From: an uncultured Planctomycetales bacterium
GTDB lineage: Bacteria > Planctomycetota > UBA1135
Length of the DNA: 64,000 nt
Assembly: GCA_964584805.1 (NCBI GenBank)
Contig: CAZPAY010000002.1
Span: forward strand, 80,311-144,310
Reading direction: 5' to 3'
Numbering within the stretch: the first letter of the stretch is position 1; every line of letters starts with the position of its first letter. The notes below the pieces were generated by a model that was not told where the DNA came from, did no database searches, and saw only the letters and a program-made list of their open reading frames with translations. Made by a program: the position numbers and the translations under genes. This document shows, one piece after another, positions 1 to 64,000 of the stretch.

Positions 1-748
1 GAGATGGCTCGAGCAAATCCAAAACGGGGCCTCCGCCGCCGCCGAAAAGGAAGACGCGTAAATCAAGCGTAAGTAAAACCTGTGCCAGCGCCTGGCCCAA
101 TGCAGTGCCGGCAGTTTGGAAAACAGAAAGTGCCGTTGCTTCACCCGTACGGGCCTGATTTGCCAATTCGCGCAGGGGCATGCCGCCGTCGCGCTCCATG
201 GAACGCGCTGAGGCAAGAGCCTCGAGGCAACCTGTATGCCCGCACCCGCACATTACTTTGTGCCCGATTTTTAAGTGGCCAATTTCACCAGCCATTGCGC
301 CTGTGCCAGGAATCGCGCCACCATTCAAAACCAATCCGCCGCCCACTCCGGTGCCGATCGTGATGAGAAGGAAGTCGTCGTGCTTAGCACCCGCACCCAT
401 GCGCGCTTCGCCGAGTGCGCCGACTGTTGCGTCATTGCCGATGGGGACTTCTTGATTAAAGGTATTCTCTAGTGCGTGCCATAAATCAAAACCACTCAAG
501 AAAGTGAGATTAGGGCCACCCAACAATTCCGGTCGCTCGCGAGAAGGCACACCCGGCACAGCAACCCCGATGGGTGGGGTGCTTTGTTCAGGGAGTAATT
601 CATCGACCATCTTATTCATCACCGCGACCATTTCGTCGGCATCATTCGGAGTTGGCGCACTGAGGCGTTTGCAAATGCCACCAGAATCTAAAAGTCCAGC
701 CTTTAGATTGGTGCCGCCGATATCAATCCCAATGCGTTTCGAAATCAT
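1..748 (-). CDS. ROK family sugar kinase (glucokinase-like), partial; 3' end lies beyond the window start
   Basis: Hand translation of the minus strand from ATG (748..746) gives MISKRIGIDIGGTNLKAGL, then GAIPGTGAMAGEIGH and the CGCGHTGCLE zinc motif. It is absent from the ORF track because there is no stop inside the window. Confidence 0.85.
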   Translation of the reverse strand, partial: MISKRIGIDIGGTNLKAGLLDSGGICKRLSAPTPNDADEMVAVMNKMVDELLPEQSTPPIGVAVPGVPSRERPELLGGPNLTFLSGFDLWHALENTFNQEVPIGNDATVGALGEARMGAGAKHDDFLLITIGTGVGGGLVLNGGAIPGTGAMAGEIGHLKIGHKVMCGCGHTGCLEALASARSMERDGGMPLRELANQARTGEATALSVFQTAGTALGQALAQVLLTLDLRVFLFGGGGGPVLDLLEPS

Positions 749-771
749 GCTTTTAAGCCCGACAGGGGTGT

Positions 772-1689
772 TTAACGATTCCGCGTGCGCCGGCGGCGCG
801 TGCCGTCTGAATCGGAATGCGTGCGTGCATCGGAATTTTGACTTTGATGAAAAATATCGAGTGCCTTGGGCATGATTTTTTCAAAATCGTCAATGCGGGT
901 ACTTGGGTGCGGATGTGTCGAGAAGAATTCTATGCCGCCACCACCGCCAGCCTCAGCCATGCGCTCCCAGACAGGGATGGCTTCCCTCGGGTCGTAACCG
1001 GCCGCGGCGGCGAGGTAAAGGCCAAGCTCATCGGCTTCGCTTTCGTGACTACGGGAAAAGGGGAGCATGACACCGAGCGTGGCAACCCCGCCAATTGCGG
1101 CCATCATGAGCGCGCGGTCTTTTGGCTTTTGGTCGCGCATTTTGACTTCCGCGCCAATCATCCCAACCGTAAGCAAGACGCTATGACTCATGCGCTCCCC
1201 GCCGTGGCGCGCAATCACATGCGCAACTTCATGGCCTAAAATAATCGCGAGGCCGTTTTCACTTTCGGCGATGGGCAAAATTCCCGTGTAAACCGCACAG
1301 CCGCCGCCGGGCATCGCCCACGCGTTGACCATCTCTTTATCGTTGATGAGATTGAATTCCCAGCGGCAGCGCGAGGCAATCGACTCGGGGTAGAGCTTTT
1401 GCGCGGCGGACGCAATGCGCCGACCGATTCGCTTCACCATCTCTGCTTTTTCTCCGCTGGTCACCACCCGCGACTCGCGCATGGCTTCCTTGTAACCCTG
1501 CCGACCAAGATTCATCTCGGTGCCGATGCTCATCACATTTAACTGCGAGCGCCCCGTGCCAGGGACGCTCTGGCAAGCCGCAGGCAAAAGAGTAAGCGCA
1601 GCAAGAGCCATGATGCGGGCGCCGGGTAGAAAACGCTTGGCCGCGTGAGCCAAGGGCGAAATGGGAATCGAGAAGAATCGCAACAACAT
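772..1689 (-). CDS. M48 family zinc metallopeptidase, probably exported or a lipoprotein
   Basis: HExxH motif in ILGHEVAHVIARHGGERMS. The N-terminus has a basic stretch followed by IMALAALTLLPAAC. An alternative start is at 1611. Confidence 0.85.
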   Translation of the reverse strand: MLLRFFSIPISPLAHAAKRFLPGARIMALAALTLLPAACQSVPGTGRSQLNVMSIGTEMNLGRQGYKEAMRESRVVTSGEKAEMVKRIGRRIASAAQKLYPESIASRCRWEFNLINDKEMVNAWAMPGGGCAVYTGILPIAESENGLAIILGHEVAHVIARHGGERMSHSVLLTVGMIGAEVKMRDQKPKDRALMMAAIGGVATLGVMLPFSRSHESEADELGLYLAAAAGYDPREAIPVWERMAEAGGGGGIEFFSTHPHPSTRIDDFEKIMPKALDIFHQSQNSDARTHSDSDGTRRRRTRNR

Positions 1690-1740
1690 GATGGGAGGGG
1701 CGGCAATCGCGCCCTAAGTAGATTACACTTCCACATCGTC

Positions 1741-3300
1741 ATGAGCGCTACCAAGCCGACTGTACTCCTTGTTCTCGATGGTTGGGGCCACGCCGCCGCA
1801 ACCGACTGGAACGCCATCACAACCGCGCCCGCCGAGAATTTTTTGTCTTGGTGGAATGAGTGGCCTCATGCACTGCTTTCCGCGTCGGGTCGTGAGGTGG
1901 GTTTGCCACTCGGTTTGATGGGCAATTCTGAGGTCGGCCATACCAACATCGGCGCGGGGCGCGTGGTTTATCAGACGATTTCGCGGATTGATAAGTCGTT
2001 GAGTGACGGCAGTTTCCTCGAAAACGGGGCATTGCGCGGTACGATAGCACATGTAAAACAGCAATCTAAATTGCATCTTTTCGGTCTCGTTGGCACTGGC
2101 GGCGTGCACGCAATCGACCGTCACTATGATGCGATTTTGGCGATGGCCGCGGCAGAAGGTTTGAGCTCATCGCAAATCGTATTCCACGCTATTTTGGATG
2201 GCCGCGATACACCACCCAATAGCGCCCCTGAATTTTTGCGTGAGTTGCAAGCCATGTTGGCCAAGCACGGCGGTCGCATTGCCACCGTGTGCGGTCGCTA
2301 TTGGGCGATGGATCGCGATACCAACTGGGAGCGCACTGAGCGTTACTGGAATTGCATGGTGCATGGTCGTGCTGACCACAATGCGGCCACTGCGGTCGAT
2401 GCAGTATCCGCTGCTTTTGAGCGTGGTGAAAATGATGAGTTTGTTGCTCCAACCATCATCGGTGACCCGGGTGCGGCGACTGGGTCGGGCAACCCTAGCT
2501 CTATTCAAGACGGTGATGCCGTTTTCTGTTTTAATTATCGCGCCGATCGCGTGCGCCAAATGACCGAAGCATTTTTGTTTGACGACTTTGGGCATTTTAA
2601 TCGCGGGGTAATCCCTGATGTGCATTACGCATCGATGTGCCGTTACCGTGATGACTTCTCGTGCCCGGTCGCGTTTCCGCCGCAAGAGTTGCATTCGCTT
2701 TTTGGCGAGTTGGTTTCAGCAAAAGGCTTGCGACAGTTTCGCTGTGCAGAGACAGAGAAATACGCGCATGTCACTTTCTTTTTTAATGGTGGCCGCGAAG
2801 CTGTTTACCCTGGTGAAGACCGCGTTTTGGTGCCGTCCCCCAAGGTGGCGACTTATGACTTAAAGCCTTCAATGTCGGCATTAGAGGTCACGGATGCCGT
2901 TTGTCAGCGTTTGAAGAAAGGTGAGCACGATTTGTATGTCGTGAATTTTGCCAACAGCGACATGGTTGGGCATACGGGCATTCAAGATGCGGCGCGCGAG
3001 GCCGTGCGGGTGGTCGATGCGTGCATTGCCCGTATCTCTAAACTCGCTTTGGCGGCTGGCGGCACGGTTGCGATTACAGCTGACCATGGCAACAGCGAAA
3101 TGATGGTCGACCCGACAACCGGTATCGCACATACCGCGCACACGCTCAACCCCGTGCCTTTTTTGCTCATGGGTGAGGCTTATCGCGGAATGAATCTTCG
3201 CGAAATGGGCGTGCTTGCCGATGTCGCCCCGACGCTGATGCAAGCCATGCGAATTGACCAGCCCGAAGTCATGGACGGCAGGTCATTGCTGCTGCCTTAG
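1741..3300 (+). CDS. gpmI: 2,3-bisphosphoglycerate-independent phosphoglycerate mutase
   Basis: Motifs LVLDGWGH, GNSEVGHTNIGAGR, NSDMVGHTG and ITADHGN. I moved the start to ATG 1741 (MSATKPTVLLVLDGWG), because the track start at 1645 adds a non-homologous extension. Confidence 0.95.
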   Translation: MSATKPTVLLVLDGWGHAAATDWNAITTAPAENFLSWWNEWPHALLSASGREVGLPLGLMGNSEVGHTNIGAGRVVYQTISRIDKSLSDGSFLENGALRGTIAHVKQQSKLHLFGLVGTGGVHAIDRHYDAILAMAAAEGLSSSQIVFHAILDGRDTPPNSAPEFLRELQAMLAKHGGRIATVCGRYWAMDRDTNWERTERYWNCMVHGRADHNAATAVDAVSAAFERGENDEFVAPTIIGDPGAATGSGNPSSIQDGDAVFCFNYRADRVRQMTEAFLFDDFGHFNRGVIPDVHYASMCRYRDDFSCPVAFPPQELHSLFGELVSAKGLRQFRCAETEKYAHVTFFFNGGREAVYPGEDRVLVPSPKVATYDLKPSMSALEVTDAVCQRLKKGEHDLYVVNFANSDMVGHTGIQDAAREAVRVVDACIARISKLALAAGGTVAITADHGNSEMMVDPTTGIAHTAHTLNPVPFLLMGEAYRGMNLREMGVLADVAPTLMQAMRIDQPEVMDGRSLLLP

Positions 3301-4424
3301 TCGCCGAATATTTTTTCAGGCACCACGACAGCTGTCGGCTCGCCATCGGTGACGCCTTCGAGCACGGCGGTTAATGGCTCACCGGCCTCGAATGATTTTT
3401 TGCGAATCAAACCAAGGCCAATCGGCACATCGCGCACGGGCGACCAAACCCAACTTGTCACGATGCCCATTTCGTCACCGGCATCGTTGAGCAATTTTGC
3501 ACCACGCAGCGGGCGGACGCCGTCTTTAAAAGTTAGATGGCAAATGCGACGAGGCGCCTCACCGTAAGTGTTGATTCGCGCGACCACTTCTTGGCCGGTG
3601 TAACAACCCTTTGTCATGGAAACGCGCTGCCACTCGCCGGCTTCAGGCAAAGTCGTGCTGCCGTCAAAATCCATACCCCACAGCGGTCGGCCGGCTTCAA
3701 CGCGGAGCATGTCGAGCACCGCCAAGCCACTCGGGATGGCACCCTTAGTGTCGTGCAATCGCTCTGCAATCAGGCGAATGACCGTTGGCGCCCCTTGAAT
3801 TTCATAAGTTTCAACCCCGCGGTCAGGCCGGCGCAGAATCAACAAACCGCGGTCATCGCGCGCGATGCCAAAACCACCACGAGGAAGTTTGTCAAATGGA
3901 GCCTTGCCGGGCTTCACTTCGATAGCTCGGACGGGGAACTTTTCATCAAGTAGTGCTGCGCGAGCACGCTTACCAGTGAGTAAGAGTCGGGCAGGCTTGT
4001 AGGCGCTCCAGGACAAATCCTCAGAGAAGTGCATTTTTTCTAAATGCGCGTAAACGGCATCTAAAGCAGCGATGGGGAGGTCTAGCGCGAACACATCGAC
4101 TGGGCCAGCTGCAAAACGATAGACGAGCAACTCGGAAATCCAGTGGCCTTTTCCATCGAGCATTGCCGACCACTGACCACAGCCCCACTCTAGTTTTTCG
4201 ATATCACTCGAAAGTAACCTCTGCAAAAAGTCAGCCGTATCGGGGCCGGTGACCTCAATCCATGCGCGGTCACCGCCATCAAAAAGGGCAATGCCATCGC
4301 GGGCCGCTTCGTACTCAGCGCCCACGCTTGGCCCACGGACGGGAAGCAACACATCGCCCTGTGGCGTAAATTCAGCACCCCACTCTTGGAAAAGTGAATG
4401 CAGCGGCGTGTCTTGACAACCCAT
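3297..4424 (-). CDS. ygfZ: Folate-binding YgfZ/GcvT-family protein
   Basis: YgfZ signature KGCYTGQEVVARINTYG near the C-terminus. The N-terminal half is aminomethyltransferase-like. The stop overlaps the gpmI stop convergently. Confidence 0.8.
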   Translation of the reverse strand: MGCQDTPLHSLFQEWGAEFTPQGDVLLPVRGPSVGAEYEAARDGIALFDGGDRAWIEVTGPDTADFLQRLLSSDIEKLEWGCGQWSAMLDGKGHWISELLVYRFAAGPVDVFALDLPIAALDAVYAHLEKMHFSEDLSWSAYKPARLLLTGKRARAALLDEKFPVRAIEVKPGKAPFDKLPRGGFGIARDDRGLLILRRPDRGVETYEIQGAPTVIRLIAERLHDTKGAIPSGLAVLDMLRVEAGRPLWGMDFDGSTTLPEAGEWQRVSMTKGCYTGQEVVARINTYGEAPRRICHLTFKDGVRPLRGAKLLNDAGDEMGIVTSWVWSPVRDVPIGLGLIRKKSFEAGEPLTAVLEGVTDGEPTAVVVPEKIFGD

Positions 4425-4462
4425 GGCCTGATTTTATCGAGTCGCGAATCGCGTTTGGTCAA

Positions 4463-5107
4463 TCATTTTTGCCCTGTTGCGACAATAAGAATTTTGTCTG
4501 ACAAAAAGGGCGCGCGGTGGACATGGATGAGATTTCGCACGGTCAACCCTGCGGCCGATATCTCGTCATGAATCTGCGACATCGATGGATTTGATGGCGG
4601 ATGATCTCGCAAACCCAATTTGTATCGGATGCGCCGACCCCAAATTCGAAAAGTGTGACGGTGCCGGAAATCAATCACTACGCCCACGCGTGAAACGCGA
4701 TTAAGCTCGCGCAGAAATTGAATCCGCAATTCCGAGTCGCGCACAAGATGAAGCATTCGAATGCAAATCGAGGCATCAAAACGATTGTCAGCGAAGGGTA
4801 GTTTGGCCATGTCTCCCGACATGAAATGCGCATTCGGAACTTTTTGTCGCGCCTCGACCAACATGGCAGGCGATAAATCCAAGCCGGTGTACTCGAAGGC
4901 TTGATGAAGCCATTCCGAAAAACGACCGGTGCCGCAGGGTGCGTCGAGCAATGTGCGCGGGTTCAATTCAGCCAGTGCCTTCCGAAGGGCGCGAGCTTTA
5001 CGCCCATCGCGCCGCGCCCCGATTTTGCCAGCCCAGCGCTTGTCGTAGGTGCGCGCAACTTCCGTTGAGCGGTAACTTTCAAGCTTGGGAGGGCGAATCT
5101 GCGGCAT
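4463..5107 (-). CDS. Class I SAM-dependent methyltransferase
   Basis: Motif I LLDAPCGTGRFSEWL, and the length (214 aa) fits a Methyltransf_11/25-like protein. Confidence 0.8.
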   Translation of the reverse strand: MPQIRPPKLESYRSTEVARTYDKRWAGKIGARRDGRKARALRKALAELNPRTLLDAPCGTGRFSEWLHQAFEYTGLDLSPAMLVEARQKVPNAHFMSGDMAKLPFADNRFDASICIRMLHLVRDSELRIQFLRELNRVSRVGVVIDFRHRHTFRIWGRRIRYKLGLRDHPPSNPSMSQIHDEISAAGLTVRNLIHVHRAPFLSDKILIVATGQK

Positions 5108-5141
5108 CGCGAGAGGATAGCGGCATTATCCTGCTATCACC

Positions 5142-6083
5142 ATGCGACCCGACCTCCCCGCTCTGCCGCCGCGCCCGACCGATGCACATAAAGGCTCCAT
5201 GGGTCGCGTCGTTTTGGTAGTTGGCTCTCGCGGGATGGCAGGCGCCGCTGTTTTGGCCGTCGAGGCGGCGATGCGTGGCGGCTCTGGTTATGCCGTCGCT
5301 TGTATTCCAGGCGCGATTGGGCCAGATATGACGGCCGCGGTTCCGTCGGCGATTCAAAGTTTGTGCGGTGATTCTTCCTGCGAATTCTTCAAAGAGGCCG
5401 ATGCTTCCGTTGTGCTCGCTGAACTTTCTAAAGCCCAATCACTCGTCATTGGCCCAGGTCTAGGCCGTGCCGCTGAAACCGGTACTTTCCTTCGTGCATT
5501 GCTGGTTGGCGTGAGCCGCGATTTTCCCGATTTGCCGGTCGTCTTCGATGCCGATGGCCTTTACCACCTCAATAATGCTTTGGGTGACGCCCTACCCCTG
5601 TGCGGCGCACGGGCGATTTCTGACGGAGCCTCTGGCTGTGAGAGCCTTTTGACTACCGGCATTCCGGTGATTACGCCTCATCCTGGCGAGGCAGCATTTT
5701 TACTCGGGGGCGGCTTTACGGTTGATCATGTGCAAGCCAATCGGGCAACAACTGTGCAGCAACTTGCCGATTCTGTGGGCGCAATCGCACTTTTAAAAGG
5801 CGCAGGCACATTGGTAGCCGCGCCGTCTCACGCCAGCTTGCCTATCTGGAAAAACGAAACAGGCAACCCTGGCATGGCTACAGCAGGCAGCGGCGATGTA
5901 CTTTCTGGTTTGATTGGCGCATTACTTGCTCGAGGGATGCTCGCTTTTGACGCAACTAAGGTTGCCGCTTATTTGCATGGACGAGCAGGTGATTTGGCGG
6001 CTGCGGCTCTCGGCCAAGATGGAATGATTGCTTCGGATTTAATTCATTATTTGCCACAAGCGTTCCAAGAGTTTGCGCCGTGA
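5142..6083 (+). CDS. nnrD: ADP/ATP-dependent NAD(P)H-hydrate dehydratase (YjeF C-terminal type)
   Basis: KGSMGRVVLVVGSRGMAGAAVLA and GNPGMATAGSGDVLSGLIGALLARG. Confidence 0.9.
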   Translation: MRPDLPALPPRPTDAHKGSMGRVVLVVGSRGMAGAAVLAVEAAMRGGSGYAVACIPGAIGPDMTAAVPSAIQSLCGDSSCEFFKEADASVVLAELSKAQSLVIGPGLGRAAETGTFLRALLVGVSRDFPDLPVVFDADGLYHLNNALGDALPLCGARAISDGASGCESLLTTGIPVITPHPGEAAFLLGGGFTVDHVQANRATTVQQLADSVGAIALLKGAGTLVAAPSHASLPIWKNETGNPGMATAGSGDVLSGLIGALLARGMLAFDATKVAAYLHGRAGDLAAAALGQDGMIASDLIHYLPQAFQEFAP

Positions 6084-8428
6084 TGATTCGCCTCTACTTT
6101 TTCATTACAGTCCTTTTTGCGCCCAGCCTTTTTGCGCAAGAGCTTTGGACGGAATCTACGGCGCTTGAAGCGCTTACCCCAATATGGGCTAGCCCACGGG
6201 CGAGTATCCCTACTGAAAAACAGAGTGTGATGCCTCTCACTCAGCAAAAGGAGGGGGCCTCCTCTTTTTTGTTAGGGCTTCTTGTTCACGGCGAAGCTGA
6301 AAACCCAGATGCTTGTCTATTGCGACTGCGCGGTGCGATGTCGCCGCGTTTGGCTAGCGAGCTTATTACGGCTCTGAGTGCCGCCCCCAAGCGTGCCGAT
6401 CGCGGGGTTGACCTCCTCCTAACTTCTGATTGGCGAGCGTGTTACGACGCGAGCATTGCCTTGATTCTTGATGTAAACCAAGATGCAGAAGCGCGGGTTC
6501 GAATTGCGCAACATGTGCTTTTGGCTGCGGGTCGCCCAGCACTGGAACGCATCAAGCCCTTATTCGATGAACTTGATGCCCTCGATGACACCCTGTTTTT
6601 CCGCATTTTGAGTTCATGGCAAACTTTTGCGAAAGTGGAAGACGCGCCATTTTTTGAACGCTTAGCGGCATCGTCAGATTCATGGAAGCGCTCGCGAGTG
6701 CGTGCCCTGCAGGCCTACCATGAAATCGATCCCACTAAGCGGCTTGAGTTGTTCGAGGAATTTTGGAGTGGCGACCCTGATTCGGTAGAAGTCGGATTAA
6801 TGGCCCTAGCTCAGCGTGGAGAACACGCTGGCATCTCTGCGCGGTTACGGGATTCTCTCGGCAAGCAAGGGCCCAACCGCGCCCAAATTGCCTTACGCTA
6901 TTTTTCGATATTTGCATCTTCTCCCGATGCACTTTTTCATGCGTGGAAAGACAATGTTCCTGCAGCCGCGTCCGCTAATCGGCAAAACCCATGGATGCGT
7001 GCCCTCGTATTGACTCCATCCACCAAGGCAAAGCAAGCTGTAGCGGAATGGCTCTTGAAAGATGGCTGGCGCTCTTCATCTCTGGCAAGGTCGTTGTTTC
7101 AGGCTATAAGTAAAACACCGGCATTTGAGAACCAGCTGGATGCTTTTCTTTTGCGCGATGATGTCCCTCTAAAATTGCGTATTGATGCTGCACTCTCAGG
7201 CGTAAAACTAAGCTCAGGTGCCCGCCACTTTTTGAAAGGAGTTGTTGAAAGCGGCTCGTTTTCCACTCAGCGCAGGGCGATGCTTGCATTGAGCCGATTC
7301 GCTGATTCTGAGACGATATCACTGTTTATTCAGGTTTTTCAAAGCCCAAGATACGCGAATGAACTTCGCGCTTTGGCTATTCACGCGCTTGCCTCTCATT
7401 CTCAAACGCGAACCCTTTTGCTTGGTTTCCTTGAAGATGATTATGCCAATTGGGAGGTTGCCAACGCGTTGATTGAATCGGCGATTCGTCTCGAAGATGC
7501 AGACTTATTGCACGCAGCGGAGTTGGCAATAAGCGAAGGCATTGGCTGCACCGAGGCTGACGACCGCGCCGCCCTTGAGCGCACTCGATGGGAGGTGCTT
7601 GCCGAGTTAGATTTGTCCCCGGAGATGGCTCCGATTCTAGGCATTGAGCTTCAGCAAGAGTTGTTAGCGGCTAAGGGGGCGGAGTTCTTGACTGCTCGCG
7701 AATGGAATTCCACTTACCCTAGTATTCGTAGTTGCATGCAGGCATATCGGCAGGCCATCCGTAAGTTGAATGTGCGCCCGGCAAATGATTTTCTCCTTGA
7801 GTGTGAGAAGATTGATTCTGCCCCTCTCTATTTTGCTGCGCGCATGATTGCGGATTCAGACCGCCAACTTTGCGGCGTTTGGTGCGAGGAACTGCTTGCT
7901 CGAGAGTTGCAGCCGCGTGAAGAGTTGCTTGTACTTGGTCTGCAGTATCGCGTGAGTTACGCGCAGAATGCTGTAGCTGTATTGGATAAGCTTCGTGGCG
8001 AAAAAGCGCATCTCTGGGAAGCCGAACCGTTTGGGTTGCGTTGGGCTTTCCCTGGTCAAGGCGAAAGTTGGGTTTTGGTGAATGACCGCCTAGCGGAAAG
8101 ACAGTGTCTCGCACGCGCTGAATCTCTAGGCGGGCCAGACTCCATCCTCGCCTTGCTGCCTCTGCTTCAGGGATACGCCACTCCTGAAATTCTCATGGAA
8201 GTCGCAGAGCTCGCCGCTCGAACAAAGCAGCCTGTACGGGGTCTTTGCGCAGAAGATGCACGCCAGCAAGCGATTTCTGTTGCGTTACGATTTGCCCAGC
8301 GCGCTGAAGGGTTCCATCCCTATCGAGTGGAAATTCGTGAACGGGTCGCTGAATGGGCCGTTGAATTGGGGCAGGAAGATACGGCCGCCGAAGCGCGCCG
8401 CGCCATCCATCGTTTGTCTCCACATTAA
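6080..8428 (+). CDS. Secreted all-alpha repeat protein (HEAT/ARM-like by eye), function unknown
   Basis: Signal-like N-terminus MMIRLYFFITVLFAPSLFAQE. The 782-aa sequence is rich in L/A/E/R and I recognised no catalytic motif. The start overlaps the nnrD stop (GTGA at 6080-6083, or ATG at 6083). Confidence 0.75.
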   Translation: MMIRLYFFITVLFAPSLFAQELWTESTALEALTPIWASPRASIPTEKQSVMPLTQQKEGASSFLLGLLVHGEAENPDACLLRLRGAMSPRLASELITALSAAPKRADRGVDLLLTSDWRACYDASIALILDVNQDAEARVRIAQHVLLAAGRPALERIKPLFDELDALDDTLFFRILSSWQTFAKVEDAPFFERLAASSDSWKRSRVRALQAYHEIDPTKRLELFEEFWSGDPDSVEVGLMALAQRGEHAGISARLRDSLGKQGPNRAQIALRYFSIFASSPDALFHAWKDNVPAAASANRQNPWMRALVLTPSTKAKQAVAEWLLKDGWRSSSLARSLFQAISKTPAFENQLDAFLLRDDVPLKLRIDAALSGVKLSSGARHFLKGVVESGSFSTQRRAMLALSRFADSETISLFIQVFQSPRYANELRALAIHALASHSQTRTLLLGFLEDDYANWEVANALIESAIRLEDADLLHAAELAISEGIGCTEADDRAALERTRWEVLAELDLSPEMAPILGIELQQELLAAKGAEFLTAREWNSTYPSIRSCMQAYRQAIRKLNVRPANDFLLECEKIDSAPLYFAARMIADSDRQLCGVWCEELLARELQPREELLVLGLQYRVSYAQNAVAVLDKLRGEKAHLWEAEPFGLRWAFPGQGESWVLVNDRLAERQCLARAESLGGPDSILALLPLLQGYATPEILMEVAELAARTKQPVRGLCAEDARQQAISVALRFAQRAEGFHPYRVEIRERVAEWAVELGQEDTAAEARRAIHRLSPH

Positions 8429-8430
8429 TC

Positions 8431-9204
8431 ATGAAAAAACTTCTTACCATCCTATTGTGCTGTGGCACTGCCTGGGCCATCGCGCAAGAGCCAAACGATA
8501 AGTCGTTGCTGGAAACATTTGCGGAGCAAGGTGTACGCGTTGACCTTGAACGGCAGCTGATTGAGGTTGATGCTTTCGTTTGCCAGCGCGACGAGCCGCT
8601 TGAGTATTTATACATTGACCAGCCGAGAGGAAAAGACCACGAGGCCTTGCTGTACAGTAAAGGTGTTTCGGCTGAAATGTTAAATGCGGCGATGCTCATG
8701 TTGGGTGTCAAAGAGGGGCAGAATGGCCAATTCAAACCCGTTGAGCCGCAACCCACTCCTGAAGAGGCGAGCAAAGGCGCACCCCGCTACAACTTTGAGC
8801 CTGCGTCGGGTGATGGCTTTTTTCTTTATGTGTCTTGGGAAAGAGTTAGCAAAAGCGGTCAAGTTGAAAAGTATTGTGTGCGTGCTGAAGATTTAGTGTT
8901 AAATCTTCGCACAGAGCAAACTTACAAGCGCGGTCGATGGGTTTATCTTGGCTCACGATTTGTTAGGCCGCACAGTAAAGCGCCAGAAGTTTTTGCCGCA
9001 ACGGCCGAAGGTAATTATGTAAGTTTGGTGAATTTTTCACCGGCCAATCATATTCTTGGAGGAGCCGATCCTGCGGCTGATAGCCAAACAGTTTGGTTTC
9101 CTAATCTGTACCTCATCCCGCCGCTGAACCACCCGGTAAAGGTGTTGTTCGCGCGCAACGAAATTGAGTTGACCGTGCCGACGCTCTCCGCACAATCGAA
9201 ATGA
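8431..9204 (+). CDS. Secreted YdjY-like domain protein (tentative)
   Basis: Signal peptide MKKLLTILLCCGTAWAIAQE. The segment IEVDAFVCQRDEPLEYLYIDQPRGKDHEALLYSKGVSAEMLNAAMLMLGV resembles the YdjY-domain pattern as I remember it. It starts 2 nt after the upstream stop. Confidence 0.6.
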   Translation: MKKLLTILLCCGTAWAIAQEPNDKSLLETFAEQGVRVDLERQLIEVDAFVCQRDEPLEYLYIDQPRGKDHEALLYSKGVSAEMLNAAMLMLGVKEGQNGQFKPVEPQPTPEEASKGAPRYNFEPASGDGFFLYVSWERVSKSGQVEKYCVRAEDLVLNLRTEQTYKRGRWVYLGSRFVRPHSKAPEVFAATAEGNYVSLVNFSPANHILGGADPAADSQTVWFPNLYLIPPLNHPVKVLFARNEIELTVPTLSAQSK

Positions 9205-9857
9205 CATCCTTGATTCGTCGTACGCGCCGACGGCTTTGGTTTGCTCGATGCCGCGCGAGCTTGGTTGCGTCCGGCCTAGCCGTTTTTGTAGTTAGCGTAC
9301 TTGGGGAATTGACTCAATATGCGCCTTTGAGAATTGGCGGCCCTGCCTCTATCGTCATTGCCGTAACATCCTTTGGTTGGGTGCTTTATCGCAACCCACC
9401 ATGGGCTGCTCTGGCCTCGGCCATTCATCCAAAGTCTGACAAGGACGGCGTCTGGAGGGCCGCTTTGAGCGTAGCAGATGGGCATCCTCATGCTTCAGTT
9501 TTGGCGGGGAAATGTGAGTTCAGATTGCTGCTGTTTCGTCCTTGCAGGGGGATTGAATTGTTTCATTACGCTGCATTTCTCGCCGTTATGGCTTATGGCT
9601 GGCAGTTGAGTGAGCCTATAGAGGTTGGGCAAGGTCTAGGGCTTGCAGGCCAGAGCGAGCCGTCATCTTCTGCCGAGGGCCAAGTTGACGACCCATCCTC
9701 TAGCGGCGACCTGCCCGCCACGCGACAATATGAGCAAGTTCCACAAGACGCGGCCGAATTGCCGACGCTGTTGTCCGGTCGGAACTTTGGAAACGAGCAT
9801 GCTGCGGTCGAGAGATTCGTCCAACGCCGCCTCGAGCGCAAAGCATCAGCCGAATGA
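9201..9857 (+). CDS. Membrane protein, function unknown
   Basis: Arg-rich N-terminus, then 2-3 hydrophobic helices and an acidic, Ser-rich tail. ATGA overlap with the upstream gene. Confidence 0.6.
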   Translation: MTSLIRRTRRRLWFARCRASLVASGLAVFVVSVLGELTQYAPLRIGGPASIVIAVTSFGWVLYRNPPWAALASAIHPKSDKDGVWRAALSVADGHPHASVLAGKCEFRLLLFRPCRGIELFHYAAFLAVMAYGWQLSEPIEVGQGLGLAGQSEPSSSAEGQVDDPSSSGDLPATRQYEQVPQDAAELPTLLSGRNFGNEHAAVERFVQRRLERKASAE

Positions 9858-9886
9858 TGCGGTTCTTCCCTTCGGCCTAAAGATTC

Positions 9887-11083
9887 ATGACTCCCGACCC
9901 ACTTTCCTACGGACTTTTTCTAGTCGGCGTGCGCGGTTCCGTTGCCACGACTGTTTTACACGGCCTCGAGGGCCTTTGCGCGGGCTACCCGCCGGTTGGC
10001 ATGTTGACCGAGACCGATGTTTTCGCGGATCAACCTCTGGTCAGCACGAATAGTTTGCGCGTAAGCGGCTGGGATGTCGCCGGTGATTTGCATCGATCCG
10101 CCGCTGAACTGGCGCGGCTGAATGTGTTGCCACGCGACCTGGTCGACTTGTCAGCCTTGCTCCGTGATCGCGTTGAGCGCGAAATCGCACCGGGCATTCC
10201 TGAGCCGGAAGATGAAAAAATAGTTGATGCAAAATCTGCTGAGCGCGCCAAACTGCCCGCAAAAGAGCAATTAGAAGCCTTGCGCGGTGATTTGCGCGAA
10301 TGGGTTGAGTCGGGCCGACTGCGTGGTGGCGTGGTAATGCACCTTGCTTCTGCTGAGCGTGGGCGCGAGTTGGCACCTGAGTGGATGAGCCGCGACGCCG
10401 ATCCGATTGCGTTGCTAGACAATGCCCCAATCGATTTCCCTCCTTCGATTCTTTACGCATTAGCCGCCATTTTGGAAGGCATGCCTTATGTGAACTTCAC
10501 GCCCTCACCCGGTGCGAGTTTGCCAGCGGTTGCGGGTTTTGCCGCACGCCAGGGTGTCCCTGTTTTAGGTAACGATGGCAAGACGGGCGAAACGCTTGTG
10601 AAAACAGCTTTGGCGCCGATGTTTCGTGATCGTGCGCTGAAAGTTTTGGCGTGGGAGGGTTACAACATGCTCGGCAACCGCGATGGCGCGGCATTGGCTG
10701 ACCCACAACGCAAAGTTGCGAAAATCAAAAATAAAGATCAGGTGCTGCCCGCGATTTTGGGCAAGAGCGATACGCGACACACCGGCGTGAGTATTGATTT
10801 CGTGCCGAGTTTGCATGACTGGAAGACCGCGATGGATTACATCCATTTTGAAGGTTTCCTTGGCGTGCAGATGAGCATGCAATTTACATGGCACGCGAGT
10901 GACTCGGCATTGGCCGCACCGCTTGTGCTGGATTTGGCGCGTTTAGCCTTGTTGGCGCAATCGCGTGGTCATGCAGGGCCATTGCACGCAGCGGCTCCGT
11001 TTTTCAAAAACCCTATTGAGGTTGACGAGCAGGATTTTCACCGTCAGATGGAAGTATTGCGGAAGTGGTTGGGCAACTCATGA
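9887..11083 (+). CDS. ino1: Inositol-3-phosphate synthase (myo-inositol-1-phosphate synthase family)
   Basis: LFLVGVRGSVATT Rossmann start, then NFTPSPGA...GVPVLGNDGKTGETLVKT...YNMLGNRDG core. Confidence 0.85.
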   Translation: MTPDPLSYGLFLVGVRGSVATTVLHGLEGLCAGYPPVGMLTETDVFADQPLVSTNSLRVSGWDVAGDLHRSAAELARLNVLPRDLVDLSALLRDRVEREIAPGIPEPEDEKIVDAKSAERAKLPAKEQLEALRGDLREWVESGRLRGGVVMHLASAERGRELAPEWMSRDADPIALLDNAPIDFPPSILYALAAILEGMPYVNFTPSPGASLPAVAGFAARQGVPVLGNDGKTGETLVKTALAPMFRDRALKVLAWEGYNMLGNRDGAALADPQRKVAKIKNKDQVLPAILGKSDTRHTGVSIDFVPSLHDWKTAMDYIHFEGFLGVQMSMQFTWHASDSALAAPLVLDLARLALLAQSRGHAGPLHAAAPFFKNPIEVDEQDFHRQMEVLRKWLGNS

Positions 11084-12141
11084 AACTATCCGAATTAGAT
11101 TTTAAGTTGCCTGAGCGATTAATCGCGAAGCACCCGACTTCCAAGCGAGCCGCTTCGCGCTTGTTGGTGACGCAGCCGAATACTGGCGTGACGCACCACG
11201 AAAAATTCCGTCGTCTTTCTGATCACCTAAAAGCGGGGGATTTGTTGATTCTCAACGACACGAAAGTCGTCCCTGCGCGCTTGTTGGCTCGTAAAGAAAC
11301 AGGCGGCCCCGCCGAGGTTTTATGGCTCGAAGACTTAGGCGACGGCATGGCTCACGGGATGGTCGGTGGTCGGCGTTTGCGCCCCGGCACCGAGTTGTTT
11401 TTGGGCGAGGGCGAGCCGCGGATTGAGTTGGTTGAGCGCAAGAGCGATGGCCAATGGCTGATGCGCGACATTCAAAAAACCGGTTGGCTTGAATTGCTGG
11501 CTGAGTTTGGCGCGGCTCCGTTGCCTCCCTATATTCGCCGCATGCGTCGGTCGGCCGGTGAGGCTGTTGATGTCGACGAAGACATCGAGCGTTACCAAAC
11601 GATTTGGGCCGAGGTTGATGGCGCCGTTGCTGCGCCGACGGCCAGTTTGCATTTTGATGACAAGGTCGTCTCGTCGTTAAATGTAAATGGAATTCAGCGC
11701 GCGACCGTGACGCTGCATGTGGGCGCGGGCACTTTCTTGCCCATCTCAAGTGATGAGATTGGTGAGCACAACATGCACAGCGAGCGTTTTGTGTTGCCTG
11801 ATGAGACCATCGCGGCGATGAAAGAAACGCGCGAGCGAGGTGGGCGCATCATTGCAGCCGGCACAACCGTTTGTCGTGTGCTTGAGGCCTACGGCGCAAC
11901 CGGCGCACAATCGGGTGAGACTGATATTTTCATTCAGCCCGGCCACAAGTTTGTCTGGACGGATGGCTTGTTGACCAACTTCCATACTCCTAAGTCAACC
12001 TTGCTCGCGTTGGTCGCGGCTTTTGCTCAGCATTTGGGCGTTGATGACGGCTTGGATTATGTAAAAACGCTTTACGGCGAGGCGATTGCCGAGCAATATC
12101 GTTTCTATAGTTACGGTGACTCGTCGCTTTGGCTGCCCTAG
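11080..12141 (+). CDS. queA: S-adenosylmethionine:tRNA ribosyltransferase-isomerase
   Basis: MKLSELDFKLPERLIAKHP..., LPPYIRR and TLHVGAGTFLP. ATGA overlap with the ino1 stop. Confidence 0.93.
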   Translation: MKLSELDFKLPERLIAKHPTSKRAASRLLVTQPNTGVTHHEKFRRLSDHLKAGDLLILNDTKVVPARLLARKETGGPAEVLWLEDLGDGMAHGMVGGRRLRPGTELFLGEGEPRIELVERKSDGQWLMRDIQKTGWLELLAEFGAAPLPPYIRRMRRSAGEAVDVDEDIERYQTIWAEVDGAVAAPTASLHFDDKVVSSLNVNGIQRATVTLHVGAGTFLPISSDEIGEHNMHSERFVLPDETIAAMKETRERGGRIIAAGTTVCRVLEAYGATGAQSGETDIFIQPGHKFVWTDGLLTNFHTPKSTLLALVAAFAQHLGVDDGLDYVKTLYGEAIAEQYRFYSYGDSSLWLP

Positions 12142-12149
12142 AGTAAGTC

Positions 12150-13520
12150 ATGCAATGGAAGCGCGGCGTTTGGAGCGGTTGGGGGCAATGGCCCCGCGTC
12201 TCTGCGTTTTCGACTTTTGCGCAAGAGCGCGATTCTGTCGCTCAAGCGATTGCTAATGCACGCGCTGGCACAGGTGAGTTAGATGCCAATCCAATTTGCA
12301 CGCATTTGATTGCAAGAGGCGTTGGCCGCAGCTACGGAGATGTCGCGACTCCGCTCGAAGGTGCGCGTTTGGTTTTGACAAGCGGGATGAGCGCCATTCA
12401 GAGTTTTGACGCGAGTTCCGGGCATCTGGTTTGCGGAGCAGGTGCAACCGTCGAGGATTTAATGCACGCGTTTTTGCCAAAGGGCTGGTTTTTGCCGGTC
12501 GTGCCTGGCACCAAATTTGTCACGATGGGCGGTGCGGTTGCCAATGATATCCATGGCAAAAATCAACCGCTTGATGGCAACTTTTCATCCTTTGTTGACG
12601 CACTTGAAATCATGACCGCCGCGGGTGAAATCGTGCGTTGTTCACGAGAGACTGAGCCCGATTTGTTTTTTGCAACCGTCGGTGGCTTGGGTTTGACCGG
12701 TGTGATTTTGAAAGTCGAGCTGCGTCTGATTCGCGTTTCCTCTCTTTGGATGGATAGCGAGACGGTTCAATTTCAAAACTTAGATGCGTTTTTCGAAACC
12801 GATGCCGCCAGTCATGATTTCACGCACAATGTAAGTTGGATTGATTGTGTCAAACGAGGCCCCGCGATGGGTCGCGGCGTATTTTTGCGCGGGCGATATG
12901 CAAAACAAGGTCCATCGACTTCGCCTGTTCGCGGTCAAAAAATGATGATTCCATTTCACGCGCCAAGCTGTGCGTTAAATCGATTCACGGTGCGCGCATT
13001 CAACGCTTGGTGGTTTCACCGACATTCGGCACAAGCGCGCGCGCGGCAAATGCACCTCGACAAGTTCTTCTTCCCACTCGATGGCGTCGCCAACTGGAAT
13101 CGCATGTACGGCCGCCGCGGGTTTTTGCAATATCAACTCGTCGTGCCACCCGACCCTGAGCGGCGGGCCATCCGCAAACTGCTCGAAACCATCACTTCCA
13201 GCGGGATGGCCTCCTTTTTGGCAGTCATCAAAGAGTTTGGTCAAGGCGGTGAGGGCATGTTGTCGTTTGCGCGCCCGGGTACAACGCTGGCCCTTGATTT
13301 CCCGAATCACGGGCAGGCTTTGTTGGATTTATTGACTCGGCTCGACCGCATTGTGATGGAGGCGGGTGGCGCGGTGAATTTGTCGAAAGATGCGCGGTTG
13401 AGTGCCGATGACTTCCGCGAGATGTACCCGCGGTTTGAGGAGTGGCGCGCCGTCCGTGAAAAATGGGACCCCGACGGTTTGTTTGCTTCGAGCATGAGCC
13501 GTAGACTTGGGTTAATTTGA
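12150..13520 (+). CDS. FAD-dependent oxidase of the DprE1 (decaprenylphosphoryl-beta-D-ribose oxidase) family
   Basis: ARGVGRSYGD, VVPGTKFVTMGGAVANDIHGKN and FFATVGGLGLTGVILKVELRL run colinear with M. tuberculosis DprE1 as I remember it. Confidence 0.8.
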   Translation: MQWKRGVWSGWGQWPRVSAFSTFAQERDSVAQAIANARAGTGELDANPICTHLIARGVGRSYGDVATPLEGARLVLTSGMSAIQSFDASSGHLVCGAGATVEDLMHAFLPKGWFLPVVPGTKFVTMGGAVANDIHGKNQPLDGNFSSFVDALEIMTAAGEIVRCSRETEPDLFFATVGGLGLTGVILKVELRLIRVSSLWMDSETVQFQNLDAFFETDAASHDFTHNVSWIDCVKRGPAMGRGVFLRGRYAKQGPSTSPVRGQKMMIPFHAPSCALNRFTVRAFNAWWFHRHSAQARARQMHLDKFFFPLDGVANWNRMYGRRGFLQYQLVVPPDPERRAIRKLLETITSSGMASFLAVIKEFGQGGEGMLSFARPGTTLALDFPNHGQALLDLLTRLDRIVMEAGGAVNLSKDARLSADDFREMYPRFEEWRAVREKWDPDGLFASSMSRRLGLI

Positions 13521-14029
13521 ATCATCCAATTAAGTACTGTTACTGGGCCGCGCCAGAAAAAATCTTGGCCGGCGAATATCCGCGCACCTTTGACGAGGTC
13601 GAATCACAAGAAAAAATTGACGCGCTCGTTGAGGCTGGGGTGCGCGTTTTTGTTGATTTAACGACTGAGGGCGACCGCTTGAAGCCATACGATGATTTGC
13701 TGGGAAAGCACAGAGCGCTTGGGGTGCGGCGTGAGTCGTTTCCGATTGCTGATGTTTCGGTGCCAGGCTCCCCGATCTATACCGCGACGATTTTAGATTG
13801 CATCGATGCGGCGATTGAAAATGGCGAAACGGTTTACATCCATTGCTGGGGCGGGATTGGTCGCACCGGCGTGATTGTCGGTTGCTGGCTTGCGCGACAC
13901 GGTGAGCCAGGCCAGGCAGCGCTCCATGAATTAAAGCGCCTGTGGCAAGCCAACCCTAAATCAAATCGCCCGCAAGATTCACCCGAAACGCCAACCCAAG
14001 AACAATACATCTTGGATTGGCGCGAGTAG
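13517..14029 (+). CDS. Cys-based protein-tyrosine/dual-specificity/lipid phosphatase family protein
   Basis: P-loop VYIHCWGGIGRTGVIVG (HCxxGxGRTG). The TTG start overlaps the upstream stop (TTGA). Confidence 0.8.
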   Translation: MNHPIKYCYWAAPEKILAGEYPRTFDEVESQEKIDALVEAGVRVFVDLTTEGDRLKPYDDLLGKHRALGVRRESFPIADVSVPGSPIYTATILDCIDAAIENGETVYIHCWGGIGRTGVIVGCWLARHGEPGQAALHELKRLWQANPKSNRPQDSPETPTQEQYILDWRE

Positions 14030-14200
14030 TTGGCAACGATGCGCCGTGCGTGGGCTCGTTAGGGCGTCAGCAACAGCGGCACCGCAACAGACGAAAATTC
14101 CCAATCGCCCCATGCGAGTTTTACGATCGTCGCAAAGTAAAAAGTGCTACCCAAGAGCGATGGGGGGATGGCGTTTGGTGGGAGAGTGTACTCATGACAT

Positions 14201-15385
14201 TCAATTCAAAAAGTCATCAGCCGAATCTTGGATAAACGGCCAGCATCGATTTGTGGTTTGGTTTAATGCGCCGGTAAGTAGTGCATTTTGTTTGGGCCAG
14301 TAAAGTGCCCACGACTCGCCGTAGCCGTAGTGGCCCCAGACCCAGCCCATGGGGTTGCCGTGGCGGTCGTTGCCTAGGTTTTCGCGGAAGAGGCCGAGGC
14401 CGTATTGGAGGCCGGGCTCACCGGTGGGCACCCATTGGGTCATTTCTGCATAGGTGCTTGAATGGGCGAATAGACCGCTTCCGTCGCCTTTTTCGCTGTT
14501 GGCGATGCCGAGGAGCAAGCGCTCTAAATCACGAGATGAACTGACCAAGCCGCCACCTGCCCAGTCGGCGCTTTGCCGTGGCTGGATATAAATATGCGTT
14601 GAGCCTTCGTAGCGGTGGGATTCGACGACACCTGCTGGCGCGTCTTCATACCAAAGTAACCAAGTCTGGGTCAAACCGAGCGGCTCATAAATCAATTCGC
14701 GATAAATGTCATGCAACTCTTTTCCATAAACTTCCTGCAATAACAAACCGGTTAATACATAATTTGAATCGGAATAGTGCCAACCCCAGCCCGGAACTCC
14801 AATGGGGTTTAAATCCGGTACATAAGTCATGATTTCTTCGGGTGTCCAGAAGTAATCTGCACCGCGCGTAATGAAATCCCAAAGGAAATCATTCATCCCC
14901 AAAAACTTGGGGCCGTCCAGCCAATAGTCGGGCAGGCCGCTTGTGTGAGAGAGCATTTGCCGCAGGGTTAGTTCGGGGCCGAAGTCGTGGCCGTTGATGA
15001 CAAGCAAACCCGTGGTGTATGCGGAGGGCAAATAAGTCGAAATAGGGGCATCTAAATCGAGCACACCTTGTTCGACCAAAAGCATGACGCACGCGGAGGT
15101 GAAGGTCTTGGAAATGCTAGCAATCTCAAAAGTCGCTGCGGGAGTCATTGGAGGCCCGGAACGAAACAATTCGCCCGAGGCGCAGGCATCGAGAATGCTG
15201 CCCGGTGCGGTAGACAGGACAGCAAGCCCGCCGCCCTTTCCGTTGGAATTGCCTACGACAACATCCAACTCAACCTGCATATCTACCCCGAATGTGGCCG
15301 GCGCAGAAGCCGCAGTGCGTGGAGCCTGCGGCAATGCCACAGAACTTTGACAAGCCACCAACAGCAGAGGGATGAGTAGATACAT
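14201..15385 (-). CDS. Serine hydrolase (beta-lactamase / DD-peptidase class C-like), lipoprotein-like
   Basis: SxxK motif in FEIASISKTFTSA. N-terminus is MYLLIPLLLVACQ. Confidence 0.85.
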   Translation of the reverse strand: MYLLIPLLLVACQSSVALPQAPRTAASAPATFGVDMQVELDVVVGNSNGKGGGLAVLSTAPGSILDACASGELFRSGPPMTPAATFEIASISKTFTSACVMLLVEQGVLDLDAPISTYLPSAYTTGLLVINGHDFGPELTLRQMLSHTSGLPDYWLDGPKFLGMNDFLWDFITRGADYFWTPEEIMTYVPDLNPIGVPGWGWHYSDSNYVLTGLLLQEVYGKELHDIYRELIYEPLGLTQTWLLWYEDAPAGVVESHRYEGSTHIYIQPRQSADWAGGGLVSSSRDLERLLLGIANSEKGDGSGLFAHSSTYAEMTQWVPTGEPGLQYGLGLFRENLGNDRHGNPMGWVWGHYGYGESWALYWPKQNALLTGALNQTTNRCWPFIQDSADDFLN

Positions 15386-15505
15386 CTAACCCTAGTCTAT
15401 ACCAGATTTTGCGAATTGCGGCCTTGGAAAAGCTGGCAGGGAAGAATAATTCCTATCCTCTACAGCACCCGTTGAAAAAGCCGCTCCTGTAAGTTATTCC
15501 AACCT

Positions 15506-15523
15506 CCCGCGCGAATGCGCGGG
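15506..15523 (+). other. GC hairpin in the 5' leader, 13 nt upstream of the OFOR fusion-gene start
   Basis: CCCGCGC-GAAT-GCGCGGG forms a perfect 7-bp stem. No U-tract follows it. Confidence 0.4.
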
Positions 15524-15535
15524 CAAAAGCAACCC

Positions 15536-17752
15536 ATGGAAATCCGCATTCACGGACGAGGAGGTCAAGGTGGCGTCACAGGCGCTAAGATTTTGGCTCT
15601 CATTTACGCACGTCTTGGCAAAGATGTGCAGACATTTGGCGACTACTCTGGCGAGCGCTCCGGCGCCCCCGTGCGGGCTTATACCCGTGTGAGCGACGAG
15701 CCCATCACCAACCGAAACAAGGTTTATCACCCCGACCACCTGTTGGTTTTTGATGAATCTCTGCTTGGCCCCGCGGTTTTGGCGGGCGTCCCTAAGGGTG
15801 GGCATATTTTGATCAATACGGCGATGTCGATGGGCGATTTGCCCCCTGAATACGCCGCATTCAATGTTGGGCTGATCAACGCCACCGAAATCGCGCGCAA
15901 GCATGGCATCGGCACCAAATCGCTGGTGATTGTGAATACCACGATTGCGGGTGCCTATTGCAAACTCGTCGGTCTTGAGTTTTCTGAACTTGATGCGGCT
16001 TATAACGATATGGGTTTTGCCTCTAACCTTGTTTCGGCGCGTGAAGCGTTTGACACGGTTGAGATTTGCGAGACGGCCACTCCGCATGAGCATGCACCCG
16101 AAGACGATTTGTCTGCAGCGCAACTGCCGATGGTCATGGAGTTGGTCGATCATGTCACCAGCCCTGCGACTGGCTTGAAGACCGGCACCTGGTCGAGTCA
16201 GCGCCCAGCTTATTTGCAAAAACTTGCACCCTGCTCAGCGTTTTGCCCTGCCGGCAACGACGCGATTGGTTTTGTGCAAGCCATGGCAGCCAATGGTGGT
16301 GGTGCGGCGGAAGGCTCTGCCATTTTGAGCAAGTCGACTCCGCTCTCCGCGGTTTGCGGTCGCGTTTGCCCCGCACCTTGCATGGAAGGTTGTAACCGCG
16401 CCGAAAAAGATGGCACGGTTAATATCCGCGGCCTTGAGCGCTGGATTGCTGAGCAAAACCCAGTTGCTGTGCGCAAGGTCGAGCGTTTGGCGGACGCAAA
16501 ACGCATCGGCATCATCGGCGGGGGCCCCGCTGGTTTGAGCGCGGCTTATGAGCTGGCTAAGGCTGGCCACGAGGCGCATATTTTCGACACCGAAACCCAA
16601 TTGGGCGGCGTGTTGCGCACGGGCATCCCTGAATACCGTTTGCCGCGAGTGGCCCTTGACCGTGAGGTTGATGATGTGCTCGCGCTTGGCGTGACCGCGC
16701 ATTGCGGCGAGGCGATTGATGCCGCCCGCATGACTGAGTTGGCCAGCGAATACGACAGCGTCATCATCGCGGCCGGTTTGCAAAAGCTGCGCTCACTAGG
16801 TTTGCCCGGTGAAGATTCTGACAGTGTCGAGCAGGGCATCCGCTTTTTGCACCGCATCACGATGGGTGGTGGCGCGAGTCTAAGTGGGCATGTCGTCATC
16901 TTGGGTGGCGGTAACACCGCCATGGATTGTGCGCGCTCGGCCTATCGCGCTGGCGCTGACAAAGTGACCGTCGCGTATCGCCGCACCCACGCGGAGATGC
17001 CTGCCATCCGTGAAGAGATTCATGAGGCCGAGGCGGAAAATGTCGAGATGCTGATGCTGCGCGCGCCGAAAGGTTATGTCGTTGAAGGCGGCAAGTTGAC
17101 CGGCATCGAGCTTGAGATTCAAGAGCTTGGCGAGCCAGACGACAGCGGTCGGCGCTCCCCGCAAGGTACAGGCAAAATCGAAACGCTTGACTGCAATTAT
17201 GTTTTGCTCGCGCTTGGGCAGAGTATTGACACGGGCATTTTCCCCGCGGGTTGGGAGATGGCCGACGATCATCATGTCACGACGCCAAACGGCGCGGTGG
17301 TTTTTGGTGCCGGCGACATTTCCACCTGGGAAGGCACGGTGACGCACGCGATTGGCTCCGGTCGACGCGCCGCCGGTTTGGCTTTGAATGCGCTGGGTGT
17401 GAGTTACGAAACATTCGTGCGACCCGAGCGCGTGACGGCCGTCCCTGCGACGGCGATTCGGATGGATCACTTTTCTGCACGCGATATGAGTGCCGATCAA
17501 ATGCTGCATCCGAGCCCGTTGGCGGGGGATTACAGCGAAGTTAATGCGGGCATGGTTGATGCGAGTGAGGCCGACCGATGCTTCTCTTGCGGCAATTGCA
17601 CGAATTGCGATAACTGTCTTGTGTTCTGTCCGGAAGGCATCATCGCGCGACAAACTGAATACGGTTACGCCGTTGACAATGATTACTGTAAAGGTTGTGG
17701 CATCTGCGTTGAAGAATGCCCACGCGATTCCATGGAGATGTTCCAGCTATGA
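15536..17752 (+). CDS. Fusion protein: OFOR gamma module + GltD/NfnB-like FeS-FAD-NAD(P)H oxidoreductase + 2x[4Fe-4S] delta-like ferredoxin module
   Basis: The N-terminus MEIRIHGRGGQGGVTGAKIL is PorG-like. The middle has CSAFCPAG and CGRVCPAPCMEGCNR, then IGIIGGGPAGLSAAYELAKAG and VVILGGGNTAMDCARSAYRAG...VAYRR. The C-terminus has CFSCGNCTNCDNCLVFCP and YCKGCGICVEECP. Confidence 0.85.
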   Translation: MEIRIHGRGGQGGVTGAKILALIYARLGKDVQTFGDYSGERSGAPVRAYTRVSDEPITNRNKVYHPDHLLVFDESLLGPAVLAGVPKGGHILINTAMSMGDLPPEYAAFNVGLINATEIARKHGIGTKSLVIVNTTIAGAYCKLVGLEFSELDAAYNDMGFASNLVSAREAFDTVEICETATPHEHAPEDDLSAAQLPMVMELVDHVTSPATGLKTGTWSSQRPAYLQKLAPCSAFCPAGNDAIGFVQAMAANGGGAAEGSAILSKSTPLSAVCGRVCPAPCMEGCNRAEKDGTVNIRGLERWIAEQNPVAVRKVERLADAKRIGIIGGGPAGLSAAYELAKAGHEAHIFDTETQLGGVLRTGIPEYRLPRVALDREVDDVLALGVTAHCGEAIDAARMTELASEYDSVIIAAGLQKLRSLGLPGEDSDSVEQGIRFLHRITMGGGASLSGHVVILGGGNTAMDCARSAYRAGADKVTVAYRRTHAEMPAIREEIHEAEAENVEMLMLRAPKGYVVEGGKLTGIELEIQELGEPDDSGRRSPQGTGKIETLDCNYVLLALGQSIDTGIFPAGWEMADDHHVTTPNGAVVFGAGDISTWEGTVTHAIGSGRRAAGLALNALGVSYETFVRPERVTAVPATAIRMDHFSARDMSADQMLHPSPLAGDYSEVNAGMVDASEADRCFSCGNCTNCDNCLVFCPEGIIARQTEYGYAVDNDYCKGCGICVEECPRDSMEMFQL

Positions 17753-18906
17753 GCCGTCAATTAATTAGTGCTAATCACGCCGCCGCTGAGGCTGCAACCA
17801 TGGCCGCGCGCGCCAATAAAAATGCGCGAGGTTTTGCGAGTGGGATTTACCCCATTACCCCGCAGACGGAGTGCATCGAATATCTTGCCAAGCAAGAAAT
17901 CGAAAAGGGCTCGGTGGTGCGTGTCGAGAGTGAGCACAGCGCGATGGGCGTTTGCATTGGCGCGTCGATTTCGGGCGCACGCACTTTCACCGCTTCGGCT
18001 TCAAACGGTTTGTCGTATATGGTCGAAAACATCGCGACGGCTGGTTTTTACCGCTTGCCGATTTTGATGTATGCCGTAAACCGCACGCTGGGGCCACCTT
18101 GGAATATCTGGGTGGATCACGGCGATACTTTTCAGTTGCGCGATGCCGGTTGGATGCATGTTTACTGTGAAGACAATCAAGAAGTCATGGATAGCATTTT
18201 GTTTGCTTATCGCGTGATGGAAGACAAGCGCATCATGTTGCCCATGATGGTTTGCGCCGATGCATTTGTGTTGAGCCATACGATGATGATGACCGACATG
18301 CCGACGCAAGAGCAGGTGAATGAATTCTTGCCTGACTTGGATTTGCCCCACGCGATTGGGCTTGACCCCGTCACGATTGGCGGTCTTGACTTTCCGCGTG
18401 AGACGGAAGTCCACCGCCGTCAACACCAAGAGGCGTTTGATCGCGTGCCTGAGGTTTACGCCGAAGCGCAGGCTGAGTTTGAAAAGGTGTTCGGTCGGAA
18501 AATCCCTGATCGCGTGGTGCCCTACCTGATGGATGACGCGGAAATCGCGATTGTCTGCATCGGTACTTTCGCCAGCACGGTGAAGCCGGTTGTCGATAGG
18601 CTGCGGAAACAGGGCATTAAAGCCGGTTTGGTGCGTTTGCGGATGCTGCGCCCATTCCCGGAGCAAGAGATGACAGAGCTTCTCTCGGGCGTCGAGCGCA
18701 TTGGCGTGATGGACCGCGATATCTCACTCGGCATGGGTGGTGTGCTCTGGAGCGAAACTCGTGGTTGCGCGCCTGACTCCATCATGCAGAATTACATGAT
18801 TGGCCTTGGCGGCGGTGATGTCCGCGCCGGGCATATCGAAAACATTTTCACCGAGCTTCTTGAGCAAAAAGAATCAGGCAAGCCTCGCATCGTGGAGGTC
18901 GGATAG
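17749..18906 (+). CDS. 2-oxoacid:ferredoxin oxidoreductase alpha subunit (substrate unassigned)
   Basis: GIYPITPQTECIEYL, VESEHSAMGVCIGASISGARTFTASASNGL. ATGA overlap with the upstream gene. The track start at 17716 is an extension. Confidence 0.9.
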   Translation: MSRQLISANHAAAEAATMAARANKNARGFASGIYPITPQTECIEYLAKQEIEKGSVVRVESEHSAMGVCIGASISGARTFTASASNGLSYMVENIATAGFYRLPILMYAVNRTLGPPWNIWVDHGDTFQLRDAGWMHVYCEDNQEVMDSILFAYRVMEDKRIMLPMMVCADAFVLSHTMMMTDMPTQEQVNEFLPDLDLPHAIGLDPVTIGGLDFPRETEVHRRQHQEAFDRVPEVYAEAQAEFEKVFGRKIPDRVVPYLMDDAEIAIVCIGTFASTVKPVVDRLRKQGIKAGLVRLRMLRPFPEQEMTELLSGVERIGVMDRDISLGMGGVLWSETRGCAPDSIMQNYMIGLGGGDVRAGHIENIFTELLEQKESGKPRIVEVG

Positions 18907-19821
18907 ATGACTGCAAATGAACCAGTAATGGCGGGTCTTCCGCATTCTGAGCAAGATCGCTCGGAGCCTGTATTGCGCGCCGGCAACACGAATTGTGGTG
19001 GTTGCGGGATGTCAAACGGGCATCTATTCATGTCACGCGCTGCGGGCACAGAATTCAAAATTCAAATGGTAATTCCGGCTTGTTGCGGCATCGTGACGCC
19101 AGGGCAATTTCCGTTTTCCAATTACGGCGCTCCGGTTTTGGCTTCGACCTTTGGTGGAGCAGCTGCTTTTGCTTGTGGTCTCGCCGAAGTGGCCGCGCAA
19201 AACGACGACGGCACGCGCGTCGTGGTTTGGGCCGGCGATGGCGGCACCTATGACATTGGTTTCGCGACCATGTCGGCTGCGGCTGAGCGTAATGATGACA
19301 TTATGTATGTCTGTTACGACAATGAAATTTACGGCAACACGGGTGGTCAGCGGTCGTCCGCGACACCTGAGGGTGCGTCTACGACGACGACGGCAAAAGG
19401 AAAAGATGTCGGCAAAAAAGACATCATGGGCATTTTGGGTGCGCATGGTATTCCTTATGCTACGACAATTTCATTGGCCCACCCGGAAGATGCTATCCGT
19501 AAATTTAAGAAGGCTTTGGGTATGAAGGGTTTCCGATTCGTTCATATTCTTGCGCCATGCCCAACCGGCTGGAAATCTGAGCCCGGCGAGGGCATTGAGA
19601 TTGTGCGTTTGGGGATTAAGTCGGGGCTCTTCCCGATTTTCGAGATTGAAGATGGTTGGAAATACACCATCAATGTTGAGCCCGAAATGTGCGACGAGGC
19701 GCTGCAACAGTACCTCGACATGCAGGGTCGATTCCGCAAGGCCGGCGTGAGTGCTGAAAATATGCGGCCTGCAATTGACCGTTACTGGCGCCGACTTCGG
19801 ATGCTAGCCCGCGACGAATAA
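18907..19821 (+). CDS. 2-oxoacid:ferredoxin oxidoreductase beta (TPP-binding) subunit
   Basis: NCGGCGM, WAGDGGTYDIGFATMSAAAERNDDIMYVCYDNEIYGNTGGQRSSATP. Confidence 0.9.
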   Translation: MTANEPVMAGLPHSEQDRSEPVLRAGNTNCGGCGMSNGHLFMSRAAGTEFKIQMVIPACCGIVTPGQFPFSNYGAPVLASTFGGAAAFACGLAEVAAQNDDGTRVVVWAGDGGTYDIGFATMSAAAERNDDIMYVCYDNEIYGNTGGQRSSATPEGASTTTTAKGKDVGKKDIMGILGAHGIPYATTISLAHPEDAIRKFKKALGMKGFRFVHILAPCPTGWKSEPGEGIEIVRLGIKSGLFPIFEIEDGWKYTINVEPEMCDEALQQYLDMQGRFRKAGVSAENMRPAIDRYWRRLRMLARDE

Positions 19822-19833
19822 GGAGGTTTTCTT

Positions 19834-20073
19834 ATGTGTGAAAAAAATAAATCCCATTCAGTTCCTGAAACGAATGTGGAGCAAGAAGAGGTGTATTGCC
19901 AGCGATTGAAGCGACCGCTCGAAGTCAATGAGCATGGACGCTGTTTGTATTGCTACGGCGATAGTTCCGACATTTTGTCGGGTGATTATGAAATCTTTTG
20001 CGATTTCAACGCCGACGAAGACCCGATTTCGTTTGGCTTCCCGGCGGACAATATCCGCGATTTAGACGGCTAA
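19834..20073 (+). CDS. Small acidic Cys-containing protein, function unknown
   Basis: 79 aa. AGGAGG at 19821-19826 lies 7 nt upstream of the ATG. Cys residues sit at 2, 22, 37, 40 and 56. Confidence 0.55.
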   Translation: MCEKNKSHSVPETNVEQEEVYCQRLKRPLEVNEHGRCLYCYGDSSDILSGDYEIFCDFNADEDPISFGFPADNIRDLDG

Positions 20074-20092
20074 GCGGAGCGGATAGATGCGA

Positions 20093-21406
20093 TTAGGCGT
20101 TGCTGTCAAGCGGCGCCGGTAAACGCATCGTTACCCAAATCGGAATCAGCAAAATGGCAGCACTTGCGTAATAGGGCGCTTGTGAACCCAATTGCCAATA
20201 CAGCACAGCGCCCAAAAGTGGGCCGAAAGCGCGAGCGAGTGAGCCCATTGAGCGGAATGTACCCATGGCAAGACCTTGGTTTTCGACGGGCGCGTATCGC
20301 GAAACAAGTGCCGAGAGGCAGGGCATCGCAAGTGCTGAGCCGACGGCCAAGAAAGCGAGGCCTGCATAAAGTGCGCCCGATGTCTGCGCCGATGCAATCA
20401 CCGCAAGGCCAGGCACAATCGTTGCTAACCCGATGGTTGCGATTTTGCGCTCACCATATTTCGGAGCTAGTCGACGCACAAAACCGCCTTGCACAATCGC
20501 GATGATGAGGCCGACAAAAACGAAAATGCCGGTTAATTCTCTTGGGGTGTAATCAAGCCTTTCCGCTGCTAGGAAAGTGAGAGAGAATTCCGCTGCGGCA
20601 AACGCGGTTAGAAAAGTGAGATACAAAAGGTTGGTCGCCAATATGCCTGGAGCATCAAGTGTGCGCAAACGGGCAAAAGGGTTGAGGCTGCGTTGGTTTG
20701 CGCCAAGGCCGCGTTTTTCAGGGGGCAGTGTCTCTGGGAATTTAAGTGCAACCCAAATGATGTTGAGAATGCCCAGGCCAAGTGAAGCTATCGCTGGAAT
20801 GGAAAAGGGGTTTAACGCAAAAACCGAATTCGGAGCAACTCCGCTTTCGATGCCCGGCAAAAGAAAGAAACTGCTGAGCCCGCCAATTGCGGGGCCAAGG
20901 ATAAAGCCTAGACCGATGGCCATCCCGACCATGCCCATGCCTTTGGCGCGATCTTGAGGTGTGGTTGTGTCGGCAACCGCAGCCGATGCAGTTGAAATAT
21001 TCCCGGCCATCGCACCACCCAAAATGCGTGCGGCAATCAAAATCGAAAACGAGCCAGCAAACACCCAAAGCACATACGACAAGACCGTCCCGGCCAAGGT
21101 CATGAGCAAAACGGGGCGTCGGCCAATGCGGTCGCTCATTCCGCCCCAGAGGGTCGAAAAGACAAACTGCAAAATGCCATAAAGTGAACCCAAAATCCCG
21201 CCGAACAACGCGTGAACGGCCATGGAATCACCCGCGGCCATTTCTCTAAGCCATGCGGTCAATTGCCCGAGACCCGAAGCCGTGCCTTCCACAGCCAAAT
21301 AATGATCAAGCAGCGCTGGGAATAGCGGAAATAAAACGGAAAAACCCACGATGTCTAAGAACACCGTGAGGAAGACGACTCCTAACACGCGGGGAGGGTT
21401 TTTCAT
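20093..21406 (-). CDS. MFS transporter (drug:H+ antiporter/tetracycline-efflux-like)
   Basis: 12-TM pattern, GGMSDRIGRRPVLL MFS motif A. I moved the start to ATG 21406 (MKNPPRVLGVVFLTVFLD). Confidence 0.85.
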   Translation of the reverse strand: MKNPPRVLGVVFLTVFLDIVGFSVLFPLFPALLDHYLAVEGTASGLGQLTAWLREMAAGDSMAVHALFGGILGSLYGILQFVFSTLWGGMSDRIGRRPVLLMTLAGTVLSYVLWVFAGSFSILIAARILGGAMAGNISTASAAVADTTTPQDRAKGMGMVGMAIGLGFILGPAIGGLSSFFLLPGIESGVAPNSVFALNPFSIPAIASLGLGILNIIWVALKFPETLPPEKRGLGANQRSLNPFARLRTLDAPGILATNLLYLTFLTAFAAAEFSLTFLAAERLDYTPRELTGIFVFVGLIIAIVQGGFVRRLAPKYGERKIATIGLATIVPGLAVIASAQTSGALYAGLAFLAVGSALAMPCLSALVSRYAPVENQGLAMGTFRSMGSLARAFGPLLGAVLYWQLGSQAPYYASAAILLIPIWVTMRLPAPLDSNA

Positions 21407-21531
21407 TGGCGTTAGTTTAGTGGCGTGAAAAGTAAAGAGTATGTTCCAAAGGTATTTGTCATCTAACCGCTTTAGGTGGGAGGGGGTCTGCCCTATTAGG
21501 ATGTGCATTCGCCGGCGTCGGGCCCCCCGAT

Positions 21532-22170
21532 GTGGCGAAATTGGAAATGACAAGTCTTCCTGAAAAAGCTTTGAGCGCAGGTGTTGCACGCGTGCGTGAT
21601 CTTGATGTCCGGCCTACTTTGGCGCAGGGTATCGACCCGTTTACGAAAATCATGGCTGCTGCGGCTGAGCTTGACGCCGATGAGGCCTTACGCCTCATTG
21701 TGGGTTTTAAGCCAAAGCCGCTTTACCTTGTGATGCGTTCGCGTGGTTTCACAAGCAATACCGAGCAAAATGCCGACGGTGATTTTGAAGTTTTGTTTTG
21801 GAAGAAGCCTGGTGGGGGCGGTGGGTTATTCGGCAAATTGCTTGGCCGTCGTAAAGCTAAGGAAGGCGCGACAGTCGCACCGCCGTCGGCCGAGGCACGC
21901 GAGGCGATTGCTGCACGGGCGGCCGAAATGCAGCCCCCCGAATTTTTGGATGTGCGCGGCCTTGAGCCACCTGAGCCAATGATGCAGATTTTGGCCAAGC
22001 TCGATGAAATGGGGCCAACAAGTCAGCTGATGATTGATCACCACCGCGAGCCACTTTTGCTTTATGACAAGTTGAAAGAAAAAGGCTTTGCATCATCGGC
22101 AGAAGAAATCGAAGCGGGGCATTGGAAAATCCATGTCTTTCCCGCAAGTACAAAAGAGGAATCATCATGA
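21532..22170 (+). CDS. Tandem DUF2249 (TusA-fold-like) domain protein
   Basis: There are two repeats: LDVRPTLAQGIDPFTKIMAAAAELDADEALRLIVGFKPKPLY and LDVRGLEPPEPMMQILAKLDEMGPTSQLMIDHHREPLLLY. An alternative ATG is at 21547. Confidence 0.7.
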   Translation: MAKLEMTSLPEKALSAGVARVRDLDVRPTLAQGIDPFTKIMAAAAELDADEALRLIVGFKPKPLYLVMRSRGFTSNTEQNADGDFEVLFWKKPGGGGGLFGKLLGRRKAKEGATVAPPSAEAREAIAARAAEMQPPEFLDVRGLEPPEPMMQILAKLDEMGPTSQLMIDHHREPLLLYDKLKEKGFASSAEEIEAGHWKIHVFPASTKEESS

Positions 22171-23471
22171 GTAACACAGGTCTAGCCACGCAATTCGCCC
22201 CTCCCTACAAGTTGGTGAATACCCACTTTATCTTTGGCATTCTCGGCTTTGTGGTCGCGGCGTTGTTTCTGAATTACTTCTCGCCTGAATTGAGCGGGCA
22301 TTATTTGACACCGAAGTTTATTGGGCTGACGCACGCCTTCGTTTTCTTCTGGTTCTTGCCAGTTGTCTTCGGTGCGTTGCTGCAGATGTTGCCCGTTTTA
22401 TTTGAGGTGCCCGTGCGCGGTGTCAAGACGGCAGGCTTCGCGTTTGTGCTTTTGGCGATTGGTGGACCAGGTGTTTATTCGCATTTGGTAAATATGAATA
22501 CATCGGTTGGTCTTATTGCCACATCATCATTTGTTACGGTCTCTATTTTGCTTTATTGCGTGGTGTTTTTCACCACTCTCCGGCAGGCGAAAAAGATAGA
22601 TTTGACGGGGTGGCATGTCATTGCGGCACTTTCCTGTTTGGCCTTCGCCGCCATCGCAGGGCTTGTTTTAGCGTTTCATTTGCATAAACCGTTTCTGCCT
22701 TATGCGCATACGATGTTCTTGCGCGGTCATGCGCATTTGGCGGCATTTGGGTTCTTCGCATTCCTCGTTATGGGCGTTGCTTATAAGCTGACGGAAATGT
22801 TTTTGCTTGCTTACGGAGCACCGAAAACGGCAGGAAAAATATCACTCGCGTGCGGCACTTCGGGCCTGTCACTTTTGACCTTTGGGTTTTTCTGGGCAGA
22901 GCCAATGATGGGTATAACCTGGGCGGGCGACCTTGGCACAATCCTGTCGGGCTTGAGTGTGATTCTATTTGCCGTGCAAATACGCATCATTTTGAGCAAA
23001 CGCATGAAGCGCAAACTTGACGCTCCATGGCAACACACGATTGCAGCCGTCGTCTGGCTTTTGGTGGCTTTTGCACTTGCTGCAACGATGCGCTTGGGCG
23101 GGCACTCACCAGATGTCGAGCACGGTCTTGGCATTGCTTACGGCATCATTGGCCTCCTTGGTTTTGTCGGCTCCGTCATCATTGGACAGCTTTACAAAAT
23201 CGTGCCATTTTTGGTTTGGTTGCATAAATTCAGCCATCTTCTCGGCGGCGAGCGTCCTGTCAAGCCAGCTACTGAATTAATCAATAAAAAGGCCATGGAC
23301 CTTCTCTGGATGCCCTGGCATCTCGGTTTGATGTGTCTCGTTATCGGCGTGATGAGTGGCCAAGAAAATGCCGTCCGCGCGGGTAGTCTTTTGGTGTTGG
23401 CGGTTGCCGTTGGTCTCGCCTTCACTTTGTTTGGCGTTTATCGCGCCAAGCCTTACCAAGACGAATCATGA
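22167..23471 (+). CDS. 12-TM integral membrane protein with His motifs reminiscent of heme-copper oxidase subunit I (tentative)
   Basis: About 12 hydrophobic helices. THAFVFFWFLPVVFG and RGHAHLAAFGFF resemble the HCO helix motifs (HAFVMIFFMVMP / HPEVYILILPGFG, and HFH). ATGA overlap with the upstream gene. Confidence 0.6.
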   Translation: MSNTGLATQFAPPYKLVNTHFIFGILGFVVAALFLNYFSPELSGHYLTPKFIGLTHAFVFFWFLPVVFGALLQMLPVLFEVPVRGVKTAGFAFVLLAIGGPGVYSHLVNMNTSVGLIATSSFVTVSILLYCVVFFTTLRQAKKIDLTGWHVIAALSCLAFAAIAGLVLAFHLHKPFLPYAHTMFLRGHAHLAAFGFFAFLVMGVAYKLTEMFLLAYGAPKTAGKISLACGTSGLSLLTFGFFWAEPMMGITWAGDLGTILSGLSVILFAVQIRIILSKRMKRKLDAPWQHTIAAVVWLLVAFALAATMRLGGHSPDVEHGLGIAYGIIGLLGFVGSVIIGQLYKIVPFLVWLHKFSHLLGGERPVKPATELINKKAMDLLWMPWHLGLMCLVIGVMSGQENAVRAGSLLVLAVAVGLAFTLFGVYRAKPYQDES

Positions 23472-23836
23472 TTTCTCTCGACAAGCTTTCCCCGGACGAG
23501 CAGCGTTTGCTCGGGTCTCTCGAAACCGTTTTCGACCCAGAGACGGGTATTGGCGTTGTGGATATGGGCTTGATTTATGGCATCGCTCTCGATGCCGCAT
23601 CGGGTGGTTGCAAAGTCACGATGACTCTCACGACCCCTGCTTGCCCCATGGCCGACGCTCTGACCGATGGCGTCAAGCGGCGTTTGATTGCTCAAGATGG
23701 TGTCGATTCCGTTGAGGTCGACTTGACCTTTGAGCCAATGTGGTCTCCCGAAATGGTTTCCGAATCGGCCCGCACCAAGATGGGGATGGGCGGCGGCAAG
23801 CCGTCCGCTAAAGCTGACAAAGGGTTCTCGGTTTGA
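23468..23836 (+). CDS. DUF59 / MIP18-SufT-like metal-sulfur cluster assembly factor
   Basis: VFDPETGIGVVDMGLIYGI...MTLTTPACPMADAL...VEVDLTFEPMWSPEM. Confidence 0.85.
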   Translation: MISLDKLSPDEQRLLGSLETVFDPETGIGVVDMGLIYGIALDAASGGCKVTMTLTTPACPMADALTDGVKRRLIAQDGVDSVEVDLTFEPMWSPEMVSESARTKMGMGGGKPSAKADKGFSV

Positions 23837-24213
23837 GTTTTTCTGGCCTGTTGATGTTGGCGGCCGCCGGCGCGGCAGGCACTTTGGCGCGTTATGGCTT
23901 GAGCGCGCTGATGACAAGGCTGTTTGGTGCGGTATTCCCTTATGGCACGATGAGCGCCAATATGTTGGGCTGCTTGATTTTCGGCCTGGTGTGGGCGTTG
24001 GTGCGTGAGCGCGAATTACTGTCCGCCGAGACGGGCCTCGTTTTGATGGTCGGTTTTTTGGGTGCGTTTACGACATTTAGCGCATTTGCCAACGAGGGCG
24101 CCATGTTTCTTAAAAATGACCAGTGGGGGATGATGCTCGGTTATGTTTTATTAAGCAACATTTTGGGCATCGCCTGCGTATTTGGCGGCTCGTGGTTGGC
24201 TCGCTGGATTTAG
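23833..24213 (+). CDS. crcB: Fluoride ion channel CrcB/FluC
   Basis: GAAGTLARYGLS, FPYGTMSANMLGCLIFG and GFLGAFTTFSAF. The TTG start overlaps the upstream stop. Confidence 0.88.
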   Translation: MSFSGLLMLAAAGAAGTLARYGLSALMTRLFGAVFPYGTMSANMLGCLIFGLVWALVRERELLSAETGLVLMVGFLGAFTTFSAFANEGAMFLKNDQWGMMLGYVLLSNILGIACVFGGSWLARWI

Positions 24214-24231
24214 CGCACAGCCTCGCCGTAT

Positions 24232-24756
24232 TTATCCACGCAGAGGCTTCAAGCCCGATTTTTTTCGCCGCGTGTTGAGACCGTGCAACGCGCGCGGCTC
24301 TAGGGCTAAGAGTTTGACGAGCTGGCTCACGCTGACTTCAAAAGCCGTGGCTGTCTGTGAAATGTCGTCTTCGTCGAGGCGCAAGCGGTCGAGGACTTCA
24401 GCAAGGATGCCTGGGAAATCGGCGTGGGTTGGGTTGACCTTGATGCGCCCCTTGCGCAAGCGCGACCGCCATGGCTCGCTGGGCTGAAATTCGCCAGCTG
24501 AGACAAAGGCGGAATCGGCTAATGGAGTGCGGAATTCCAGGGCCAGATTGACCCTCAATCGGAAATACGCCACTTTTAAATTCTCATGCTGCGAACGCCG
24601 CTCGTTGGCCTGGGCCACCACGCCAGATGGCTCGTGGCAGAGTCGAATCGCTGTTTGGACGCGATTGCGGTGCTGGCCACCCGGCCCCGATGCGCGGGTG
24701 CGTTCGACTTTGGTTTCGCGCTCAAGTTGCTCGGCGGGCAGGGCGGCTGGATGCAT
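24232..24756 (-). CDS. GGQ-domain peptidyl-tRNA hydrolase (ArfB / release-factor-like family)
   Basis: RASGPGGQHRNRVQTAIRL. At 174 aa it has a longer C-terminal part than I expect for ArfB. Confidence 0.75.
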   Translation of the reverse strand: MHPAALPAEQLERETKVERTRASGPGGQHRNRVQTAIRLCHEPSGVVAQANERRSQHENLKVAYFRLRVNLALEFRTPLADSAFVSAGEFQPSEPWRSRLRKGRIKVNPTHADFPGILAEVLDRLRLDEDDISQTATAFEVSVSQLVKLLALEPRALHGLNTRRKKSGLKPLRG

Positions 24757-24827
24757 GGCGACATCATAAACCCGGCATGAAGAAGAAAGCGTGCGTCACA
24801 AAGCGATGCCGCCGCTATCCTAGGCGC

Positions 24828-26522
24828 ATGGAAAAAAGACTCTGGCATGATTCTTACGACGACGGCGTTGCGACCTCGCTCGATTACAACGACAACACTC
24901 TCATGGACTACCTCAACAAGTCAGTCCAGGATTACCCGGATCATGATGTGTTGAATTTCATGAATTGCAACATGAAGTATCGCGAGTTCGGCGATGCCGT
25001 CGAGCGGCTGGCCACGGCACTCTCTAAGTTGGGTGTAAAAAAGGGCACGCGCGTTGCCGTGCAGTTGCCCAACATTCCGCAGACGCCGATTTCATTTTTC
25101 GCGATTCAGCGACTCGGCGCCCATGCGGTGATGACCAATCCGCTTTATATGCCGCGCGAGATTAAGCACCAATGGAATGATTCAAACTGCGAGGTGGCCA
25201 TCGTCGCAGACTTCATTTACGATCAAAAGGTTCGCGCGCTCCGTGGCGATGTGCCGGTCAAGGAATACATCATTGCTAGCATTCCTGAATATCTGAAGTT
25301 CCCTTTGCGCCAACTTGCTCCGCTTAAGTTGAAAAAAATGGATCCGCCATCGGTCGCGAAAGTCGCGCCAGAGGCTGGTGTCCACTTCTTCCGTAAGCTG
25401 GTTGAGTCAACTGCCCCAGCTGCTCCCGCCGTCGAAACCAACATGGACGACATCGCGTGCATTCAATACACCGGCGGAACCACGGGTGTTTCTAAAGGCG
25501 CCGTCCTGACCCAGCGCAATATTTCTTATAACGCGCAGATGGTGAATGCTTGGTTTGTGAATGTGCCTTATGGTGAAGAAGTGTTGCTTTCCGCGCTTCC
25601 GTTTTTCCATATTTTTGGCCTGACCGTTTGCATGCTTTGGCCGATTTCAGTGGCGGGCAAGATGGTTTTGATGCCAAATCCGCGCGACATTCCGACGATG
25701 GTCAAGAATATCGAAAAGCACAAGGTCACGCTTTATCCTGCGCTGCCTGCGCTTTTTAATGCTGTAAACCAATTCCCAGGTATCGAAAAGCGTGATTTGA
25801 GTTCGGTGAAGTATTGCTTCTCGGGCTCGGCGCCGTTGCCGGAAGATGTGCAAGAAACATTCGAAAAACTGACGGGTGCCATCATCGTGGAGGGCTTCGG
25901 CATGACCGAAACTTCGCCAGTCGTCACAGGCAACCCGCTTTATGGCCAACGCAAGATTGGGCATATTGGCATTCCATTTCCCGATACCGATGTCAAAGTC
26001 GTTGACCCCGCCGATGCTTCGATTGAAAGGGCGGTCGGCGAAGAGGGCGAATTGATTTTGAAAGGCCCACAAGTCATGCAGGGCTATTGGAACATGCCGG
26101 AAGAAACTGCGTTGACGATTAAAGATGGCTGGCTGCACACGGGTGATTTGGTCACCATGGATGAGGGTGGTTATTTGCGTATTGTCGGTCGTTGTAAAGA
26201 CATGATTATTGCTGGCGGCTACAACATCTTCCCAGATGAGATTGATCGTGTGCTGACCGCGCACCCCAATGTCTTTGAGGCTTGCACCATTGGGGTGCCC
26301 GATGAGCGTCGCGGCGAGACCGTGAAGTCTTTCATCATTCTGAACCCTGGCGAGTCCTGCACGGAGGCAGAGCTTGACACTTACGCTCGCGCAGAATTGG
26401 CCGCGTATAAAGTGCCAAAGTCTTATGAGTTCCGCGAAGAGCTGCCTAAGAGTGCCATGATGAAACTGCTTCGTCGCGTGTTGCGCGATGAAGAAGAAGC
26501 CAAGATAAAGAAAGGCAACTAG
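24828..26522 (+). CDS. fadD: Long-chain-fatty-acid--CoA ligase
   Basis: IQYTGGTTGVSKGA, EGFGMTETS, GWLHTGD and the C-terminal YKVPK. Start set at ATG 24828 (MEKRLWHDSY). Confidence 0.9.
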   Translation: MEKRLWHDSYDDGVATSLDYNDNTLMDYLNKSVQDYPDHDVLNFMNCNMKYREFGDAVERLATALSKLGVKKGTRVAVQLPNIPQTPISFFAIQRLGAHAVMTNPLYMPREIKHQWNDSNCEVAIVADFIYDQKVRALRGDVPVKEYIIASIPEYLKFPLRQLAPLKLKKMDPPSVAKVAPEAGVHFFRKLVESTAPAAPAVETNMDDIACIQYTGGTTGVSKGAVLTQRNISYNAQMVNAWFVNVPYGEEVLLSALPFFHIFGLTVCMLWPISVAGKMVLMPNPRDIPTMVKNIEKHKVTLYPALPALFNAVNQFPGIEKRDLSSVKYCFSGSAPLPEDVQETFEKLTGAIIVEGFGMTETSPVVTGNPLYGQRKIGHIGIPFPDTDVKVVDPADASIERAVGEEGELILKGPQVMQGYWNMPEETALTIKDGWLHTGDLVTMDEGGYLRIVGRCKDMIIAGGYNIFPDEIDRVLTAHPNVFEACTIGVPDERRGETVKSFIILNPGESCTEAELDTYARAELAAYKVPKSYEFREELPKSAMMKLLRRVLRDEEEAKIKKGN

Positions 26523-26524
26523 TC

Positions 26525-27427
26525 ATGGATAGAGCTTTTACATCCCCAGATCTTTCAGGCCAAGTGGCCATTGTGACCGGCGCCAGCCGTGGCATTGGTC
26601 GTGCGATGGCTTTGGCTTTGGCTGAGTGTGGTGCATCGGTCGTTTGCGCGGCAAAAACCGAAAATTCGCGTGACACTTTGCCCGGGACGATTCATGAAAC
26701 CGTTTCGGCGATTGAATCTGCAGGCGGCAAGGCGATTGCTGTGCGCACCAACTTGCGCCACGCTGAAGACATTGAAAATATGGTTTCCATGGCCGTAGAG
26801 ACCTTTGGCGGTCTTGATATTTTGGTCAATAATGCAGGCGCACTTTGGCTGCAACCGGTTGCCAACACGAAAGCGAGTCGTTTTGATTTGCTCAATCAAG
26901 TCAATGGCCGCGCCGCCATGTTGGGCGCCATCGCCGCAATGCCGCATTTGCAAAACCGTGAAGGCCGATCGGCAGCCGCGCATATCATCACGGTTTCGCC
27001 ACCGCTTGATTTGAAAATGCTCCCGGGCAAAACTCCTTACCTCGTGAGTAAATATATGCAGTCACTCATGACGATCGGTTTGGCGGGCGAGTTGGCCGGC
27101 ACGGGCGTTTGCGCGACATCCTTATGGCCCGCGACGACGGTTGAATCACAAGCGACGATAGCTCACGGCATGGGCACGCGCGAGATTTGGCGCACGGCTG
27201 ATGTCGTATCTGACGCGATGCTTGCCATCCTTGCGAGCGACCCAGCTGAAATGAATGGCAAGTTGTTGCTCGACGAGGAAGCACTCGCGGCAGTGGGCGT
27301 AACCGATTTGACGGCTTACAACTGCACTGAAAATGGCCAACCTATGCGCATCGTGGGTGCCGAGGGGCGTGCAGCTTGGAAAATGCTGCAAGCGGGCGCG
27401 GCGCAAAAAGGCACTTCGGCAAGCTGA
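26525..27427 (+). CDS. SDR family oxidoreductase
   Basis: VAIVTGASRGIGRAMALALAECGASVV, NNAGA. It starts 2 nt after the fadD stop. Confidence 0.85.
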   Translation: MDRAFTSPDLSGQVAIVTGASRGIGRAMALALAECGASVVCAAKTENSRDTLPGTIHETVSAIESAGGKAIAVRTNLRHAEDIENMVSMAVETFGGLDILVNNAGALWLQPVANTKASRFDLLNQVNGRAAMLGAIAAMPHLQNREGRSAAAHIITVSPPLDLKMLPGKTPYLVSKYMQSLMTIGLAGELAGTGVCATSLWPATTVESQATIAHGMGTREIWRTADVVSDAMLAILASDPAEMNGKLLLDEEALAAVGVTDLTAYNCTENGQPMRIVGAEGRAAWKMLQAGAAQKGTSAS

Positions 27428-27453
27428 TTCTTCGGCCGCGATTAAAACTAAAA

Positions 27454-27882
27454 ATGCATAGGCAATTGAGACTGTGCGCGGCAGCCGTTTGGTTTGTCGG
27501 TGCCGTATATTTACTAACCAAGTCATTTGTTTTGGCGGCTGCGGCGCGAGCTATTCAGCCTGACTCATCGTTGCCAACAATCCTTTTAGGGGCAGGCGTT
27601 GTCGTGGGGGCAGTCAAGGCAAAATTACTTTTCGCGCCACTTTGTCGAAAAAATCTTGTGCGTATATTCGCAATAGCCCAGCCTCGCTTTTGGCAGTTCT
27701 ATCGGCCCGTATTTTTCGTCTTGCTCGCTTTGATGATTTCGTTGGGCATGACCATGACTCGCATGGCTGACGGCAACTTTGCCGGTTTGGTCACCGTCTC
27801 TGCAATCGACGCCATGCTCGGCACGGCACTGCTGCTGAGTGGCTCAGTCTTTTTTCTCTTCCGGCAAATAGCGCAGGAATAG
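27454..27882 (+). CDS. Small multi-TM membrane protein, function unknown
   Basis: About 4 hydrophobic helices. The start is uncertain (track start 27376). Confidence 0.5.
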   Translation: MHRQLRLCAAAVWFVGAVYLLTKSFVLAAAARAIQPDSSLPTILLGAGVVVGAVKAKLLFAPLCRKNLVRIFAIAQPRFWQFYRPVFFVLLALMISLGMTMTRMADGNFAGLVTVSAIDAMLGTALLLSGSVFFLFRQIAQE

Positions 27883-28650
27883 TTCGCGGACTTCCTTTAC
27901 CTTGTGCCGGACTTCGCGGGCTTCCCAGCCTGCAGTAGGGATTGGTGCTAAAAAGTCGACGCGCACGACACCTGGCCGCACAATGTAAGTTCCGTGAGGT
28001 TGACAAATCTCGGTGCCGCGATGAATCGTTGGCACAAGAGGCACTTTCGTTTGCAGAGCCATGTGGAATGGCCCCAACTTAAATTTTTGCAAACCACCTT
28101 TGCGTGAGCGCGTGCCTTCCGGAGCGACAAAAAGCGCGAGCCCTTTATCGCGCACCGTGCGTGCGGCACGATCTACGCTGTCGATTGCCGCCTCGCGATT
28201 GGAACGGTCAACCGCAATACAGCCAAGCCGAGCCATGAGCCAACCCATCAATGGAATTTTGTGAAATTCTTTTTTGTAAATCACAACTGCGTTGTCGGGA
28301 CAGAGTGACGAAAAAAGGAACAGGTCAAAAATGCTTACATGATTGATAAGCAAGATTTTTGGCCCCGGCGTGTCGCGATGCTCAAGCCCGTGGATTTCAA
28401 GTTTGACGCCATAAATCAAGCATTGCATCTTGCCCCAACCGCGCATCACCGGCCCACGCCAACGGCGCATCACATAGGGTGATGTCGTGCAAAGCAGCAT
28501 AAAAGCCATATGCACAAAGGCAAAGACCCATGATGGAATCAGCATTATCCAGCCACGCAGGCGGCTGCCCACAGGTGGCTGAACCCATGACTCGGCTTCT
28601 ATGTCGCGCGGTCGGTCAGCCAAGTTTTCGGTGGGGGCGGTGTCACTCAC
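27844..28650 (-). CDS. plsC: 1-acyl-sn-glycerol-3-phosphate acyltransferase family
   Basis: HxxxxD box in INHVSIFDLF, and VAPEGTRSRKG. Confidence 0.85.
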   Translation of the reverse strand: MSDTAPTENLADRPRDIEAESWVQPPVGSRLRGWIMLIPSWVFAFVHMAFMLLCTTSPYVMRRWRGPVMRGWGKMQCLIYGVKLEIHGLEHRDTPGPKILLINHVSIFDLFLFSSLCPDNAVVIYKKEFHKIPLMGWLMARLGCIAVDRSNREAAIDSVDRAARTVRDKGLALFVAPEGTRSRKGGLQKFKLGPFHMALQTKVPLVPTIHRGTEICQPHGTYIVRPGVVRVDFLAPIPTAGWEAREVRHKVKEVRELFLRYLPEEKKD

Positions 28651-28718
28651 GACATCATTCTAGGGGTGCAGTTAGACTATTTCCCAGCGCAGCCACACCT
28701 TGGCGCGCATTGAATAAA

Positions 28719-29345
28719 ATGAAAAACATCACTCGCTTTTCCTTTTCTGGCTTGGTCGCTGGTCTCCTCCTTACCGCCACCCTTGGCGCTGTTGTCTTGG
28801 TGCAGGCTGATTTGCTCGGCCAGTTCAAGCAAATGAATGTCAAGATGCGCACCGACACGACAAAACTCATCAACGAGTCCGCGCGCAGTCATGGCTTTAG
28901 CATTGATTCAAAAATGCTTATCGTTTCCTCGATGGCTCCTGAGCTTATTGTTGCTGGCGCGCCTGTTGAGGGCATCCGTGCTAAGGGTAAAAAGGGAAAC
29001 AAGTCGGCAGATGCGGGTGGCGCGAAGAGCGACATCATCGGTGTCTTTGTCGTCGCCGGCACAGGTGGCGGCAACCCAGGGAAGCACGGCAAGCAAGGTG
29101 GTAGCAAGCGTCCGCTCGGTGGCGCTATTTCTGGCATTTATATGGTCAAGGGCAATGTCGCCGACGGTGCTTCGACCGTGCAAGTCGTCGGCATGGATGG
29201 CAAGGTCCTGACCAAAGTGAAAGTTAACACTTCATGGGCAAGCAGCAAAAACGACTGGTGGAAGCCGGTTTACATGTCAATCTTGCAGGGCTTGACTTCA
29301 CCTGCCGCGGGCAAAAAGTCAGGCGGCAAAAACCCACTGAAGTAA
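28719..29345 (+). CDS. N-terminally anchored Lys/Gly-rich protein, function unknown
   Basis: MKNITRFSFSGLVAGLLLTATLGAVVLV anchor. The middle and C-terminal segments are K/G-rich. Confidence 0.6.
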   Translation: MKNITRFSFSGLVAGLLLTATLGAVVLVQADLLGQFKQMNVKMRTDTTKLINESARSHGFSIDSKMLIVSSMAPELIVAGAPVEGIRAKGKKGNKSADAGGAKSDIIGVFVVAGTGGGNPGKHGKQGGSKRPLGGAISGIYMVKGNVADGASTVQVVGMDGKVLTKVKVNTSWASSKNDWWKPVYMSILQGLTSPAAGKKSGGKNPLK

Positions 29346-29372
29346 TTCGGTGCGGTAGCGATTGGCGTTCGG

Positions 29373-30185
29373 CTAATCGCGCCACAAACCGCGCACGGCA
29401 TCTGCCATTTTGCGTACTCGGGTCGCGTCTACAGCATTGTGGACGCGGCCTTCTTCTTTGAGCCAAGTGCCGACGATGGCGCCGTTGGCGAGAGGGGCTA
29501 AGGATGGCGCGTTTTCGGGCGACAAGCCTGAACCGAGCAGTACGCTACCGGATTGACCTGCTGCCGCGCGCACTTCCGTGAGTAGAGCCTCATCAACGGG
29601 GGCGCCAGTCGCTGCACCCGTGACAATGACGGCATCCGCCAAACCGCGCAAAAGCGTGTCTTTGACGGCATCCTGAGCGGTTAAGGGCGCGAGAGGCGAT
29701 GCGTGTTTCACCAAGACATCCGCCAGAATTGCAACTCGGTTTTCGCCGTGATCAGCGCCGAGTGCTTTGCGGTAACGCAAGGTGTCAGCGGCTTCCCCTT
29801 CGATTACGCCTTGGTCGGTGACATAAGTGCCGGTGTGGACATTCACGCGGATGAAATTGAGCCCCGCCGCCGCTGCAATGCCGAGTGCAGTATGCGCATC
29901 ATTCCGCAAACAATTCATCCCGGTGGGAAGGTTGTGCAATCGTTTCACTTCGCCGGCAAGCAAGGTCAACATCGCAGCTTGGTGGGGAGGAATGCGATCG
30001 CCCTTGCAGCCTTTGACAAAAGGAGCTGAGCCAAAGTTTTCAAGAATGATGGCATCAACGCCGCCGCTCGCCAATGCGTCCGCATCGCGTAAAACAAACT
30101 CACGCACTTGGGCAAACCCCATGCCTTCGTTTGCTGGATCGCCAGGCAAAGCCGGGAGGTGAAGTACGCCGATGAGACCGTTCAT
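29373..30185 (-). CDS. BtpA/SgcQ family TIM-barrel protein
   Basis: MNGLIGVLHLPALPGDP and GGVDAIILENFGSAPF. Start set at ATG 30185. Confidence 0.75.
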   Translation of the reverse strand: MNGLIGVLHLPALPGDPANEGMGFAQVREFVLRDADALASGGVDAIILENFGSAPFVKGCKGDRIPPHQAAMLTLLAGEVKRLHNLPTGMNCLRNDAHTALGIAAAAGLNFIRVNVHTGTYVTDQGVIEGEAADTLRYRKALGADHGENRVAILADVLVKHASPLAPLTAQDAVKDTLLRGLADAVIVTGAATGAPVDEALLTEVRAAAGQSGSVLLGSGLSPENAPSLAPLANGAIVGTWLKEEGRVHNAVDATRVRKMADAVRGLWRD

Positions 30186-30195
30186 GGCGCTGATT

Positions 30196-32001
30196 TTACT
30201 CGCCGCAGCAGCCACCGTGTTCGCTATCGTGGCCAACCGGGCCCATGGGGCGGAAGACCTTGGCAAGGAAGCCTGTTACGCCTTGGCGGAAAAATGAAAC
30301 GAGATAAATCGCTGCGAGTGCAAAGGCCGACCATTCTTTCCAAGAGGTTGCATGTTCATGCGTATGGGTCGCCATTGCCTTTGGCGCAAATCCATCTTGG
30401 AAATATGCGTTTACAGCAAAACCGAGAATAACGGCCAGTAGAGGCATGGAAACGCTGAATGCAATCGCGACGCCCTTGCCGTGTAAGTCGCGTAAAACAC
30501 CAAAAGTTGTGACATTCGTCGCAGGCCCAGTCAGCAAAAATGCCAAGCCGGCACCGGGCGATAAGCCAAGCCCGAGTAAAACGGCAATCAATGGGGTCGA
30601 GCCACTTGCGCACACATAGAGCGGCATCCCGATAAAAGCGGCGACCAAAATATCAACGCCCGTTGGCAACCCAGGTAAAAAGTCTGAATCCAAAATGGGG
30701 TTGAGCAGAGCCGCAATGGCTAGGCCGAGCAAAATCCAGGGGCCCGTGTCGTCGATGATGTCGCCAAAGCCGTAGCGCATGCCCATTTTTAGCCGAGCCC
30801 ATGCGGACGGCTTGGGTGAGCAGCAACTCGCTGGCTCAGGCTCTGGATTTGACGAGCAGCAAGAGCTCGCGGGAGTGGGGTGGGTGCCAGCATTTTTTTC
30901 GGCGCCTTGATTACGCATCCGACCGACAGTCAAACCCATAATCATGGCCAAAACGGCCGCGCCGACCAAACGCACCCAGGTCAATTCTGCGCCGAGCAAA
31001 CCAAACGACAACATCACCGAGGCCCACCCCAATTCGGGAGTCGCCACTAAGAAGCTCATCGCTGCAGGTTTCGGTGTTTCGGCCTCAATCAAACCGCGGT
31101 AAACCGGAATCACGCCACAGGAGCAAATGGGAACGGGCAAGCCCGCAGCCGTGCCACGGAGGGCTTGCGTGAAGGGGGTGCCGCCTTTGAAAAAGCCCTT
31201 GAGGCTTTCAGGCATGAAGGCTTTGCTGAGTGCAATCGTGATGGACGCCGCCAAAAGGGCGGGTGCGCTTTCGACGGCGAGCAGCCAGAACCCGCTTCCG
31301 AAACTTGCCGTGTCATGATTCGCGTGCAGGATCGTTGTGGCAATGTGCGGCTCGTGCGCATTGAGCCCTAAAATGCCTGCAAGGGCCAGTAAACCACCCG
31401 TTGCCGAGGCAATCGTCTCGCGCCCAGCTTGCATGGAATCGGCGCGATGGGGGTGGCCAACGACCACATGAAACAAGGCGCCTGCCATCAAAGCCTGGAA
31501 GAAAAACAGCAAGTTTCCTGTGCCTGATAGATCGACCGTCGTGCCTAATACAGTCGCAGCCATCATTACGGCTAAAACCAAGAGTGCGCGCGTAACGCCA
31601 AAGCGTGGTCGCACGAGCCACCAAACGGCCATGCCGACGGGCAATCGGTGCAAGACAACGGCCACGCCCAGACCGACATTTGCGGTCAATGCCGCGCCGT
31701 CAAAAAAAGCATGAACCGCGAGGCCTGTCATCCCGAGACCAACTTCGGCGGCGAGTGCGCCACCGTGCATCCATTTGTGTAAAAAGATGGGCAGTGCCAT
31801 GCCGAGGGCGAAGACAACAAGCGCGAGCCATCCGGCGCCCGCCCACGCTTCGGGCATGACATGGGCAAACAACAAGCCACCGATGCCGATGCGCACAAAA
31901 CCGTCGAGGCCAGCCGATGCCAAGCGCGAACCGCCAAAAATGCGAAACACGAGTGGAGCGACTGCAAGAGCAGCGAGGCTGGCGATGAGAGTGGGGAGCA
32001 T
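30196..32001 (-). CDS. Fusion of a ZIP-like metal transporter domain with a PF03773-like (ArsP / SO_0444-type) permease domain
   Basis: The N-terminal half has VHAFFDGAAL and LHRLPVGMAVWW, which are ZIP-like HxxxDG / HxxPxG motifs. The C-terminal half has PVPICSCGVIPVY. CC motifs are present (SSCCSS, ASCCSP, GGCCGE). Start set at ATG 32001. Confidence 0.65.
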   Translation of the reverse strand: MLPTLIASLAALAVAPLVFRIFGGSRLASAGLDGFVRIGIGGLLFAHVMPEAWAGAGWLALVVFALGMALPIFLHKWMHGGALAAEVGLGMTGLAVHAFFDGAALTANVGLGVAVVLHRLPVGMAVWWLVRPRFGVTRALLVLAVMMAATVLGTTVDLSGTGNLLFFFQALMAGALFHVVVGHPHRADSMQAGRETIASATGGLLALAGILGLNAHEPHIATTILHANHDTASFGSGFWLLAVESAPALLAASITIALSKAFMPESLKGFFKGGTPFTQALRGTAAGLPVPICSCGVIPVYRGLIEAETPKPAAMSFLVATPELGWASVMLSFGLLGAELTWVRLVGAAVLAMIMGLTVGRMRNQGAEKNAGTHPTPASSCCSSNPEPEPASCCSPKPSAWARLKMGMRYGFGDIIDDTGPWILLGLAIAALLNPILDSDFLPGLPTGVDILVAAFIGMPLYVCASGSTPLIAVLLGLGLSPGAGLAFLLTGPATNVTTFGVLRDLHGKGVAIAFSVSMPLLAVILGFAVNAYFQDGFAPKAMATHTHEHATSWKEWSAFALAAIYLVSFFRQGVTGFLAKVFRPMGPVGHDSEHGGCCGE

Positions 32002-32041
32002 GGTCAAACAAGTGGGCCACGGTGGCCGAACGCCTTCTACT

Positions 32042-32392
32042 TTAGGACGGAGTGCCGCCGCGCTCACCCCGCACGCGGGTGCCATTTTTCTCAAACCACT
32101 GCACCAACTTGGTGCGGTGATCCCCCTGAAAAACAATCAAGCCGTCAGTGAGAGTTGCGCCAGCACCAAGTGCTTTTCGCAATTTCTTCATTAGCGTCTT
32201 TTGCGCATCAGCCGGCACATCACGCACAGATGTCACGACCTTATTTCCCTTACGCTTTTCAAAGCCAAGGACGACTTCCTTGATTTCAGCATCAGGGGCC
32301 TCCGAGGCAGGGATTTCAGCCGTTTCAGGCTCGCCGCTGCCCTCAATGCCAGCTTTGGCAAAGAGTTCAGCAAAGGGGTTCTCTCCGGACAT
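32042..32392 (-). CDS. yciH: SUI1/eIF1-family translation initiation factor homolog
   Basis: RKGNKVVTSVRDVP...LRKALGAGATLTDGLIVFQGDHRTKLVQWFEKNG. Confidence 0.85.
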   Translation of the reverse strand: MSGENPFAELFAKAGIEGSGEPETAEIPASEAPDAEIKEVVLGFEKRKGNKVVTSVRDVPADAQKTLMKKLRKALGAGATLTDGLIVFQGDHRTKLVQWFEKNGTRVRGERGGTPS

Positions 32393-32490
32393 GCGGCTAG
32401 TTTAAAGGCTTTTCGAGTCAAGGAAGTGCGGAAACAGCGCACGCAAACGGCCTCTTTTGGGCCAGCGCTCTTTCCGCTCAAACTCTCTCG

Positions 32491-33333
32491 GTGAACAACC
32501 TCAAAGAGGGGCAGACGGTTTTCGTTCAAATAAATGGTGTTGCCATTTTTCGATCTCGTGTCCCGATGGGGCTAGCGGGCGTGTCGGTTTGGTTTCAGGC
32601 GATGGAAACGAATTACGATGGATTGAGCAATTCTGTTGCCGCGGTGACGCTAGATACTTTTCGCATGGACACTTTCGAGACAACGATTGATTTGTTCTGC
32701 TCGTATCTCAATGAAGCAATGGCCGCGGGCGACATTTGAGTGACCGGTCGCGTTGTCTATCAGGTCGGTGGCGCTGGCGAAGCGATTTGCGATACATCGA
32801 ACCATTCGGCCGATAGTTTTATTTACTGGAGCGGCAATCGTTTCAGCGTGGAAGACGATAAGGAGTTTTACTCGATGACCGAAGTCAGTTGGTATGGCGC
32901 GTGTCTCTTTGCAAATTGGCGCAGCACTCAAGTGGGCCGGACGCCCTGCTACGACCCAACCACTTTTGACTGTAATTTTCTTGCGGATGGCTGGCGTTTG
33001 CCGACGGAAGCCGAGTGGGAATACGCTGCCCGTGGCGGCGAGCACAACCCCTATTACCAATACCCATGGGGAAGCAACACCATCACCACGGTCGATGCGA
33101 ATTACGACAATACTTGGGGTGGCGCGTATGAAGTCGGGTTTTATTACGCACCCAATGGATATGGCCTCTACAACATGGCGGGGGATGTGGGTGAGTTTTG
33201 CTACGACTGGTACGACGAGGATTATTACTCCACCAGCCCTGTTGTGAACCCAGTTTGTCTTGTGCCAAACGGTCTCTTCAACGATGAGCGGAACTATGGT
33301 GTGGGTTTTCGTCTTGTTGCAAATTGGCGATGA
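32491..33333 (+). pseudogene. FGE-sulfatase (SUMF1-like) domain gene interrupted by an in-frame TGA at 32737-32739 and lacking the RGGSW segment
   Basis: ORFs 32491-32739 and 32740-33333 are contiguous in one frame. WRLPTEAEWEYAARGG, GLYNMAGDVGEF and the C-terminal GFRLV are present. There is no signal peptide. Confidence 0.6.
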
Positions 33334-33350
33334 GTAATGTTTTCATCATC

Positions 33351-33643
33351 ATGCGCAAGTTGCTTTACGCGAGTCTTCTTTTCACGCTCGCAATGCCTCT
33401 GTGTGCACAAACGCTTTCCGTTTCAAATTTAACAGAGGGCATGGCGACGACTGGTATGACGGCAATTACTTCAGCTCAACCCCAAGCCATAACCCGGTTG
33501 GTCCAAGTAGCGGTCAATACCGCAGCGTGCGTGGTGGAAGTTGGGCTTCTCCCAGCACGGCTTTGCGCTCGGCGGATCGCCACAACCTAAGCCCAGATTA
33601 TCAACACCGCCATTTTGGCTTCCGGCTAGTTTCGAAACACTAG
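33351..33643 (+). pseudogene. Remnant of a second FGE-domain gene: a signal peptide joined out of frame to the C-terminal ~65 codons
   Basis: Frame 0 encodes MRKLLYASLLFTLAMPLCAQ. From about 33440, frame 2 encodes GDDWYDGNYFSSTPSHNPVGPSSGQYRSVRGGSWASPSTALRSADRH...FGFRLV. Confidence 0.6.
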
Positions 33644-33659
33644 GCGTTACAATACCGCC

Positions 33660-34643
33660 ATGATCCTCATCACAGGCGGCGCAGGCTTTATCGGCTCAAA
33701 CATCGTGGCGGCTTTTGAAGACCGTGGCGAAAAAGTTTTGGTGTGCGACCGACTTGAGTCGGATGACAGGTGGCGTAATTTGGCTAAGCGCGATGTGGTT
33801 GATTTGATTGCGCCCGAAGATTTGTTTGATGCGCTTGATGCTGTGGTCGAAGAGCTGACGGCTGTTGTGCATATGGGTGCGATTTCGGCAACCACCGAAA
33901 CGGATGTCGACAAAATCGTCGAAAACAACATTCGCTTGACCCTCGATTTGGTCGCGTGGTGCACAGCAAATGATGTGCGTTTGATCTATGCATCATCCGC
34001 TGCGACTTACGGCGACGGCGCGATCGGTTTTGATGATGATGAGGGTTGTGAAGCTCTTGCGCGTTTACAGCCACTGAATGCTTATGGCTGGAGTAAGCAC
34101 TTTGTTGATCGACGCATTGCCCGCCTCAAAGTCGATGGAGACGAGCTTCCGCCCCAAATTGCCGGCTTGAAATTTTTCAATGTCTACGGCCCCAATGAGG
34201 CGCATAAAGGCAGCATGCGTTCCGTCGTGCACGCCGTTTATGAGCGAGCCGCAGCGGGTGAACCTGCGCGTTTATTCCGCTCGCACAACCCCGATTACGC
34301 CGACGGCGGGCAGTTGCGCGATTTCGTCTGGGTCGGCGATTGCGTCGATGTCGTGATGTGGCTTTATGATCATGCAGAGGTGAGTGGCTTGTTTAACTGT
34401 GGCACAGGCCGGGCGCGCAGTTTTCTCGATTTGGCAAAAGCGGTTTACGCCGCGCTTGATCTTGAATTCGAGGTCGAATGGGTCGATACGCCCGAGACCA
34501 TCCGTGAAAAGTACCAGTATTTCACCGAGGCAAATATGGGCAAAATCCGCGCCGCTGGTTTTGCCGCGGAGCCCACTTCGCTAGAAGATGGCGTCCGCCG
34601 TTATGTGACGCAGTTCTTGGCAACGAGTGACCCTTACCGCTAG
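33660..34643 (+). CDS. hldD: ADP-L-glycero-D-manno-heptose 6-epimerase
   Basis: MILITGGAGFIGSNIV, YASSAATYG, LKFFNVYGPNEAHKGSMRSVV and LFNCGTGRARSF run colinear with E. coli HldD. Confidence 0.9.
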   Translation: MILITGGAGFIGSNIVAAFEDRGEKVLVCDRLESDDRWRNLAKRDVVDLIAPEDLFDALDAVVEELTAVVHMGAISATTETDVDKIVENNIRLTLDLVAWCTANDVRLIYASSAATYGDGAIGFDDDEGCEALARLQPLNAYGWSKHFVDRRIARLKVDGDELPPQIAGLKFFNVYGPNEAHKGSMRSVVHAVYERAAAGEPARLFRSHNPDYADGGQLRDFVWVGDCVDVVMWLYDHAEVSGLFNCGTGRARSFLDLAKAVYAALDLEFEVEWVDTPETIREKYQYFTEANMGKIRAAGFAAEPTSLEDGVRRYVTQFLATSDPYR

Positions 34644-34837
34644 CGCGCTGATAGGCGCGAGCAATAGGCAAAACAAAACGGCAAGACTGCTGGGTCATCG
34701 GGAATCATGCGGATGAGTTCCCAAATGATTTCATAGCCGTAAGGTGCGGCGGCCATGAATTCGCGCATGACAGGCGTGATGCAACCCAAGGCAAAGGCTG
34801 CGCTTGCGGCAAAAACCCAGCGGCTGCCTCGACTCAT
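34640..34837 (-). CDS. Possible small membrane protein (65 aa), function unknown
   Basis: Its ATG shares the A of the upstream glycosyltransferase TAA (TAATG). It has one or two hydrophobic segments and no recognisable homology. Confidence 0.3.
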   Translation of the reverse strand: MSRGSRWVFAASAAFALGCITPVMREFMAAAPYGYEIIWELIRMIPDDPAVLPFCFAYCSRLSAR

Positions 34838-35778
34838 TAAAGCTCAGACTCACGCACGACATAAATCGGGCGCTGCTTGACCTCGGAGTAAATCCGTCCG
34901 AGGTATTCGCCAATCAGGCCGATGCCGAGCATATTGAGGCCGCCAATCAGCAAGATGACAACGGACACAAAAGTGATATTTGGGCCCATGCCGAAAACGC
35001 CCGTAAAGTGCGCGACGGTTAAAAGAACCGCGCCAAGGATGGACAAAATCATGGCCACAACGCCTGAAATCATCAAGACGCGCAATGGGAAAACCGAGAA
35101 TGCCAGCAAGCCCTCAATCGCAATGCCCGACAAAATCCAGAAATTGGTTTTCTCTTCGCCTGCACCACGGGCGGGACGATCAAAGCCGATTCCGGCTTGA
35201 CGAAAACCCACAAAGGCGCGCAGCCCAGGCACAAAACGCCCACGCTCTTTCATGCTGACCAAAGCGTCAACGACAACGCGACGCATCAGGCAAAAGTTGC
35301 CGGCATCGAGCGGGATGTCGATATACGAAGTGCGTTTCCAGATGCGGTAAAAAAGCCACATCGACATCTTCTTGATCATGCCCTCTTTGTGACGCTTTTT
35401 GCGCTGACCATAAACGACATCTAAATTTTCATCGTCTAGTTTGGCCGCAAAATCTGCAATCATTTCGGGAGGGTCTTGTTGGTCGCCGTCCATCAAAACG
35501 ACGCGCTTGCCACAGGCTGCATCAAGCCCACATGCAACCGCACCCGAGTGCCCGAAATTACGCGAAAGCGACAAGAACTTAAAGCGCGCGTCTTGCGCAT
35601 GCAGCTCTTTGAGTAAAGCCAGCGACCCATCCTGTGAGCCATTGTCAATCCAGATGGCTTCCCAATCGTCGACGCCCATGCCCGCAAAAGTTGCGGCGAT
35701 TCGCTCGGCCAGCGGGCGGATGTTGGGCTCTTCATCCCAAGAAGGGAGGACGACGGAGTATTGGGGTTTGTCGGTCAT
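34837..35778 (-). CDS. GT2 polyprenyl-phosphate glycosyltransferase (ArnC/GtrB/DPM1-like) with two C-terminal TM helices
   Basis: YSVVLPSWDEEPNI and MDGDQQDPPE (DxD-like), with C-terminal hydrophobic helices. Confidence 0.85.
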   Translation of the reverse strand: MTDKPQYSVVLPSWDEEPNIRPLAERIAATFAGMGVDDWEAIWIDNGSQDGSLALLKELHAQDARFKFLSLSRNFGHSGAVACGLDAACGKRVVLMDGDQQDPPEMIADFAAKLDDENLDVVYGQRKKRHKEGMIKKMSMWLFYRIWKRTSYIDIPLDAGNFCLMRRVVVDALVSMKERGRFVPGLRAFVGFRQAGIGFDRPARGAGEEKTNFWILSGIAIEGLLAFSVFPLRVLMISGVVAMILSILGAVLLTVAHFTGVFGMGPNITFVSVVILLIGGLNMLGIGLIGEYLGRIYSEVKQRPIYVVRESEL

Positions 35779-35800
35779 GTGGAGCAGCGGTCAAACAGCG

Positions 35801-36751
35801 TTAGCCGTCGGCGGGTGGCCGAGCAGCGTTTACCATCCTAGTGAGGCCTTCGCGCAAAGTAACTTGCGGTTTCCAGCCGAGTAGACGCTCGGCTTTTGAA
35901 ATGTCAGCCTGACAACGCAAAATTTCACCTTGGCGTAATTCCATCGCGCCAAAGTTTGGAGTGCCCGCGCCGATGATGTCGAGGACGGTTTCGACCATTT
36001 CGCGCACGGGGGTTTCGACGCCCGAGCCGAGGTTGATGACTTCACCATCAATGCCAGGTGTTGTCGCAGCGGCAATCATGCCGGCGACTAAATCGTCAAC
36101 ATAAATGAAGTCGCGCGTTTGCTTACCGTGAGTGGTGTCAAAAGTGCCATCGGCAAAACCTTGGCGAATCACAAAAGGCGTAAACCCGCGCGCCTGGTCG
36201 GGGCCGTAAACCACAAAGGGTCGCACAACAACAACGGGGCATCCTTGCGCCGAAGCGAGCATCTGCAAATGATGCGTCGCGCCAACTTTGCTGACTGAGT
36301 ATGCGGAAACCGGAGCCTCGCGCTGCGTCTCGACATGCGGCACAGGGTTGTGGCCATACTCCTCATTCGTGCCACAGCGAACCCATCGTTTTAGGGATGG
36401 CGTCCAGATTGCGCGAGCGGTGGCGCGGGCATTGCCATAGTGGCTGGCGGCCATCGCGTCATCATTGTCGCGACTGTGCGATTGATCCGTGCGGCCGGCG
36501 AGATCGATGACGATTTCTGGCTCAAAAGCGGCCATTGCATCAAGAATCGCGGGGTCATCGAGCGAGCCTTCGAGCAAGTCAATTTCAAGGCCACGGATGT
36601 CATCTGGGTAGCCAGATTGCACCGTAGGGCGCACGCCATCGGCGACGAGCTGCTTGACGAGGTGTGAGGCGATGTAGCCGCCACCGCCGACAACGAGAAC
36701 GCGCGCATCTTTCAGCGCGGGCAGAGCTTGGGGGGAGTCTGTGGGAGCCAT
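35801..36751 (-). CDS. NAD-dependent epimerase/dehydratase (extended SDR)
   Basis: VLVVGGGGYIASHLV, YSVSK. Start set at ATG 36751, because the 483-aa track ORF runs into rfbF on the opposite strand. Confidence 0.85.
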   Translation of the reverse strand: MAPTDSPQALPALKDARVLVVGGGGYIASHLVKQLVADGVRPTVQSGYPDDIRGLEIDLLEGSLDDPAILDAMAAFEPEIVIDLAGRTDQSHSRDNDDAMAASHYGNARATARAIWTPSLKRWVRCGTNEEYGHNPVPHVETQREAPVSAYSVSKVGATHHLQMLASAQGCPVVVVRPFVVYGPDQARGFTPFVIRQGFADGTFDTTHGKQTRDFIYVDDLVAGMIAAATTPGIDGEVINLGSGVETPVREMVETVLDIIGAGTPNFGAMELRQGEILRCQADISKAERLLGWKPQVTLREGLTRMVNAARPPADG

Positions 36752-36814
36752 GTTTCGGTGATATAGTATCGGCACATTCAGGTGTTTCCCTGACTGCAAT
36801 CCAACATTAATACG

Positions 36815-37597
36815 ATGCAAGTAGCCATTCTGTGCGGTGGTCGCGGGACACGAATCCGCGGCGAAGTCGAAAACGCTCCTAAACCCATGGTCAAGATTGG
36901 GGGTTACCCCATGCTTTGGCACATCATGAAGATTTATGCTCACTTTGGGCATACGCAATTCATTCCAATGCTGGGTTTCCGCTCCTGGGATTTCAAAGAG
37001 TACTTTTTGAACTATCACGCCATGCAAAGCGACTTGAAAATCACGCTTGGTAAAGATGGCGTGACCACGCAAATGTCTGAGGCCGACCACGACGAGATTG
37101 GTTGGGATATCACTCTCGCTGAAACCGGCGTCGACTCCATGACGGGCGCGCGCTTGAAGAAAATCGAAAAGCACATCACCGATGATGTTTTCATGATGAC
37201 TTACGGCGACGGCGTGGCTGAGATTGATATCGATGAGCTGGTAGCTTTTCATAAGTCACACGGCAAGATTGCGACGCTGACTGCGGTTGGCCCACCGAGT
37301 CGTTTTGGCGACCTTGAGATTGATGGCGGTCAAGTCAATTCTTTCCAAGAAAAACCTCAAATCACCACGGGTCGTATCAACGGTGGTTACTTCGTATTAA
37401 ACCGTGAAGTATTTGATTACCTCGACGACAGCCCCGACCTCATCTTTGAGCGCGAGCCTTTGCAAAACCTCGCCCGAGATGGCCAATTGATGGCGTTTGA
37501 GCACGATGGCTTCTGGTTGCCAATGGACACTTTCAAAGAGTGGGACATGCTTGAGGGCATGTGGAACTCAGGTAAAGCCCCTTGGAAAATGTGGTAG
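36815..37597 (+). CDS. rfbF: Glucose-1-phosphate cytidylyltransferase
   Basis: MQVAILCGGRGTRI...KPMVKIGGYPMLWHIMKIY...MTYGDGV...FQEKP...GKAPWKMW is colinear with Salmonella RfbF. Confidence 0.92.
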   Translation: MQVAILCGGRGTRIRGEVENAPKPMVKIGGYPMLWHIMKIYAHFGHTQFIPMLGFRSWDFKEYFLNYHAMQSDLKITLGKDGVTTQMSEADHDEIGWDITLAETGVDSMTGARLKKIEKHITDDVFMMTYGDGVAEIDIDELVAFHKSHGKIATLTAVGPPSRFGDLEIDGGQVNSFQEKPQITTGRINGGYFVLNREVFDYLDDSPDLIFEREPLQNLARDGQLMAFEHDGFWLPMDTFKEWDMLEGMWNSGKAPWKMW

Positions 37598-37620
37598 ATA
37601 TCGCCACGCGAGGTAAATAG

Positions 37621-38739
37621 ATGACAGAAATCGATCGCATTCCTGTAGCCATTATTGGCGCGGGTGTTGTGGGTGCAGCTTGCGCCCGTTCTCTTGCTGA
37701 CCGCGGTGGCATGGGTTTTGTTTTTGAGCGCGATTCGCACTCAGCGCCAGGCACGACCTCGCGCAATTCGGGCGTGATTCATGCAGGGATTTATTACCCC
37801 CCCGAATCGCTTAAGGCTGAGTTGTGCATTGCAGGCAATCTCGCGATTTACGATTGGTGCGAAAAGCATGGTGTGGGTTGTCAGGCGCTTGGCAAAATGA
37901 TTGTCGCGATGACCGAGGGTCAAGAAGAAGGCTTGGCCGATATTTACGCGAATGCAACCGCCAGTTGGGAAGGCCGTGGTGACTCCAAGCTTGAGATGCT
38001 CACGCGCGAGCAAGTCCTTGAGATGGAGCCGAGCTTGACCGATGCGCGTTGCGCGCTTTGGTCACCCCGCACGGGCATTGTTGATCCGCATGAGCTGACC
38101 GATTCTTTTTTGCGCGTGGCCGAAGAAGGCTTCGAGGTCTTGTACCACGCAGATGTAACTGACGTTAAAGTTCTAGACGACGGCGGTTTTCAGCTCACGA
38201 GTAGCCGCGGCGAAATCCAAGCCGACATCGTAATCAATGCCGCAGGCTTGTATTCGGATGTGATTGCCGAGCATGTCGGCATCGAAGGCCGCACAATCTA
38301 CCCTTGCAAAGGTGATTATTGGCAGTGGTCTCCAGCTGGGCGCGAGTTCACGCACTTGGTTTACCCCGTCAAAGAAAAGGGCGCTCCAGGGCTTGGTGTG
38401 CACCTCACCCTCGATCTGGCTGGCCGCGTGCGTTTAGGCCCCAATGCCTACTTCGTCGATAGCAAAGAAGACTTCTCACCCAACGAGGCGGGCAAGGCAG
38501 ATTTCCGTAAAGCCGCTGAGGTTTTATTCGGCGCAATCCCTGACGAGGCAATGGCTTACGACATGTGCGGCATCCGCCCTAAACTGCGGGCCCCAGATGA
38601 AAAGGTCGAGAAAGACTTTGCCGTGGTCGAGCCTGTGCCTGGATTTATCGATCTTCAGGGCATTGAATCGCCAGGGCTGACTTCTGCAATATCCATTGGT
38701 GAGATGGTTGCAGATATGCTCGACGGCCGCTTGGGCTAG
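37621..38739 (+). CDS. FAD-dependent oxidoreductase (LhgO / COG0579-like)
   Basis: VAIIGAGVVGAACARSLADRG dinucleotide-binding motif, and SRNSGVIHAGIYY. Confidence 0.8.
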   Translation: MTEIDRIPVAIIGAGVVGAACARSLADRGGMGFVFERDSHSAPGTTSRNSGVIHAGIYYPPESLKAELCIAGNLAIYDWCEKHGVGCQALGKMIVAMTEGQEEGLADIYANATASWEGRGDSKLEMLTREQVLEMEPSLTDARCALWSPRTGIVDPHELTDSFLRVAEEGFEVLYHADVTDVKVLDDGGFQLTSSRGEIQADIVINAAGLYSDVIAEHVGIEGRTIYPCKGDYWQWSPAGREFTHLVYPVKEKGAPGLGVHLTLDLAGRVRLGPNAYFVDSKEDFSPNEAGKADFRKAAEVLFGAIPDEAMAYDMCGIRPKLRAPDEKVEKDFAVVEPVPGFIDLQGIESPGLTSAISIGEMVADMLDGRLG

Positions 38740-38755
38740 TTTGCGACCGAATCGC

Positions 38756-39241
38756 TTACATATGCTTTAAATCCCAGCAGTAGTCAATCTCATCTGAGAA
38801 AGGATCAATGCGATCCATCTCATCGGCGCCGTGAGGCTGGTCGGCGCAGTTAGCCACCAAGGCAGGCTTTAAGCCATAAGTCTTGTAACCATTGGCCACG
38901 CCCACAGGGATGCGAATCAACGCGTAATTGTTTTCGCCCAAGAAGTGCTCTTCAATCACACCTTTGCTCGGCGAGCCCTCGCGCATGTCACACAGCACCA
39001 ACTTAATCATGCCGTAAGGCACGCAGTAATGCTGAGTTTGCTCGCGGTGGATGTGCCAACCTTTAATCGCCCCAGGCATTGCCTCGGAGAAATACACCTC
39101 ACCAAACTTGGTGAAGATGGGGCTGTCGTTGCGCAACATGTGCATGATCATCCCGCGCTCGTCGCAAATCTTGCGCAAGGGCTGGACATAGACTCCTTCG
39201 ATTTTGGAGCCTTGCGTTAATTTGGAGACATCGTCAGACAT
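38756..39241 (-). CDS. RmlC-like cupin sugar-nucleotide 3,5-epimerase family protein
   Basis: VYFSEAMPGAIKGWHIHREQTQHY...IRIPVGVANGYK. Confidence 0.75.
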   Translation of the reverse strand: MSDDVSKLTQGSKIEGVYVQPLRKICDERGMIMHMLRNDSPIFTKFGEVYFSEAMPGAIKGWHIHREQTQHYCVPYGMIKLVLCDMREGSPSKGVIEEHFLGENNYALIRIPVGVANGYKTYGLKPALVANCADQPHGADEMDRIDPFSDEIDYCWDLKHM

Positions 39242-39250
39242 GGTCGTTTC

Positions 39251-40285
39251 TTAGTTAGTGCCAGAAAGGTCGGTGAAGTATTGAGGCAAATCACCTTTTG
39301 CGAGGCGACCTTGCAGGGTCGTGAGACGAGTGTAGCGACCACCCTCGAACTCAGCTTTGAAGTTTTCGCGAGCGTTGTATTCGGCGAACATCACCTCAAC
39401 GGCTTTGGCGACATTCCATTCAAGCTGGAAGTTTGGCAAAACCTTGCCGAGCAAGTCAAAGCTAACACGGTAATCGCGAGGGTCATTTGCAGCCTCAGTC
39501 GCAATCGTAATCTCAGAGCCTGCGCACTGGTCGTGCACAATCTTGGCGACATCACGGATTTGGTAATTTTCAACATTACCGCCGATGTTTACAGCTAAAC
39601 CGCGCACATCTTCAATGGGGGCCTCAGACAAGGCGCAGAAAGCACGGGCAATATCGCGGCAATGAGCCAGTGGTCGCCAGGATGTACCATCGCTCATCAA
39701 TTTGACCTCGTCAATCGTCACGGCGTAGGCCAGCAAGTTGTTGACAGCCAAATCCGTACGCAAGCGCGGTGACTGGCCATAGGCGGTCGAGTTGCGCAAT
39801 GAAGTCACGGCGAAATTCGCATCGCCTATCTTTTGTAACTCAGCCTCAGTATTGATTTTGGATTCAGCGTAAGCGGAAACAGGCGCGAATGCCGCGCTTT
39901 CATCAAGAATGGTGTCGCCTTGGGCGCCGTAAACCGAGCAGCTAGAAGCAAACAAGAAACGAGGAACACCCGCAGCCTTTGCCATTTCAGCCGTGTGCAT
40001 GACACCAGCTGTATTGATTTTGTGCGTCAACGCAGGGTCAAGATCGCCCATCGGGTCGTTAGAAATGGCGGCCAATGCCACGACAGCATCGATACCTTTC
40101 AGCATGTCAGCCGTGATGTCAAACACATCAGCGGTGATGTCTTCATCAGCAACAGCCGGTGTGCCGAACTCGACGCCGTCGTAAAGACCGACATCGACGC
40201 CAGTTACGTGATGACCAGCTTTTTGGAAAACATCAATTGCGTGGGCACCAATGTACCCGCGATGACCAGTAATGAGAACGCGCAT
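39251..40285 (-). CDS. NAD-dependent epimerase/dehydratase (extended SDR)
   Basis: MRVLITGHRGYIGAH and YAESK. Start set at ATG 40285 (the track has a TTG start at 40312). Confidence 0.85.
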   Translation of the reverse strand: MRVLITGHRGYIGAHAIDVFQKAGHHVTGVDVGLYDGVEFGTPAVADEDITADVFDITADMLKGIDAVVALAAISNDPMGDLDPALTHKINTAGVMHTAEMAKAAGVPRFLFASSCSVYGAQGDTILDESAAFAPVSAYAESKINTEAELQKIGDANFAVTSLRNSTAYGQSPRLRTDLAVNNLLAYAVTIDEVKLMSDGTSWRPLAHCRDIARAFCALSEAPIEDVRGLAVNIGGNVENYQIRDVAKIVHDQCAGSEITIATEAANDPRDYRVSFDLLGKVLPNFQLEWNVAKAVEVMFAEYNARENFKAEFEGGRYTRLTTLQGRLAKGDLPQYFTDLSGTN

Positions 40286-40433
40286 GGGTTCAGAAGGGGG
40301 GTTGGGATTCAACAGGAGGTTAGCCGGCGCTCAGCCAGCGAGCCAATGAGGGTATTCGCCTCAATTGGGTATGGAGGATTCTACCCCACAAGACGCGCTT
40401 TAGCCGGAAATGGTTCCGAGAAAGGCTGCATAT

Positions 40434-41195
40434 TCATGAGTCGCGCGACCACGCCGCACCGAGCAATACTTCGTCTTTGCTGCTTATCATTTCAAGGCGC
40501 AACGGCCATCCCGTTGTTGCGTCAAACTCCACCCAAGCCGATGCAGGCGATGGGGTAAATCTTTGTTTCATGAAAAACTCATAAACCGCATCAGCAGGCC
40601 GGCCGAGCATGCGGATGACGGACTCCTCCCGCTCGATAGAGTGCCAAGTAAAGGCATCAAGTAAGCGCTTTAACCCTCGGCCTGGGGCGATTGCGTTGCC
40701 CATTGGGTTGCCTAGAACGCCTTGGCTGGCCATCATGTCGCGAGCCTCTTGGATGTCAAAGGTGCTGGGATCGGGCGGCTCATTCTCAACTTGCGATTCC
40801 ATTGTGAACTTGCCGTCGTTAGCAGTCATGAGCATTTGCATCACGACAGGCTCAGGGAAGCCACCCATGATGGATACATATTCGCCGCGTAGGGTAAACG
40901 AATCGTCACTCGTGTATTTCAACTTTGCCTTGAAATCCTGAGAAAGCGACCGCAACCGCTGCTCAAGGTCGAGTTTCATCGACCAATCACCCTCGTGCGG
41001 CTTTGCGTATTCGGTCAAGGCTCGCTCAACGATGGCAGCTGACTCTGGGTGTGCCACGCGGGCATCGACTTGTGGTGCGGGCGGTGCAGAGCTGCCCTCA
41101 GTCGTTAGGGCAGGCGATGGCGTAGGCTCGACAGTCTGCGAACAAGCATTCAATGCGAAGAACAAACCAAGTGCAAGGGGGAGGCGCGAAAGCAT
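40434..41195 (-). CDS. Lipoprotein, LolA/LppX-like fold suspected; paralog of the next gene
   Basis: MLSRLPLALGLFFALNACSQ lipobox. It is colinear with 41285-42190 (for example IRMLGRPADAVYEFF versus ITLLGTPTDAFSAQM). Confidence 0.65.
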   Translation of the reverse strand: MLSRLPLALGLFFALNACSQTVEPTPSPALTTEGSSAPPAPQVDARVAHPESAAIVERALTEYAKPHEGDWSMKLDLEQRLRSLSQDFKAKLKYTSDDSFTLRGEYVSIMGGFPEPVVMQMLMTANDGKFTMESQVENEPPDPSTFDIQEARDMMASQGVLGNPMGNAIAPGRGLKRLLDAFTWHSIEREESVIRMLGRPADAVYEFFMKQRFTPSPASAWVEFDATTGWPLRLEMISSKDEVLLGAAWSRDS

Positions 41196-41210
41196 CCGCC
41201 AATTGTAAGC

Positions 41211-41269
41211 GGGGCCGCTCGGTTTCCCGAACGGCCCCGTGGGGGGAAAGAGTTTCGCAATCGAAACTC
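41211..41269 (-). other. Two adjacent hairpins in the spacer between the paralogs (possible weak terminator or attenuator)
   Basis: GGGGCCGCTCGG-TTTC-CCGAACGGCCCC (41211-41238, one C/A mismatch) and GAGTTTCG-CAAT-CGAAACTC (41250-41269). On the minus strand the second hairpin is followed by TTTCCCCCC. Confidence 0.4.
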
Positions 41270-41284
41270 GATGCGCATCTAGCT

Positions 41285-42190
41285 CTAAAAATCGAGCTCT
41301 TCGTCGCCAGCTGGTGCGCCGCCGCCTTGGGCGCTCATCATGGCACCGAGGTCTTGGACGGTAATGCCTTCTGGGGCTTCAAAAACGAACAAGCCTTCAG
41401 GATGTTTTTTGACAAAGCTGGGGTCACTCATTGTCATGACCATCATGGGCTCTTCTTTGTCAACGGCCCACATTGTGGTCTTGGCCGGGAACATGGTCTT
41501 TTTGTTAATGACCATTTCGACGCGCTCGATTTCCATGCCGCCTTGGGCCATTTGGGCACTAAAAGCGTCAGTTGGTGTGCCAAGCAGAGTGATCGTGCTT
41601 TCCGCTTCTTTGACATCCGTGAAATTCATCACATCGCCCATCGCTTTAGCGGCCGCGACGGGGTCGATCCCACCGCCGACACCCATATTGAGCCCGCCGC
41701 TAACTTGGCCGACCAATTCTTCATTTTCGAGGGCAACGCTCATTGCCTGCTTGCCCATCATCGGGTTGTCCATCACCATGTAGAGCATCTCGCCATCCAT
41801 GACCATTTCTTGCTGCATTTGCATCGGCTCGGGCATCATTTCCATTTCGATGGTCATATCGATGGCCATGCGCATTTTCTTGGCGCCGCCATAATTCATT
41901 TTGACATCCATGGACATTTTCATGGGTTGACCCATTTGCTCCATGTCCATCGCCATTTTGTAGTCGATGTTATAAAGCTTGTTGGCATTGACTTCGGCGA
42001 TTTTGCCGAAGATATCCATCGCAGCTTTTTGTGTAGGCGAGCATTCAGCGGCCTCTTGGCCACCTTCGTCGCAGCAGTCGGCTTTCGCTTCTACGGCAGG
42101 GGCAGCTTTTTCTTGGCAGCAAGGAGCGTCTTGCGCAACCAAAGGAGCAGCGGCGAGCAAGAGAGAAAGGAGGGTGGGAAGGAGTTTCAT
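41285..42190 (-). CDS. Secreted methionine-rich protein with N-terminal CC motifs (candidate Cu(I)/soft-metal binder), LolA-like paralog
   Basis: Signal MKLLPTLLSLLLAAAPLVAQ, then DAPCCQE...ADCCDE...AEC. I hand-counted about 40 Met in about 301 aa, for example MAMDMEQMGQPMKMSMDVKM and EMEMMPEPMQMQQEMVMDGEMLYMVMDNPMM. Confidence 0.7.
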   Translation of the reverse strand: MKLLPTLLSLLLAAAPLVAQDAPCCQEKAAPAVEAKADCCDEGGQEAAECSPTQKAAMDIFGKIAEVNANKLYNIDYKMAMDMEQMGQPMKMSMDVKMNYGGAKKMRMAIDMTIEMEMMPEPMQMQQEMVMDGEMLYMVMDNPMMGKQAMSVALENEELVGQVSGGLNMGVGGGIDPVAAAKAMGDVMNFTDVKEAESTITLLGTPTDAFSAQMAQGGMEIERVEMVINKKTMFPAKTTMWAVDKEEPMMVMTMSDPSFVKKHPEGLFVFEAPEGITVQDLGAMMSAQGGGAPAGDEELDF

Positions 42191-42286
42191 GATGGCAGAT
42201 TGTACGGACGGCTCACCTTCGCGTTGGCTTTTGCCGAGCAAAAACCTCAAGCGGGGTCAGCGGCCAAATATCAAATGGTTGAGTGG

Positions 42287-43321
42287 CTAAACCTCGCCCA
42301 ATCCGCCCGCCAACATTGCAGGAGGAATGGTCAGGAATATCGCATCATGACTCCGGCGGAATTCTTCCACGCAAGCAGCCGTTGCTTTAATGGCGTGATT
42401 TCCTCCCGCTTGGACGGCCGTCTCAATGAGTTGCGCCAAAGCGCGCGGACTTGAGTGGTCGAGCTGTGATTCAAGATGAATCATTTCGTCGCTGCGCGGT
42501 GCGGGCGGATGCTCGCCATACCAAGAGTAAATGCCAGCCACTAATTGCCAGAGATAACGCAGGAAAATGCCTTCGAGATCATGCGCCAAATAGGGCATCA
42601 GCACGCGCGCGCTGTTGCACGCAGTAAAACCGTGCAAAAACGCAACGGGCGCGCGGTCGAAATTGGCAAGCAACATTCGCGCGCTGAGATGAACCATTTC
42701 GTCAAGCGTCGCTTCGGGGTCGACATCGGTAATGACCATGTCAATCACAGGCCTAAAACCCTCGAATCGTTCAAGATTGACAAGTTGCTCGATAATCAAC
42801 GATGAGCCTTTCGGCATTGATTTCGGATTGCAAAGCGGGATCAGGCGGACGGCGTCGTCGGGCGAAAACGGGCCACCTGGGCCGCAGGGCTCGCCAGGTA
42901 AGGCGCACCATGCCGCTTCCCAGTAGGTGAGGGCATCAGCCAATTCGCCAATACGCGCAGGTGTCGGGATGCGCTCAAGCGCGCGCACCGCATGAGCCGT
43001 GCGGATGAGGCCGTGTGCGGCACCGCCGGCCATCCCGGGGGCGAGGCGGGGAAGCCAAGCGGCCAAGACTTGTTGCCACTCTCGCTCGGCGAGGGCCTCG
43101 TGGAAAACAGATGGCTGCAAATGCAACTCGCGCTCACACGGGTTGGTCAGGACATAATCCCGCCCGCGGATGGCGTGCGCCTTAAGGTCGTCGCGGTAAC
43201 CGATGCGGTCGAGTGTTTCGAGCACCATCGGCACATGATTAGAATAACCTGGCCCAATTTCGGGCGGCAGGTTTACGACATGCGCAAGCGCGCGATCGAG
43301 TGCGGGTGCGTTGGAATCCAC
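42287..43321 (-). CDS. DUF4243 / questin-oxidase-like family protein (tentative)
   Basis: GYSNHVPMVLETLDRIG and GGAAHGLIRTAHAVRAL resemble that family as I remember it. Confidence 0.5.
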   Translation of the reverse strand: MDSNAPALDRALAHVVNLPPEIGPGYSNHVPMVLETLDRIGYRDDLKAHAIRGRDYVLTNPCERELHLQPSVFHEALAEREWQQVLAAWLPRLAPGMAGGAAHGLIRTAHAVRALERIPTPARIGELADALTYWEAAWCALPGEPCGPGGPFSPDDAVRLIPLCNPKSMPKGSSLIIEQLVNLERFEGFRPVIDMVITDVDPEATLDEMVHLSARMLLANFDRAPVAFLHGFTACNSARVLMPYLAHDLEGIFLRYLWQLVAGIYSWYGEHPPAPRSDEMIHLESQLDHSSPRALAQLIETAVQAGGNHAIKATAACVEEFRRSHDAIFLTIPPAMLAGGLGEV

Positions 43322-43332
43322 AGTCGGCGATT

Positions 43333-44433
43333 TTAACCCGTCAAGCGACGCATCACGGACTCAAGCGGGCCTTTCCGAAAGCGTTTGCTCCAGAGCCAAC
43401 TGAATAAAAACGCGCCTACGCCAAAGTAAATCGCGCGTTTGCCGGCGAGGGTGAGCAACTCGGATGGAGTGGGCGCTTCACCAGCTGGGTAGCAAGCGTG
43501 GTCAGTGATGACTTCCCAATCGTAAAGCCCAAAGAGAATGTGAGCGAGATAGAAGGTGAGTGCGTATTGGCCGGCTGTTGCAATCGTGGAAAAGAACCGG
43601 TTTTCACGGCCGTCGGTTATATCGAGCGTGAATGCAAGTAGGGCGACGGATGACCCCGCAGCCGACAAAAGGTAAAGCGGGCCAGGAGGAAGGCTTCCTA
43701 AACCCCAAATCGATTCGGGTGAAAGCCACCATTGGTTCAATTGTTGCATGATTGCCCGCGCGTCTTCTATTCCGCTTAACGCGCTGGAAAGTGCCCATGC
43801 GAGTGCAACAGAGGCTGTTCCAGTGAAAAAGGCAATGCGGCGATTGCGCTTGTTTGCAAGGTCGATTTTGCCAAGCGCCATGCCGAGGAAAAGAAAAGCC
43901 AGCCAAGGTAAGAGGGGGTGCCACCCATTAAAAATGAGATTGCGGATTTGACCGATGGGCTGCCAAAACTCTGTGTAGTCCAGGGTTGCCCAATTCCAGC
44001 CATTGCCCCAAGACATCGCTGTGCCTTTTAGCGCAAACATCAAGAGGGGTGTGACTGCGGCAACGGTTAGGCTGAGTGCAAAAAGCGTGCGCGCGCGATA
44101 GTTCAAGACAACAGCGCCAAACAACAAATAGAAACCGTAATAGTGCAAGATGTCACCGGGCCAAATGACTTGCCAAGCGTAGCCAACGATGAGCAAAAAA
44201 ATGGCCCGTTTTAAAATGACCTGCCGGTTGTTGAGCAAAGTGAGGCCAATGCCCGCAAGGATGACAAAAAGTGCAGAAGCGCGGCCTTCGAAAAGATTGG
44301 CGAGTTGCGCCAGGCCCGCAGGCTCGGTGGCACCATAAGCGAGCGTGACCTCGAAATTCACGAAAGCCATCGCCAACACCGCTAAAAAACGGGTGATGTC
44401 AAAGCCGAGGATTCGTTTTTTTGATTCGGGCAT
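43333..44433 (-). CDS. DUF418/DUF1624-type polytopic membrane protein (YeiB / acyltransferase-like)
   Basis: RILGFDITRFLAVLAMAFVNF start, with about 9-10 TM helices. Confidence 0.65.
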   Translation of the reverse strand: MPESKKRILGFDITRFLAVLAMAFVNFEVTLAYGATEPAGLAQLANLFEGRASALFVILAGIGLTLLNNRQVILKRAIFLLIVGYAWQVIWPGDILHYYGFYLLFGAVVLNYRARTLFALSLTVAAVTPLLMFALKGTAMSWGNGWNWATLDYTEFWQPIGQIRNLIFNGWHPLLPWLAFLFLGMALGKIDLANKRNRRIAFFTGTASVALAWALSSALSGIEDARAIMQQLNQWWLSPESIWGLGSLPPGPLYLLSAAGSSVALLAFTLDITDGRENRFFSTIATAGQYALTFYLAHILFGLYDWEVITDHACYPAGEAPTPSELLTLAGKRAIYFGVGAFLFSWLWSKRFRKGPLESVMRRLTG

Positions 44434-44462
44434 TTTGCAGTTTGGTAAAGTAAAGGAGTTCT

Positions 44463-46307
44463 ATGGTTAAGCGTAATCCACTCTTGTTTTTAATTCTTGC
44501 GATTATCGCAGGGGCATCGGGCTGTTTCACGGATTCGTTTTTCCAGCAAAGCAATGCGCCATTATCTAATTTAATGGAAGCCGTCCCGCAGCCGCATCGC
44601 GAGGCTTTTTTGATGAGTTTGCACACGCATTCATCGTTTAGCGAAGGCACGGGCACCATGTTCAACCACATGAATCAGGCCGAATTAGCGGGGTACGATG
44701 GCATCTGGTGGACGGATCACATGGGCCGCCAAAATGTCGAGGAGTATTGTCACCGAGTTGGATTTGAAGGTGATCTTCGCGCCGACATCAATTGCGCACC
44801 TTTGGTTTCGGTTGCTTCTTACATGGCGGAAGATTTTTCTCAAGTACCTTCGTCAACGAGTCATTTTGATTGGCTGAAAAAGACCGGAGGGTTGGCCTCC
44901 TATTCAGGTCAGGTCGATTCCGAATCAGGCGACCCCTATTCGGAGGGGCAGTTGCATTATGTCGCTTCGATGCAATACGATCGCATTTCACTTTTTGCCG
45001 AGCCTTTGATTGATTTTGACTTTCGATTAGATGATGTTTTTGGCAAGGCGCGTTTTTCCGTGCGCATTCATTTGTCAAGCAAGTTCGATGGCACTGCGCA
45101 CGGCGAGGAGCGGATCTTGGAGTGCATCCCAGAAGGAATGCCGTATTTTGGTGGTCCGCCTAAATTCGAAATTGTAGAGATCCCTGCTTTGGTTTTGGGT
45201 CAGTGGGCGCATTATCAAATAGATGTGCATGCGCTTGCCGAGCAAGTTTGGGGCGATGAAGTAGACCTGGGGTTGCGCGAGTTCGAATTCGTTTTTGCGG
45301 TTGAGGATGACAGCTCGATTTCATTCCACCTTGATGAAATGTCTTTGATGGCTCCATCGCTTTCTGGCGCAGGCCTCTATTTCGCGCAACGCCGATATAA
45401 AAACAATCACCTCAGCCCGCAAGTGTCTCAATATGTCAGCAGCGAAATCGAAGGCCCCTTTGAGCAAGACATCCTAGATGTCAGTTCGCGCGATCACTTA
45501 GTCGGTTTGTTTCCTGATGATTTGGCAGAGGCTATTTGGTTTGCTCCAGGCACTGCCGCCGCATTGAATTACCCGCAGTCGGGGGTTGATTGGATACACG
45601 AGCGCGATGGCGCGGCCATCTTGGCTCACCTTTATGGCGCCGTAGCTCCGCCGAAAGTTGTTGATGAGGCCACGCGCGATTTTCTGGTATCTCGTGTCGT
45701 CGATGAGCGAGCTTGGGGGGCAGACGGCCTCGAAGTGGGCTATTTTGTGCGTGGGCGACCTTTAAACGAGTTGGTTGCAAGCTGGGATTTGCTCAGCTCA
45801 AAGCGCATTTATCTCACGGGCGTTGGCTCAACAGATAACCATAATGTTGGGCCGTGGGAAGACAGGCTCAACCGCATGGGCTCATGGCTGATTGCCGAAG
45901 ACAAGCAGGCCTCTCATTTGTGTCAGGCGGTAAAGGGCGGTGATGTATTTTTCGGCGACCCTTTTGTCTTTCCACCCGACGGCGATTTGCGCTTTTGGTC
46001 AGTCGACGGAACTTACCAAATGGGTGATGTCGTCCCGCGTGGGGTGAGTGCAGAAAATATTGTGGTAAAGGTCGATGGCGTGCGCGTTGGTGATCGCATG
46101 GTTTTTTATAAAAACGGATTGGTGCATACGACGAGAGATTGTCAGCACTCAAATCAACAATGGCTCATTCCTGTAGATGTTGCGCCAGGCGATTGGGTGC
46201 GCTTTACAATCGGCGAGGCCGGTGAGGAAGCTTATCTATTTTCTAACCCTATTTACTTCATCGAAAAATCAGCGACTCCACCGTCGCATCGTGCGCCTAA
46301 TTTTTAA
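44463..46307 (+). CDS. Lipoprotein with an N-terminal PHP/CehA-McbA-like metallohydrolase motif
   Basis: Lipobox LAIIAGASGC. SLHTHSSFSEGTG and IWWTDHMG. An AAGGAG Shine-Dalgarno site lies 4 nt upstream. Confidence 0.6.
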   Translation: MVKRNPLLFLILAIIAGASGCFTDSFFQQSNAPLSNLMEAVPQPHREAFLMSLHTHSSFSEGTGTMFNHMNQAELAGYDGIWWTDHMGRQNVEEYCHRVGFEGDLRADINCAPLVSVASYMAEDFSQVPSSTSHFDWLKKTGGLASYSGQVDSESGDPYSEGQLHYVASMQYDRISLFAEPLIDFDFRLDDVFGKARFSVRIHLSSKFDGTAHGEERILECIPEGMPYFGGPPKFEIVEIPALVLGQWAHYQIDVHALAEQVWGDEVDLGLREFEFVFAVEDDSSISFHLDEMSLMAPSLSGAGLYFAQRRYKNNHLSPQVSQYVSSEIEGPFEQDILDVSSRDHLVGLFPDDLAEAIWFAPGTAAALNYPQSGVDWIHERDGAAILAHLYGAVAPPKVVDEATRDFLVSRVVDERAWGADGLEVGYFVRGRPLNELVASWDLLSSKRIYLTGVGSTDNHNVGPWEDRLNRMGSWLIAEDKQASHLCQAVKGGDVFFGDPFVFPPDGDLRFWSVDGTYQMGDVVPRGVSAENIVVKVDGVRVGDRMVFYKNGLVHTTRDCQHSNQQWLIPVDVAPGDWVRFTIGEAGEEAYLFSNPIYFIEKSATPPSHRAPNF

Positions 46308-46333
46308 CGCACGATCGTTGAACGAATACAGCT

Positions 46334-48523
46334 CTAGTCGAAAAACTTTTCGCCGTTTTCGGCCATGCGTTTGAGCAAGGGTGCGGGCGTGAATTTGTCG
46401 ATTCCGCCTTTACGGTTTTGGATGTCATCCGCGTCAGCAATTGCTTGTAGGCGGCGCACGACTTCATCGATACCTAGGCTGTCTGCGTAATGGAGAAGGC
46501 CGCCGCGGAATGGGGCAAAGCCGGTGCCAAAAACAGTGGCGAGATCGAGTTCGACTGGACCTTCGACCACATCTTCATCTAAACAGAGCGCGGCTTCATT
46601 GACCATGGTCAAAATGAGTCGGTCAATAATTTGCTCATCACTTAGATTTGCCGCCGTATTAGCGGTTTGGAAGTCGGCAAGGTCGGGGCAAAGTGTGGGC
46701 TTGGCTTTACGCTCGGTTGGGTAGTCGTAAAACCCCTTATTGGTTTTGTGCCCGAGGCGTTGGTCATTCATGAGGGATTGGATGCCATCGCCAGGAATCA
46801 TGCGTGCGCCGTAGGCTTCATTTAGCGAGACGGAAACATGCGAACCAATGTCGAGACCGACCTCGTCAAGTAGGCGCAGTGGCCCCATCGGCATGCCAAA
46901 CTTCAGCATGAGCTTGTCGAGTTTTGCAGGGTTTGCGCCAGCGGTAAACAAACGCGCGGCTTCGTCAAGATAGGGGCCGAGCAGGCGGTTGACCAAGAAG
47001 CCGGCGACATCTTTGACGATGACCGGAGTCTTACCGAGCCGTAGCGCGAGTGCAGCAACTTCAAGAGCTGCTTCACGCGAAGTGTTTTCACCCTGGATGA
47101 CCTCAACCAAGGGCATCGCTTTTACTGGGTTGAAGAAGTGCATGCCCACAACTCGCTCAGGGTGGGGGATGCCATCTGCAATTGCCGCGACGGAAAGCGA
47201 TGAAGTGTTGGTCGCCAAAATCGCATCATCAGCCATTTGCGCGGCCAAACCGCCCAAAACCTTTTGCTTGATTTCCAAAACTTCTGCGACAGCTTCAATG
47301 ACCACTTGGGCACTGCCAAAATCAGTCGTGGAAGTTGTGCCGTCGAGGTGGTCGATGGCGGCAATGCCTTGCGCACGAGTGAGTCGGCGTTTTTTTACTT
47401 TCTTGTCGACGCTCTTGCGGTGCAGACCAACGGCCGTGGCAACAGCTTGACCATCTAAATCGGCCATGCGAGTTTGAATGCCTTTGCCGGCCATTAAACT
47501 AGCAATTCCGCCGCCCATGATGCCTGCGCCAATGACGCCAGCGCGTGCAAATTTGCGTGGCGTAAAGTCATCTGTGCCTTTGCCGAGTTTCTTTGCGGTT
47601 TCCGAAGCATGGAAAATGCCAATCAAACTCTTGCATACAGTTGAAGTCGCGAGGTCGGCGATGGCTTGGGCCTCAAGCTCGACCATGCGTTTGCGCGAGC
47701 GCCCAACGGCACGCACGGCCAACTCAAGTGCGCGAATCGGAGCCGGGTAAAAGCCTTTTGTTTTGCTTAAGACTGCTTTCTTGGCTTGGGAAGCAATGAT
47801 GTTGAGCAAGAGTGGGTTACGATCCACCAACCACGCTTTCATGCCGCGAGTCTTGCGTGTGCATTTCATCCGTCTCATGGCGATGTCGCTGGCGACTTGC
47901 ACTAAGTATTCAGGCTTGGTGATGCGGTCAACAATGCCACGCTTTTTCGCGACTTTGGGTACGAATAACTTACCGGTCAAAATCGCATCGAGCGCCATCG
48001 GCACACCAATGCGCTCAGGCAATCGGTGGGTTCCGCCCCAGCCGGGCAAAATGCCAAGTTGCGTTTCTGGCAGGCCAATGCGTGTTTTGGGGTCATCCAC
48101 CAAAACGGTGCGGTTGCAGCAGAATGTGATTTCGCAGGCACCCCCTGGCACCGGCCCGCCCACGGCAGCGACCGTGTAAGGTTTGAGATTTTCGATACGC
48201 ATGAAAATCGAATGCGCCGCCAGCACGACACCCTTTACGATTTCAGGGTCGGTCAAACTTTTGATGGCATCAATGTCGGCGCCCGCTGCAAAAACCAGTG
48301 GCTCGCGGCCGGTGATGACCACGCCTTTAAGCGTCTTGTCAGCTTCGATTTCATCAAGCGCGAGATCTAAATCACGCAAAAGCGGTGCATCAAAAACCGG
48401 CATCTTGCGATGCGGCGGGTCGAGCACAATTACGGCCAAACCCGATTCAGGCCGCTCAATGCGAATGCACGCGCCCGGCTCAGGAGCATTGTCAGGAGAA
48501 GGAAAACCAGAGAGTTCAATCAT
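46334..48523 (-). CDS. fadJ: Fatty-acid oxidation complex alpha subunit (enoyl-CoA hydratase / 3-hydroxyacyl-CoA dehydrogenase)
   Basis: Crotonase N-terminal half (FAAGADI). VIGAGIMGGGIA Rossmann motif. The thiolase-first gene order matches fadIJ. Confidence 0.9.
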   Translation of the reverse strand: MIELSGFPSPDNAPEPGACIRIERPESGLAVIVLDPPHRKMPVFDAPLLRDLDLALDEIEADKTLKGVVITGREPLVFAAGADIDAIKSLTDPEIVKGVVLAAHSIFMRIENLKPYTVAAVGGPVPGGACEITFCCNRTVLVDDPKTRIGLPETQLGILPGWGGTHRLPERIGVPMALDAILTGKLFVPKVAKKRGIVDRITKPEYLVQVASDIAMRRMKCTRKTRGMKAWLVDRNPLLLNIIASQAKKAVLSKTKGFYPAPIRALELAVRAVGRSRKRMVELEAQAIADLATSTVCKSLIGIFHASETAKKLGKGTDDFTPRKFARAGVIGAGIMGGGIASLMAGKGIQTRMADLDGQAVATAVGLHRKSVDKKVKKRRLTRAQGIAAIDHLDGTTSTTDFGSAQVVIEAVAEVLEIKQKVLGGLAAQMADDAILATNTSSLSVAAIADGIPHPERVVGMHFFNPVKAMPLVEVIQGENTSREAALEVAALALRLGKTPVIVKDVAGFLVNRLLGPYLDEAARLFTAGANPAKLDKLMLKFGMPMGPLRLLDEVGLDIGSHVSVSLNEAYGARMIPGDGIQSLMNDQRLGHKTNKGFYDYPTERKAKPTLCPDLADFQTANTAANLSDEQIIDRLILTMVNEAALCLDEDVVEGPVELDLATVFGTGFAPFRGGLLHYADSLGIDEVVRRLQAIADADDIQNRKGGIDKFTPAPLLKRMAENGEKFFD

Positions 48524-48556
48524 TTCTTTATTCGGATGGACAGTTTGCTGGCAAGA

Positions 48557-49912
48557 TTAAACGCGCTCAAGGACGACGGCGCCGCCTTGGCCGCCCCCAA
48601 TACAGAGAGACGCAATCGTGAGTTCGTGGTCGCTAATTTCCAATTCTTTTGCTGCGGTCAACAACAGACGAGCGCCCGTTGCGCCGACCGGGTGGCCGAG
48701 CGCAATGGCGCCGCCGTTGGGGTTAAGCCGCTCGGTGAAAATTTCACCGAGGGCCTCGCTCCTGCCAAGCTCGCGCTCGGCGAATGAGCGGCTTGCCGAT
48801 GCTTTTACGCAGGCAAGCACTTGAGTCGCGAAAGCTTCATTGATTTCAATCGCGCCCATATCTGACATTTGACAACCCGCTGCATCAAGCGCACGCGCCA
48901 TCGAATAAACCGGGCCGAGGCCCATGCGCCGCGGGTCACAACCCGCCCAAGCCCACGAACGAATTTTCGCGAGTGGTTTCATGCCAAGTGATTCCGCGCG
49001 CTCTTGCGTGGTAATCAACAATGCAGCCGCACCATCTGTAATGCCACAAGCATTGGCCACCGTCACTACACCATCTGGTTTTTCAAAATAGGGGCGCAGT
49101 TTTGCCAAGTTTTTCATCGACTGGTCGTGACGGATGGCATCATCATGCTCCATTAAGAACGGCTTCTTCGGACCACGGCTGCCGTCTTTATTTTTGCTTG
49201 GCTTACCTTTACCTAGAGGGGTAACGGGCACAATTTCATGTGCGAATCGCCCAGACTTTTGTGCGGCGGCGGCGCGTCGATGACTCTCAAGCGCAAATCT
49301 ATCCGCGTCATCACGGCTAATTCCAAAATCGCGCGCGAGCAATTCAGCGGTTGAGCCCATAATCATGCCAGTAAATGGATCAGTCAAGCCTTCCATCAAA
49401 GCGACACGCGGGGCAAGGTGGCCAAGGCGGAATGTTTTCAGCGCGCTTAGCTTTGCGCCGATCGATCGCGCCTTCATCATGGAGGCGAAAAACGCGGTCA
49501 TCTTACGGTTGAAGATAAGTGGATAGCCACTCATCACCTCAACGCCGCCGCACATATATAAATCGCCTTCGCCCGCCAAAATGCTCGACACGGCGGTCGT
49601 CACCGACTCAATGCCCGAAGCACAATTGCGCGCCACCGTGCGTGCCGGGATGCGCTGGGGGATACCCGCGCGCAGTTGAATGATGCGCGCAATGTTGGCT
49701 TGGTCGTGTGGCGGGCCGACCGAGCCAAGGATGACCTCATCCAAACTCTCGGGGTCGAGGCCCGTGCGCGATAAAAGCTCACGCACCACGCGGGCACCTA
49801 AATGCCCCGCATCTTCAGAAGCAAAGGCCACTCCAGCGCGCGCCCACGGAGTGCGGACGCCAGCTGCGATGACCAAGTTAGGACCGTTTTCTTTGGCAGA
49901 GTAGGAAGTCAT
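48557..49912 (-). CDS. fadI: Acetyl-CoA C-acyltransferase (3-ketoacyl-CoA thiolase)
   Basis: TVARNCASGIES active-site Cys region, NPNGGAIALGHPVGATGARL and CIGGGQG. Confidence 0.9.
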   Translation of the reverse strand: MTSYSAKENGPNLVIAAGVRTPWARAGVAFASEDAGHLGARVVRELLSRTGLDPESLDEVILGSVGPPHDQANIARIIQLRAGIPQRIPARTVARNCASGIESVTTAVSSILAGEGDLYMCGGVEVMSGYPLIFNRKMTAFFASMMKARSIGAKLSALKTFRLGHLAPRVALMEGLTDPFTGMIMGSTAELLARDFGISRDDADRFALESHRRAAAAQKSGRFAHEIVPVTPLGKGKPSKNKDGSRGPKKPFLMEHDDAIRHDQSMKNLAKLRPYFEKPDGVVTVANACGITDGAAALLITTQERAESLGMKPLAKIRSWAWAGCDPRRMGLGPVYSMARALDAAGCQMSDMGAIEINEAFATQVLACVKASASRSFAERELGRSEALGEIFTERLNPNGGAIALGHPVGATGARLLLTAAKELEISDHELTIASLCIGGGQGGAVVLERV

Positions 49913-49930
49913 GGTTGCAAGTTGTGCTTA

Positions 49931-49951
49931 ACGGTGTAAACTTTACACTGT
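49931..49951. promoter_or_regulatory. Palindromic operator candidate in the fadIJ / tetR-fadE divergent spacer
   Basis: ACGGTGTAAAcTTTACACTGT. The core GTGTAAA-c-TTTACAC (49934-49948) is a perfect inverted repeat, and 9 of 10 arm positions pair over 21 bp. Confidence 0.6.
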
Positions 49952-50009
49952 AAACCCGCACAAGCGCAAGGCAATTTTTCCACCGGCCTGCCTGAGAGTG
50001 CAAAAAAAC

Positions 50010-50609
50010 ATGACTCGACCTACAACAGATCTCCGCAGTTCGCTTCTTACAGAAGCGCGCCGCATGTTGTTAAGCGACGGCTACAAAAGTCTATCCATGC
50101 GGAAGCTCGCAAAATCTGTGGGCTGCACGGCAACGAGTATTTATCTTTATTTTTCAAATAAAGATGCGCTGATCCACGCGCTTATTGACGAGGGCATGGA
50201 AAAATTACGCGTTGTCCTTGAGGGTGCGCTCGCAGATGCATCTACCGCAAAACAGCGATTAGAGGCCATTTGCCGCGCTTATTTGGATTTTGGCCTCGCC
50301 AATCCAGAGTATTACGAAGCCATGTTTATGTTGCACCCACAACGCATGGAAAGGTACCCCGCAGAAAAATATCGTTTGGCGCGTCGCAATTTAGACTTAT
50401 TCCGCGCGGCACTAGCGGCCGTCCTGAAGCGCCCGCTTAACGATGAAAAACTAAAAATCCCCGCGACCGTGATGTGGACATCTCTCCATGGCACCGTTTC
50501 GTTGCTCATCGCACAGCGTGTCGACGCGCGCCTCTCGCGCAATGCTCTTTTAAGCCAGGCCGTCGAGCAAGCACTTGCGATTCTCCCCACCATCCCTAAG
50601 TCAAAATGA
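50010..50609 (+). CDS. TetR/AcrR family transcriptional regulator (likely acyl-CoA responsive)
   Basis: HTH region YKSLSMRKLAKSVGCTATSIYLYFSNKDAL. ATGA-coupled to fadE. Confidence 0.88.
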   Translation: MTRPTTDLRSSLLTEARRMLLSDGYKSLSMRKLAKSVGCTATSIYLYFSNKDALIHALIDEGMEKLRVVLEGALADASTAKQRLEAICRAYLDFGLANPEYYEAMFMLHPQRMERYPAEKYRLARRNLDLFRAALAAVLKRPLNDEKLKIPATVMWTSLHGTVSLLIAQRVDARLSRNALLSQAVEQALAILPTIPKSK

Positions 50610-53071
50610 CCTTACTTCCTACTTTCCTGCTCTTTTTTGCGATTTATATCGCACTCGGCGTTGTCAGCGCACCCGTCATTTTCTGGACGGCCGCCACGGC
50701 TGGGCTCATCGCGGCGACGGCCGGTTTTGGTGCTAGCGTTTACTGGCTGTGGGCAGTTTTTGCTGCTGTTGCGTTGCTCGTCAATGTGACTTTGCTGCGC
50801 CGCATGTTTGTGAGTCGCCCCCTGATGAACGCGATGATCAAAGGCGGGTTCGTGCCAAAAATCTCGACCACTGAACAAGAAGCGCTCAAAGCAGGCAATG
50901 TCGGGCTTGAGGCAGAGTTGTTCAGCGGTCGTCCTGATTTGAAAAAATTGTTCCGCGCGCCGCTGACCACGCTTAGCGCCGAAGAGCAATCCTTTCTTGA
51001 CAATGAAATCGAGGAAATCTGCGCAAGCTGTAACGACTGGGATGTCTTCCAAAAGCGCGATCTGCCGCCCGTCACTTGGAAGTTGATGCGCGAAATGGGC
51101 GTCTTCGGGATGATTATTCCTAAGGCATATGGTGGCAAAGAATTTTCGGCCACGCTTGTAAGCACGGTGATTGACAAGTTGTCGTCGCGGTCGATTCCGC
51201 TGGGCATTACAGGGATGTTGCCGAATTCGCTTGGCCCAGGTGAGCTATTGAGTCACTACGGCACGCAAGAGCAAAAAGATTACTGGCTTCCGCGCTTGTC
51301 GGGTGGGAAAGAGATACCGGCCTTTGCACTAACTGAGCCTAACGCTGGATCTGATGCGGGGTCCATTACTTCGCGCGCCGATGTTTACCGCGATGATGAA
51401 GGTGAAATTAAACTGCGCCTGAACTGGAGCAAACGCTACATCACGATGGCCAACCGTGCGACCGTTTTGGGTTTGGCGGTTAAGTTGTTTGACCCGCAAA
51501 ATTTGTTGGGTCGCGGCGAAAAGCCGGGCATCACTTGCGTTTTAACACCTACCGACAACCCCGCGGTCAATCGTAAAAAACAGCACGACCCACTGGGTGT
51601 ACCGTTTTTCAATTGTCCGACATCAGGCAAAGATGTCATCGTTGGCCCCGACGCCATTATTGGTGGGCCTGCCGGCGCGGGTCGCGGTTGGGTCATGTTG
51701 ATGGAATGCCTCGCCGCAGGGCGCGGTGTAATGTTGCCCGCGCAAGCGACAACCGGTACAAAGATGGCCGCGCGTGTTTGCGGGTCGTACTCGATGATTC
51801 GCCAGCAGTTTGGCATGAGCATCGGCAAATTTCAGGGTATCGCCGAGCCACTCGCCCGCATTGGCGGGAAGGCTTACATCCTTGAGGCGGCGCGTTTGAT
51901 GAACACAGGTCAGATTGACGCGGGCATTAAATCTTCGGTTTCCTCAGCATTGGCAAAGTATTACTTCACCGAGACCATGCGCGAAACCGTCAACGATGGC
52001 ATGGACATCATGGGCGGCGCTGCGATTTCTCGTGGCCCGCGCAACTTGATGGCATCGGCTTACATCGGCACGCCGATTTCGATTACGGTTGAGGGCGCAA
52101 ATATTCTGACGCGTACTTTGATGATTTTCGGTCAAGGCTCGCTGCGCTGCCACCCCTTTGCATTCCAAGTTTTAAATGGTTTGATTGAGCGTGATTCGCG
52201 CTTGTTTGACCGCGCGATTTGGGGCCATGTTGGTCACATTATCGGAAACGCTTGCCGCTCGGCCGTTTACGGAATTACGCGCGGTCATCTCGCGCCGTCC
52301 CCAGTGGGGGGCCCTGCGAGGCGTTATTGGCAAAAACTGGCTTGGGCGTCTTCGGGTTTTGCGTTCACGGCCGACCTCGCGATGGTGCTTTACGGTGCCG
52401 ACATGAAGCGCCAACAAATGCTTGCCGGTCGATTCGCCGATGCCTTTGGTTGGATGTTTATGGCTGCTAGTGTGTTGCGCCGATTCGAGGCAGATGGCGC
52501 GCTCAAAGAAGATGTGCCGTACATGCAATGGTCGATGGAGCATTGTTTAAAGCGCGTCGATGATGCCATGCACGGCGCATACGATAATTTCCATGCGCCG
52601 CTGATGGGCTTTTTCTTCCGCGGGCCGCTGGCTTGGTTCTATCGCGCGAATCCAATCAGCGCAGGGCCGACTGATTATCTTTCGCAAAAGATTGCTAAGT
52701 TGATGCAAACACCGGGCGATCAGCGCGAGCGTTTGTGCAACAACGCTTTCATGCCTAAAGGTGATGACGAGCATTTGCCGCGTCTTGAAGAGGCGTTTGT
52801 TCTCGTAACGCACGCTGCCGAAGTTATTAAGAAAATCCGCGCAGCGCAAAAGGCGAAAAAACTCGATCGAGGTCGGCCAACTGCGATGCTTGAGGCTGCA
52901 CTTGCAGCTGATGTGATTACAGCAGATGATGTCAAGTTAATGGCCGATGCCGCCGCCGCCCGCGATGATGCGATTCAGGTTGATTCGTTTACCGAGGCCG
53001 AATACTTAGCAACTGCTGCCGACGGTGGTTGGGGCGATGGCGACGGCATGGCTGATTTCGACTTAAGCTAG
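50606..53071 (+). CDS. fadE: Acyl-CoA dehydrogenase, FadE type (N-terminal TM helices, long C-terminal domain)
   Basis: At 821 aa it has two N-terminal hydrophobic helices, LTEPNAGSDAGS and MGGAAISRGPRN. Confidence 0.9.
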   Translation: MTLLPTFLLFFAIYIALGVVSAPVIFWTAATAGLIAATAGFGASVYWLWAVFAAVALLVNVTLLRRMFVSRPLMNAMIKGGFVPKISTTEQEALKAGNVGLEAELFSGRPDLKKLFRAPLTTLSAEEQSFLDNEIEEICASCNDWDVFQKRDLPPVTWKLMREMGVFGMIIPKAYGGKEFSATLVSTVIDKLSSRSIPLGITGMLPNSLGPGELLSHYGTQEQKDYWLPRLSGGKEIPAFALTEPNAGSDAGSITSRADVYRDDEGEIKLRLNWSKRYITMANRATVLGLAVKLFDPQNLLGRGEKPGITCVLTPTDNPAVNRKKQHDPLGVPFFNCPTSGKDVIVGPDAIIGGPAGAGRGWVMLMECLAAGRGVMLPAQATTGTKMAARVCGSYSMIRQQFGMSIGKFQGIAEPLARIGGKAYILEAARLMNTGQIDAGIKSSVSSALAKYYFTETMRETVNDGMDIMGGAAISRGPRNLMASAYIGTPISITVEGANILTRTLMIFGQGSLRCHPFAFQVLNGLIERDSRLFDRAIWGHVGHIIGNACRSAVYGITRGHLAPSPVGGPARRYWQKLAWASSGFAFTADLAMVLYGADMKRQQMLAGRFADAFGWMFMAASVLRRFEADGALKEDVPYMQWSMEHCLKRVDDAMHGAYDNFHAPLMGFFFRGPLAWFYRANPISAGPTDYLSQKIAKLMQTPGDQRERLCNNAFMPKGDDEHLPRLEEAFVLVTHAAEVIKKIRAAQKAKKLDRGRPTAMLEAALAADVITADDVKLMADAAAARDDAIQVDSFTEAEYLATAADGGWGDGDGMADFDLS

Positions 53072-56001
53072 CCTTTCACGACCACACCGTGGCTGGTTCG
53101 ACCGTCGATGAGAATCGACAATGGTTGGGCCAGCCGCAGCCATTTGAGGCCATTGGCCCCCTCGCGGACAACATCTTGTTTGCGCAGCCAATCAAAATCT
53201 AAACTGCCGTCGCCGTGCTCTGGGTTGACGGTCATGTAACCGACACCAAACGATGTCATATTGTGGAAGAAGTGTGAGCCTTCGGATGGCTCAACCTTGA
53301 AATCTTCAAAGCCACATTCAATCACCGTTTTCGCACCGGCAATTTGACCCCATTCGACGGGGATGCCCAACCAGGAATCACTCGACCCCCATCGGCCTGG
53401 GCCGACGAGTAGATAGGGCCGGTCGTCGGACTTGAGTGCCGCATTGAATTCACCCACGCTTGACGCAGTCTTGATGGATTCACTCCGCTCAAAATTTTCG
53501 GGGTCGACAAAGAGCACATCAAAAATATCGCTTGTGCGGCCATTGCCAAGTGCGCGCTGGCTCGTGACTACGGTTTGCGCGGTTTCAAAGTCAGACAGGT
53601 CGACATGTACTTGCTCTTGCGAAACCACCATGGGCCGCATTTGCAGTAAAGCCAACTCGCGTGGCTCATCGCGTGGGCCGTCGAGGTCGGCGGCAAATTC
53701 AATTTCTACGGCTGTGCCCATACCCCATGCACCCGTTTGCAATACCTCGTCAATGAGCTCAGGCAAAGGGAAAATGCCGTGTTTTAAAATGCTCGCAAAA
53801 CTGACAATGCGTACACCGGGTCGAGCGGTGCCGTCGTAAATCGTGCCATTTTCGGGAGAGTAAACAGACCCGACTTTCGCAAGCACACCATCTTGATCGG
53901 CTTGTTGAATCGGGAAGCGCGTGGGCTGCATGCAAACTTCGGGCACGCAGATATCGCAACTGCAGTCATTTTTTAGCCCATAAAAATCACGCTGCGCATT
54001 CTTAAGGATGTCGTCCACCAGCGAAAACTGCGGCAAGTGCCTTGGGTGACGCGGGCAAAAACGCAAACCACCCGAACCGCCAACCACCGTTGCTCCAAGA
54101 CCGAGCGCAATTTGGCAAACGCCATCATCGGGCTTAACCGGCCCATGCGGGTAATGGTTAACCGAGCAAGCCACGCCGGCCAAGGTTGGGTAGCAAGAAT
54201 TCGATGCGCGCTGCCGACCAAAAAGCTCTTGCACGATAACGCCCATCTTTTCTTCTTCGTGGTGATAGGGCGTGGCTTCGATGTAGGTGCAGGAGCGCTG
54301 CGAATAAGTGGAGGCGTAAACTAACTTTACCGCATGGCAAAGTGCACGCAGGCGATCGTCAAGATTGTCGCGCTCATTGGGTAGCATCAAAGTCTCGTAA
54401 ATGCCCGCAAATGGCTGATTGTGGCTGTCTTCAAGCAAAGAAGAAGAGCGCACTGCGATAGGTTTGCGCACGACTTTGAGGTAAGCGCGTAAATCTTCAA
54501 CCAGGTTTCTTGGCAAACTCGCTGACACAAAGAGTTCTTTGACAGCATCATCGTCAAGTCCAGCGACCGCCTCTACACCGAGATTATTTTCGAGAAGGAA
54601 TCGATCAAATTGATCGGTCGTAATCACCACGGCGGGGGGGACCGTGATGCGGACATTTTCATATTTTTCGCCGATGCGATACATCGACAACATGTAATTC
54701 AAAAATGCCAAGCCGCGTGCTTTTCCACCGAGAGAGCCGTGGCCGATACGCGAAATTGAGGCAGTATTGTCAAAATTGCGGCGGTCAAAATCAGCAATCG
54801 CTCCACGCTGAGATTCGCGACGAGCCTCGAGTAGTTCCGCTAATAGGTAACTGCGCAAATCCTCGGCGTGGGCGAAATCTGAAACGCGTCGATTGGCAAT
54901 GCGTTCGGCTAATTGAAACTCAGTGCGCGCGCGAAGCCAAAGTGAAAATTCATTTCGCACAGCGTGATACAGAAGAGATTCAACGGGCAGTGAGCGGACG
55001 ACTTCCTCCATTTCGTGGGTGTCTTCTGCAATGCCAACCTCTGAGCCATCCGGCGCGCGGAATACGAATGGCCCAAACCCAAAGTTGTCGAGCATGAACC
55101 GTCGCATGGCTCGGTGCAGGCGTGGGGTGTTTTTGTTGAGAAAAGATGCCTCTAGCGCTTCAGTCCAGTCACGGTTTTTGTCTTCGGAAGATTGCACCAA
55201 GACGGGCATGTCGGGGTATTTTTCTTTGACGGTGCGTACAAAGTTAAACCCAGAGTCGTCGACGGGCTTGCCCTCAGGTGTTGCAGGAAAACTAGCGTCA
55301 GAAATTACGCCAATCAAATGCTCGTGATGTTCAGCAAAAAGTTTCTGTGCTGTCTCTAAATCTTTGGCGAGTATTACTTTCGGTCGTGCGCGCAGTCGCA
55401 ATAATTTATGTGCAAGGTTTGCCCCTTCGGTGATGACATGCTGGGATTGCGCCATCATTTCGGTGAACAGAATCGGCAGATAAATCGACAAGAAATTAAC
55501 CGAGTCTTCGACCAGCAAAACCGCCTGCACGCCAACGCGCGCGGCATCGTGTGCGAAATTGGCCTGGTCTTCGATTAGCTTGATGGTCGCCAGCATCAAT
55601 CGACTGTCACCATTCCAGACGCAAGTGTGGTCGAATGGGTTGCAATCAGTACATGCCAAAAGGGAGTCAATGCTTGCCGCGTCATAGCCCAACAGCACCA
55701 TCGGGATGGCGCCAAACTCACTGCGGACTTCCTCGGCGAATTCGACTGCACTAATCGCTCCCAATTGCGGCGTCACTAAAATCAAGTCATAACGCCCATG
55801 CTCGTTTAACTCGTCAAGTGCCTCTGCACCCGTCGAAACCCGCTTTACTCGCGGGGCGTAGCGCAACTTTAGCTCGGCGTAATCGGATAAAACGGGGTCG
55901 CTATCTTGGCCGTCTTCCTGAAAAGTAAAGGAATCGTAAAGGCTCGAAACTAAGAGCACCTCGCGCACGCGAAAGGGCATAAGGCTCTCGAAGCCTTGCA
56001 T
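53068..56001 (-). CDS. Pseudo-receiver + receiver + PEP/pyruvate-binding (PPDK_N ATP-grasp-like) domain protein
   Basis: REC-like 1 lacks the acidic residues (LLVSSL, DLILVTPQLG). REC 2 is canonical (LLVEDS, LIGVISDASFP, VLVQSS, LNKNTP). Then GSLGGKARGLAFLN, AVRSSSLLEDS...FAGIYET, GPGRWGSSDSWLGIPV and GSHFFHN. An alternative TTG start is at 56043. Confidence 0.8.
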   Translation of the reverse strand: MQGFESLMPFRVREVLLVSSLYDSFTFQEDGQDSDPVLSDYAELKLRYAPRVKRVSTGAEALDELNEHGRYDLILVTPQLGAISAVEFAEEVRSEFGAIPMVLLGYDAASIDSLLACTDCNPFDHTCVWNGDSRLMLATIKLIEDQANFAHDAARVGVQAVLLVEDSVNFLSIYLPILFTEMMAQSQHVITEGANLAHKLLRLRARPKVILAKDLETAQKLFAEHHEHLIGVISDASFPATPEGKPVDDSGFNFVRTVKEKYPDMPVLVQSSEDKNRDWTEALEASFLNKNTPRLHRAMRRFMLDNFGFGPFVFRAPDGSEVGIAEDTHEMEEVVRSLPVESLLYHAVRNEFSLWLRARTEFQLAERIANRRVSDFAHAEDLRSYLLAELLEARRESQRGAIADFDRRNFDNTASISRIGHGSLGGKARGLAFLNYMLSMYRIGEKYENVRITVPPAVVITTDQFDRFLLENNLGVEAVAGLDDDAVKELFVSASLPRNLVEDLRAYLKVVRKPIAVRSSSLLEDSHNQPFAGIYETLMLPNERDNLDDRLRALCHAVKLVYASTYSQRSCTYIEATPYHHEEEKMGVIVQELFGRQRASNSCYPTLAGVACSVNHYPHGPVKPDDGVCQIALGLGATVVGGSGGLRFCPRHPRHLPQFSLVDDILKNAQRDFYGLKNDCSCDICVPEVCMQPTRFPIQQADQDGVLAKVGSVYSPENGTIYDGTARPGVRIVSFASILKHGIFPLPELIDEVLQTGAWGMGTAVEIEFAADLDGPRDEPRELALLQMRPMVVSQEQVHVDLSDFETAQTVVTSQRALGNGRTSDIFDVLFVDPENFERSESIKTASSVGEFNAALKSDDRPYLLVGPGRWGSSDSWLGIPVEWGQIAGAKTVIECGFEDFKVEPSEGSHFFHNMTSFGVGYMTVNPEHGDGSLDFDWLRKQDVVREGANGLKWLRLAQPLSILIDGRTSHGVVVKG

Positions 56002-56043
56002 ACGGGGGCCCTTCCCCGGAGCGCGTTGCTCGTGCGGAGGCAA

Positions 56044-56595
56044 TTAAAACTCAACCTTTGGCGCGACGCGTGCCTCAGGAATATCGAGCTCAAAGAACTC
56101 ATGGAGCTGAAAACCAAACATACTCGCGATGATGTTGGATGGGAATTGCTGCACCTTATTATTGTTGGCGCGGATGTTGCCGTTGTAAAAACGCAGAGCG
56201 GCTTGGATGCGATTTTCAGTGTTGGCAAGCTCGTTTTGCAGCTCAAGGAAATTCGGGCTGGCTTTTACTTCAGGGTAAGCCTCAAGCCGCACCATCAACT
56301 TAGAAAGCACTCCCTGTAGTGCACTTTCGTCTGCGGCCTGCGAAGCGATTGTGCCATTGTTGTTTGAAGCCTTCTCGCGCATAGCGGTGACCTCTTCAAT
56401 CAGCTCGCGCTCATGCTTGGCAAAACCCTTGACCGTATTCATTAAATTAGGAATCAATTCATAACGGCGCTTTAGCTCGGTGTCGATATTCGACCAAGCC
56501 TCCTCGCATTGGTTACGGATGGAAACAAGGCCGTTGTACATCCCGATAAAAATCAGCGGGATGAGGACGGCAACAGCAACGAGAGGCCAAAGCAT
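56044..56595 (-). CDS. lemA: LemA family protein
   Basis: N-terminal TM helix, then YNGLVSIRNQCEEAWSNIDTELKRRYELIPNL...RFYNGNIRANNNKVQQFPSNIIA. Confidence 0.9.
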   Translation of the reverse strand: MLWPLVAVAVLIPLIFIGMYNGLVSIRNQCEEAWSNIDTELKRRYELIPNLMNTVKGFAKHERELIEEVTAMREKASNNNGTIASQAADESALQGVLSKLMVRLEAYPEVKASPNFLELQNELANTENRIQAALRFYNGNIRANNNKVQQFPSNIIASMFGFQLHEFFELDIPEARVAPKVEF

Positions 56596-56613
56596 GATGA
56601 GATTCTAATCGAT

Positions 56614-57303
56614 TTAATCGCGGAAAAGGTAATCAGGCATAAGTCGCCGGATCTGAGTGAGTTGCTCGAAGAAGTCGTCAAGCTCATTGGCGTGCAGTCT
56701 GTTTTGATCGTAGATCGCGAGCGTGTCGCCTTCGAGCTCAAGAGCGGTTTTGGGATGTTTGAGTAAATGCTCCATCATGCCTGTGTTGCAAAAATCAAAA
56801 GCAAACTTCTTGTCGTCGCTACGCACACAGAATTTTTTCGAAAACTCGATCGATTCAAAATCGATGTCGTCGGCGCCGAGCATTTGTCCCAATTTTGAAA
56901 GCAGGCCCTCAGGGTGAATCCGCAACTCAGGGAATGCCCGCTCTAAATGCACCAAAATCACTCCAAAGTGGTGGTGATGGGTCTGCCGATTGCCCTTTGA
57001 GTCGCTGGAATGCGTTTCGTAATGAAAGTTAAAGGCGCGCGCCTCGCGGCCACCCCAAGTGCCGGCCAAATTGTCGTAGCTGTAGCGATTGCTCCCTTTC
57101 CGCATTTTGTCGAGAAAGGAATATTGGCGATAAGTCTCGCGATTTTTGTCAGGTGAGTATGCCCAACCCGCTTGCGCTGAAGCCCAAGCCTCAAAAGCCT
57201 CACGCCGTTTTTTCGCTTGAAGGTAACTCCAGTAAATCAGCCCAATGAAAGCTGCGATTGCAAGGACGAAAAGGAGTGTCTGCATTGCCTCATCATAAAC
57301 CAA
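56614..57303 (-). CDS. N-terminally anchored protein, function unknown, upstream of lemA
   Basis: MQTLLFVLAIAAFIGLIYWSYL anchor, and a HHHH run. It is separated from lemA by 18 nt. An alternative start is at 57285. Confidence 0.65.
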   Translation of the reverse strand: MVYDEAMQTLLFVLAIAAFIGLIYWSYLQAKKRREAFEAWASAQAGWAYSPDKNRETYRQYSFLDKMRKGSNRYSYDNLAGTWGGREARAFNFHYETHSSDSKGNRQTHHHHFGVILVHLERAFPELRIHPEGLLSKLGQMLGADDIDFESIEFSKKFCVRSDDKKFAFDFCNTGMMEHLLKHPKTALELEGDTLAIYDQNRLHANELDDFFEQLTQIRRLMPDYLFRD

Positions 57304-57325
57304 ACAACTCGCCGTCCGTCACCCT

Positions 57326-57361
57326 AAAAGAAAAGCAGGCGCAAGGAAAACCTTGCGCCTG
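57326..57361 (-). terminator. Rho-independent terminator of gdhA
   Basis: On the minus strand: CAGGCGCAAGG-TTTT-CCTTGCGCCTG (perfect 11-bp stem) followed by CTTTTCTTTT, about 35 nt after the gdhA stop. Confidence 0.85.
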
Positions 57362-57396
57362 CAGTGTGTTGGGTGATGGAACACCCAGGAACAACT

Positions 57397-58761
57397 CTAG
57401 ACCAAGCCTTGATCCAGCATCGAGTTGGCGACCTTGAGGAAGCCAGCGATGTTTGCTCCATTCACATAGTTGCTCGGCGTGCCGTATTGGGCGGCGGCGT
57501 CGAAAGCAGCATCGTGGATGTCTTGCATGATGGATTGCAGCTTGTTGTCGACTTCTTCGCGAGTCCAAGCGAGGCGTTGAGAGTTTTGAGTCATTTCCAA
57601 ACCGGAAACGGCAACACCACCAGCATTGGCAGCTTTGCCTGGACCGTAGAGGAAATTCTCTTTGGCCATGTAGACTTCGATGCCCTCAGGAGTGGTAGGC
57701 ATGTTTGCACCTTCAGCAACCAACATACAGCCCTTGCCAACTAGGTTTGCGGCGTCGATGCCGTTGATCTCATTTTGGGTCGCACTTGGGAACGCGCAAT
57801 CACATGCGTTATCCCAGAGTGGGTTGTGATCCATCTCGCGATCGACTGGTGTGTAAACAGCATTTGGATACTTGTCGGCGTACTCGCTGATGCGGCCACG
57901 GCGGACGTTTTTCAGATCCATCATGTAAGCAAGTTTTTCGGCGTCGATGCCATCGGTATCAAGAATGTAGCCACCGGAGTCAGAGCATGAGATGGCTTTG
58001 CCGCCAAGGTCATTAATCTTTTCGATGGTGTACTGGGCTACATTGCCGGAGCCAGAAACCAAGCAAGTTTTGCCAGAAAGGTCACCGTTGTGGGCCTTGA
58101 GCATGTTTTGGGCAAAGTAAACCGTGCCGTAACCCGTAGCCTCTGGGCGAATCAAAGAACCGCCCCAGTTGAGAGCTTTGCCGGTCAAAACGCCAACAAA
58201 CTCGTTGCGGATGCGCTTGTACTGACCAAACATAAAGCCAATCTCACGACCGCCGACGCCAATGTCGCCAGCAGGCACATCGGTGTCTTGGCCGATGTGG
58301 CGGCAGAGCTCAGTCATGAAACTCTGGCAGAAACGCATCACTTCGTTGTCAGACTTGCCCTTAGGGTCAAAGTCAGAGCCGCCTTTGCCGCCGCCCATAG
58401 GCAGGGTGGTGAGGCTGTTCTTGAAGACTTGCTCAAAACCGAGGAACTTGAGGATGCCCAAGTTCACCGATGGGTGGAAACGAAGACCACCTTTGTAAGG
58501 GCCGATGGCTGAGTTGAACTCAACGCGGAAACCCTTTTGTACATGAGTTTCGCCAGCGTCGTCCATCCAAGGCACGCGGAACATAATCACGCGCTCGGGC
58601 TCAACAATGCGCTCAAGAATCTTGGCACTTTGGAACTCGGGGTGAGCTTCGAGGACACTGGAGAGAGAGGTGACAACCTCTTCAACAGCTTGGTGGAACT
58701 CAGGCTCGGCTGGGTTCTTGGCAATGACTTGCGCCATGAGATCTTTGACGAGATCGGACAT
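57397..58761 (-). CDS. gdhA: NADP-specific glutamate dehydrogenase
   Basis: KGGLRFHPSVNLGILKFLGFEQVFKNSLTTLPMGGGKGGSDFDPKGKSD. Start set at ATG 58761 (MSDLVKDLMAQV). Confidence 0.93.
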   Translation of the reverse strand: MSDLVKDLMAQVIAKNPAEPEFHQAVEEVVTSLSSVLEAHPEFQSAKILERIVEPERVIMFRVPWMDDAGETHVQKGFRVEFNSAIGPYKGGLRFHPSVNLGILKFLGFEQVFKNSLTTLPMGGGKGGSDFDPKGKSDNEVMRFCQSFMTELCRHIGQDTDVPAGDIGVGGREIGFMFGQYKRIRNEFVGVLTGKALNWGGSLIRPEATGYGTVYFAQNMLKAHNGDLSGKTCLVSGSGNVAQYTIEKINDLGGKAISCSDSGGYILDTDGIDAEKLAYMMDLKNVRRGRISEYADKYPNAVYTPVDREMDHNPLWDNACDCAFPSATQNEINGIDAANLVGKGCMLVAEGANMPTTPEGIEVYMAKENFLYGPGKAANAGGVAVSGLEMTQNSQRLAWTREEVDNKLQSIMQDIHDAAFDAAAQYGTPSNYVNGANIAGFLKVANSMLDQGLV

Positions 58762-58920
58762 GTCTAAGGTAGTGGGGGTTGGCTCAACGAGCCGGGTAAA
58801 GGAGTTGATAGTTGCGTGAATAGGCAACCATCAGGTTCGGTTTGGAAAGATAACCCCGAATGAGGTAAGAACCTAGGCTAAATCGGTGGATTTCGACTAT
58901 TTCTTTGGTTGTCTTACAAT

Positions 58921-59820
58921 ATGGCGATGAACAAGTTGCTACTAATACTGGGATTGGGTCTTATGGCCTTTTCTTGCTCGGCTCAGTCTGATGATTCCCG
59001 GGCTGTTTTGCGGTTTACCGCCATCCCTGATGACAATGCGACTGAGTTGCAGGCCAAATTTGAGCCGGTTGCCGCGTATTTGTCCGAGTCGCTTGGTGTC
59101 GATGTAAGTTATGTTTCAACAGCGAGTTATGCGGCCTCGGTCGAGGCGTTCCGTAATGGCGACATCCAGCTGGCCTGGTTTGGTGGCCTGACTGGTGTGC
59201 AGGCACGCTCGCAAGTGGCCGGTGCTGTGGCGATTGCTCAGGGTAAGGTTGACCCGAATTATCACAGCTATTTCATCGCGCACAAAGATGCCGGCTTTCC
59301 AGCGGTTGACCCGACAGCGGCTTCGGGTAAATTTCCTGTAGCATTAGCGAGTAAGAAATTTACTTTTGGCTCACCCAGTTCGACTTCGGGCCGCTTGATG
59401 CCCGAGCATTTCATCCGCCTGAATACGGGCAAGTCACCCACCGAGTTTTTCGGTGCGGCAGATGTCTTTTCTGGCAGCCACGACAAGACCGTCGCGCTCG
59501 TTGCGGCCGGCACTTTTGACGCGGGTGCGGTGAGTTACAAGACTTACGATCGCATGGTCGCAGAGGGCAAAGTTGACCCCGCCGTCTGCCAAGTGATTTG
59601 GGTGACTCCTGATTACCCTGATTACAACTTCACGGCTCACCCTTCCTTGGATGAGCAGTTTGGCCAAGGCTTCACCAAGCGTTTGCAGGGCGCATTGGTC
59701 GGCATGGATGACCCCGCATTGCTGAGTGCAGTCATGCGGAAAGAAGGGCTCATTAGCGCCACAAATCAAGATTTCGAGCCCGTTCGCGAGCTCGCTGAAA
59801 AACTTGGGTTTTTGCGATAA
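58921..59820 (+). CDS. phnD: Phosphonate/phosphite ABC transporter substrate-binding lipoprotein
   Basis: MAMNKLLLILGLGLMAFSCSAQ, LRFTAIPDDNATEL, GSPSSTSG. Confidence 0.85.
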   Translation: MAMNKLLLILGLGLMAFSCSAQSDDSRAVLRFTAIPDDNATELQAKFEPVAAYLSESLGVDVSYVSTASYAASVEAFRNGDIQLAWFGGLTGVQARSQVAGAVAIAQGKVDPNYHSYFIAHKDAGFPAVDPTAASGKFPVALASKKFTFGSPSSTSGRLMPEHFIRLNTGKSPTEFFGAADVFSGSHDKTVALVAAGTFDAGAVSYKTYDRMVAEGKVDPAVCQVIWVTPDYPDYNFTAHPSLDEQFGQGFTKRLQGALVGMDDPALLSAVMRKEGLISATNQDFEPVRELAEKLGFLR

Positions 59821-60571
59821 GTCCTCCGGCGAGGGGTTAATCGCCCAAAAGCTGTCGGTATCGTTTTCCGGCACGGCGGCTGTGCGCGATGTTTCACTTG
59901 ATGTCGCCGCGGGGGAAGCCGTTGCCTTGGTCGGCCCAAGTGGCGCCGGCAAGACGACTTTCTTGCGGGTTTTAGCTACGGCTCAAGAAGCGACTTCAGG
60001 TTCGGTGAAATTGGGCGGCCGCGATTACGCACACCTTTTTGGCGATGAATTGCAAAAGGTGCGCGCATGCATCGGCATGGTCCATCAGGATCATGCGCTC
60101 GTGCCGAATTTGCGCGTGGCTCAAAATGTGTTGTCGGGTCGATTGGGGCGACATGGTTTTTTTGGAGTGATGCGTCGTGCGGTGCGTCCACCGAAGGCCG
60201 AGTTGCTTGAGGTTCACACTTTGCTTGAACGCTTAGGCATTGCGGAAAAAATGTTTCATCGCACCGATTCTTTGTCGGGCGGGATGCAGCAACGCGTGGC
60301 GATTGCGCGGGCTTTATTCCAAGAGCCGCATGTTTTGTTGGCAGATGAACCCGTGGCATCGGTCGACCCCGCGCGTGCGGTAGATTTGTTGCGGTTATTG
60401 CGAGCCGTTGCCGAAGAGCGTCAATTGCCTTTGGTCGTGAGTCTCCACGATGTTCAGCTGGCGCGCGCCTGTTTTCCGCGCGTGGTCGGGATGCGGGCCG
60501 GCGAGGTGGTTTTTGACGCGGCCACGGGCGATGTCGAAGCCGCCGCATTTGACGAGCTTTACGCTTTATGA
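59804..60571 (+). CDS. phnC: Phosphonate ABC transporter ATP-binding protein
   Basis: Walker A GPSGAGKTT, signature LSGGMQQRVAIARAL, Walker B VLLADEP. The start is uncertain: in-frame TTG at 59804, track ATG at 59726. Confidence 0.85.
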   Translation: MGFCDKSSGEGLIAQKLSVSFSGTAAVRDVSLDVAAGEAVALVGPSGAGKTTFLRVLATAQEATSGSVKLGGRDYAHLFGDELQKVRACIGMVHQDHALVPNLRVAQNVLSGRLGRHGFFGVMRRAVRPPKAELLEVHTLLERLGIAEKMFHRTDSLSGGMQQRVAIARALFQEPHVLLADEPVASVDPARAVDLLRLLRAVAEERQLPLVVSLHDVQLARACFPRVVGMRAGEVVFDAATGDVEAAAFDELYAL

Positions 60572-61416
60572 GTGATGCGGCTCGCTCCACTGTGCTGAGC
60601 GCGATGGCCGCGCGGCCATCGGCTCTGCAAGCGCGATTGCGCGTATTGCTTTGGTTGCTCGCTGCTGGCGCAGCCGCTTGGTGGTGGTTGGGTTTGTCGC
60701 TGAGTGGTTTGATACCCCAGGCGGGTGGGCTCGAAATTGCGCGACAGTTTTTTTCAGCAGCGCTGAGCCCAGCCTTAGATTATCAGGCTGATTTTGTTCC
60801 GGACGGAAGCCCCGTGTTTTTGTGGAGTGTGGCGCAAACGATGGGGGTGACATTGCTTTACGCGGCGGCGTCTTTGAGTTTGGCTGTGACTTTGGCCTTG
60901 CCCCTTTCGTTTTTTGCTTCGTCGGCTGCCCCGATTGGAGTGCGCGTGCCTTTACGGGCTATTTTAGGTTTGGCGCGTTCGGTGCATGAACTGCTTTGGG
61001 CGGTTTTGTTTTTGGCCGCATTTGGAATGAACTCAGCAAGTGCGATTGTCGCCATTGCATTACCCTTTGCCGGCACCTTGGCGAAAGTCTGGAGTGAAAT
61101 GCTCGACGAAACTTCGCCGAATGCGGCTCGTGCGCTTGAGCTTTCTGGCGCCCGTACACGACTCGCTTTTGTGGTGGGGCGTGCTCCTTTGGCTTTTGCC
61201 GATATGGCGGCCTATGGTTTTTATCGTCTTGAATGCTCGGTGCGCGCTTCGGCGGTGCTTGGCTTTTTTGGATATCCGACAGCCGGGTATTTTTTGAAAC
61301 TGAGTTTTGAAAACCTCCATTACCGCGAGGTTTGGACTTGGCTTTATGCCTTGTTGCTGATAGTTCTTTTGTTCGAGGCTTGGAGCGCGCGTTTGCGGAA
61401 GAGGTTTGTCGCATGA
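60568..61416 (+). CDS. phnE: Phosphonate ABC transporter permease
   Basis: Polytopic, and in PhnE-like position and size. ATGA overlap with phnC. Confidence 0.8.
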   Translation: MSDAARSTVLSAMAARPSALQARLRVLLWLLAAGAAAWWWLGLSLSGLIPQAGGLEIARQFFSAALSPALDYQADFVPDGSPVFLWSVAQTMGVTLLYAAASLSLAVTLALPLSFFASSAAPIGVRVPLRAILGLARSVHELLWAVLFLAAFGMNSASAIVAIALPFAGTLAKVWSEMLDETSPNAARALELSGARTRLAFVVGRAPLAFADMAAYGFYRLECSVRASAVLGFFGYPTAGYFLKLSFENLHYREVWTWLYALLLIVLLFEAWSARLRKRFVA

Positions 61417-62318
61417 GTGCGCCACTTCACTCCAGTTCGGTGGGTCGTGATCGTGCCGCAGATGTTCAAAAACTCTGGCGCCAGCGACCTCGTGATGCTT
61501 TTTTACGGTGGAGTACATGGGCGCTTGCCAGCCTGGTCGTTACGGCCTGGGCAATGGGTGGTTTTTCTTTTGCCGATTGGTTTTCTGCAAGGCGGCTTGA
61601 GAATGCAAAACGATTCATCACGCAAGATGCCGCTCCGCATACAGACTCGCTTTCCGATTGGATCAGCCAACTCTGGATGACTCATGGTGCGGAGGGTTTA
61701 AAGGCGACTTTAGCTATATCCGTTTTGGCCATCGTCCTCGCCGCCATTTGGGCTTTGTGTCTTGCCCCGCTCACCGCACGCGTTGTGATGTCGAGAGACC
61801 CATGGATGAAAGAAGGAGGCCACCCCGCTTTGCGCTTGACTCGGCAAGTGGTTCGCTTGCTTTGCATTGCTTTGCGCGCCATACCTGAATATGTCTTGGC
61901 GTTTTTGTTGCTCGCTATTTTGGGCCAAGGTGCATGGCCAGCGGTTTTGGCTTTGGCGCTTCATAATGCAGGCATCTTGGGGCGACTCGGTGGCGAAACG
62001 CTTGAAAACCTTGAAAAGAGGCCGATGCGAGCACTTCGTGGTTTAGGCGCTAGTCGAGCTTCAATCCTTGTGCATGGGGGGCTGGCACTTGCGCTGCCAC
62101 GATTCATGCTTTACTTGTTTTACCGATTTGAGACATGCGTACGAGAAGCCACCGTGCTCGGCATGCTCGGCGTTGTTTCTCTCGGCTACTGGATTGCCGA
62201 TGCTCGCGTGCGGATGCGCTATGACGAAATGGTCTTTCTCATTGGCTTGAGTGTATTGCTTGTCATCGCAGCCGATGCACTCTCTTGGTTTGCTCGCCGA
62301 GCCGTAAGAAGGATGTGA
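61413..62318 (+). CDS. phnE: Phosphonate ABC transporter permease (second copy)
   Basis: Polytopic with an ABC permease core. ATGA overlap with the first phnE. Start set at 61413. Confidence 0.8.
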   Translation: MSAPLHSSSVGRDRAADVQKLWRQRPRDAFLRWSTWALASLVVTAWAMGGFSFADWFSARRLENAKRFITQDAAPHTDSLSDWISQLWMTHGAEGLKATLAISVLAIVLAAIWALCLAPLTARVVMSRDPWMKEGGHPALRLTRQVVRLLCIALRAIPEYVLAFLLLAILGQGAWPAVLALALHNAGILGRLGGETLENLEKRPMRALRGLGASRASILVHGGLALALPRFMLYLFYRFETCVREATVLGMLGVVSLGYWIADARVRMRYDEMVFLIGLSVLLVIAADALSWFARRAVRRM

Positions 62319-63161
62319 TTATTCCCGCGCCGCAATTTCGCCACCGACCAGTAAGAAAAGCGAAACGAGCCAAAGCAGAAACATCAGAATGAAAAAGCTT
62401 GCGAGGCTTCCGTAAAGCTCGTCAAAGTGGCCAAGCCAACTTAACCAATAACGGAAACCGAGGCCGAGGGCGACCCATCCGCCTAATGCGGGCAACGCGC
62501 CGGCGAGTTGGCGTTTTAGAGGTAATTGTTTGCCGGGCAAATAGCGGTAGGTCGCAACTAAGAAACCGCCTAAGACAAAAAGCACAACCGGCCAGCGTAG
62601 CAGTGACCAGAAATAATGGAAGTTGTCGCCAAGCGTGAAATAGTTGCCAATGAACTGCCCAAGTTGCGCTCCACCCACAAGCAGTAGATAGGCAAAACCT
62701 ACCAGCACCAAAGCGGCTGCAGTGAAAACCAAATCGAGTGCACGCGCTTTAAAATAATTGTGCCGAGGGGGGCATCGGAAAACGCGATTCAAGCCTTTAC
62801 GCGCTCCACGCACGCCACGGCTGGCCGCCCAAAGTGCGACAAAAACCCAAAGCAACACACTGCCGGGGGGGTGCGAGTGAGCAAATTGCGCGAGCCATTC
62901 GCCGAGTAAATTGGAAACGGCCTCTGGCAAAGTCGAGGTCAAATCAGCGGCCCATTCCACGGCACTGACAGCATCACTCGCAACGGGCAACACATCAATC
63001 AATGCCACCAACAAAATCAAACTTGGAAAAAGCGCAAGCATGAAGTAATAAGTCATCTGCGCGGCCGTGCCAGAAAGGTCGTCTTCCGCCGCGGCTTGCA
63101 TGGCACGGCGTACAAAACGGTAAGAGTTGTGCAGAGGCGAGAGAGGAAGGTCGTGCTTCAT
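62319..63161 (-). CDS. YihY/BrkB family membrane protein
   Basis: GTAAQMTYYFMLALFPSLILLVAL start typical of the family, with about 6 TM helices. Confidence 0.8.
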   Translation of the reverse strand: MKHDLPLSPLHNSYRFVRRAMQAAAEDDLSGTAAQMTYYFMLALFPSLILLVALIDVLPVASDAVSAVEWAADLTSTLPEAVSNLLGEWLAQFAHSHPPGSVLLWVFVALWAASRGVRGARKGLNRVFRCPPRHNYFKARALDLVFTAAALVLVGFAYLLLVGGAQLGQFIGNYFTLGDNFHYFWSLLRWPVVLFVLGGFLVATYRYLPGKQLPLKRQLAGALPALGGWVALGLGFRYWLSWLGHFDELYGSLASFFILMFLLWLVSLFLLVGGEIAARE

Positions 63162-63191
63162 ATGGTCGAACCCATTCTAGGCTTGTATCCT

Positions 63192-64000
63192 ATGGGTATG
63201 TCTATTTCGATAAAACGCCGTGATTTCCTCAAGACAAGTGCTGCTGCTCTCGCAGGCACTCTTGCCGCCACCTCAGCAGGCTGCCACATTAGTCAGGCCT
63301 GGCGAGGGAAGAAAGGCTCAATGCGCGCCGATGCCACTCCGTGGTTCCGGATTTCACTTGCTCAGTGGTCCTTGCACCGAGAGTTGTTCAAGGGTGAGCT
63401 CAATCACCTTGATTTTGCTGCCACGGCTCGCGAGTTTGATCTTGACGGCATCGAATACGTCAATCAGTTTTTCATGAATCGTGCAAACGATTCCGCTTAT
63501 CTCGCTGAAATGAATCAACGCGCCGCTGATGCTGGCGTCGAGCAGTTGCTTATCATGTGCGACGGCGAAGGCCGCTTGGGCGATCCTGATTTAGCGACTC
63601 GAAAGCAGGTTGTTGGGCGGCACCGTAAGTGGCTAGAAGCTGCTGCGACTTTGGGTTGTCATTCCATCCGCGTGAATGCGGCGAGCGAGGGCAGTCGTGA
63701 TGAGCAAATGCGTTTAGCCGCTGATGGGTTATCGCACCTTTGCCATGAGGCTGAATCTTATGGTTTGAATGTCCTTGTTGAAAATCACGGCGGTTATTCG
63801 TCTGATGGGTCTTGGCTTGCTGGCGTGATGCGTATGTCGGGCCATCGTTTGCTCGGTACTCTGCCTGACTTTGGCAATTTCTATATGGGCGAGCTCGGTT
63901 GGTATGACATTTACCAGGGCACGGAAGAGCTGATGCCTTTCGCCAAAGCGGTGAGTGCTAAAACGCATCACTTTGACGAAAGCGGCGATGAAAGCGACAA
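63192..64000 (+). CDS. Tat-signal sugar phosphate isomerase/epimerase (xylose-isomerase-like TIM barrel), partial
   Basis: Hand translation from ATG 63192 gives MGMSISIKRRDFLKTSAAALAG (twin-arginine), then ISLAQWSL, IEYVNQFF, GCHSIRVNA, VLVENHGG and LPDFGNF. It is open to the window end. Confidence 0.8.
   Translation, partial: MGMSISIKRRDFLKTSAAALAGTLAATSAGCHISQAWRGKKGSMRADATPWFRISLAQWSLHRELFKGELNHLDFAATAREFDLDGIEYVNQFFMNRANDSAYLAEMNQRAADAGVEQLLIMCDGEGRLGDPDLATRKQVVGRHRKWLEAAATLGCHSIRVNAASEGSRDEQMRLAADGLSHLCHEAESYGLNVLVENHGGYSSDGSWLAGVMRMSGHRLLGTLPDFGNFYMGELGWYDIYQGTEELMPFAKAVSAKTHHFDESGDESD

Follow-up and report, generated by a model that had tools for sequence, protein, structure and literature searches.

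Results

The operon analyzed here, from a marine member of the Planctomycetota, probably encodes a 2-oxoacid:ferredoxin oxidoreductase (OFOR) of the Por/Vor class with a delta subunit remodeled into an NADP+ reductase. In the product of its first gene (gene 1), an NADPH-flavin module is spliced into the small iron-sulfur subunit, so that electrons probably pass straight to NADP+ and not to ferredoxin. The features are listed in Table I, with positions in the window, the whole 64,000-nucleotide stretch of DNA that was analyzed.

Table I. Positions of the operon, its modules, and the adjoining small reading frame
Feature	Position	Strand	Description
Gene 1	15536..17752	+	738 aa; Pfam, NCBIfam, PDB search, 73-sequence alignment, AF2 model and Foldseek
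Gamma module (PorC/PorG, CoA-binding domain III)	15536..16090	+	Residues 1-185; PF01558 at 9-159
Delta N-terminal arm	16163..16225	+	Residues 210-230; TGTWSSQRPAY at 216-226
NfnB/GltD-type Fe-S domain (Fer4_20)	16226..16456	+	Residues 231-307; PF14691
FAD and NADPH Rossmann body	16493..17395	+	Residues 320-620; PF07992; NfnB/NfnL/GltD alignments
Relocated GltD/NfnB leader-like segment	17519..17596	+	Residues 662-687; YSEVNAG...EADRCFSCGN
Delta ferredoxin core	17597..17752	+	Residues 688-738; CTNCDNCLVFCP ... CKGCGICVEECP (2x[4Fe-4S]), then stop codon
Alpha subunit	17749..18906	+	385 aa; POR_N and PFOR_II, YPITP motif
Beta subunit	18907..19821	+	304 aa; TPP_enzyme_C, GDG...NxxxGNTGGQ, Cys for TPP-proximal [4Fe-4S]
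Small four-Cys ORF	19834..20073	+	79 aa; AGGAGG Shine-Dalgarno, 12 nt past beta

The modules of gene 1 follow one another in the order gamma, linker, delta N-terminal arm, NfnB/GltD-like Fe-S flavoprotein, relocated CxxC segment, and delta ferredoxin core; the elements that the earlier note had read from the DNA are all recovered by Pfam, PDB search, and motif inspection. The reading frame opens at 15515, 7 codons before 15536, but most homologues agree with the 738-residue start. The PorG-like beginning is borne out by the POR gamma match (E 3.8e-25), by a score of 117.8 bits against TIGR02175 PorC_KorC (cutoff 81.1), and by a PDB sequence match to PorC (9bt4_E, E 3e-24). The linker that comes next (residues 190-219) has pLDDT values under 50 in the AlphaFold2 model, for which the overall pLDDT is 83.6. 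As had been proposed, the central portion is an Fe-S flavoprotein of the GltD/NfnB NADPH-FAD type, with Pfam matches to Fer4_20 (E 2e-12) and Pyr_redox_2 (residues 323-609, E 1.6e-21), PDB sequence matches to NfnB/NfnL (4ylf_B and 5jca_L, E 1e-59 to 1e-61) and GltD (E 1e-45), and a TM score of 0.76 between the model and Pyrococcus furiosus NfnL (Foldseek). Its FAD and NADPH motifs are intact (GGGPAG at 328-333, Arg368, GGGNTAMD at 457-464, and YRR at 481-483). In NfnB the last of these is the motif for the NADP(H) phosphate, and its presence distinguishes NADP- from NAD-specific forms among the assayed DsrL enzymes (PMC7596348).

The ligands of the flavoprotein clusters can be assigned by comparison with Thermotoga maritima NfnB, in which Cys47, Cys51, Cys90, Cys96, Cys100, and Glu117 (ligand list from PMC7596348) align with Cys233, Cys237, Cys278, Cys282, Cys286, and Glu301 of gene 1; Cys274 is an additional invariant residue but not a ligand. 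Of the two cysteine clusters described in the earlier note, both are present, but they hold six cysteines rather than eight. The first CxxC of an NfnB-type distal cluster is missing from the N-terminal side and reappears past the flavoprotein body as EAxRCxxC (residues 678-685), a motif kept in all homologue types, and Cys682 and Cys685 appear to be the missing ligands. When residues 650-685 are placed ahead of residue 229, Fer4_20 scores 72.6 bits in place of 52.5 and is matched over profile positions 18-107 instead of 30-107, and the same permutation lifts the GltD-family NCBIfam models TIGR01316, TIGR01318, PRK12778, and TIGR01317 by 8-19 bits. Two construct scans, made without a shuffled control, and the conservation of the motif are the basis for assigning Cys682 and Cys685. 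The remaining ligand of the proximal cluster is a Glu of the NfnB type, a position occupied by Lys in StnC and in the KorAB-linked homologues. In an alignment of 73 fused homologues (55-91% identity), 16 cluster-motif cysteines (Cys682 and Cys685 among them), Glu301, and YRR are invariant in every sequence, as are Glu678 and Arg681, the residues Arg368 and GGGNTAxD (Met463 varies), and Thr216, Gly217, Trp219, and Pro224 of the delta arm. Fifteen invariant cysteines together with Glu301 suffice as ligands for four [4Fe-4S] clusters.

The C terminus carries the 2x[4Fe-4S] core expected of a PorD-like domain, but the delta subunit as a whole is divided, its arm lying N-terminal and its ferredoxin core C-terminal to the flavoprotein. 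The core is identified by Fer4 family matches (a dicluster at residues 687-735), by PorD 9bt4_G (E 2e-8), and by eight invariant cysteines, and is poorly modeled (pLDDT 50-66). Splicing residues 196-230 onto 688-738 increases the score against PorD_KorD (TIGR02179) from 60.2 to 86.0 bits, and the matched stretch of the profile grows from positions 25-76 to 8-76. The scores of this chimera and of the permuted Fer4_20 domain support, at the level of sequence, the wiring proposed below. The arm is kept in the Por/Vor-linked layouts A-C and is absent in KorAB-linked and NuoG-like homologues. Since no free-standing gene for delta was detected in any of these operons, the GltD-delta chimera must supply the delta function.

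The alpha and beta genes follow as the earlier note had described, the ATG of alpha overlapping the TGA of gene 1 (ATGA) and the ATG of beta directly abutting the TAG of alpha. The four-cysteine reading frame downstream, which has a strong Shine-Dalgarno sequence, may be an accessory gene belonging to the operon. It is kept at the same position in three related loci (L081, L007, and L082) and is absent from three others (L002, L003, and L006) and from the arrangement-B loci that were checked; Pfam and PDB searches with it gave no match.

The proposed survey of taxonomic spread found the gamma-GltD-delta fusion to be common in uncultured Planctomycetota and present in other phyla. There are also two unfused layouts, gamma/GltD-delta/alpha/beta and gamma/alpha/beta/GltD-delta. 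Across these three gene orders and at least six phyla, the GltD-delta chimera always adjoins genes for alpha, beta, and gamma, and at every related locus examined the flavoprotein module is tied to alpha and beta OFOR genes. Because gamma is separate in related operons while the GltD-delta chimera is constant, fusion of gamma is, as judged from these sequences, the least significant part of the architecture. A GltD-ferredoxin protein is also found beside KorA/KorB genes in Variovorax, SAR86, and others (loci L058-L080). Literature searches found no biochemical data on members of the Por/Vor-linked group.

Discussion

In the mechanism that we propose, alpha and beta would hold TPP and take up the substrate, most probably pyruvate, which would be decarboxylated with CoA held by the gamma domain. 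The two electrons would leave one at a time through the [4Fe-4S] cluster of beta to the two clusters of the delta core, and from there to the distal cluster (Cys233, Cys286, Cys682, and Cys685), the proximal cluster (Cys237, Cys278, Cys282, and Glu301), and FAD, where both would gather before transfer of a hydride to NADP+ at the YRR site. The flavoprotein would be docked onto alpha/beta by the delta arm before it and the delta core after it, with gamma merely tethered through the flexible linker. The net reaction, 2-oxoacid + CoA + NADP+ to acyl-CoA + CO2 + NADPH, would be exergonic, essentially irreversible, and independent of soluble ferredoxin. While the domains, the cofactor ligands and their invariance, and the operon linkage are established by the sequence analysis, we infer which substrate and acceptor are used, in what order the clusters are passed, and in which direction the reaction runs; that NADP+ is reduced in the absence of ferredoxin is deduced from the architecture. 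Operation in reverse, which the earlier note had allowed, is unlikely on thermodynamic grounds, because the 2-oxoacid couple lies at about −500 mV and NADP(H) at −320 mV. The proximal cluster of bifurcating NfnL has a very low potential, and by analogy Glu301 might count against the proposed route, since a downhill wire to FAD would be expected to be closer to the Lys type of the non-bifurcating StnC and NfnA. As a precedent for the proposed route, the homologous domain of StnC, with its two clusters, exchanges single electrons between an Fe-S chain and NADPH/FAD and does not bifurcate (PMC10482914).

The assignment of pyruvate is tentative because alpha, beta, and gamma fall below every NCBIfam equivalog cutoff. 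It is somewhat doubtful, although conceivable, that the enzyme acts instead on oxalate/glyoxylate or on another 2-oxoacid, such as a branched-chain or aryl one, in which case it could be an NADP+-linked counterpart of VOR for amino acid catabolism. Among models scoring below their cutoffs, beta is matched best by the “VorB-type” PRK11864 (297.7 bits versus 265.9 for PorB) and alpha almost equally by PorA (301) and VorA (294); oxalate oxidoreductase subunits are also among the NCBIfam matches. However, the top model for alpha is PorA_Arch (362.6 bits) and its best PDB match is Methanosarcina acetivorans PorA (9bt4_B, E 1.9e-68, 234 bits), and gamma of the unfused arrangement-C relatives scores above the cutoff of the pyruvate-FOR gamma equivalog (249.7 versus 225 bits), with PorA and PorB as the nearest models for their alpha and beta. 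Oxalate oxidoreductase is CoA-independent, whereas the enzyme described here has kept its gamma domain.

As a normal dicluster domain of the PorD type, the delta core corresponds to the place where ferredoxin docks in classical OFORs, and soluble ferredoxin may still have access to its clusters. The enzyme could then be a ferredoxin-reducing OFOR with a built-in ferredoxin:NADP+ oxidoreductase module, in which the exposed delta-core cluster serves soluble ferredoxin and electrons are divided between ferredoxin and NADP+ according to need; when 2-oxoacid is lacking, the module could equilibrate the NADPH and ferredoxin pools. Electrons from KGOR, the 2-oxoglutarate:NADP+ oxidoreductase of Azoarcus evansii, can reportedly pass to both ferredoxin and NADP+ (Ebenau-Jehle et al., 2003), and the homologous modules of DsrL are NADPH:acceptor oxidoreductases (PMC7596348). 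We nevertheless regard such dual use as unlikely: no ferredoxin gene was found in or beside the operon in the window or at loci L081 and L082, and the flavoprotein segments that covalently flank the delta core may bury its distal cluster. It is, moreover, compatible with direct reduction of NADP+ and does not exclude it. Much less probable still is a 2-oxoacid synthase in which an NfnL-like FAD site splits the electrons of NADPH, the low-potential one driving reductive carboxylation of acyl-CoA and the other passing to some high-potential partner. Glu301 is invariant in all Por/Vor-linked forms, in contrast to the Lys of KorAB-linked proteins and of non-bifurcating StnC and NfnA, but none of the operons encodes a second electron path, NfnA/NfnS-like or otherwise, and uncoupled carboxylation driven by NADPH is uphill by ∼180 mV. 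The meaning of the Glu ligand is, furthermore, “far from clear” (PMC12018979). Arg368 is the counterpart of the NfnL Arg that hydrogen-bonds FAD N5, but the same Arg is found in non-bifurcating StnC and so does not discriminate (PMC10482914).

Among characterized flavoproteins, NfnB/NfnL (4ylf_B, 5jca_L) has the same fold as the gene 1 module (TM 0.75-0.76, 34-36% identity) and shares FAD, NADPH with YRR, a Glu-ligated proximal [4Fe-4S], and a distal [4Fe-4S]. Gene 1 differs in having no NfnA/NfnS partner and in the transfer of the first two distal-cluster cysteines to the C-terminal side, and since its flavoprotein sits inside the delta subunit of an OFOR, bifurcation is not expected. The order of domains in DsrL is that of gene 1 (Fe-S domain, FAD/NAD(P) body, linker, and C-terminal 2x[4Fe-4S] ferredoxin) and YRR likewise marks its NADP-specific forms, but gene 1 lacks linkage to dsrAB and has the PorD arm and the gamma fusion. 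The NCBIfam family NF009410 (PRK12771, “NAD(P)-binding protein”) is the standalone GltD-delta of gamma/alpha/beta/GltD-delta operons in Desulfobacterales, Syntrophobacteraceae, and others. It shares with gene 1 the PorD arm, an NfnB-like Fe-S flavoprotein with Glu and YRR, RCxxC, and the PorD core, but has no gamma fusion, a different gene order, and 34-38% identity. The model spans residues 207-736 of gene 1 at 461.7 bits, below the family cutoff, whereas true members adjoin PorC/PorA/PorB genes (630.5 bits at locus L012, cutoff 516).

The earlier note knew of no biochemical precedent, which is too strong, because KGOR and phenylglyoxylate:NAD+ oxidoreductase have been purified and POR/VOR-linked look-alikes of DsrL were noticed by the authors of the DsrL work (PMC7596348). 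A subunit of KGOR sits in the GltD/NfnB/DsrL tree (Kronen et al. 2023, PMC10134865). As predicted for the gene 1 enzyme, KGOR is an FAD-carrying OFOR that reduces NADP+ through a subunit of this superfamily, but it belongs to the two-subunit KorAB class (a gamma-alpha fusion and beta, with no delta), as opposed to Por/Vor. Its purification is credited to Ebenau-Jehle, Boll, and Fuchs (2003, J Bacteriol 185:6119). The KorAB-linked flavoproteins resemble gene 1 in lacking the N-terminal CxxC and in having EAxRCxxC and the C-terminal dicluster, but they have no PorD arm, Lys in place of Glu301, V-R-S in place of YRR, and only ∼29-30% identity to gene 1. PadEFGHI, studied by Hirsch, Schagger, and Fuchs in 1998, is said to be a multisubunit OFOR of the Por/Vor class in which an extra flavoprotein subunit reduces the pyridine nucleotide; unlike the window enzyme it has separate gamma, delta, alpha, and beta subunits and uses NAD+. 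This phenylglyoxylate:NAD+ oxidoreductase is a second purified NAD(P)+-reducing OFOR (Hirsch et al. 1998). The window proteins score well below the Pad cutoffs (PadE 87.6 bits, cutoff 300; PadG 246.7, cutoff 700; PadI 136.3, cutoff 700), and no Pad flavoprotein model is among the best 25 NCBIfam matches to the GltD-like part, so that Pad may have a flavoprotein of a different kind. The eukaryotic pyruvate:NADP+ oxidoreductase of Euglena and Cryptosporidium is built on the same principle, with an OFOR linked covalently to a module for NADPH and flavin, and the analogy drawn in the earlier note is a fair one; it is a single-chain PFOR with an unrelated reductase, a cytochrome P450 reductase-type FMN/FAD domain, joined at its C terminus, whereas the gene 1 flavoprotein is inserted in delta.

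The principle of an NAD(P)+-reducing OFOR is therefore already known from two purified bacterial enzymes, and the gamma-GltD-delta construction is a variant of it. As read from its sequence, the enzyme most likely catalyzes the CoA-dependent oxidation of a 2-oxoacid, probably pyruvate, with NADP+ as the acceptor.

Modular Organization of Gene 1 and Its Operon

The earlier note had read the first gene of the operon (gene 1) as encoding PorG-like, GltD/NfnB-like, and PorD-like parts in that order within one chain, an order confirmed by Pfam, NCBIfam, searches of PDB sequences, and an AlphaFold2 model compared with known structures by Foldseek. The Pfam calls, which it had proposed as a check, place all four modules (POR gamma, Fer4_20, Pyr_redox_2, and 4Fe-4S dicluster) on gene 1. 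The gamma module (PF01558) passes the NCBIfam model TIGR02175 PorC_KorC (117.8 bits, cutoff 81.1), and many GltD-family NCBIfam models match the protein, with NF009410/PRK12771 "NAD(P)-binding protein" spanning residues 207-736. Among PDB sequences, gene 1 matches the NfnL-like domains of the non-bifurcating homologues StnC/NfnA (8oh5_C, 9bov_A, 9n5u_A) at ~1e-70; NfnB/NfnL, the flavoprotein subunit of the Nfn transhydrogenase (4ylf_B, 5jca_L), at ~1e-60 (NfnB to 3e-61); GltD at 1e-45; PorC (9bt4_E) at 3e-24; and PorD (9bt4_G) at 2e-8. The AlphaFold2 model, generated from 73 aligned fused homologues, has a mean pLDDT of 83.6, and its middle part aligns with P. furiosus NfnL with a TM score of 0.76 and an rmsd of 3.1 Å. 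The GxGxxG-type motifs GGGPAG (residues 328-333) and GGGNTAMD (457-464), as well as YRR (481-483), are found as the note had listed them, and the FAD and NAD(P)H Rossmann domains of a GltD/NfnB-type Fe-S flavoprotein are present. Gene 1 has two in-frame ATG starts, 15515 and 15536, seven codons apart, with no clear Shine-Dalgarno sequence before either; relatives in the databases carry either start (738 or 745 aa).

Features of the operon (genes in window positions, modules in residues of the gene 1 protein)
Feature	Location	Strand	Description
Gene 1	15536-17752	+	738 aa; four Pfam modules
POR gamma domain	residues 9-159		Pfam
Fer4_20	residues 231-307		Pfam
Pyr_redox_2 (PF07992)	residues 323-609		Pfam, 1.6e-21
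4Fe-4S dicluster domain	residues 687-735		Pfam
alpha	17749-18906	+	POR_N and PFOR_II; ATGA overlap with gene 1
beta	18907-19821	+	TPP_enzyme_C; begins at the base after the alpha stop
79-aa four-Cys ORF	19834-20073	+	12 nt after the beta stop; AGGAGG Shine-Dalgarno

The ATGA-coupled alpha gene and the adjacent beta gene are arranged as originally described, both junctions being confirmed (overlap at 17749, start at 18907). Alpha matches PF01855 (1e-54), PF17147 (1.4e-27), and PorA 9bt4_B (1.9e-68) and has the YPITP motif in the form IYPITPQT; beta matches PF02775 (5.9e-22) and contains GDGG...NEIYGNTGGQ, CGGC, PACC, and APCP, and its cysteines would ligate the TPP-proximal [4Fe-4S] cluster. 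All four modules of a Por/Vor-class 2-oxoacid:ferredoxin oxidoreductase (OFOR), alpha, beta, gamma, and a split delta, are present.

The operon contains only gene 1, alpha, beta, and the 79-aa ORF; a beta-lactamase-fold gene (divergent) and an MFS transporter gene (convergent) bound it. Its neighbors (the beta-lactamase-fold hydrolase, the MFS transporter, DUF2249, a COX1-like protein, inositol-phosphate synthase and, further, an FAD oxidase, a DSP phosphatase, and an acyl-CoA synthetase-like gene) are metabolically unrelated to it, and none of the adjacent genes in the window encodes a ferredoxin, an NfnA-like protein, or PDH. The stretch 21532-24213 (+), which encodes a DUF2249/TusA-like protein, a distant COX1-like membrane protein (32 bits, under the Pfam cutoff), an FeS_assembly_P-type protein, and CrcB, has a syntenic counterpart in L081, a Planctomycetota locus that carries the small ORF. 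This ORF has four cysteines (C22, C37, C40, C56) and the motif DP[IV]SFGFP and has no match in Pfam or PDB. It directly follows beta in three Planctomycetota operons, L081 (89% identical), L007 (41%), and L082 (37%), whose gene 1 proteins are 56-91% identical to that of the window, and is missing from L002, L003, L006, and the arrangement-B loci checked (see the table of gene orders); among the loci checked it is restricted to a Planctomycetota sub-clade, in which it could serve as an accessory protein of zinc-ribbon or rubredoxin-like type.

Evidence for a Split Delta Subunit and Permuted Cluster Ligands

Immediately ahead of the flavoprotein, gene 1 contains KTGTWSSQRPAY (residues 215-226), which we take to be a counterpart of the N-terminal arm of PorD (TGSWR..RP). 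Its residues T216, G217, W219, and P224 are invariant in the 73 fused homologues, and a PorD arm is found in every Por/Vor-linked relative and is missing from the KorAB-linked and NuoG-like relatives. The native C terminus of gene 1 scores 55-60 bits on TIGR02179 against a cutoff of 60.05. When residues 196-230 were joined directly to the ferredoxin core (688-738) and rescored by NCBIfam, with no shuffled control, the score on TIGR02179 PorD_KorD rose from 60.2 to 86.0 bits, with the match widening from profile positions 25-76 to 8-76 of 78, and the score on PorD_Arch rose from 57.5 to 84.9 bits. The delta module, composed of the arm and a 2x[4Fe-4S] ferredoxin, therefore appears to be present only in split form, and the conservation of the arm together with the gain in splice score argues that the flavoprotein is an insertion within delta, between the arm and the first delta Cys motif.

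The clusters of the flavoprotein itself appear to be rearranged as well. In T. maritima NfnB, the distal cluster is ligated by C39, C42, C47, and C100 and the proximal cluster by C51, C90, C96, and E117 (Loffler et al. 2020, PMC7596348). NfnB residues C47, C51, C90, C96, C100, and E117 align with C233, C237, C278, C282, C286, and E301 of gene 1, and the positions of C39 and C42, counted back from C233, are occupied by Ala and Gln. The Fer4_20 match begins only at profile position 30, and its eight two-cluster ligands are not all in canonical order, a CxxC being located instead at residues 682/685. This CxxC is part of YSEVNAG..EADRCFSCGN (residues 666-687), which comes behind the flavoprotein body and presumably corresponds to the usual GltD/NfnB N-terminal leader (F.EV..G...EA.RC..C). 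EAxRCxxC is kept in all homologue types examined, which likewise have no N-terminal CxxC, and within the fused family (73 homologues) E678, R681, C682, and C685 do not vary. Placing residues 650-685 ahead of residue 229 and rescoring, again with no shuffled control, increased the Fer4_20 score from 52.5 to 72.6 bits and extended the match from profile 30-107 to 18-107; TIGR01316, TIGR01318, PRK12778, and TIGR01317 gained 8-19 bits, with matching N-terminal extensions. C682 and C685 would complete the distal cluster, and the flavoprotein clusters are probably functionally complete, with the order of their ligands permuted. The homologous domain of StnC (residues 102-565) has two [4Fe-4S] clusters (PMC10482914). 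On this assignment, gene 1 would contain four [4Fe-4S] clusters, with 15 Cys and E301 as ligands, all invariant, and beta one.

Relatives, Gene Orders, and the Proximal Ligand

A word-indexed protein search identified 4080 relatives of gene 1; the best 120, mostly from Planctomycetota MAGs, range from 713 to 787 aa in length and all have the same domain set, at 54-91% identity. The nearest (91% identical) likewise come from Planctomycetota MAGs and bear only the annotation "FAD-dependent oxidoreductase" or that of a gamma/delta subunit; the gene 1 protein itself has no identical database entry. With residues 1-320 (gamma and the Fe-S domain) as query, a complete scan of 1.84 billion cluster representatives gave 59 matches at E <= 1e-30; in ~25-30 of these a single chain spans both modules, with identities as low as 33%. 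The taxonomic survey of the fusion proposed in the earlier note has been run and places it mostly in Planctomycetota, with further cases in a Myxococcales MAG, Eisenbacteria, Krumholzibacteriia, and Desulfocapsaceae.

Gene orders of related loci, surveyed with one genome per species (GltD-delta, GltD/NfnB-type flavoprotein inside a split OFOR delta subunit)
Arrangement	Gene order	Taxa
A	fused [gamma-GltD-delta] -> alpha -> beta	Planctomycetota, Myxococcales MAG, Eisenbacteria, Krumholzibacteriia, Desulfocapsaceae
B	gamma -> GltD-delta -> alpha -> beta	Gemmatimonadota, one Planctomycetota MAG, Akkermansiaceae
C	gamma -> alpha -> beta -> GltD-delta	Desulfobacterales, Syntrophobacteraceae, Verrucomicrobiota
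D	GltD-ferredoxin protein -> KorA (TIGR03710, 577.8 bits) -> KorB	Variovorax, SAR86, Saprospiraceae, Pontiellaceae, others

The gamma gene of arrangement B has its own stop codon; in arrangement C the 550-aa GltD-delta protein passes PRK12771 (630.5 against a cutoff of 516) and the gamma protein passes the pyruvate-FOR gamma equivalog cutoff. Arrangements A to C showed no separate delta gene, and the GltD-delta chimera is therefore their constant unit. Fusion to gamma, as in the window, represents a late, minor step away from arrangement B, in keeping with the disordered linker at residues 190-219. The true members of NF009410 (PRK12771) are standalone GltD-delta proteins encoded directly after PorC/PorA/PorB in other genomes (L012:4725-6377, L013, L015, L051), so that this family, named only "NAD(P)-binding protein," has an obvious functional context beside Por genes. 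The layout with GltD-ferredoxin directly upstream of KorA (a gamma-alpha fusion) and KorB, seen in loci L058-L080 (e.g. L064:5977-10666), is widespread in aerobes, including Variovorax, SAR86, Saprospiraceae, and Pontiellaceae.

Throughout arrangements A to C the proximal cluster has E301 as an invariant ligand; in KorAB-linked, NuoG-like, HdrA-like, and StnC/NfnA homologues Lys takes its place. YRR is kept in arrangements A to C and is V-R-S in KorAB-linked proteins; it co-varies with Glu. Across loci L001-L080 the ligand position splits cleanly by partner enzyme, Glu being found in every Por/Vor-linked GltD-delta protein. The Glu of gene 1 is as in bifurcating NfnL, whereas Lys is characteristic of non-bifurcating StnC/NfnA, and the functional meaning of the exchange has been called "far from clear" (Xiao et al. 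2025, PMC12018979). R368 of gene 1 is the counterpart of the Arg in NfnL that is in contact with N5 of FAD; since StnC, which is non-bifurcating, has this Arg too, it does not discriminate bifurcation.

Comparison with Characterized Enzymes

The Azoarcus 2-oxoglutarate:NADP+ oxidoreductase (KGOR) is reportedly a three-subunit FAD/Fe-S/TPP enzyme specific for NADP+, and arrangement D matches what we take to be its subunit composition. A subunit of KGOR of Azoarcus evansii (Ebenau-Jehle et al. 2003) lies in the GltD/NfnB/DsrL tree next to NsoC (Kronen et al. 2023, PMC10134865). Its domain type is also that of gene 1, where a GltD/DsrL-like flavoprotein with a C-terminal dicluster domain may likewise act as NADP+ reductase, but the KorAB-linked sub-clade differs from gene 1 in having Lys rather than Glu and VRS rather than YRR and in having no PorD arm, and the window alpha scores 102.9 on TIGR03710 (cutoff 482.75) as compared with 577.8 for the KorAB-linked locus L064. 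The window enzyme would act like KGOR without being a member of its family. The phenylglyoxylate:NAD+ oxidoreductase PadEFGHI (Hirsch et al. 1998) is a second purified precedent; the scores on PadE (87.6, cutoff 300), PadG (246.7, cutoff 700), and PadI (136.3, cutoff 700) in NCBIfam are all too low for membership. Membership of the Nfn transhydrogenases (NfnAB/NfnSL) is likewise rejected, neither the operon nor the related loci having an NfnA/NfnS partner ([2Fe-2S] plus FAD, NADH site). DsrL is defined by a dsrAB-containing organism or locus and no POR/VOR linkage (PMC7596348), and the direct linkage of gene 1 to POR-type alpha and beta excludes it on that definition.

Specific PorABCD or VorABCD equivalog membership is also rejected, the scores being under the cutoffs for PorA/PorB/PorC and VorA/VorB: alpha scores 362.6 on PorA_Arch (cutoff 550) and 294.3 on PRK08366 VorA (646), beta 265.9 on PorB (405), and gamma 118.1 on PRK08534 (225). 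Alpha is nearest to archaeal PorA models (362.6 bits) and M. acetivorans PorA, beta scores slightly higher with the VorB-type subfamily, and the arrangement-C relatives look more clearly pyruvate-type than the window enzyme. The NCBIfam scores are ambiguous on substrate, and pyruvate is proposed with moderate confidence.

The linkage of DsrL-like genes to POR/VOR was remarked on by Loffler et al. 2020 (PMC7596348) and has therefore been seen before. The earlier note knew of no biochemical characterization of this type of fusion. For the construction this stands: a full-text literature search turned up neither a description nor an assay of the Por/Vor-linked chimera, of the split delta, of the relocated CxxC, or of the gamma fusion, and the reviews that it covered make no mention of OFOR fusions. 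It does not hold for the principle, which is known from KGOR and PadEFGHI; what is uncharacterized is the specific gamma-GltD-delta construction.

Proposed Electron Path and Significance

The modules, the cofactor ligands with their invariance, and the operon linkage are matters of observation; the proposed electron path would run from TPP through the beta cluster, the two clusters of the delta core, and the distal and then the proximal NfnB-like cluster to FAD and NADP+. The net activity would be that of a ferredoxin-independent 2-oxoacid:NADP+ oxidoreductase, a plausible function with biochemical precedent in related, differently built enzymes. A preference for NADP(H) is predicted because YRR is conserved; in NfnB the 2'-phosphate is held by this motif, which also divides NADP-specific from NAD-preferring enzymes among the DsrL proteins assayed (PMC7596348). 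The architecture argues for NADP+ over ferredoxin or flavodoxin as acceptor. On standard potentials the forward direction is favored by about 180 mV, and the simple reverse reaction, which the earlier note had allowed for, is therefore unlikely. We give little credence to a further reading, in which the Por/Vor-linked chimeras form a distinct, uncharacterized enzyme class spread over several bacterial phyla, with OFOR delta interrupted by a circularly permuted flavoprotein of NfnL type whose proximal cluster is Glu-ligated and of low potential. On that reading the NfnL-like flavin site might be more than a passive wire and could gate or bifurcate electrons, for instance by linking 2-oxoacid oxidation to the simultaneous reduction of NADP+ and of another acceptor, or by permitting NADPH-assisted 2-oxoacid synthesis; the chimera might then be the main pyruvate-oxidizing, NADPH-generating enzyme in many uncultured marine Planctomycetota.

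The GltD-delta construction clearly exemplifies how insertion of a domain can go together with permutation of a cluster-binding segment, and the Glu/Lys split between Por/Vor-linked and KorAB-linked or StnC-type proteins offers a natural experiment on an unresolved question of the Nfn literature. If the predicted function is correct, nature would provide, within a single operon, a scaffold for regenerating NADPH from pyruvate, and OFOR genes in metagenomes, the usual marker of ferredoxin-based anaerobic metabolism or CO2 fixation, would have to be read differently. Many uncultured Planctomycetota would then make acyl-CoA and NADPH from 2-oxoacids in one ferredoxin-independent OFOR step, as would Gemmatimonadota, Verrucomicrobiota, Myxococcota, and Desulfobacterota with the unfused forms.

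Follow-up and report, generated by a model that had tools for sequence, protein, structure and literature searches.

A widespread three-gene membrane module of a predicted single-haem oxidase homologue with DUF2249 and DUF59 partners, most likely an accessory in nitric oxide stress or denitrification

Haem-copper oxidase (HCO) homology (HCOH) proteins were reportedly described, by computational means, by Pei, Li, Kinch and Grishin in 2014, and their three-unit type is said to consist of three homologous 4-TM units, most like TM9-12 of the HCOs, and to keep two conserved histidines, enough for one haem. NnrS-like oxidase homologues and DUF2249 proteins, the latter of which we take to be COG4309, recur in NO-stress and denitrification regulons. 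In 2005, COG4309 was placed in NnrR and NsrR regulons beside nor genes, and Rodionov et al. proposed that it is relevant to NO reductase function (PMC1274295). The DUF2249 genes of Haloferax are induced under denitrifying conditions, and the same paper cites Pei et al. as connecting DUF2249 with the haem-copper oxidase superfamily (PMC11218638). NnrS is NO-induced, contributes to NO resistance in an hmpA deletion background and has been reported to bind haem and copper (PMC3345576), and in Thermus thermophilus DrpA and DrpB are required for normal nitrate respiration (PMC6282519).

An operon containing both kinds of protein lies at 21532-24213 on the plus strand of the window, by which we mean the whole 64-kb stretch of DNA analysed. 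Read as ORFs, it consists of four co-directional, overlapping genes:

21407..21547, no strand assigned: divergent intergenic region between an MFS transporter gene and gene A, by position the presumed operon promoter
21548..22170 (alternative GTG start at 21532), plus strand: gene A, tandem DUF2249 protein
22167..23471, plus strand: gene B, 434-aa membrane protein with 12 TM helices
23468..23836, plus strand: gene C, DUF59/FeS_assembly_P protein
23833..24213, plus strand: gene D, CrcB/Fluc fluoride channel monomer

The original prediction had read all three junctions as 4-nt overlaps, and ATGA at 22167 (A/B), ATGA at 23468 (B/C) and TTGA at 23833 (C/D) are indeed found there; such overlaps are an ordinary tight-operon signature and no statistical anomaly. 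The operon is flanked by housekeeping genes, a signature of recent transfer is not seen in its base composition, and it diverges from the MFS transporter gene, whose start codon lies at 21406 on the minus strand. A sigma-70 scan found no promoter in 21407..21547, promoter and terminator scans returned site numbers not above those of shuffled sequence, and no Rfam family reached its gathering score anywhere in the 64-kb window.

In Pfam, gene A has two matches to PF10006 (103.9 bits, cut-off 29.5; E 3.9e-30) and a weak one to TusA, and a comparison of DUF2249 with PDB sequences gave nothing significant; its product is a cytoplasmic protein of two DUF2249 domains, with a TusA-like fold, and a Gly-rich linker between them. 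Because the N-terminus of its 83%-identical orthologue (locus L007), MNLPEKAV, aligns with MTSLPEKAL of the window, the ATG at 21548 appears the more likely start than the GTG at 21532. Gene C encodes a cytoplasmic, SufT/PaaD-like DUF59 protein, which matches PF01883 with 61.1 bits (Pfam gathering cut-off 23.5, E 1.2e-16) and stays below the equivalog cut-offs of SufT (TIGR02945/TIGR03406) and PaaD (94.5/143.4, 89.8/202.6 and 78.7/180). No suf or paa genes lie near the operon, the closest PDB relatives of gene C are TTHB138 (2cu6) and TM0487, and the cysteine of its T-x-T-T-P-x-C-P motif is conserved in 67/68 sequences.

The sole Pfam match of gene B is to PF00115 (COX1), and it is weak, with 31.8 bits against a gathering cut-off of 34.8. 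The AF2 model of the protein contains 12 long helices (pLDDT 92.6, pTM 0.92), and a Foldseek search with this model returned cbb3 CcoN, NorB, bo3 and aa3 as the best PDB matches, the top matches all being HCO/NOR subunit I (TMq 0.73-0.75, E ~5e-8). Internal repeats detected by hhalign (P ~97%, E 4e-12 to 6e-11) divide gene B into three homologous 4-helix units, and the greatest sequence similarity of these units is to TM9-12 of CcoN. Pfam gave no match of gene B to PF05940 (NnrS) at E<=0.01; hhalign aligned the two with P 95.8%, colinearly over 338 columns. The family of gene B comprises 1854 clusters at E<=1e-30. Of the families that had been named for comparison with the 12-TM protein, PF00115 and NnrS, both prove to be related to it, and to say that it fits no known family would be too strong, as it matches the three-unit HCO homology proteins. 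The gene B product is a homologue of haem-copper oxidase subunit I, and we predict that it binds a single haem.

Three sites stand out within gene B:

22332..22334, plus strand: codon of His56, in TM2 near the outer face, invariant, predicted axial haem ligand
22728..22736, plus strand: codons of His188-Ala-His190, in TM6 near the outer face, with H188 invariant
23196..23219, plus strand: codons of K344-I-V-P-F-L-V-W351, at the cytoplasmic end of TM10, invariant motif

H56 is invariant in two alignments (34/34 and 80/80 sequences) and aligns with the second histidine of the H-x-H (HVH) motif of CcoN and with H207; H188 is kept in 82/82 sequences and aligns with H60 of CcoN. Each is 7-8 residues away from the end of its helix at the outer face, in an N-in/C-in topology indicated by the loop charges (13 K+R on one side versus 1 on the other). 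From these alignments we infer that H56 is a haem ligand, and H188 is predicted to be the second axial one; since only two histidines are conserved, a single haem is predicted. H190, which by repeat register corresponds to the CuB/FeB histidine of TM6, is present in 45/84 homologues, always together with Y325. Among the paired His motifs of the original prediction, H56 and H188 alone are invariant, and the H171-L-H173 pair shows no conservation among homologues. At the other face of the membrane, K344, P347, F348 and W351 are each found in 84/84 sequences, and the K344-W351 motif is a candidate docking surface for soluble partners.

The neighbourhood of gene B homologues was counted with HMMs trimmed to seed columns over 84 non-redundant loci, 73 of them testable. 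In 67/73 testable loci the gene immediately upstream of the one for the membrane protein encodes DUF2249, and 53/73 have the full trio in the order DUF2249, membrane protein, DUF59; these loci are not phylogenetically independent, ~25 being from Ignavibacteria. The loci span Planctomycetota, Myxococcota, Ignavibacteria and Methylomirabilota, and occur also in Verrucomicrobiota, Campylobacterota, Thiobacillus and Brucella. The module has two subtypes, one with DUF59 and H190/Y325, and one with a hemerythrin and no H190: DUF59 is downstream in 36/38 loci of the H190 subtype, and hemerythrin replaces it in the H190-less loci of this sample. Natural fusions join the same partners, with DUF2249 N-terminal to the membrane protein in P0203 and DUF59 C-terminal to it in P0033, P0053, P0107, P0133, P0148 and P0163. 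Given the N-in/C-in topology, both fused termini are cytoplasmic, and DUF2249 is therefore placed in the cytoplasm. On a plasmid of Aliarcobacter butzleri the trio stands alone between Tn3 and IS21 elements. Genes A-C are thus a co-conserved and widespread membrane module, and for these three genes co-conservation supports the proposal of an uncharacterised membrane metallo-system.

Across the family, the context of the trio is nitric-oxide and denitrification related. Its neighbours in other loci include NirK, qNOR, NosZ/D/F/Y, NorC/E, Rrf2, hemerythrin, cupin, SCO1, NnrS and ScdA/YtfE, with a ScdA-hemerythrin gene directly adjacent in L001 and an NnrS gene directly after the trio in L002, and a CRP/FNR regulator gene adjoins the module in 28/84 loci. 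In Ignavibacteria, the trio is embedded in nos clusters, with nosF on one side and nosY on the other, and occurs also in nirK-FGE-SCO1-...-qNOR clusters. At the level of the family, these neighbours uphold the NO-related context that had been suggested for the operon. No nir, nor, nos, hmp, hemerythrin, CRP/FNR or Rrf2 genes were recognisable in the 64-kb window, and a phmmer search of limited sensitivity, in which every ORF of the window was compared with representative members of the neighbour families, detected no denitrification or NO families. When the regions upstream of the module were scanned for FNR/Dnr-type boxes in 70 loci, the scan gave perfect boxes in L059 and L070 and boxes of at least 9/10 in 5/70 loci, mostly Verrucomicrobiota; upstream of the window operon the score was at background level. 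With no such genes in the window and no FNR/Dnr box, the NO link of this operon is therefore guilt by association, drawn from other phyla.

The most likely role of the trio is that of an accessory in NO stress or denitrification. In the mechanism that we propose, genes A-C would encode one physical complex, whose membrane subunit has the HCO subunit I fold and has lost the catalytic copper/iron site. H56 of TM2 and H188 of TM6 would most likely sandwich a single b-type haem near the outer face, and by repeat register this haem would probably sit at the interface of the first and second 4-helix units. To our knowledge, the unit1/unit2 interface carries no haem in characterised oxidases. The cytoplasmic face would hold the tandem-DUF2249 protein together with the DUF59 protein and its reactive, SufT-like cysteine; that A, B and C form such a complex we infer. 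In the membrane or periplasm, the haem may bind NO, or a nitrogen oxide related to it, or turn it over, an NO-related role that would presumably apply in this organism too, and the cytoplasmic partners could couple the NO event to protecting iron and Fe-S centres or rebuilding them. This coupling to iron repair is speculative, since the gap between a haem near the outer face and partners in the cytoplasm is too far for direct electron transfer. Taken whole, the model of a single-haem trio complex in the NO/denitrification accessory repertoire, like NnrS, has in our judgement about an even chance of being right. Tentatively, we would go further and see in the trio a self-sufficient membrane machine that moves horizontally, with its haem in a pore that is empty in known HCOs, a remnant of the catalytic site in the H190/Y325 subtype, and NO detoxification or iron rebuilding carried out with DUF2249 and DUF59 or hemerythrin; this is a possibility to be entertained rather than expected, and if true it would give a biochemical function to DUF2249 and NnrS-like proteins.

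The original prediction had taken all four genes together, a small-anion function being one of its suggestions. If the four form one system, the membrane metalloprotein would have a fluoride or small-anion role, for which speak the 4-nt overlaps and the same arrangement in a 92%-identical MAG relative. Against it, the window and this relative (L007/L009) are the only cases among the 84 non-redundant loci in which DUF59 is followed by crcB, CrcB being absent from all other loci examined, and synteny with the relative stops directly after crcB. Since the CrcB link is restricted to these two, the quartet as such is not conserved, and therefore no small-anion function follows; what is conserved together is genes A-C, and CrcB is lineage-restricted. 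Moreover, gene D scores 85.7 bits for PF02537 and 82.4 for TIGR00494 (cut-off 80.45), retains the G-T-x-x-A-N and G-F-L-G-x-x-T-T-F-S-x-F motifs of Fluc-Bpe 5a40, and has the pore motifs tested, the TM2 Asn and the TM3 Phe-box/T-T-F-S. By its length, motifs and model scores it is a canonical, self-sufficient Fluc channel, and its TTG start is supported because most differences from the relative before the next ATG (three of four nucleotides) are synonymous. As had been stated, no fluoride riboswitch is present: the Rfam covariance model of the crcB motif RNA found none in 21000-24600, upstream of crcB or of the operon, even at E<=10. It is too general to say that a riboswitch normally precedes a fluoride channel gene, E. 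coli crcB, for example, having none. We reject the four-gene functional unit, which fails on conservation and strikes us as very improbable; gene D is a local add-on, presumably co-transcribed and outside the conserved module. The channel has been added at the 3' end of the operon in this planctomycete lineage, sharing only the transcript, and crcB is to be annotated independently of the trio. The other reading that we reject, and to which we give next to no chance, makes the gene B product the catalytic subunit of a divergent terminal oxidase or NO reductase. The subunit I fold, the best structural matches to cbb3 CcoN and NorB and the weak PF00115 match suggest it, yet that match is under the gathering threshold and the protein fails the ligand test: only two of the six canonical HCO histidines (a pair for the low-spin haem, a single one for the high-spin haem and three for CuB/FeB) have counterparts, TM7 has zero histidines and the HCO His-His pair is absent, the alignment contains no second invariant haem-ligand pair, and the operon encodes no subunit II or NorC partner. 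With the CuB/FeB ligands missing, gene B is therefore neither an oxidase nor an NO reductase.

One haem and no catalytic metal site would also be in keeping with a sensor, and the membrane protein might sense NO, nitrate, nitrite or redox state and pass the signal through a DrpB-like DUF2249 protein to a Dnr/NnrR-type CRP/FNR regulator, with DUF59 as an accessory. In Thermus the nar and dnr promoters become deregulated when DrpA/DrpB are lost, and DrpB, which has no TM segment, binds to the membrane (PMC6282519). The CRP/FNR genes beside the module point the same way, but a neighbouring regulator may do no more than control the operon, and neither the window nor the plasmid-borne trio has a regulator nearby; an output domain is absent, and the conserved-Cys DUF59, or the hemerythrin replacing it, would be left without a role. 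We consider a sensor unlikely. The positions of the trio in the nos and nirK-...-qNOR clusters of Ignavibacteria, the link drawn by Rodionov et al. between COG4309 and NO reductase function (PMC1274295) and the Fe-S assembly-type domain of DUF59 could all be accommodated by a trio that inserts or repairs the metal centres (FeB, haem, Cu, Fe-S) of NorB, NirK or NosZ. However, none of those enzyme genes lies in the window, the trio is also isolated transposon cargo on a plasmid, and its partner proteins are cytoplasmic, yet NirK and NosZ mature in the periplasm; a maturation function seems to us quite unlikely.

The window operon represents no new pathway type; the data define a compact three-protein unit, with the candidate ligands H56/H188, fusions that speak for a complex, two subtypes and a stand-alone plasmid copy, and the trio lends itself well to expression, spectroscopy and knockouts.

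Among known systems, DrpA and DrpB likewise are DUF2249 proteins from overlapping genes, DrpB with two tandem DUF2249 domains and associated with the membrane, but DrpB contains a DUF1858 domain in addition, the pair is not reported to have an HCO-like or DUF59 partner, and DrpA is reported to be periplasmic, whereas the fusions here put DUF2249 in the cytoplasm (PMC6282519). Gene C shares its domain and cysteine motif with the single-domain SufT/DUF59 proteins (TTHB138, TM0487), but is not in a suf/paa operon and has a membrane protein as its partner, separately encoded or fused to it; gene D, a canonical Fluc/CrcB channel, has no fluoride riboswitch and is the last gene of an unrelated operon. 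Gene B resembles CcoN and NorB in overall fold, in N-in/C-in topology and in carrying histidines equally deep in the membrane on the second helix of a unit; it differs from them in lacking the CuB/FeB ligands, the low-spin and high-spin haem pair and the partner subunits, and in that its predicted haem would be at unit1/unit2, not at unit3/unit1 or unit2/unit3. NnrS (PF05940) is a homologous 12-TM protein, colinear with gene B, and follows the trio in one locus, but it is a distinct family, usually a solitary gene, and in the NnrS sequence that was aligned a residue other than histidine stands opposite H188. The likeness is to the three-unit HCOH proteins as these are reportedly defined, with 12 TM helices in three 4-helix units, similarity to TM9-12 of CcoN, two conserved histidines, DUF2249 neighbours and a denitrification/NO context. 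Thus, we conclude that the gene B product is an NnrS-like "HCO homology" protein.

The operon occupies positions 21532-24213 of the window and consists of four plus-strand open reading frames joined by a 4-base overlap at each junction (ATGA at 22167, ATGA at 23468 and TTGA at 23833), exactly where the original prediction had placed them:

21548-22170, + strand: gene A, tandem DUF2249 protein
22167-23471, + strand: gene B, 434-aa membrane protein with 12 TM helices
23468-23836, + strand: gene C, DUF59 protein
23833-24213, + strand: gene D, CrcB

Using Pfam and NCBIfam models, we found two DUF2249 domains (DUF2249 being, we presume, COG4309) and a weak TusA match in gene A, a DUF59/FeS_assembly_P domain scoring under the SufT and PaaD equivalog cut-offs in gene C, and a CrcB match exceeding the TIGR00494 cut-off in gene D. 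The sole match of gene B was to COX1, at a sub-threshold 31.8 bits (cut-off 34.8), with protein residues 36-252 aligned to profile positions 192-408. An Rfam scan of the whole window gave no match and, as had been remarked originally, no fluoride riboswitch was found, even at E<=10. Comparison with a 92%-identical MAG relative (contig L007) indicates ATG 21548 as the most probable start of gene A, and the synonymous substitution pattern 5' of the next ATG supports a TTG start for crcB.

The operon, unremarkable in base composition, lies between a divergent MFS transporter gene and a convergent RF-1-domain gene, and its outer flanks are housekeeping genes (2-oxoacid:ferredoxin oxidoreductase, acyl-CoA synthetase, short-chain dehydrogenase, acyltransferase and BtpA). 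At 15515-19821, POR_N/PFOR_II and TPP_enzyme_C genes come after a gene whose 745-aa product joins POR-gamma, Fer4_20, a pyridine-nucleotide-disulphide oxidoreductase domain and Fer4; the set resembles a 2-oxoacid:ferredoxin oxidoreductase that has its own NAD(P)H-flavin module, and its synteny is kept in L007. In L007 a 428-aa FGE-sulfatase-family gene (3950-5236, compared with window 21424-21925) stands between the MFS gene and DUF2249; the window lacks it there and has just a paralogue of 34% identity some 10 kb further downstream (about 32452-33637), and FGE-sulfatase (NirV-like) genes also occur 5' of SCO1-DUF2249 in Ignavibacteria nirK clusters. The RF-1-domain gene (24232-24756, minus strand, convergent to crcB) encodes a 174-aa PrfH/ArfB-like protein in which the GGQ domain alone was matched; it has no synteny in the relative, where an Mrr_cat gene takes its place.

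The AlphaFold2 model of the gene B protein, based on a 34-sequence alignment, has 12 long helices (pLDDT 92.6, pTM 0.92), and all its Foldseek matches in the PDB were catalytic subunits of the haem-copper oxidase (HCO) superfamily, with cbb3 CcoN in first place (TMq 0.73-0.75, E about 5e-8) and NorB, bo3, aa3, ba3 and qNOR after it. The protein is built of three homologous four-helix units (hhalign among residues 1-142, 143-283 and 284-434: P about 97%, E 4e-12 to 6e-11), and its loop charges (13 K+R versus 1) give an N-in/C-in topology, as in subunit I. The paired His motifs noted originally were borne out in part: counted over 84 homologues from independent loci, H56 (TM2) and H188 (TM6) are invariant, as is K344-x-x-P-F-x-x-W at the cytoplasmic end of TM10, but H190 is found in just 45 of the 84, in every case with Y325. 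Since H56 and H188 are the only invariant histidines and the family has none in TM7, four of the six canonical oxidase/NO reductase ligands are missing.

From profile alignments to CcoN and the internal repeat register, the second helix of each unit can be seen to have two positions for a ligand. The 'first' is filled in HCOs by the TM2 His and the 'second' by the TM6 CuB His, and TM10 has both as H-x-H; each metal site combines the second-position His of unit n with the first-position His of unit n+1. In the gene B protein H56 falls in the second position of unit 1 and H188 in the first position of unit 2, a pairing that should hold one bis-His haem at the interface of units 1 and 2, some 7-8 residues in from the outer surface of the membrane. 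In characterised HCOs this interface is cofactor-free, whereas here it is predicted to carry a haem. In the same register H190 lies at the CuB/FeB histidine position and Y325 at the high-spin haem ligand position, and the H190/Y325 subtype, window protein included, may thus retain a vestige of that site's catalytic ancestor.

Neighbours of gene B homologues were searched with HMMs trimmed to the window proteins at 73 loci with room on both sides. The full trio, with DUF2249 directly upstream and DUF59 directly downstream on the same strand, was present at 53 loci, DUF2249 alone at 14, DUF59 alone at 1 and neither at 5. Two DUF2249 domains per membrane protein are common, whether in one tandem protein or split between two genes, and the DUF59 cysteine motif is kept in 67 of 68 sequences. 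Natural fusions carry DUF59 at the C-terminus of the membrane protein (P0033, P0053, P0107, P0133, P0148 and P0163) or DUF2249 at its N-terminus (P0203) and, because both gene B termini are cytoplasmic, they place both partners on the cytoplasmic face. DUF59 is present at 36/38 H190 loci versus 12/29 H190-less loci (Fisher p 3e-6, without correction for phylogeny), and a hemerythrin gene lies upstream at 10 of the 29 H190-less loci versus none of the 38; within the loci sampled, hemerythrin and DUF59 behave as alternative partners. A plasmid of an Aliarcobacter butzleri poultry-meat isolate (NZ_CP104333.1; L089, locus 6664-8537) carries the trio on its own, with a Tn3 transposase/resolvase on one side and an IS21 element on the other, which argues that genes A-C form a self-sufficient unit. 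RefSeq names the first two genes of this copy hypothetical proteins.

Unbiased clustering of adjacent ORFs at the 84 loci, with Pfam assignment of cluster representatives, upheld the idea of a nitrosative-stress neighbourhood at other loci: the neighbours were a CRP/FNR regulator (28/84), a 4-TM single-unit HCO homologue (25), cupin (13), hemerythrin (9), NirK-cytochrome c (7), Rrf2 (7), NosZ (6) and qNOR (6), and further NosD/F/Y, NorC, NorE, SCO1, FGE-sulfatase and DUF6448. With HCOH denoting the three-unit HCO homology protein, typical orders are CRP-NirK-FGE-SCO1-DUF2249-DUF2249-HCOH-DUF59-4TM-Fer4-DUF6448-cupin-qNOR and NosZ...NosD-NosF-DUF2249-HCOH-DUF59-4TM-DoxX-NosY, and in Thiobacillus and Campylobacterota Hr-DUF2249-HCOH. 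A ScdA_N-hemerythrin (YtfE-type) gene adjoins the trio at locus L001, and an NnrS gene lies directly 3' of it at L002. Within the window, neither these neighbour families nor an FNR-type box was found. The 4-TM protein (~150 aa, with an H-T-H motif, 3' of DUF59 at 25 loci, L017-L042, e.g. L034 4669-5124) has weak matches to COX1, DUF2871 and NnrS and seems to be a single-unit oxidase homologue; it is lacking in the window. Near-perfect FNR/Dnr-type boxes occur at L046, L043, L052 and L058, and perfect ones (TTGATCTGTATCAA) 41-55 nt upstream of DUF2249 at L059 and L070, suggesting CRP/FNR control of the module in Verrucomicrobiota. The literature agrees with such a context: COG4309 was predicted in 2005 in NnrR/NsrR regulons and as co-transcribed with nor genes (PMC1274295), four DUF2249 genes of Haloferax mediterranei are induced under denitrifying conditions (PMC11218638, which cites Pei et al. 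2014 for a link between DUF2249 and the HCO superfamily), Thermus DrpA and DrpB, DUF2249 proteins of which DrpB is membrane-associated, affect nitrate-respiration regulation (PMC6282519), and NnrS is NO-induced and adds to NO resistance once hmpA is deleted (PMC3345576).

The best supported reading is that genes A-C encode a three-protein complex on a one-haem, NnrS-like oxidase homologue from the NO/denitrification accessory repertoire. Its haem would handle NO near the outer face of the membrane, and the cytoplasmic partners, DUF2249 and DUF59 (or hemerythrin), would couple this to the protection of iron and Fe-S centres or to their repair. We give this explanation as framed, observed parts included, about an even chance of being right; the NO handling and the iron/Fe-S coupling, steps that we infer, are less certain than the whole. 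A DrpAB-like sensor feeding Dnr/NnrR regulators is a possible but unlikely alternative; a maturation factor for the Nor/Nir/Nos metal centres seems slightly less likely again.

Two further explanations carry little weight. A catalytic oxidase or NO reductase has the HCO fold on its side, yet it fails the ligand test with four of six canonical ligands missing, and we give it next to no probability. A four-gene fluoride or anion system is hardly more probable, since the combination fails on conservation. In an alignment with Fluc-Bpe, gene D retains the pore motifs. The fluoride channel had originally been counted into the quartet; crcB is found 3' of DUF59 nowhere but in the window and the 92%-identical MAG contig, and synteny between the two stops directly after crcB. 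The gene is best read as a passenger using the operon's transcript, and the fluoride link, the source of the quartet's unusual look, is incidental.

The gene B family is large: clustered at 50% identity, it has 1854 clusters at E<=1e-30 and 3657 at E<=1e-10. Its members come from Planctomycetota, Myxococcota, Ignavibacteria/Bacteroidota, Methylomirabilota, Nitrospirota, Verrucomicrobiota, Campylobacterota, Thiobacillus, Sulfuricella and Brucella. One representative in the 50% library, P0070 (862 aa, without a Pfam match), aligns to the family profile over two stretches; it could have arisen by tandem duplication or by fusion of two HCO-like proteins. Neither Pfam-A nor NCBIfam holds a dedicated model for the family, and RefSeq labels a member from a cultured organism 'hypothetical protein'. 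NnrS is homologous to and colinear with the family (hhalign P 95.8%), but its Pfam model does not match the gene B protein.

Pei et al. reportedly described, by computation in 2014, a three-unit HCO-homology protein whose neighbours are DUF2249 genes and whose context is denitrification. With the link between DUF2249 and nor dating from 2005, the locus belongs to an already known, experimentally uncharacterised kind, and a specialist would not find the module surprising; as a target for experiments on the role of NnrS-like proteins and DUF2249, it is a good one. What may go beyond the existing literature is the systematic DUF59 partnership with fusions at both termini, the tie of DUF59 to the H190/Y325 subtype and of hemerythrin to the H190-less one, the stand-alone transposon-borne copy of the trio, and the register argument that puts the predicted haem in a pore that is 'empty' in characterised HCOs.
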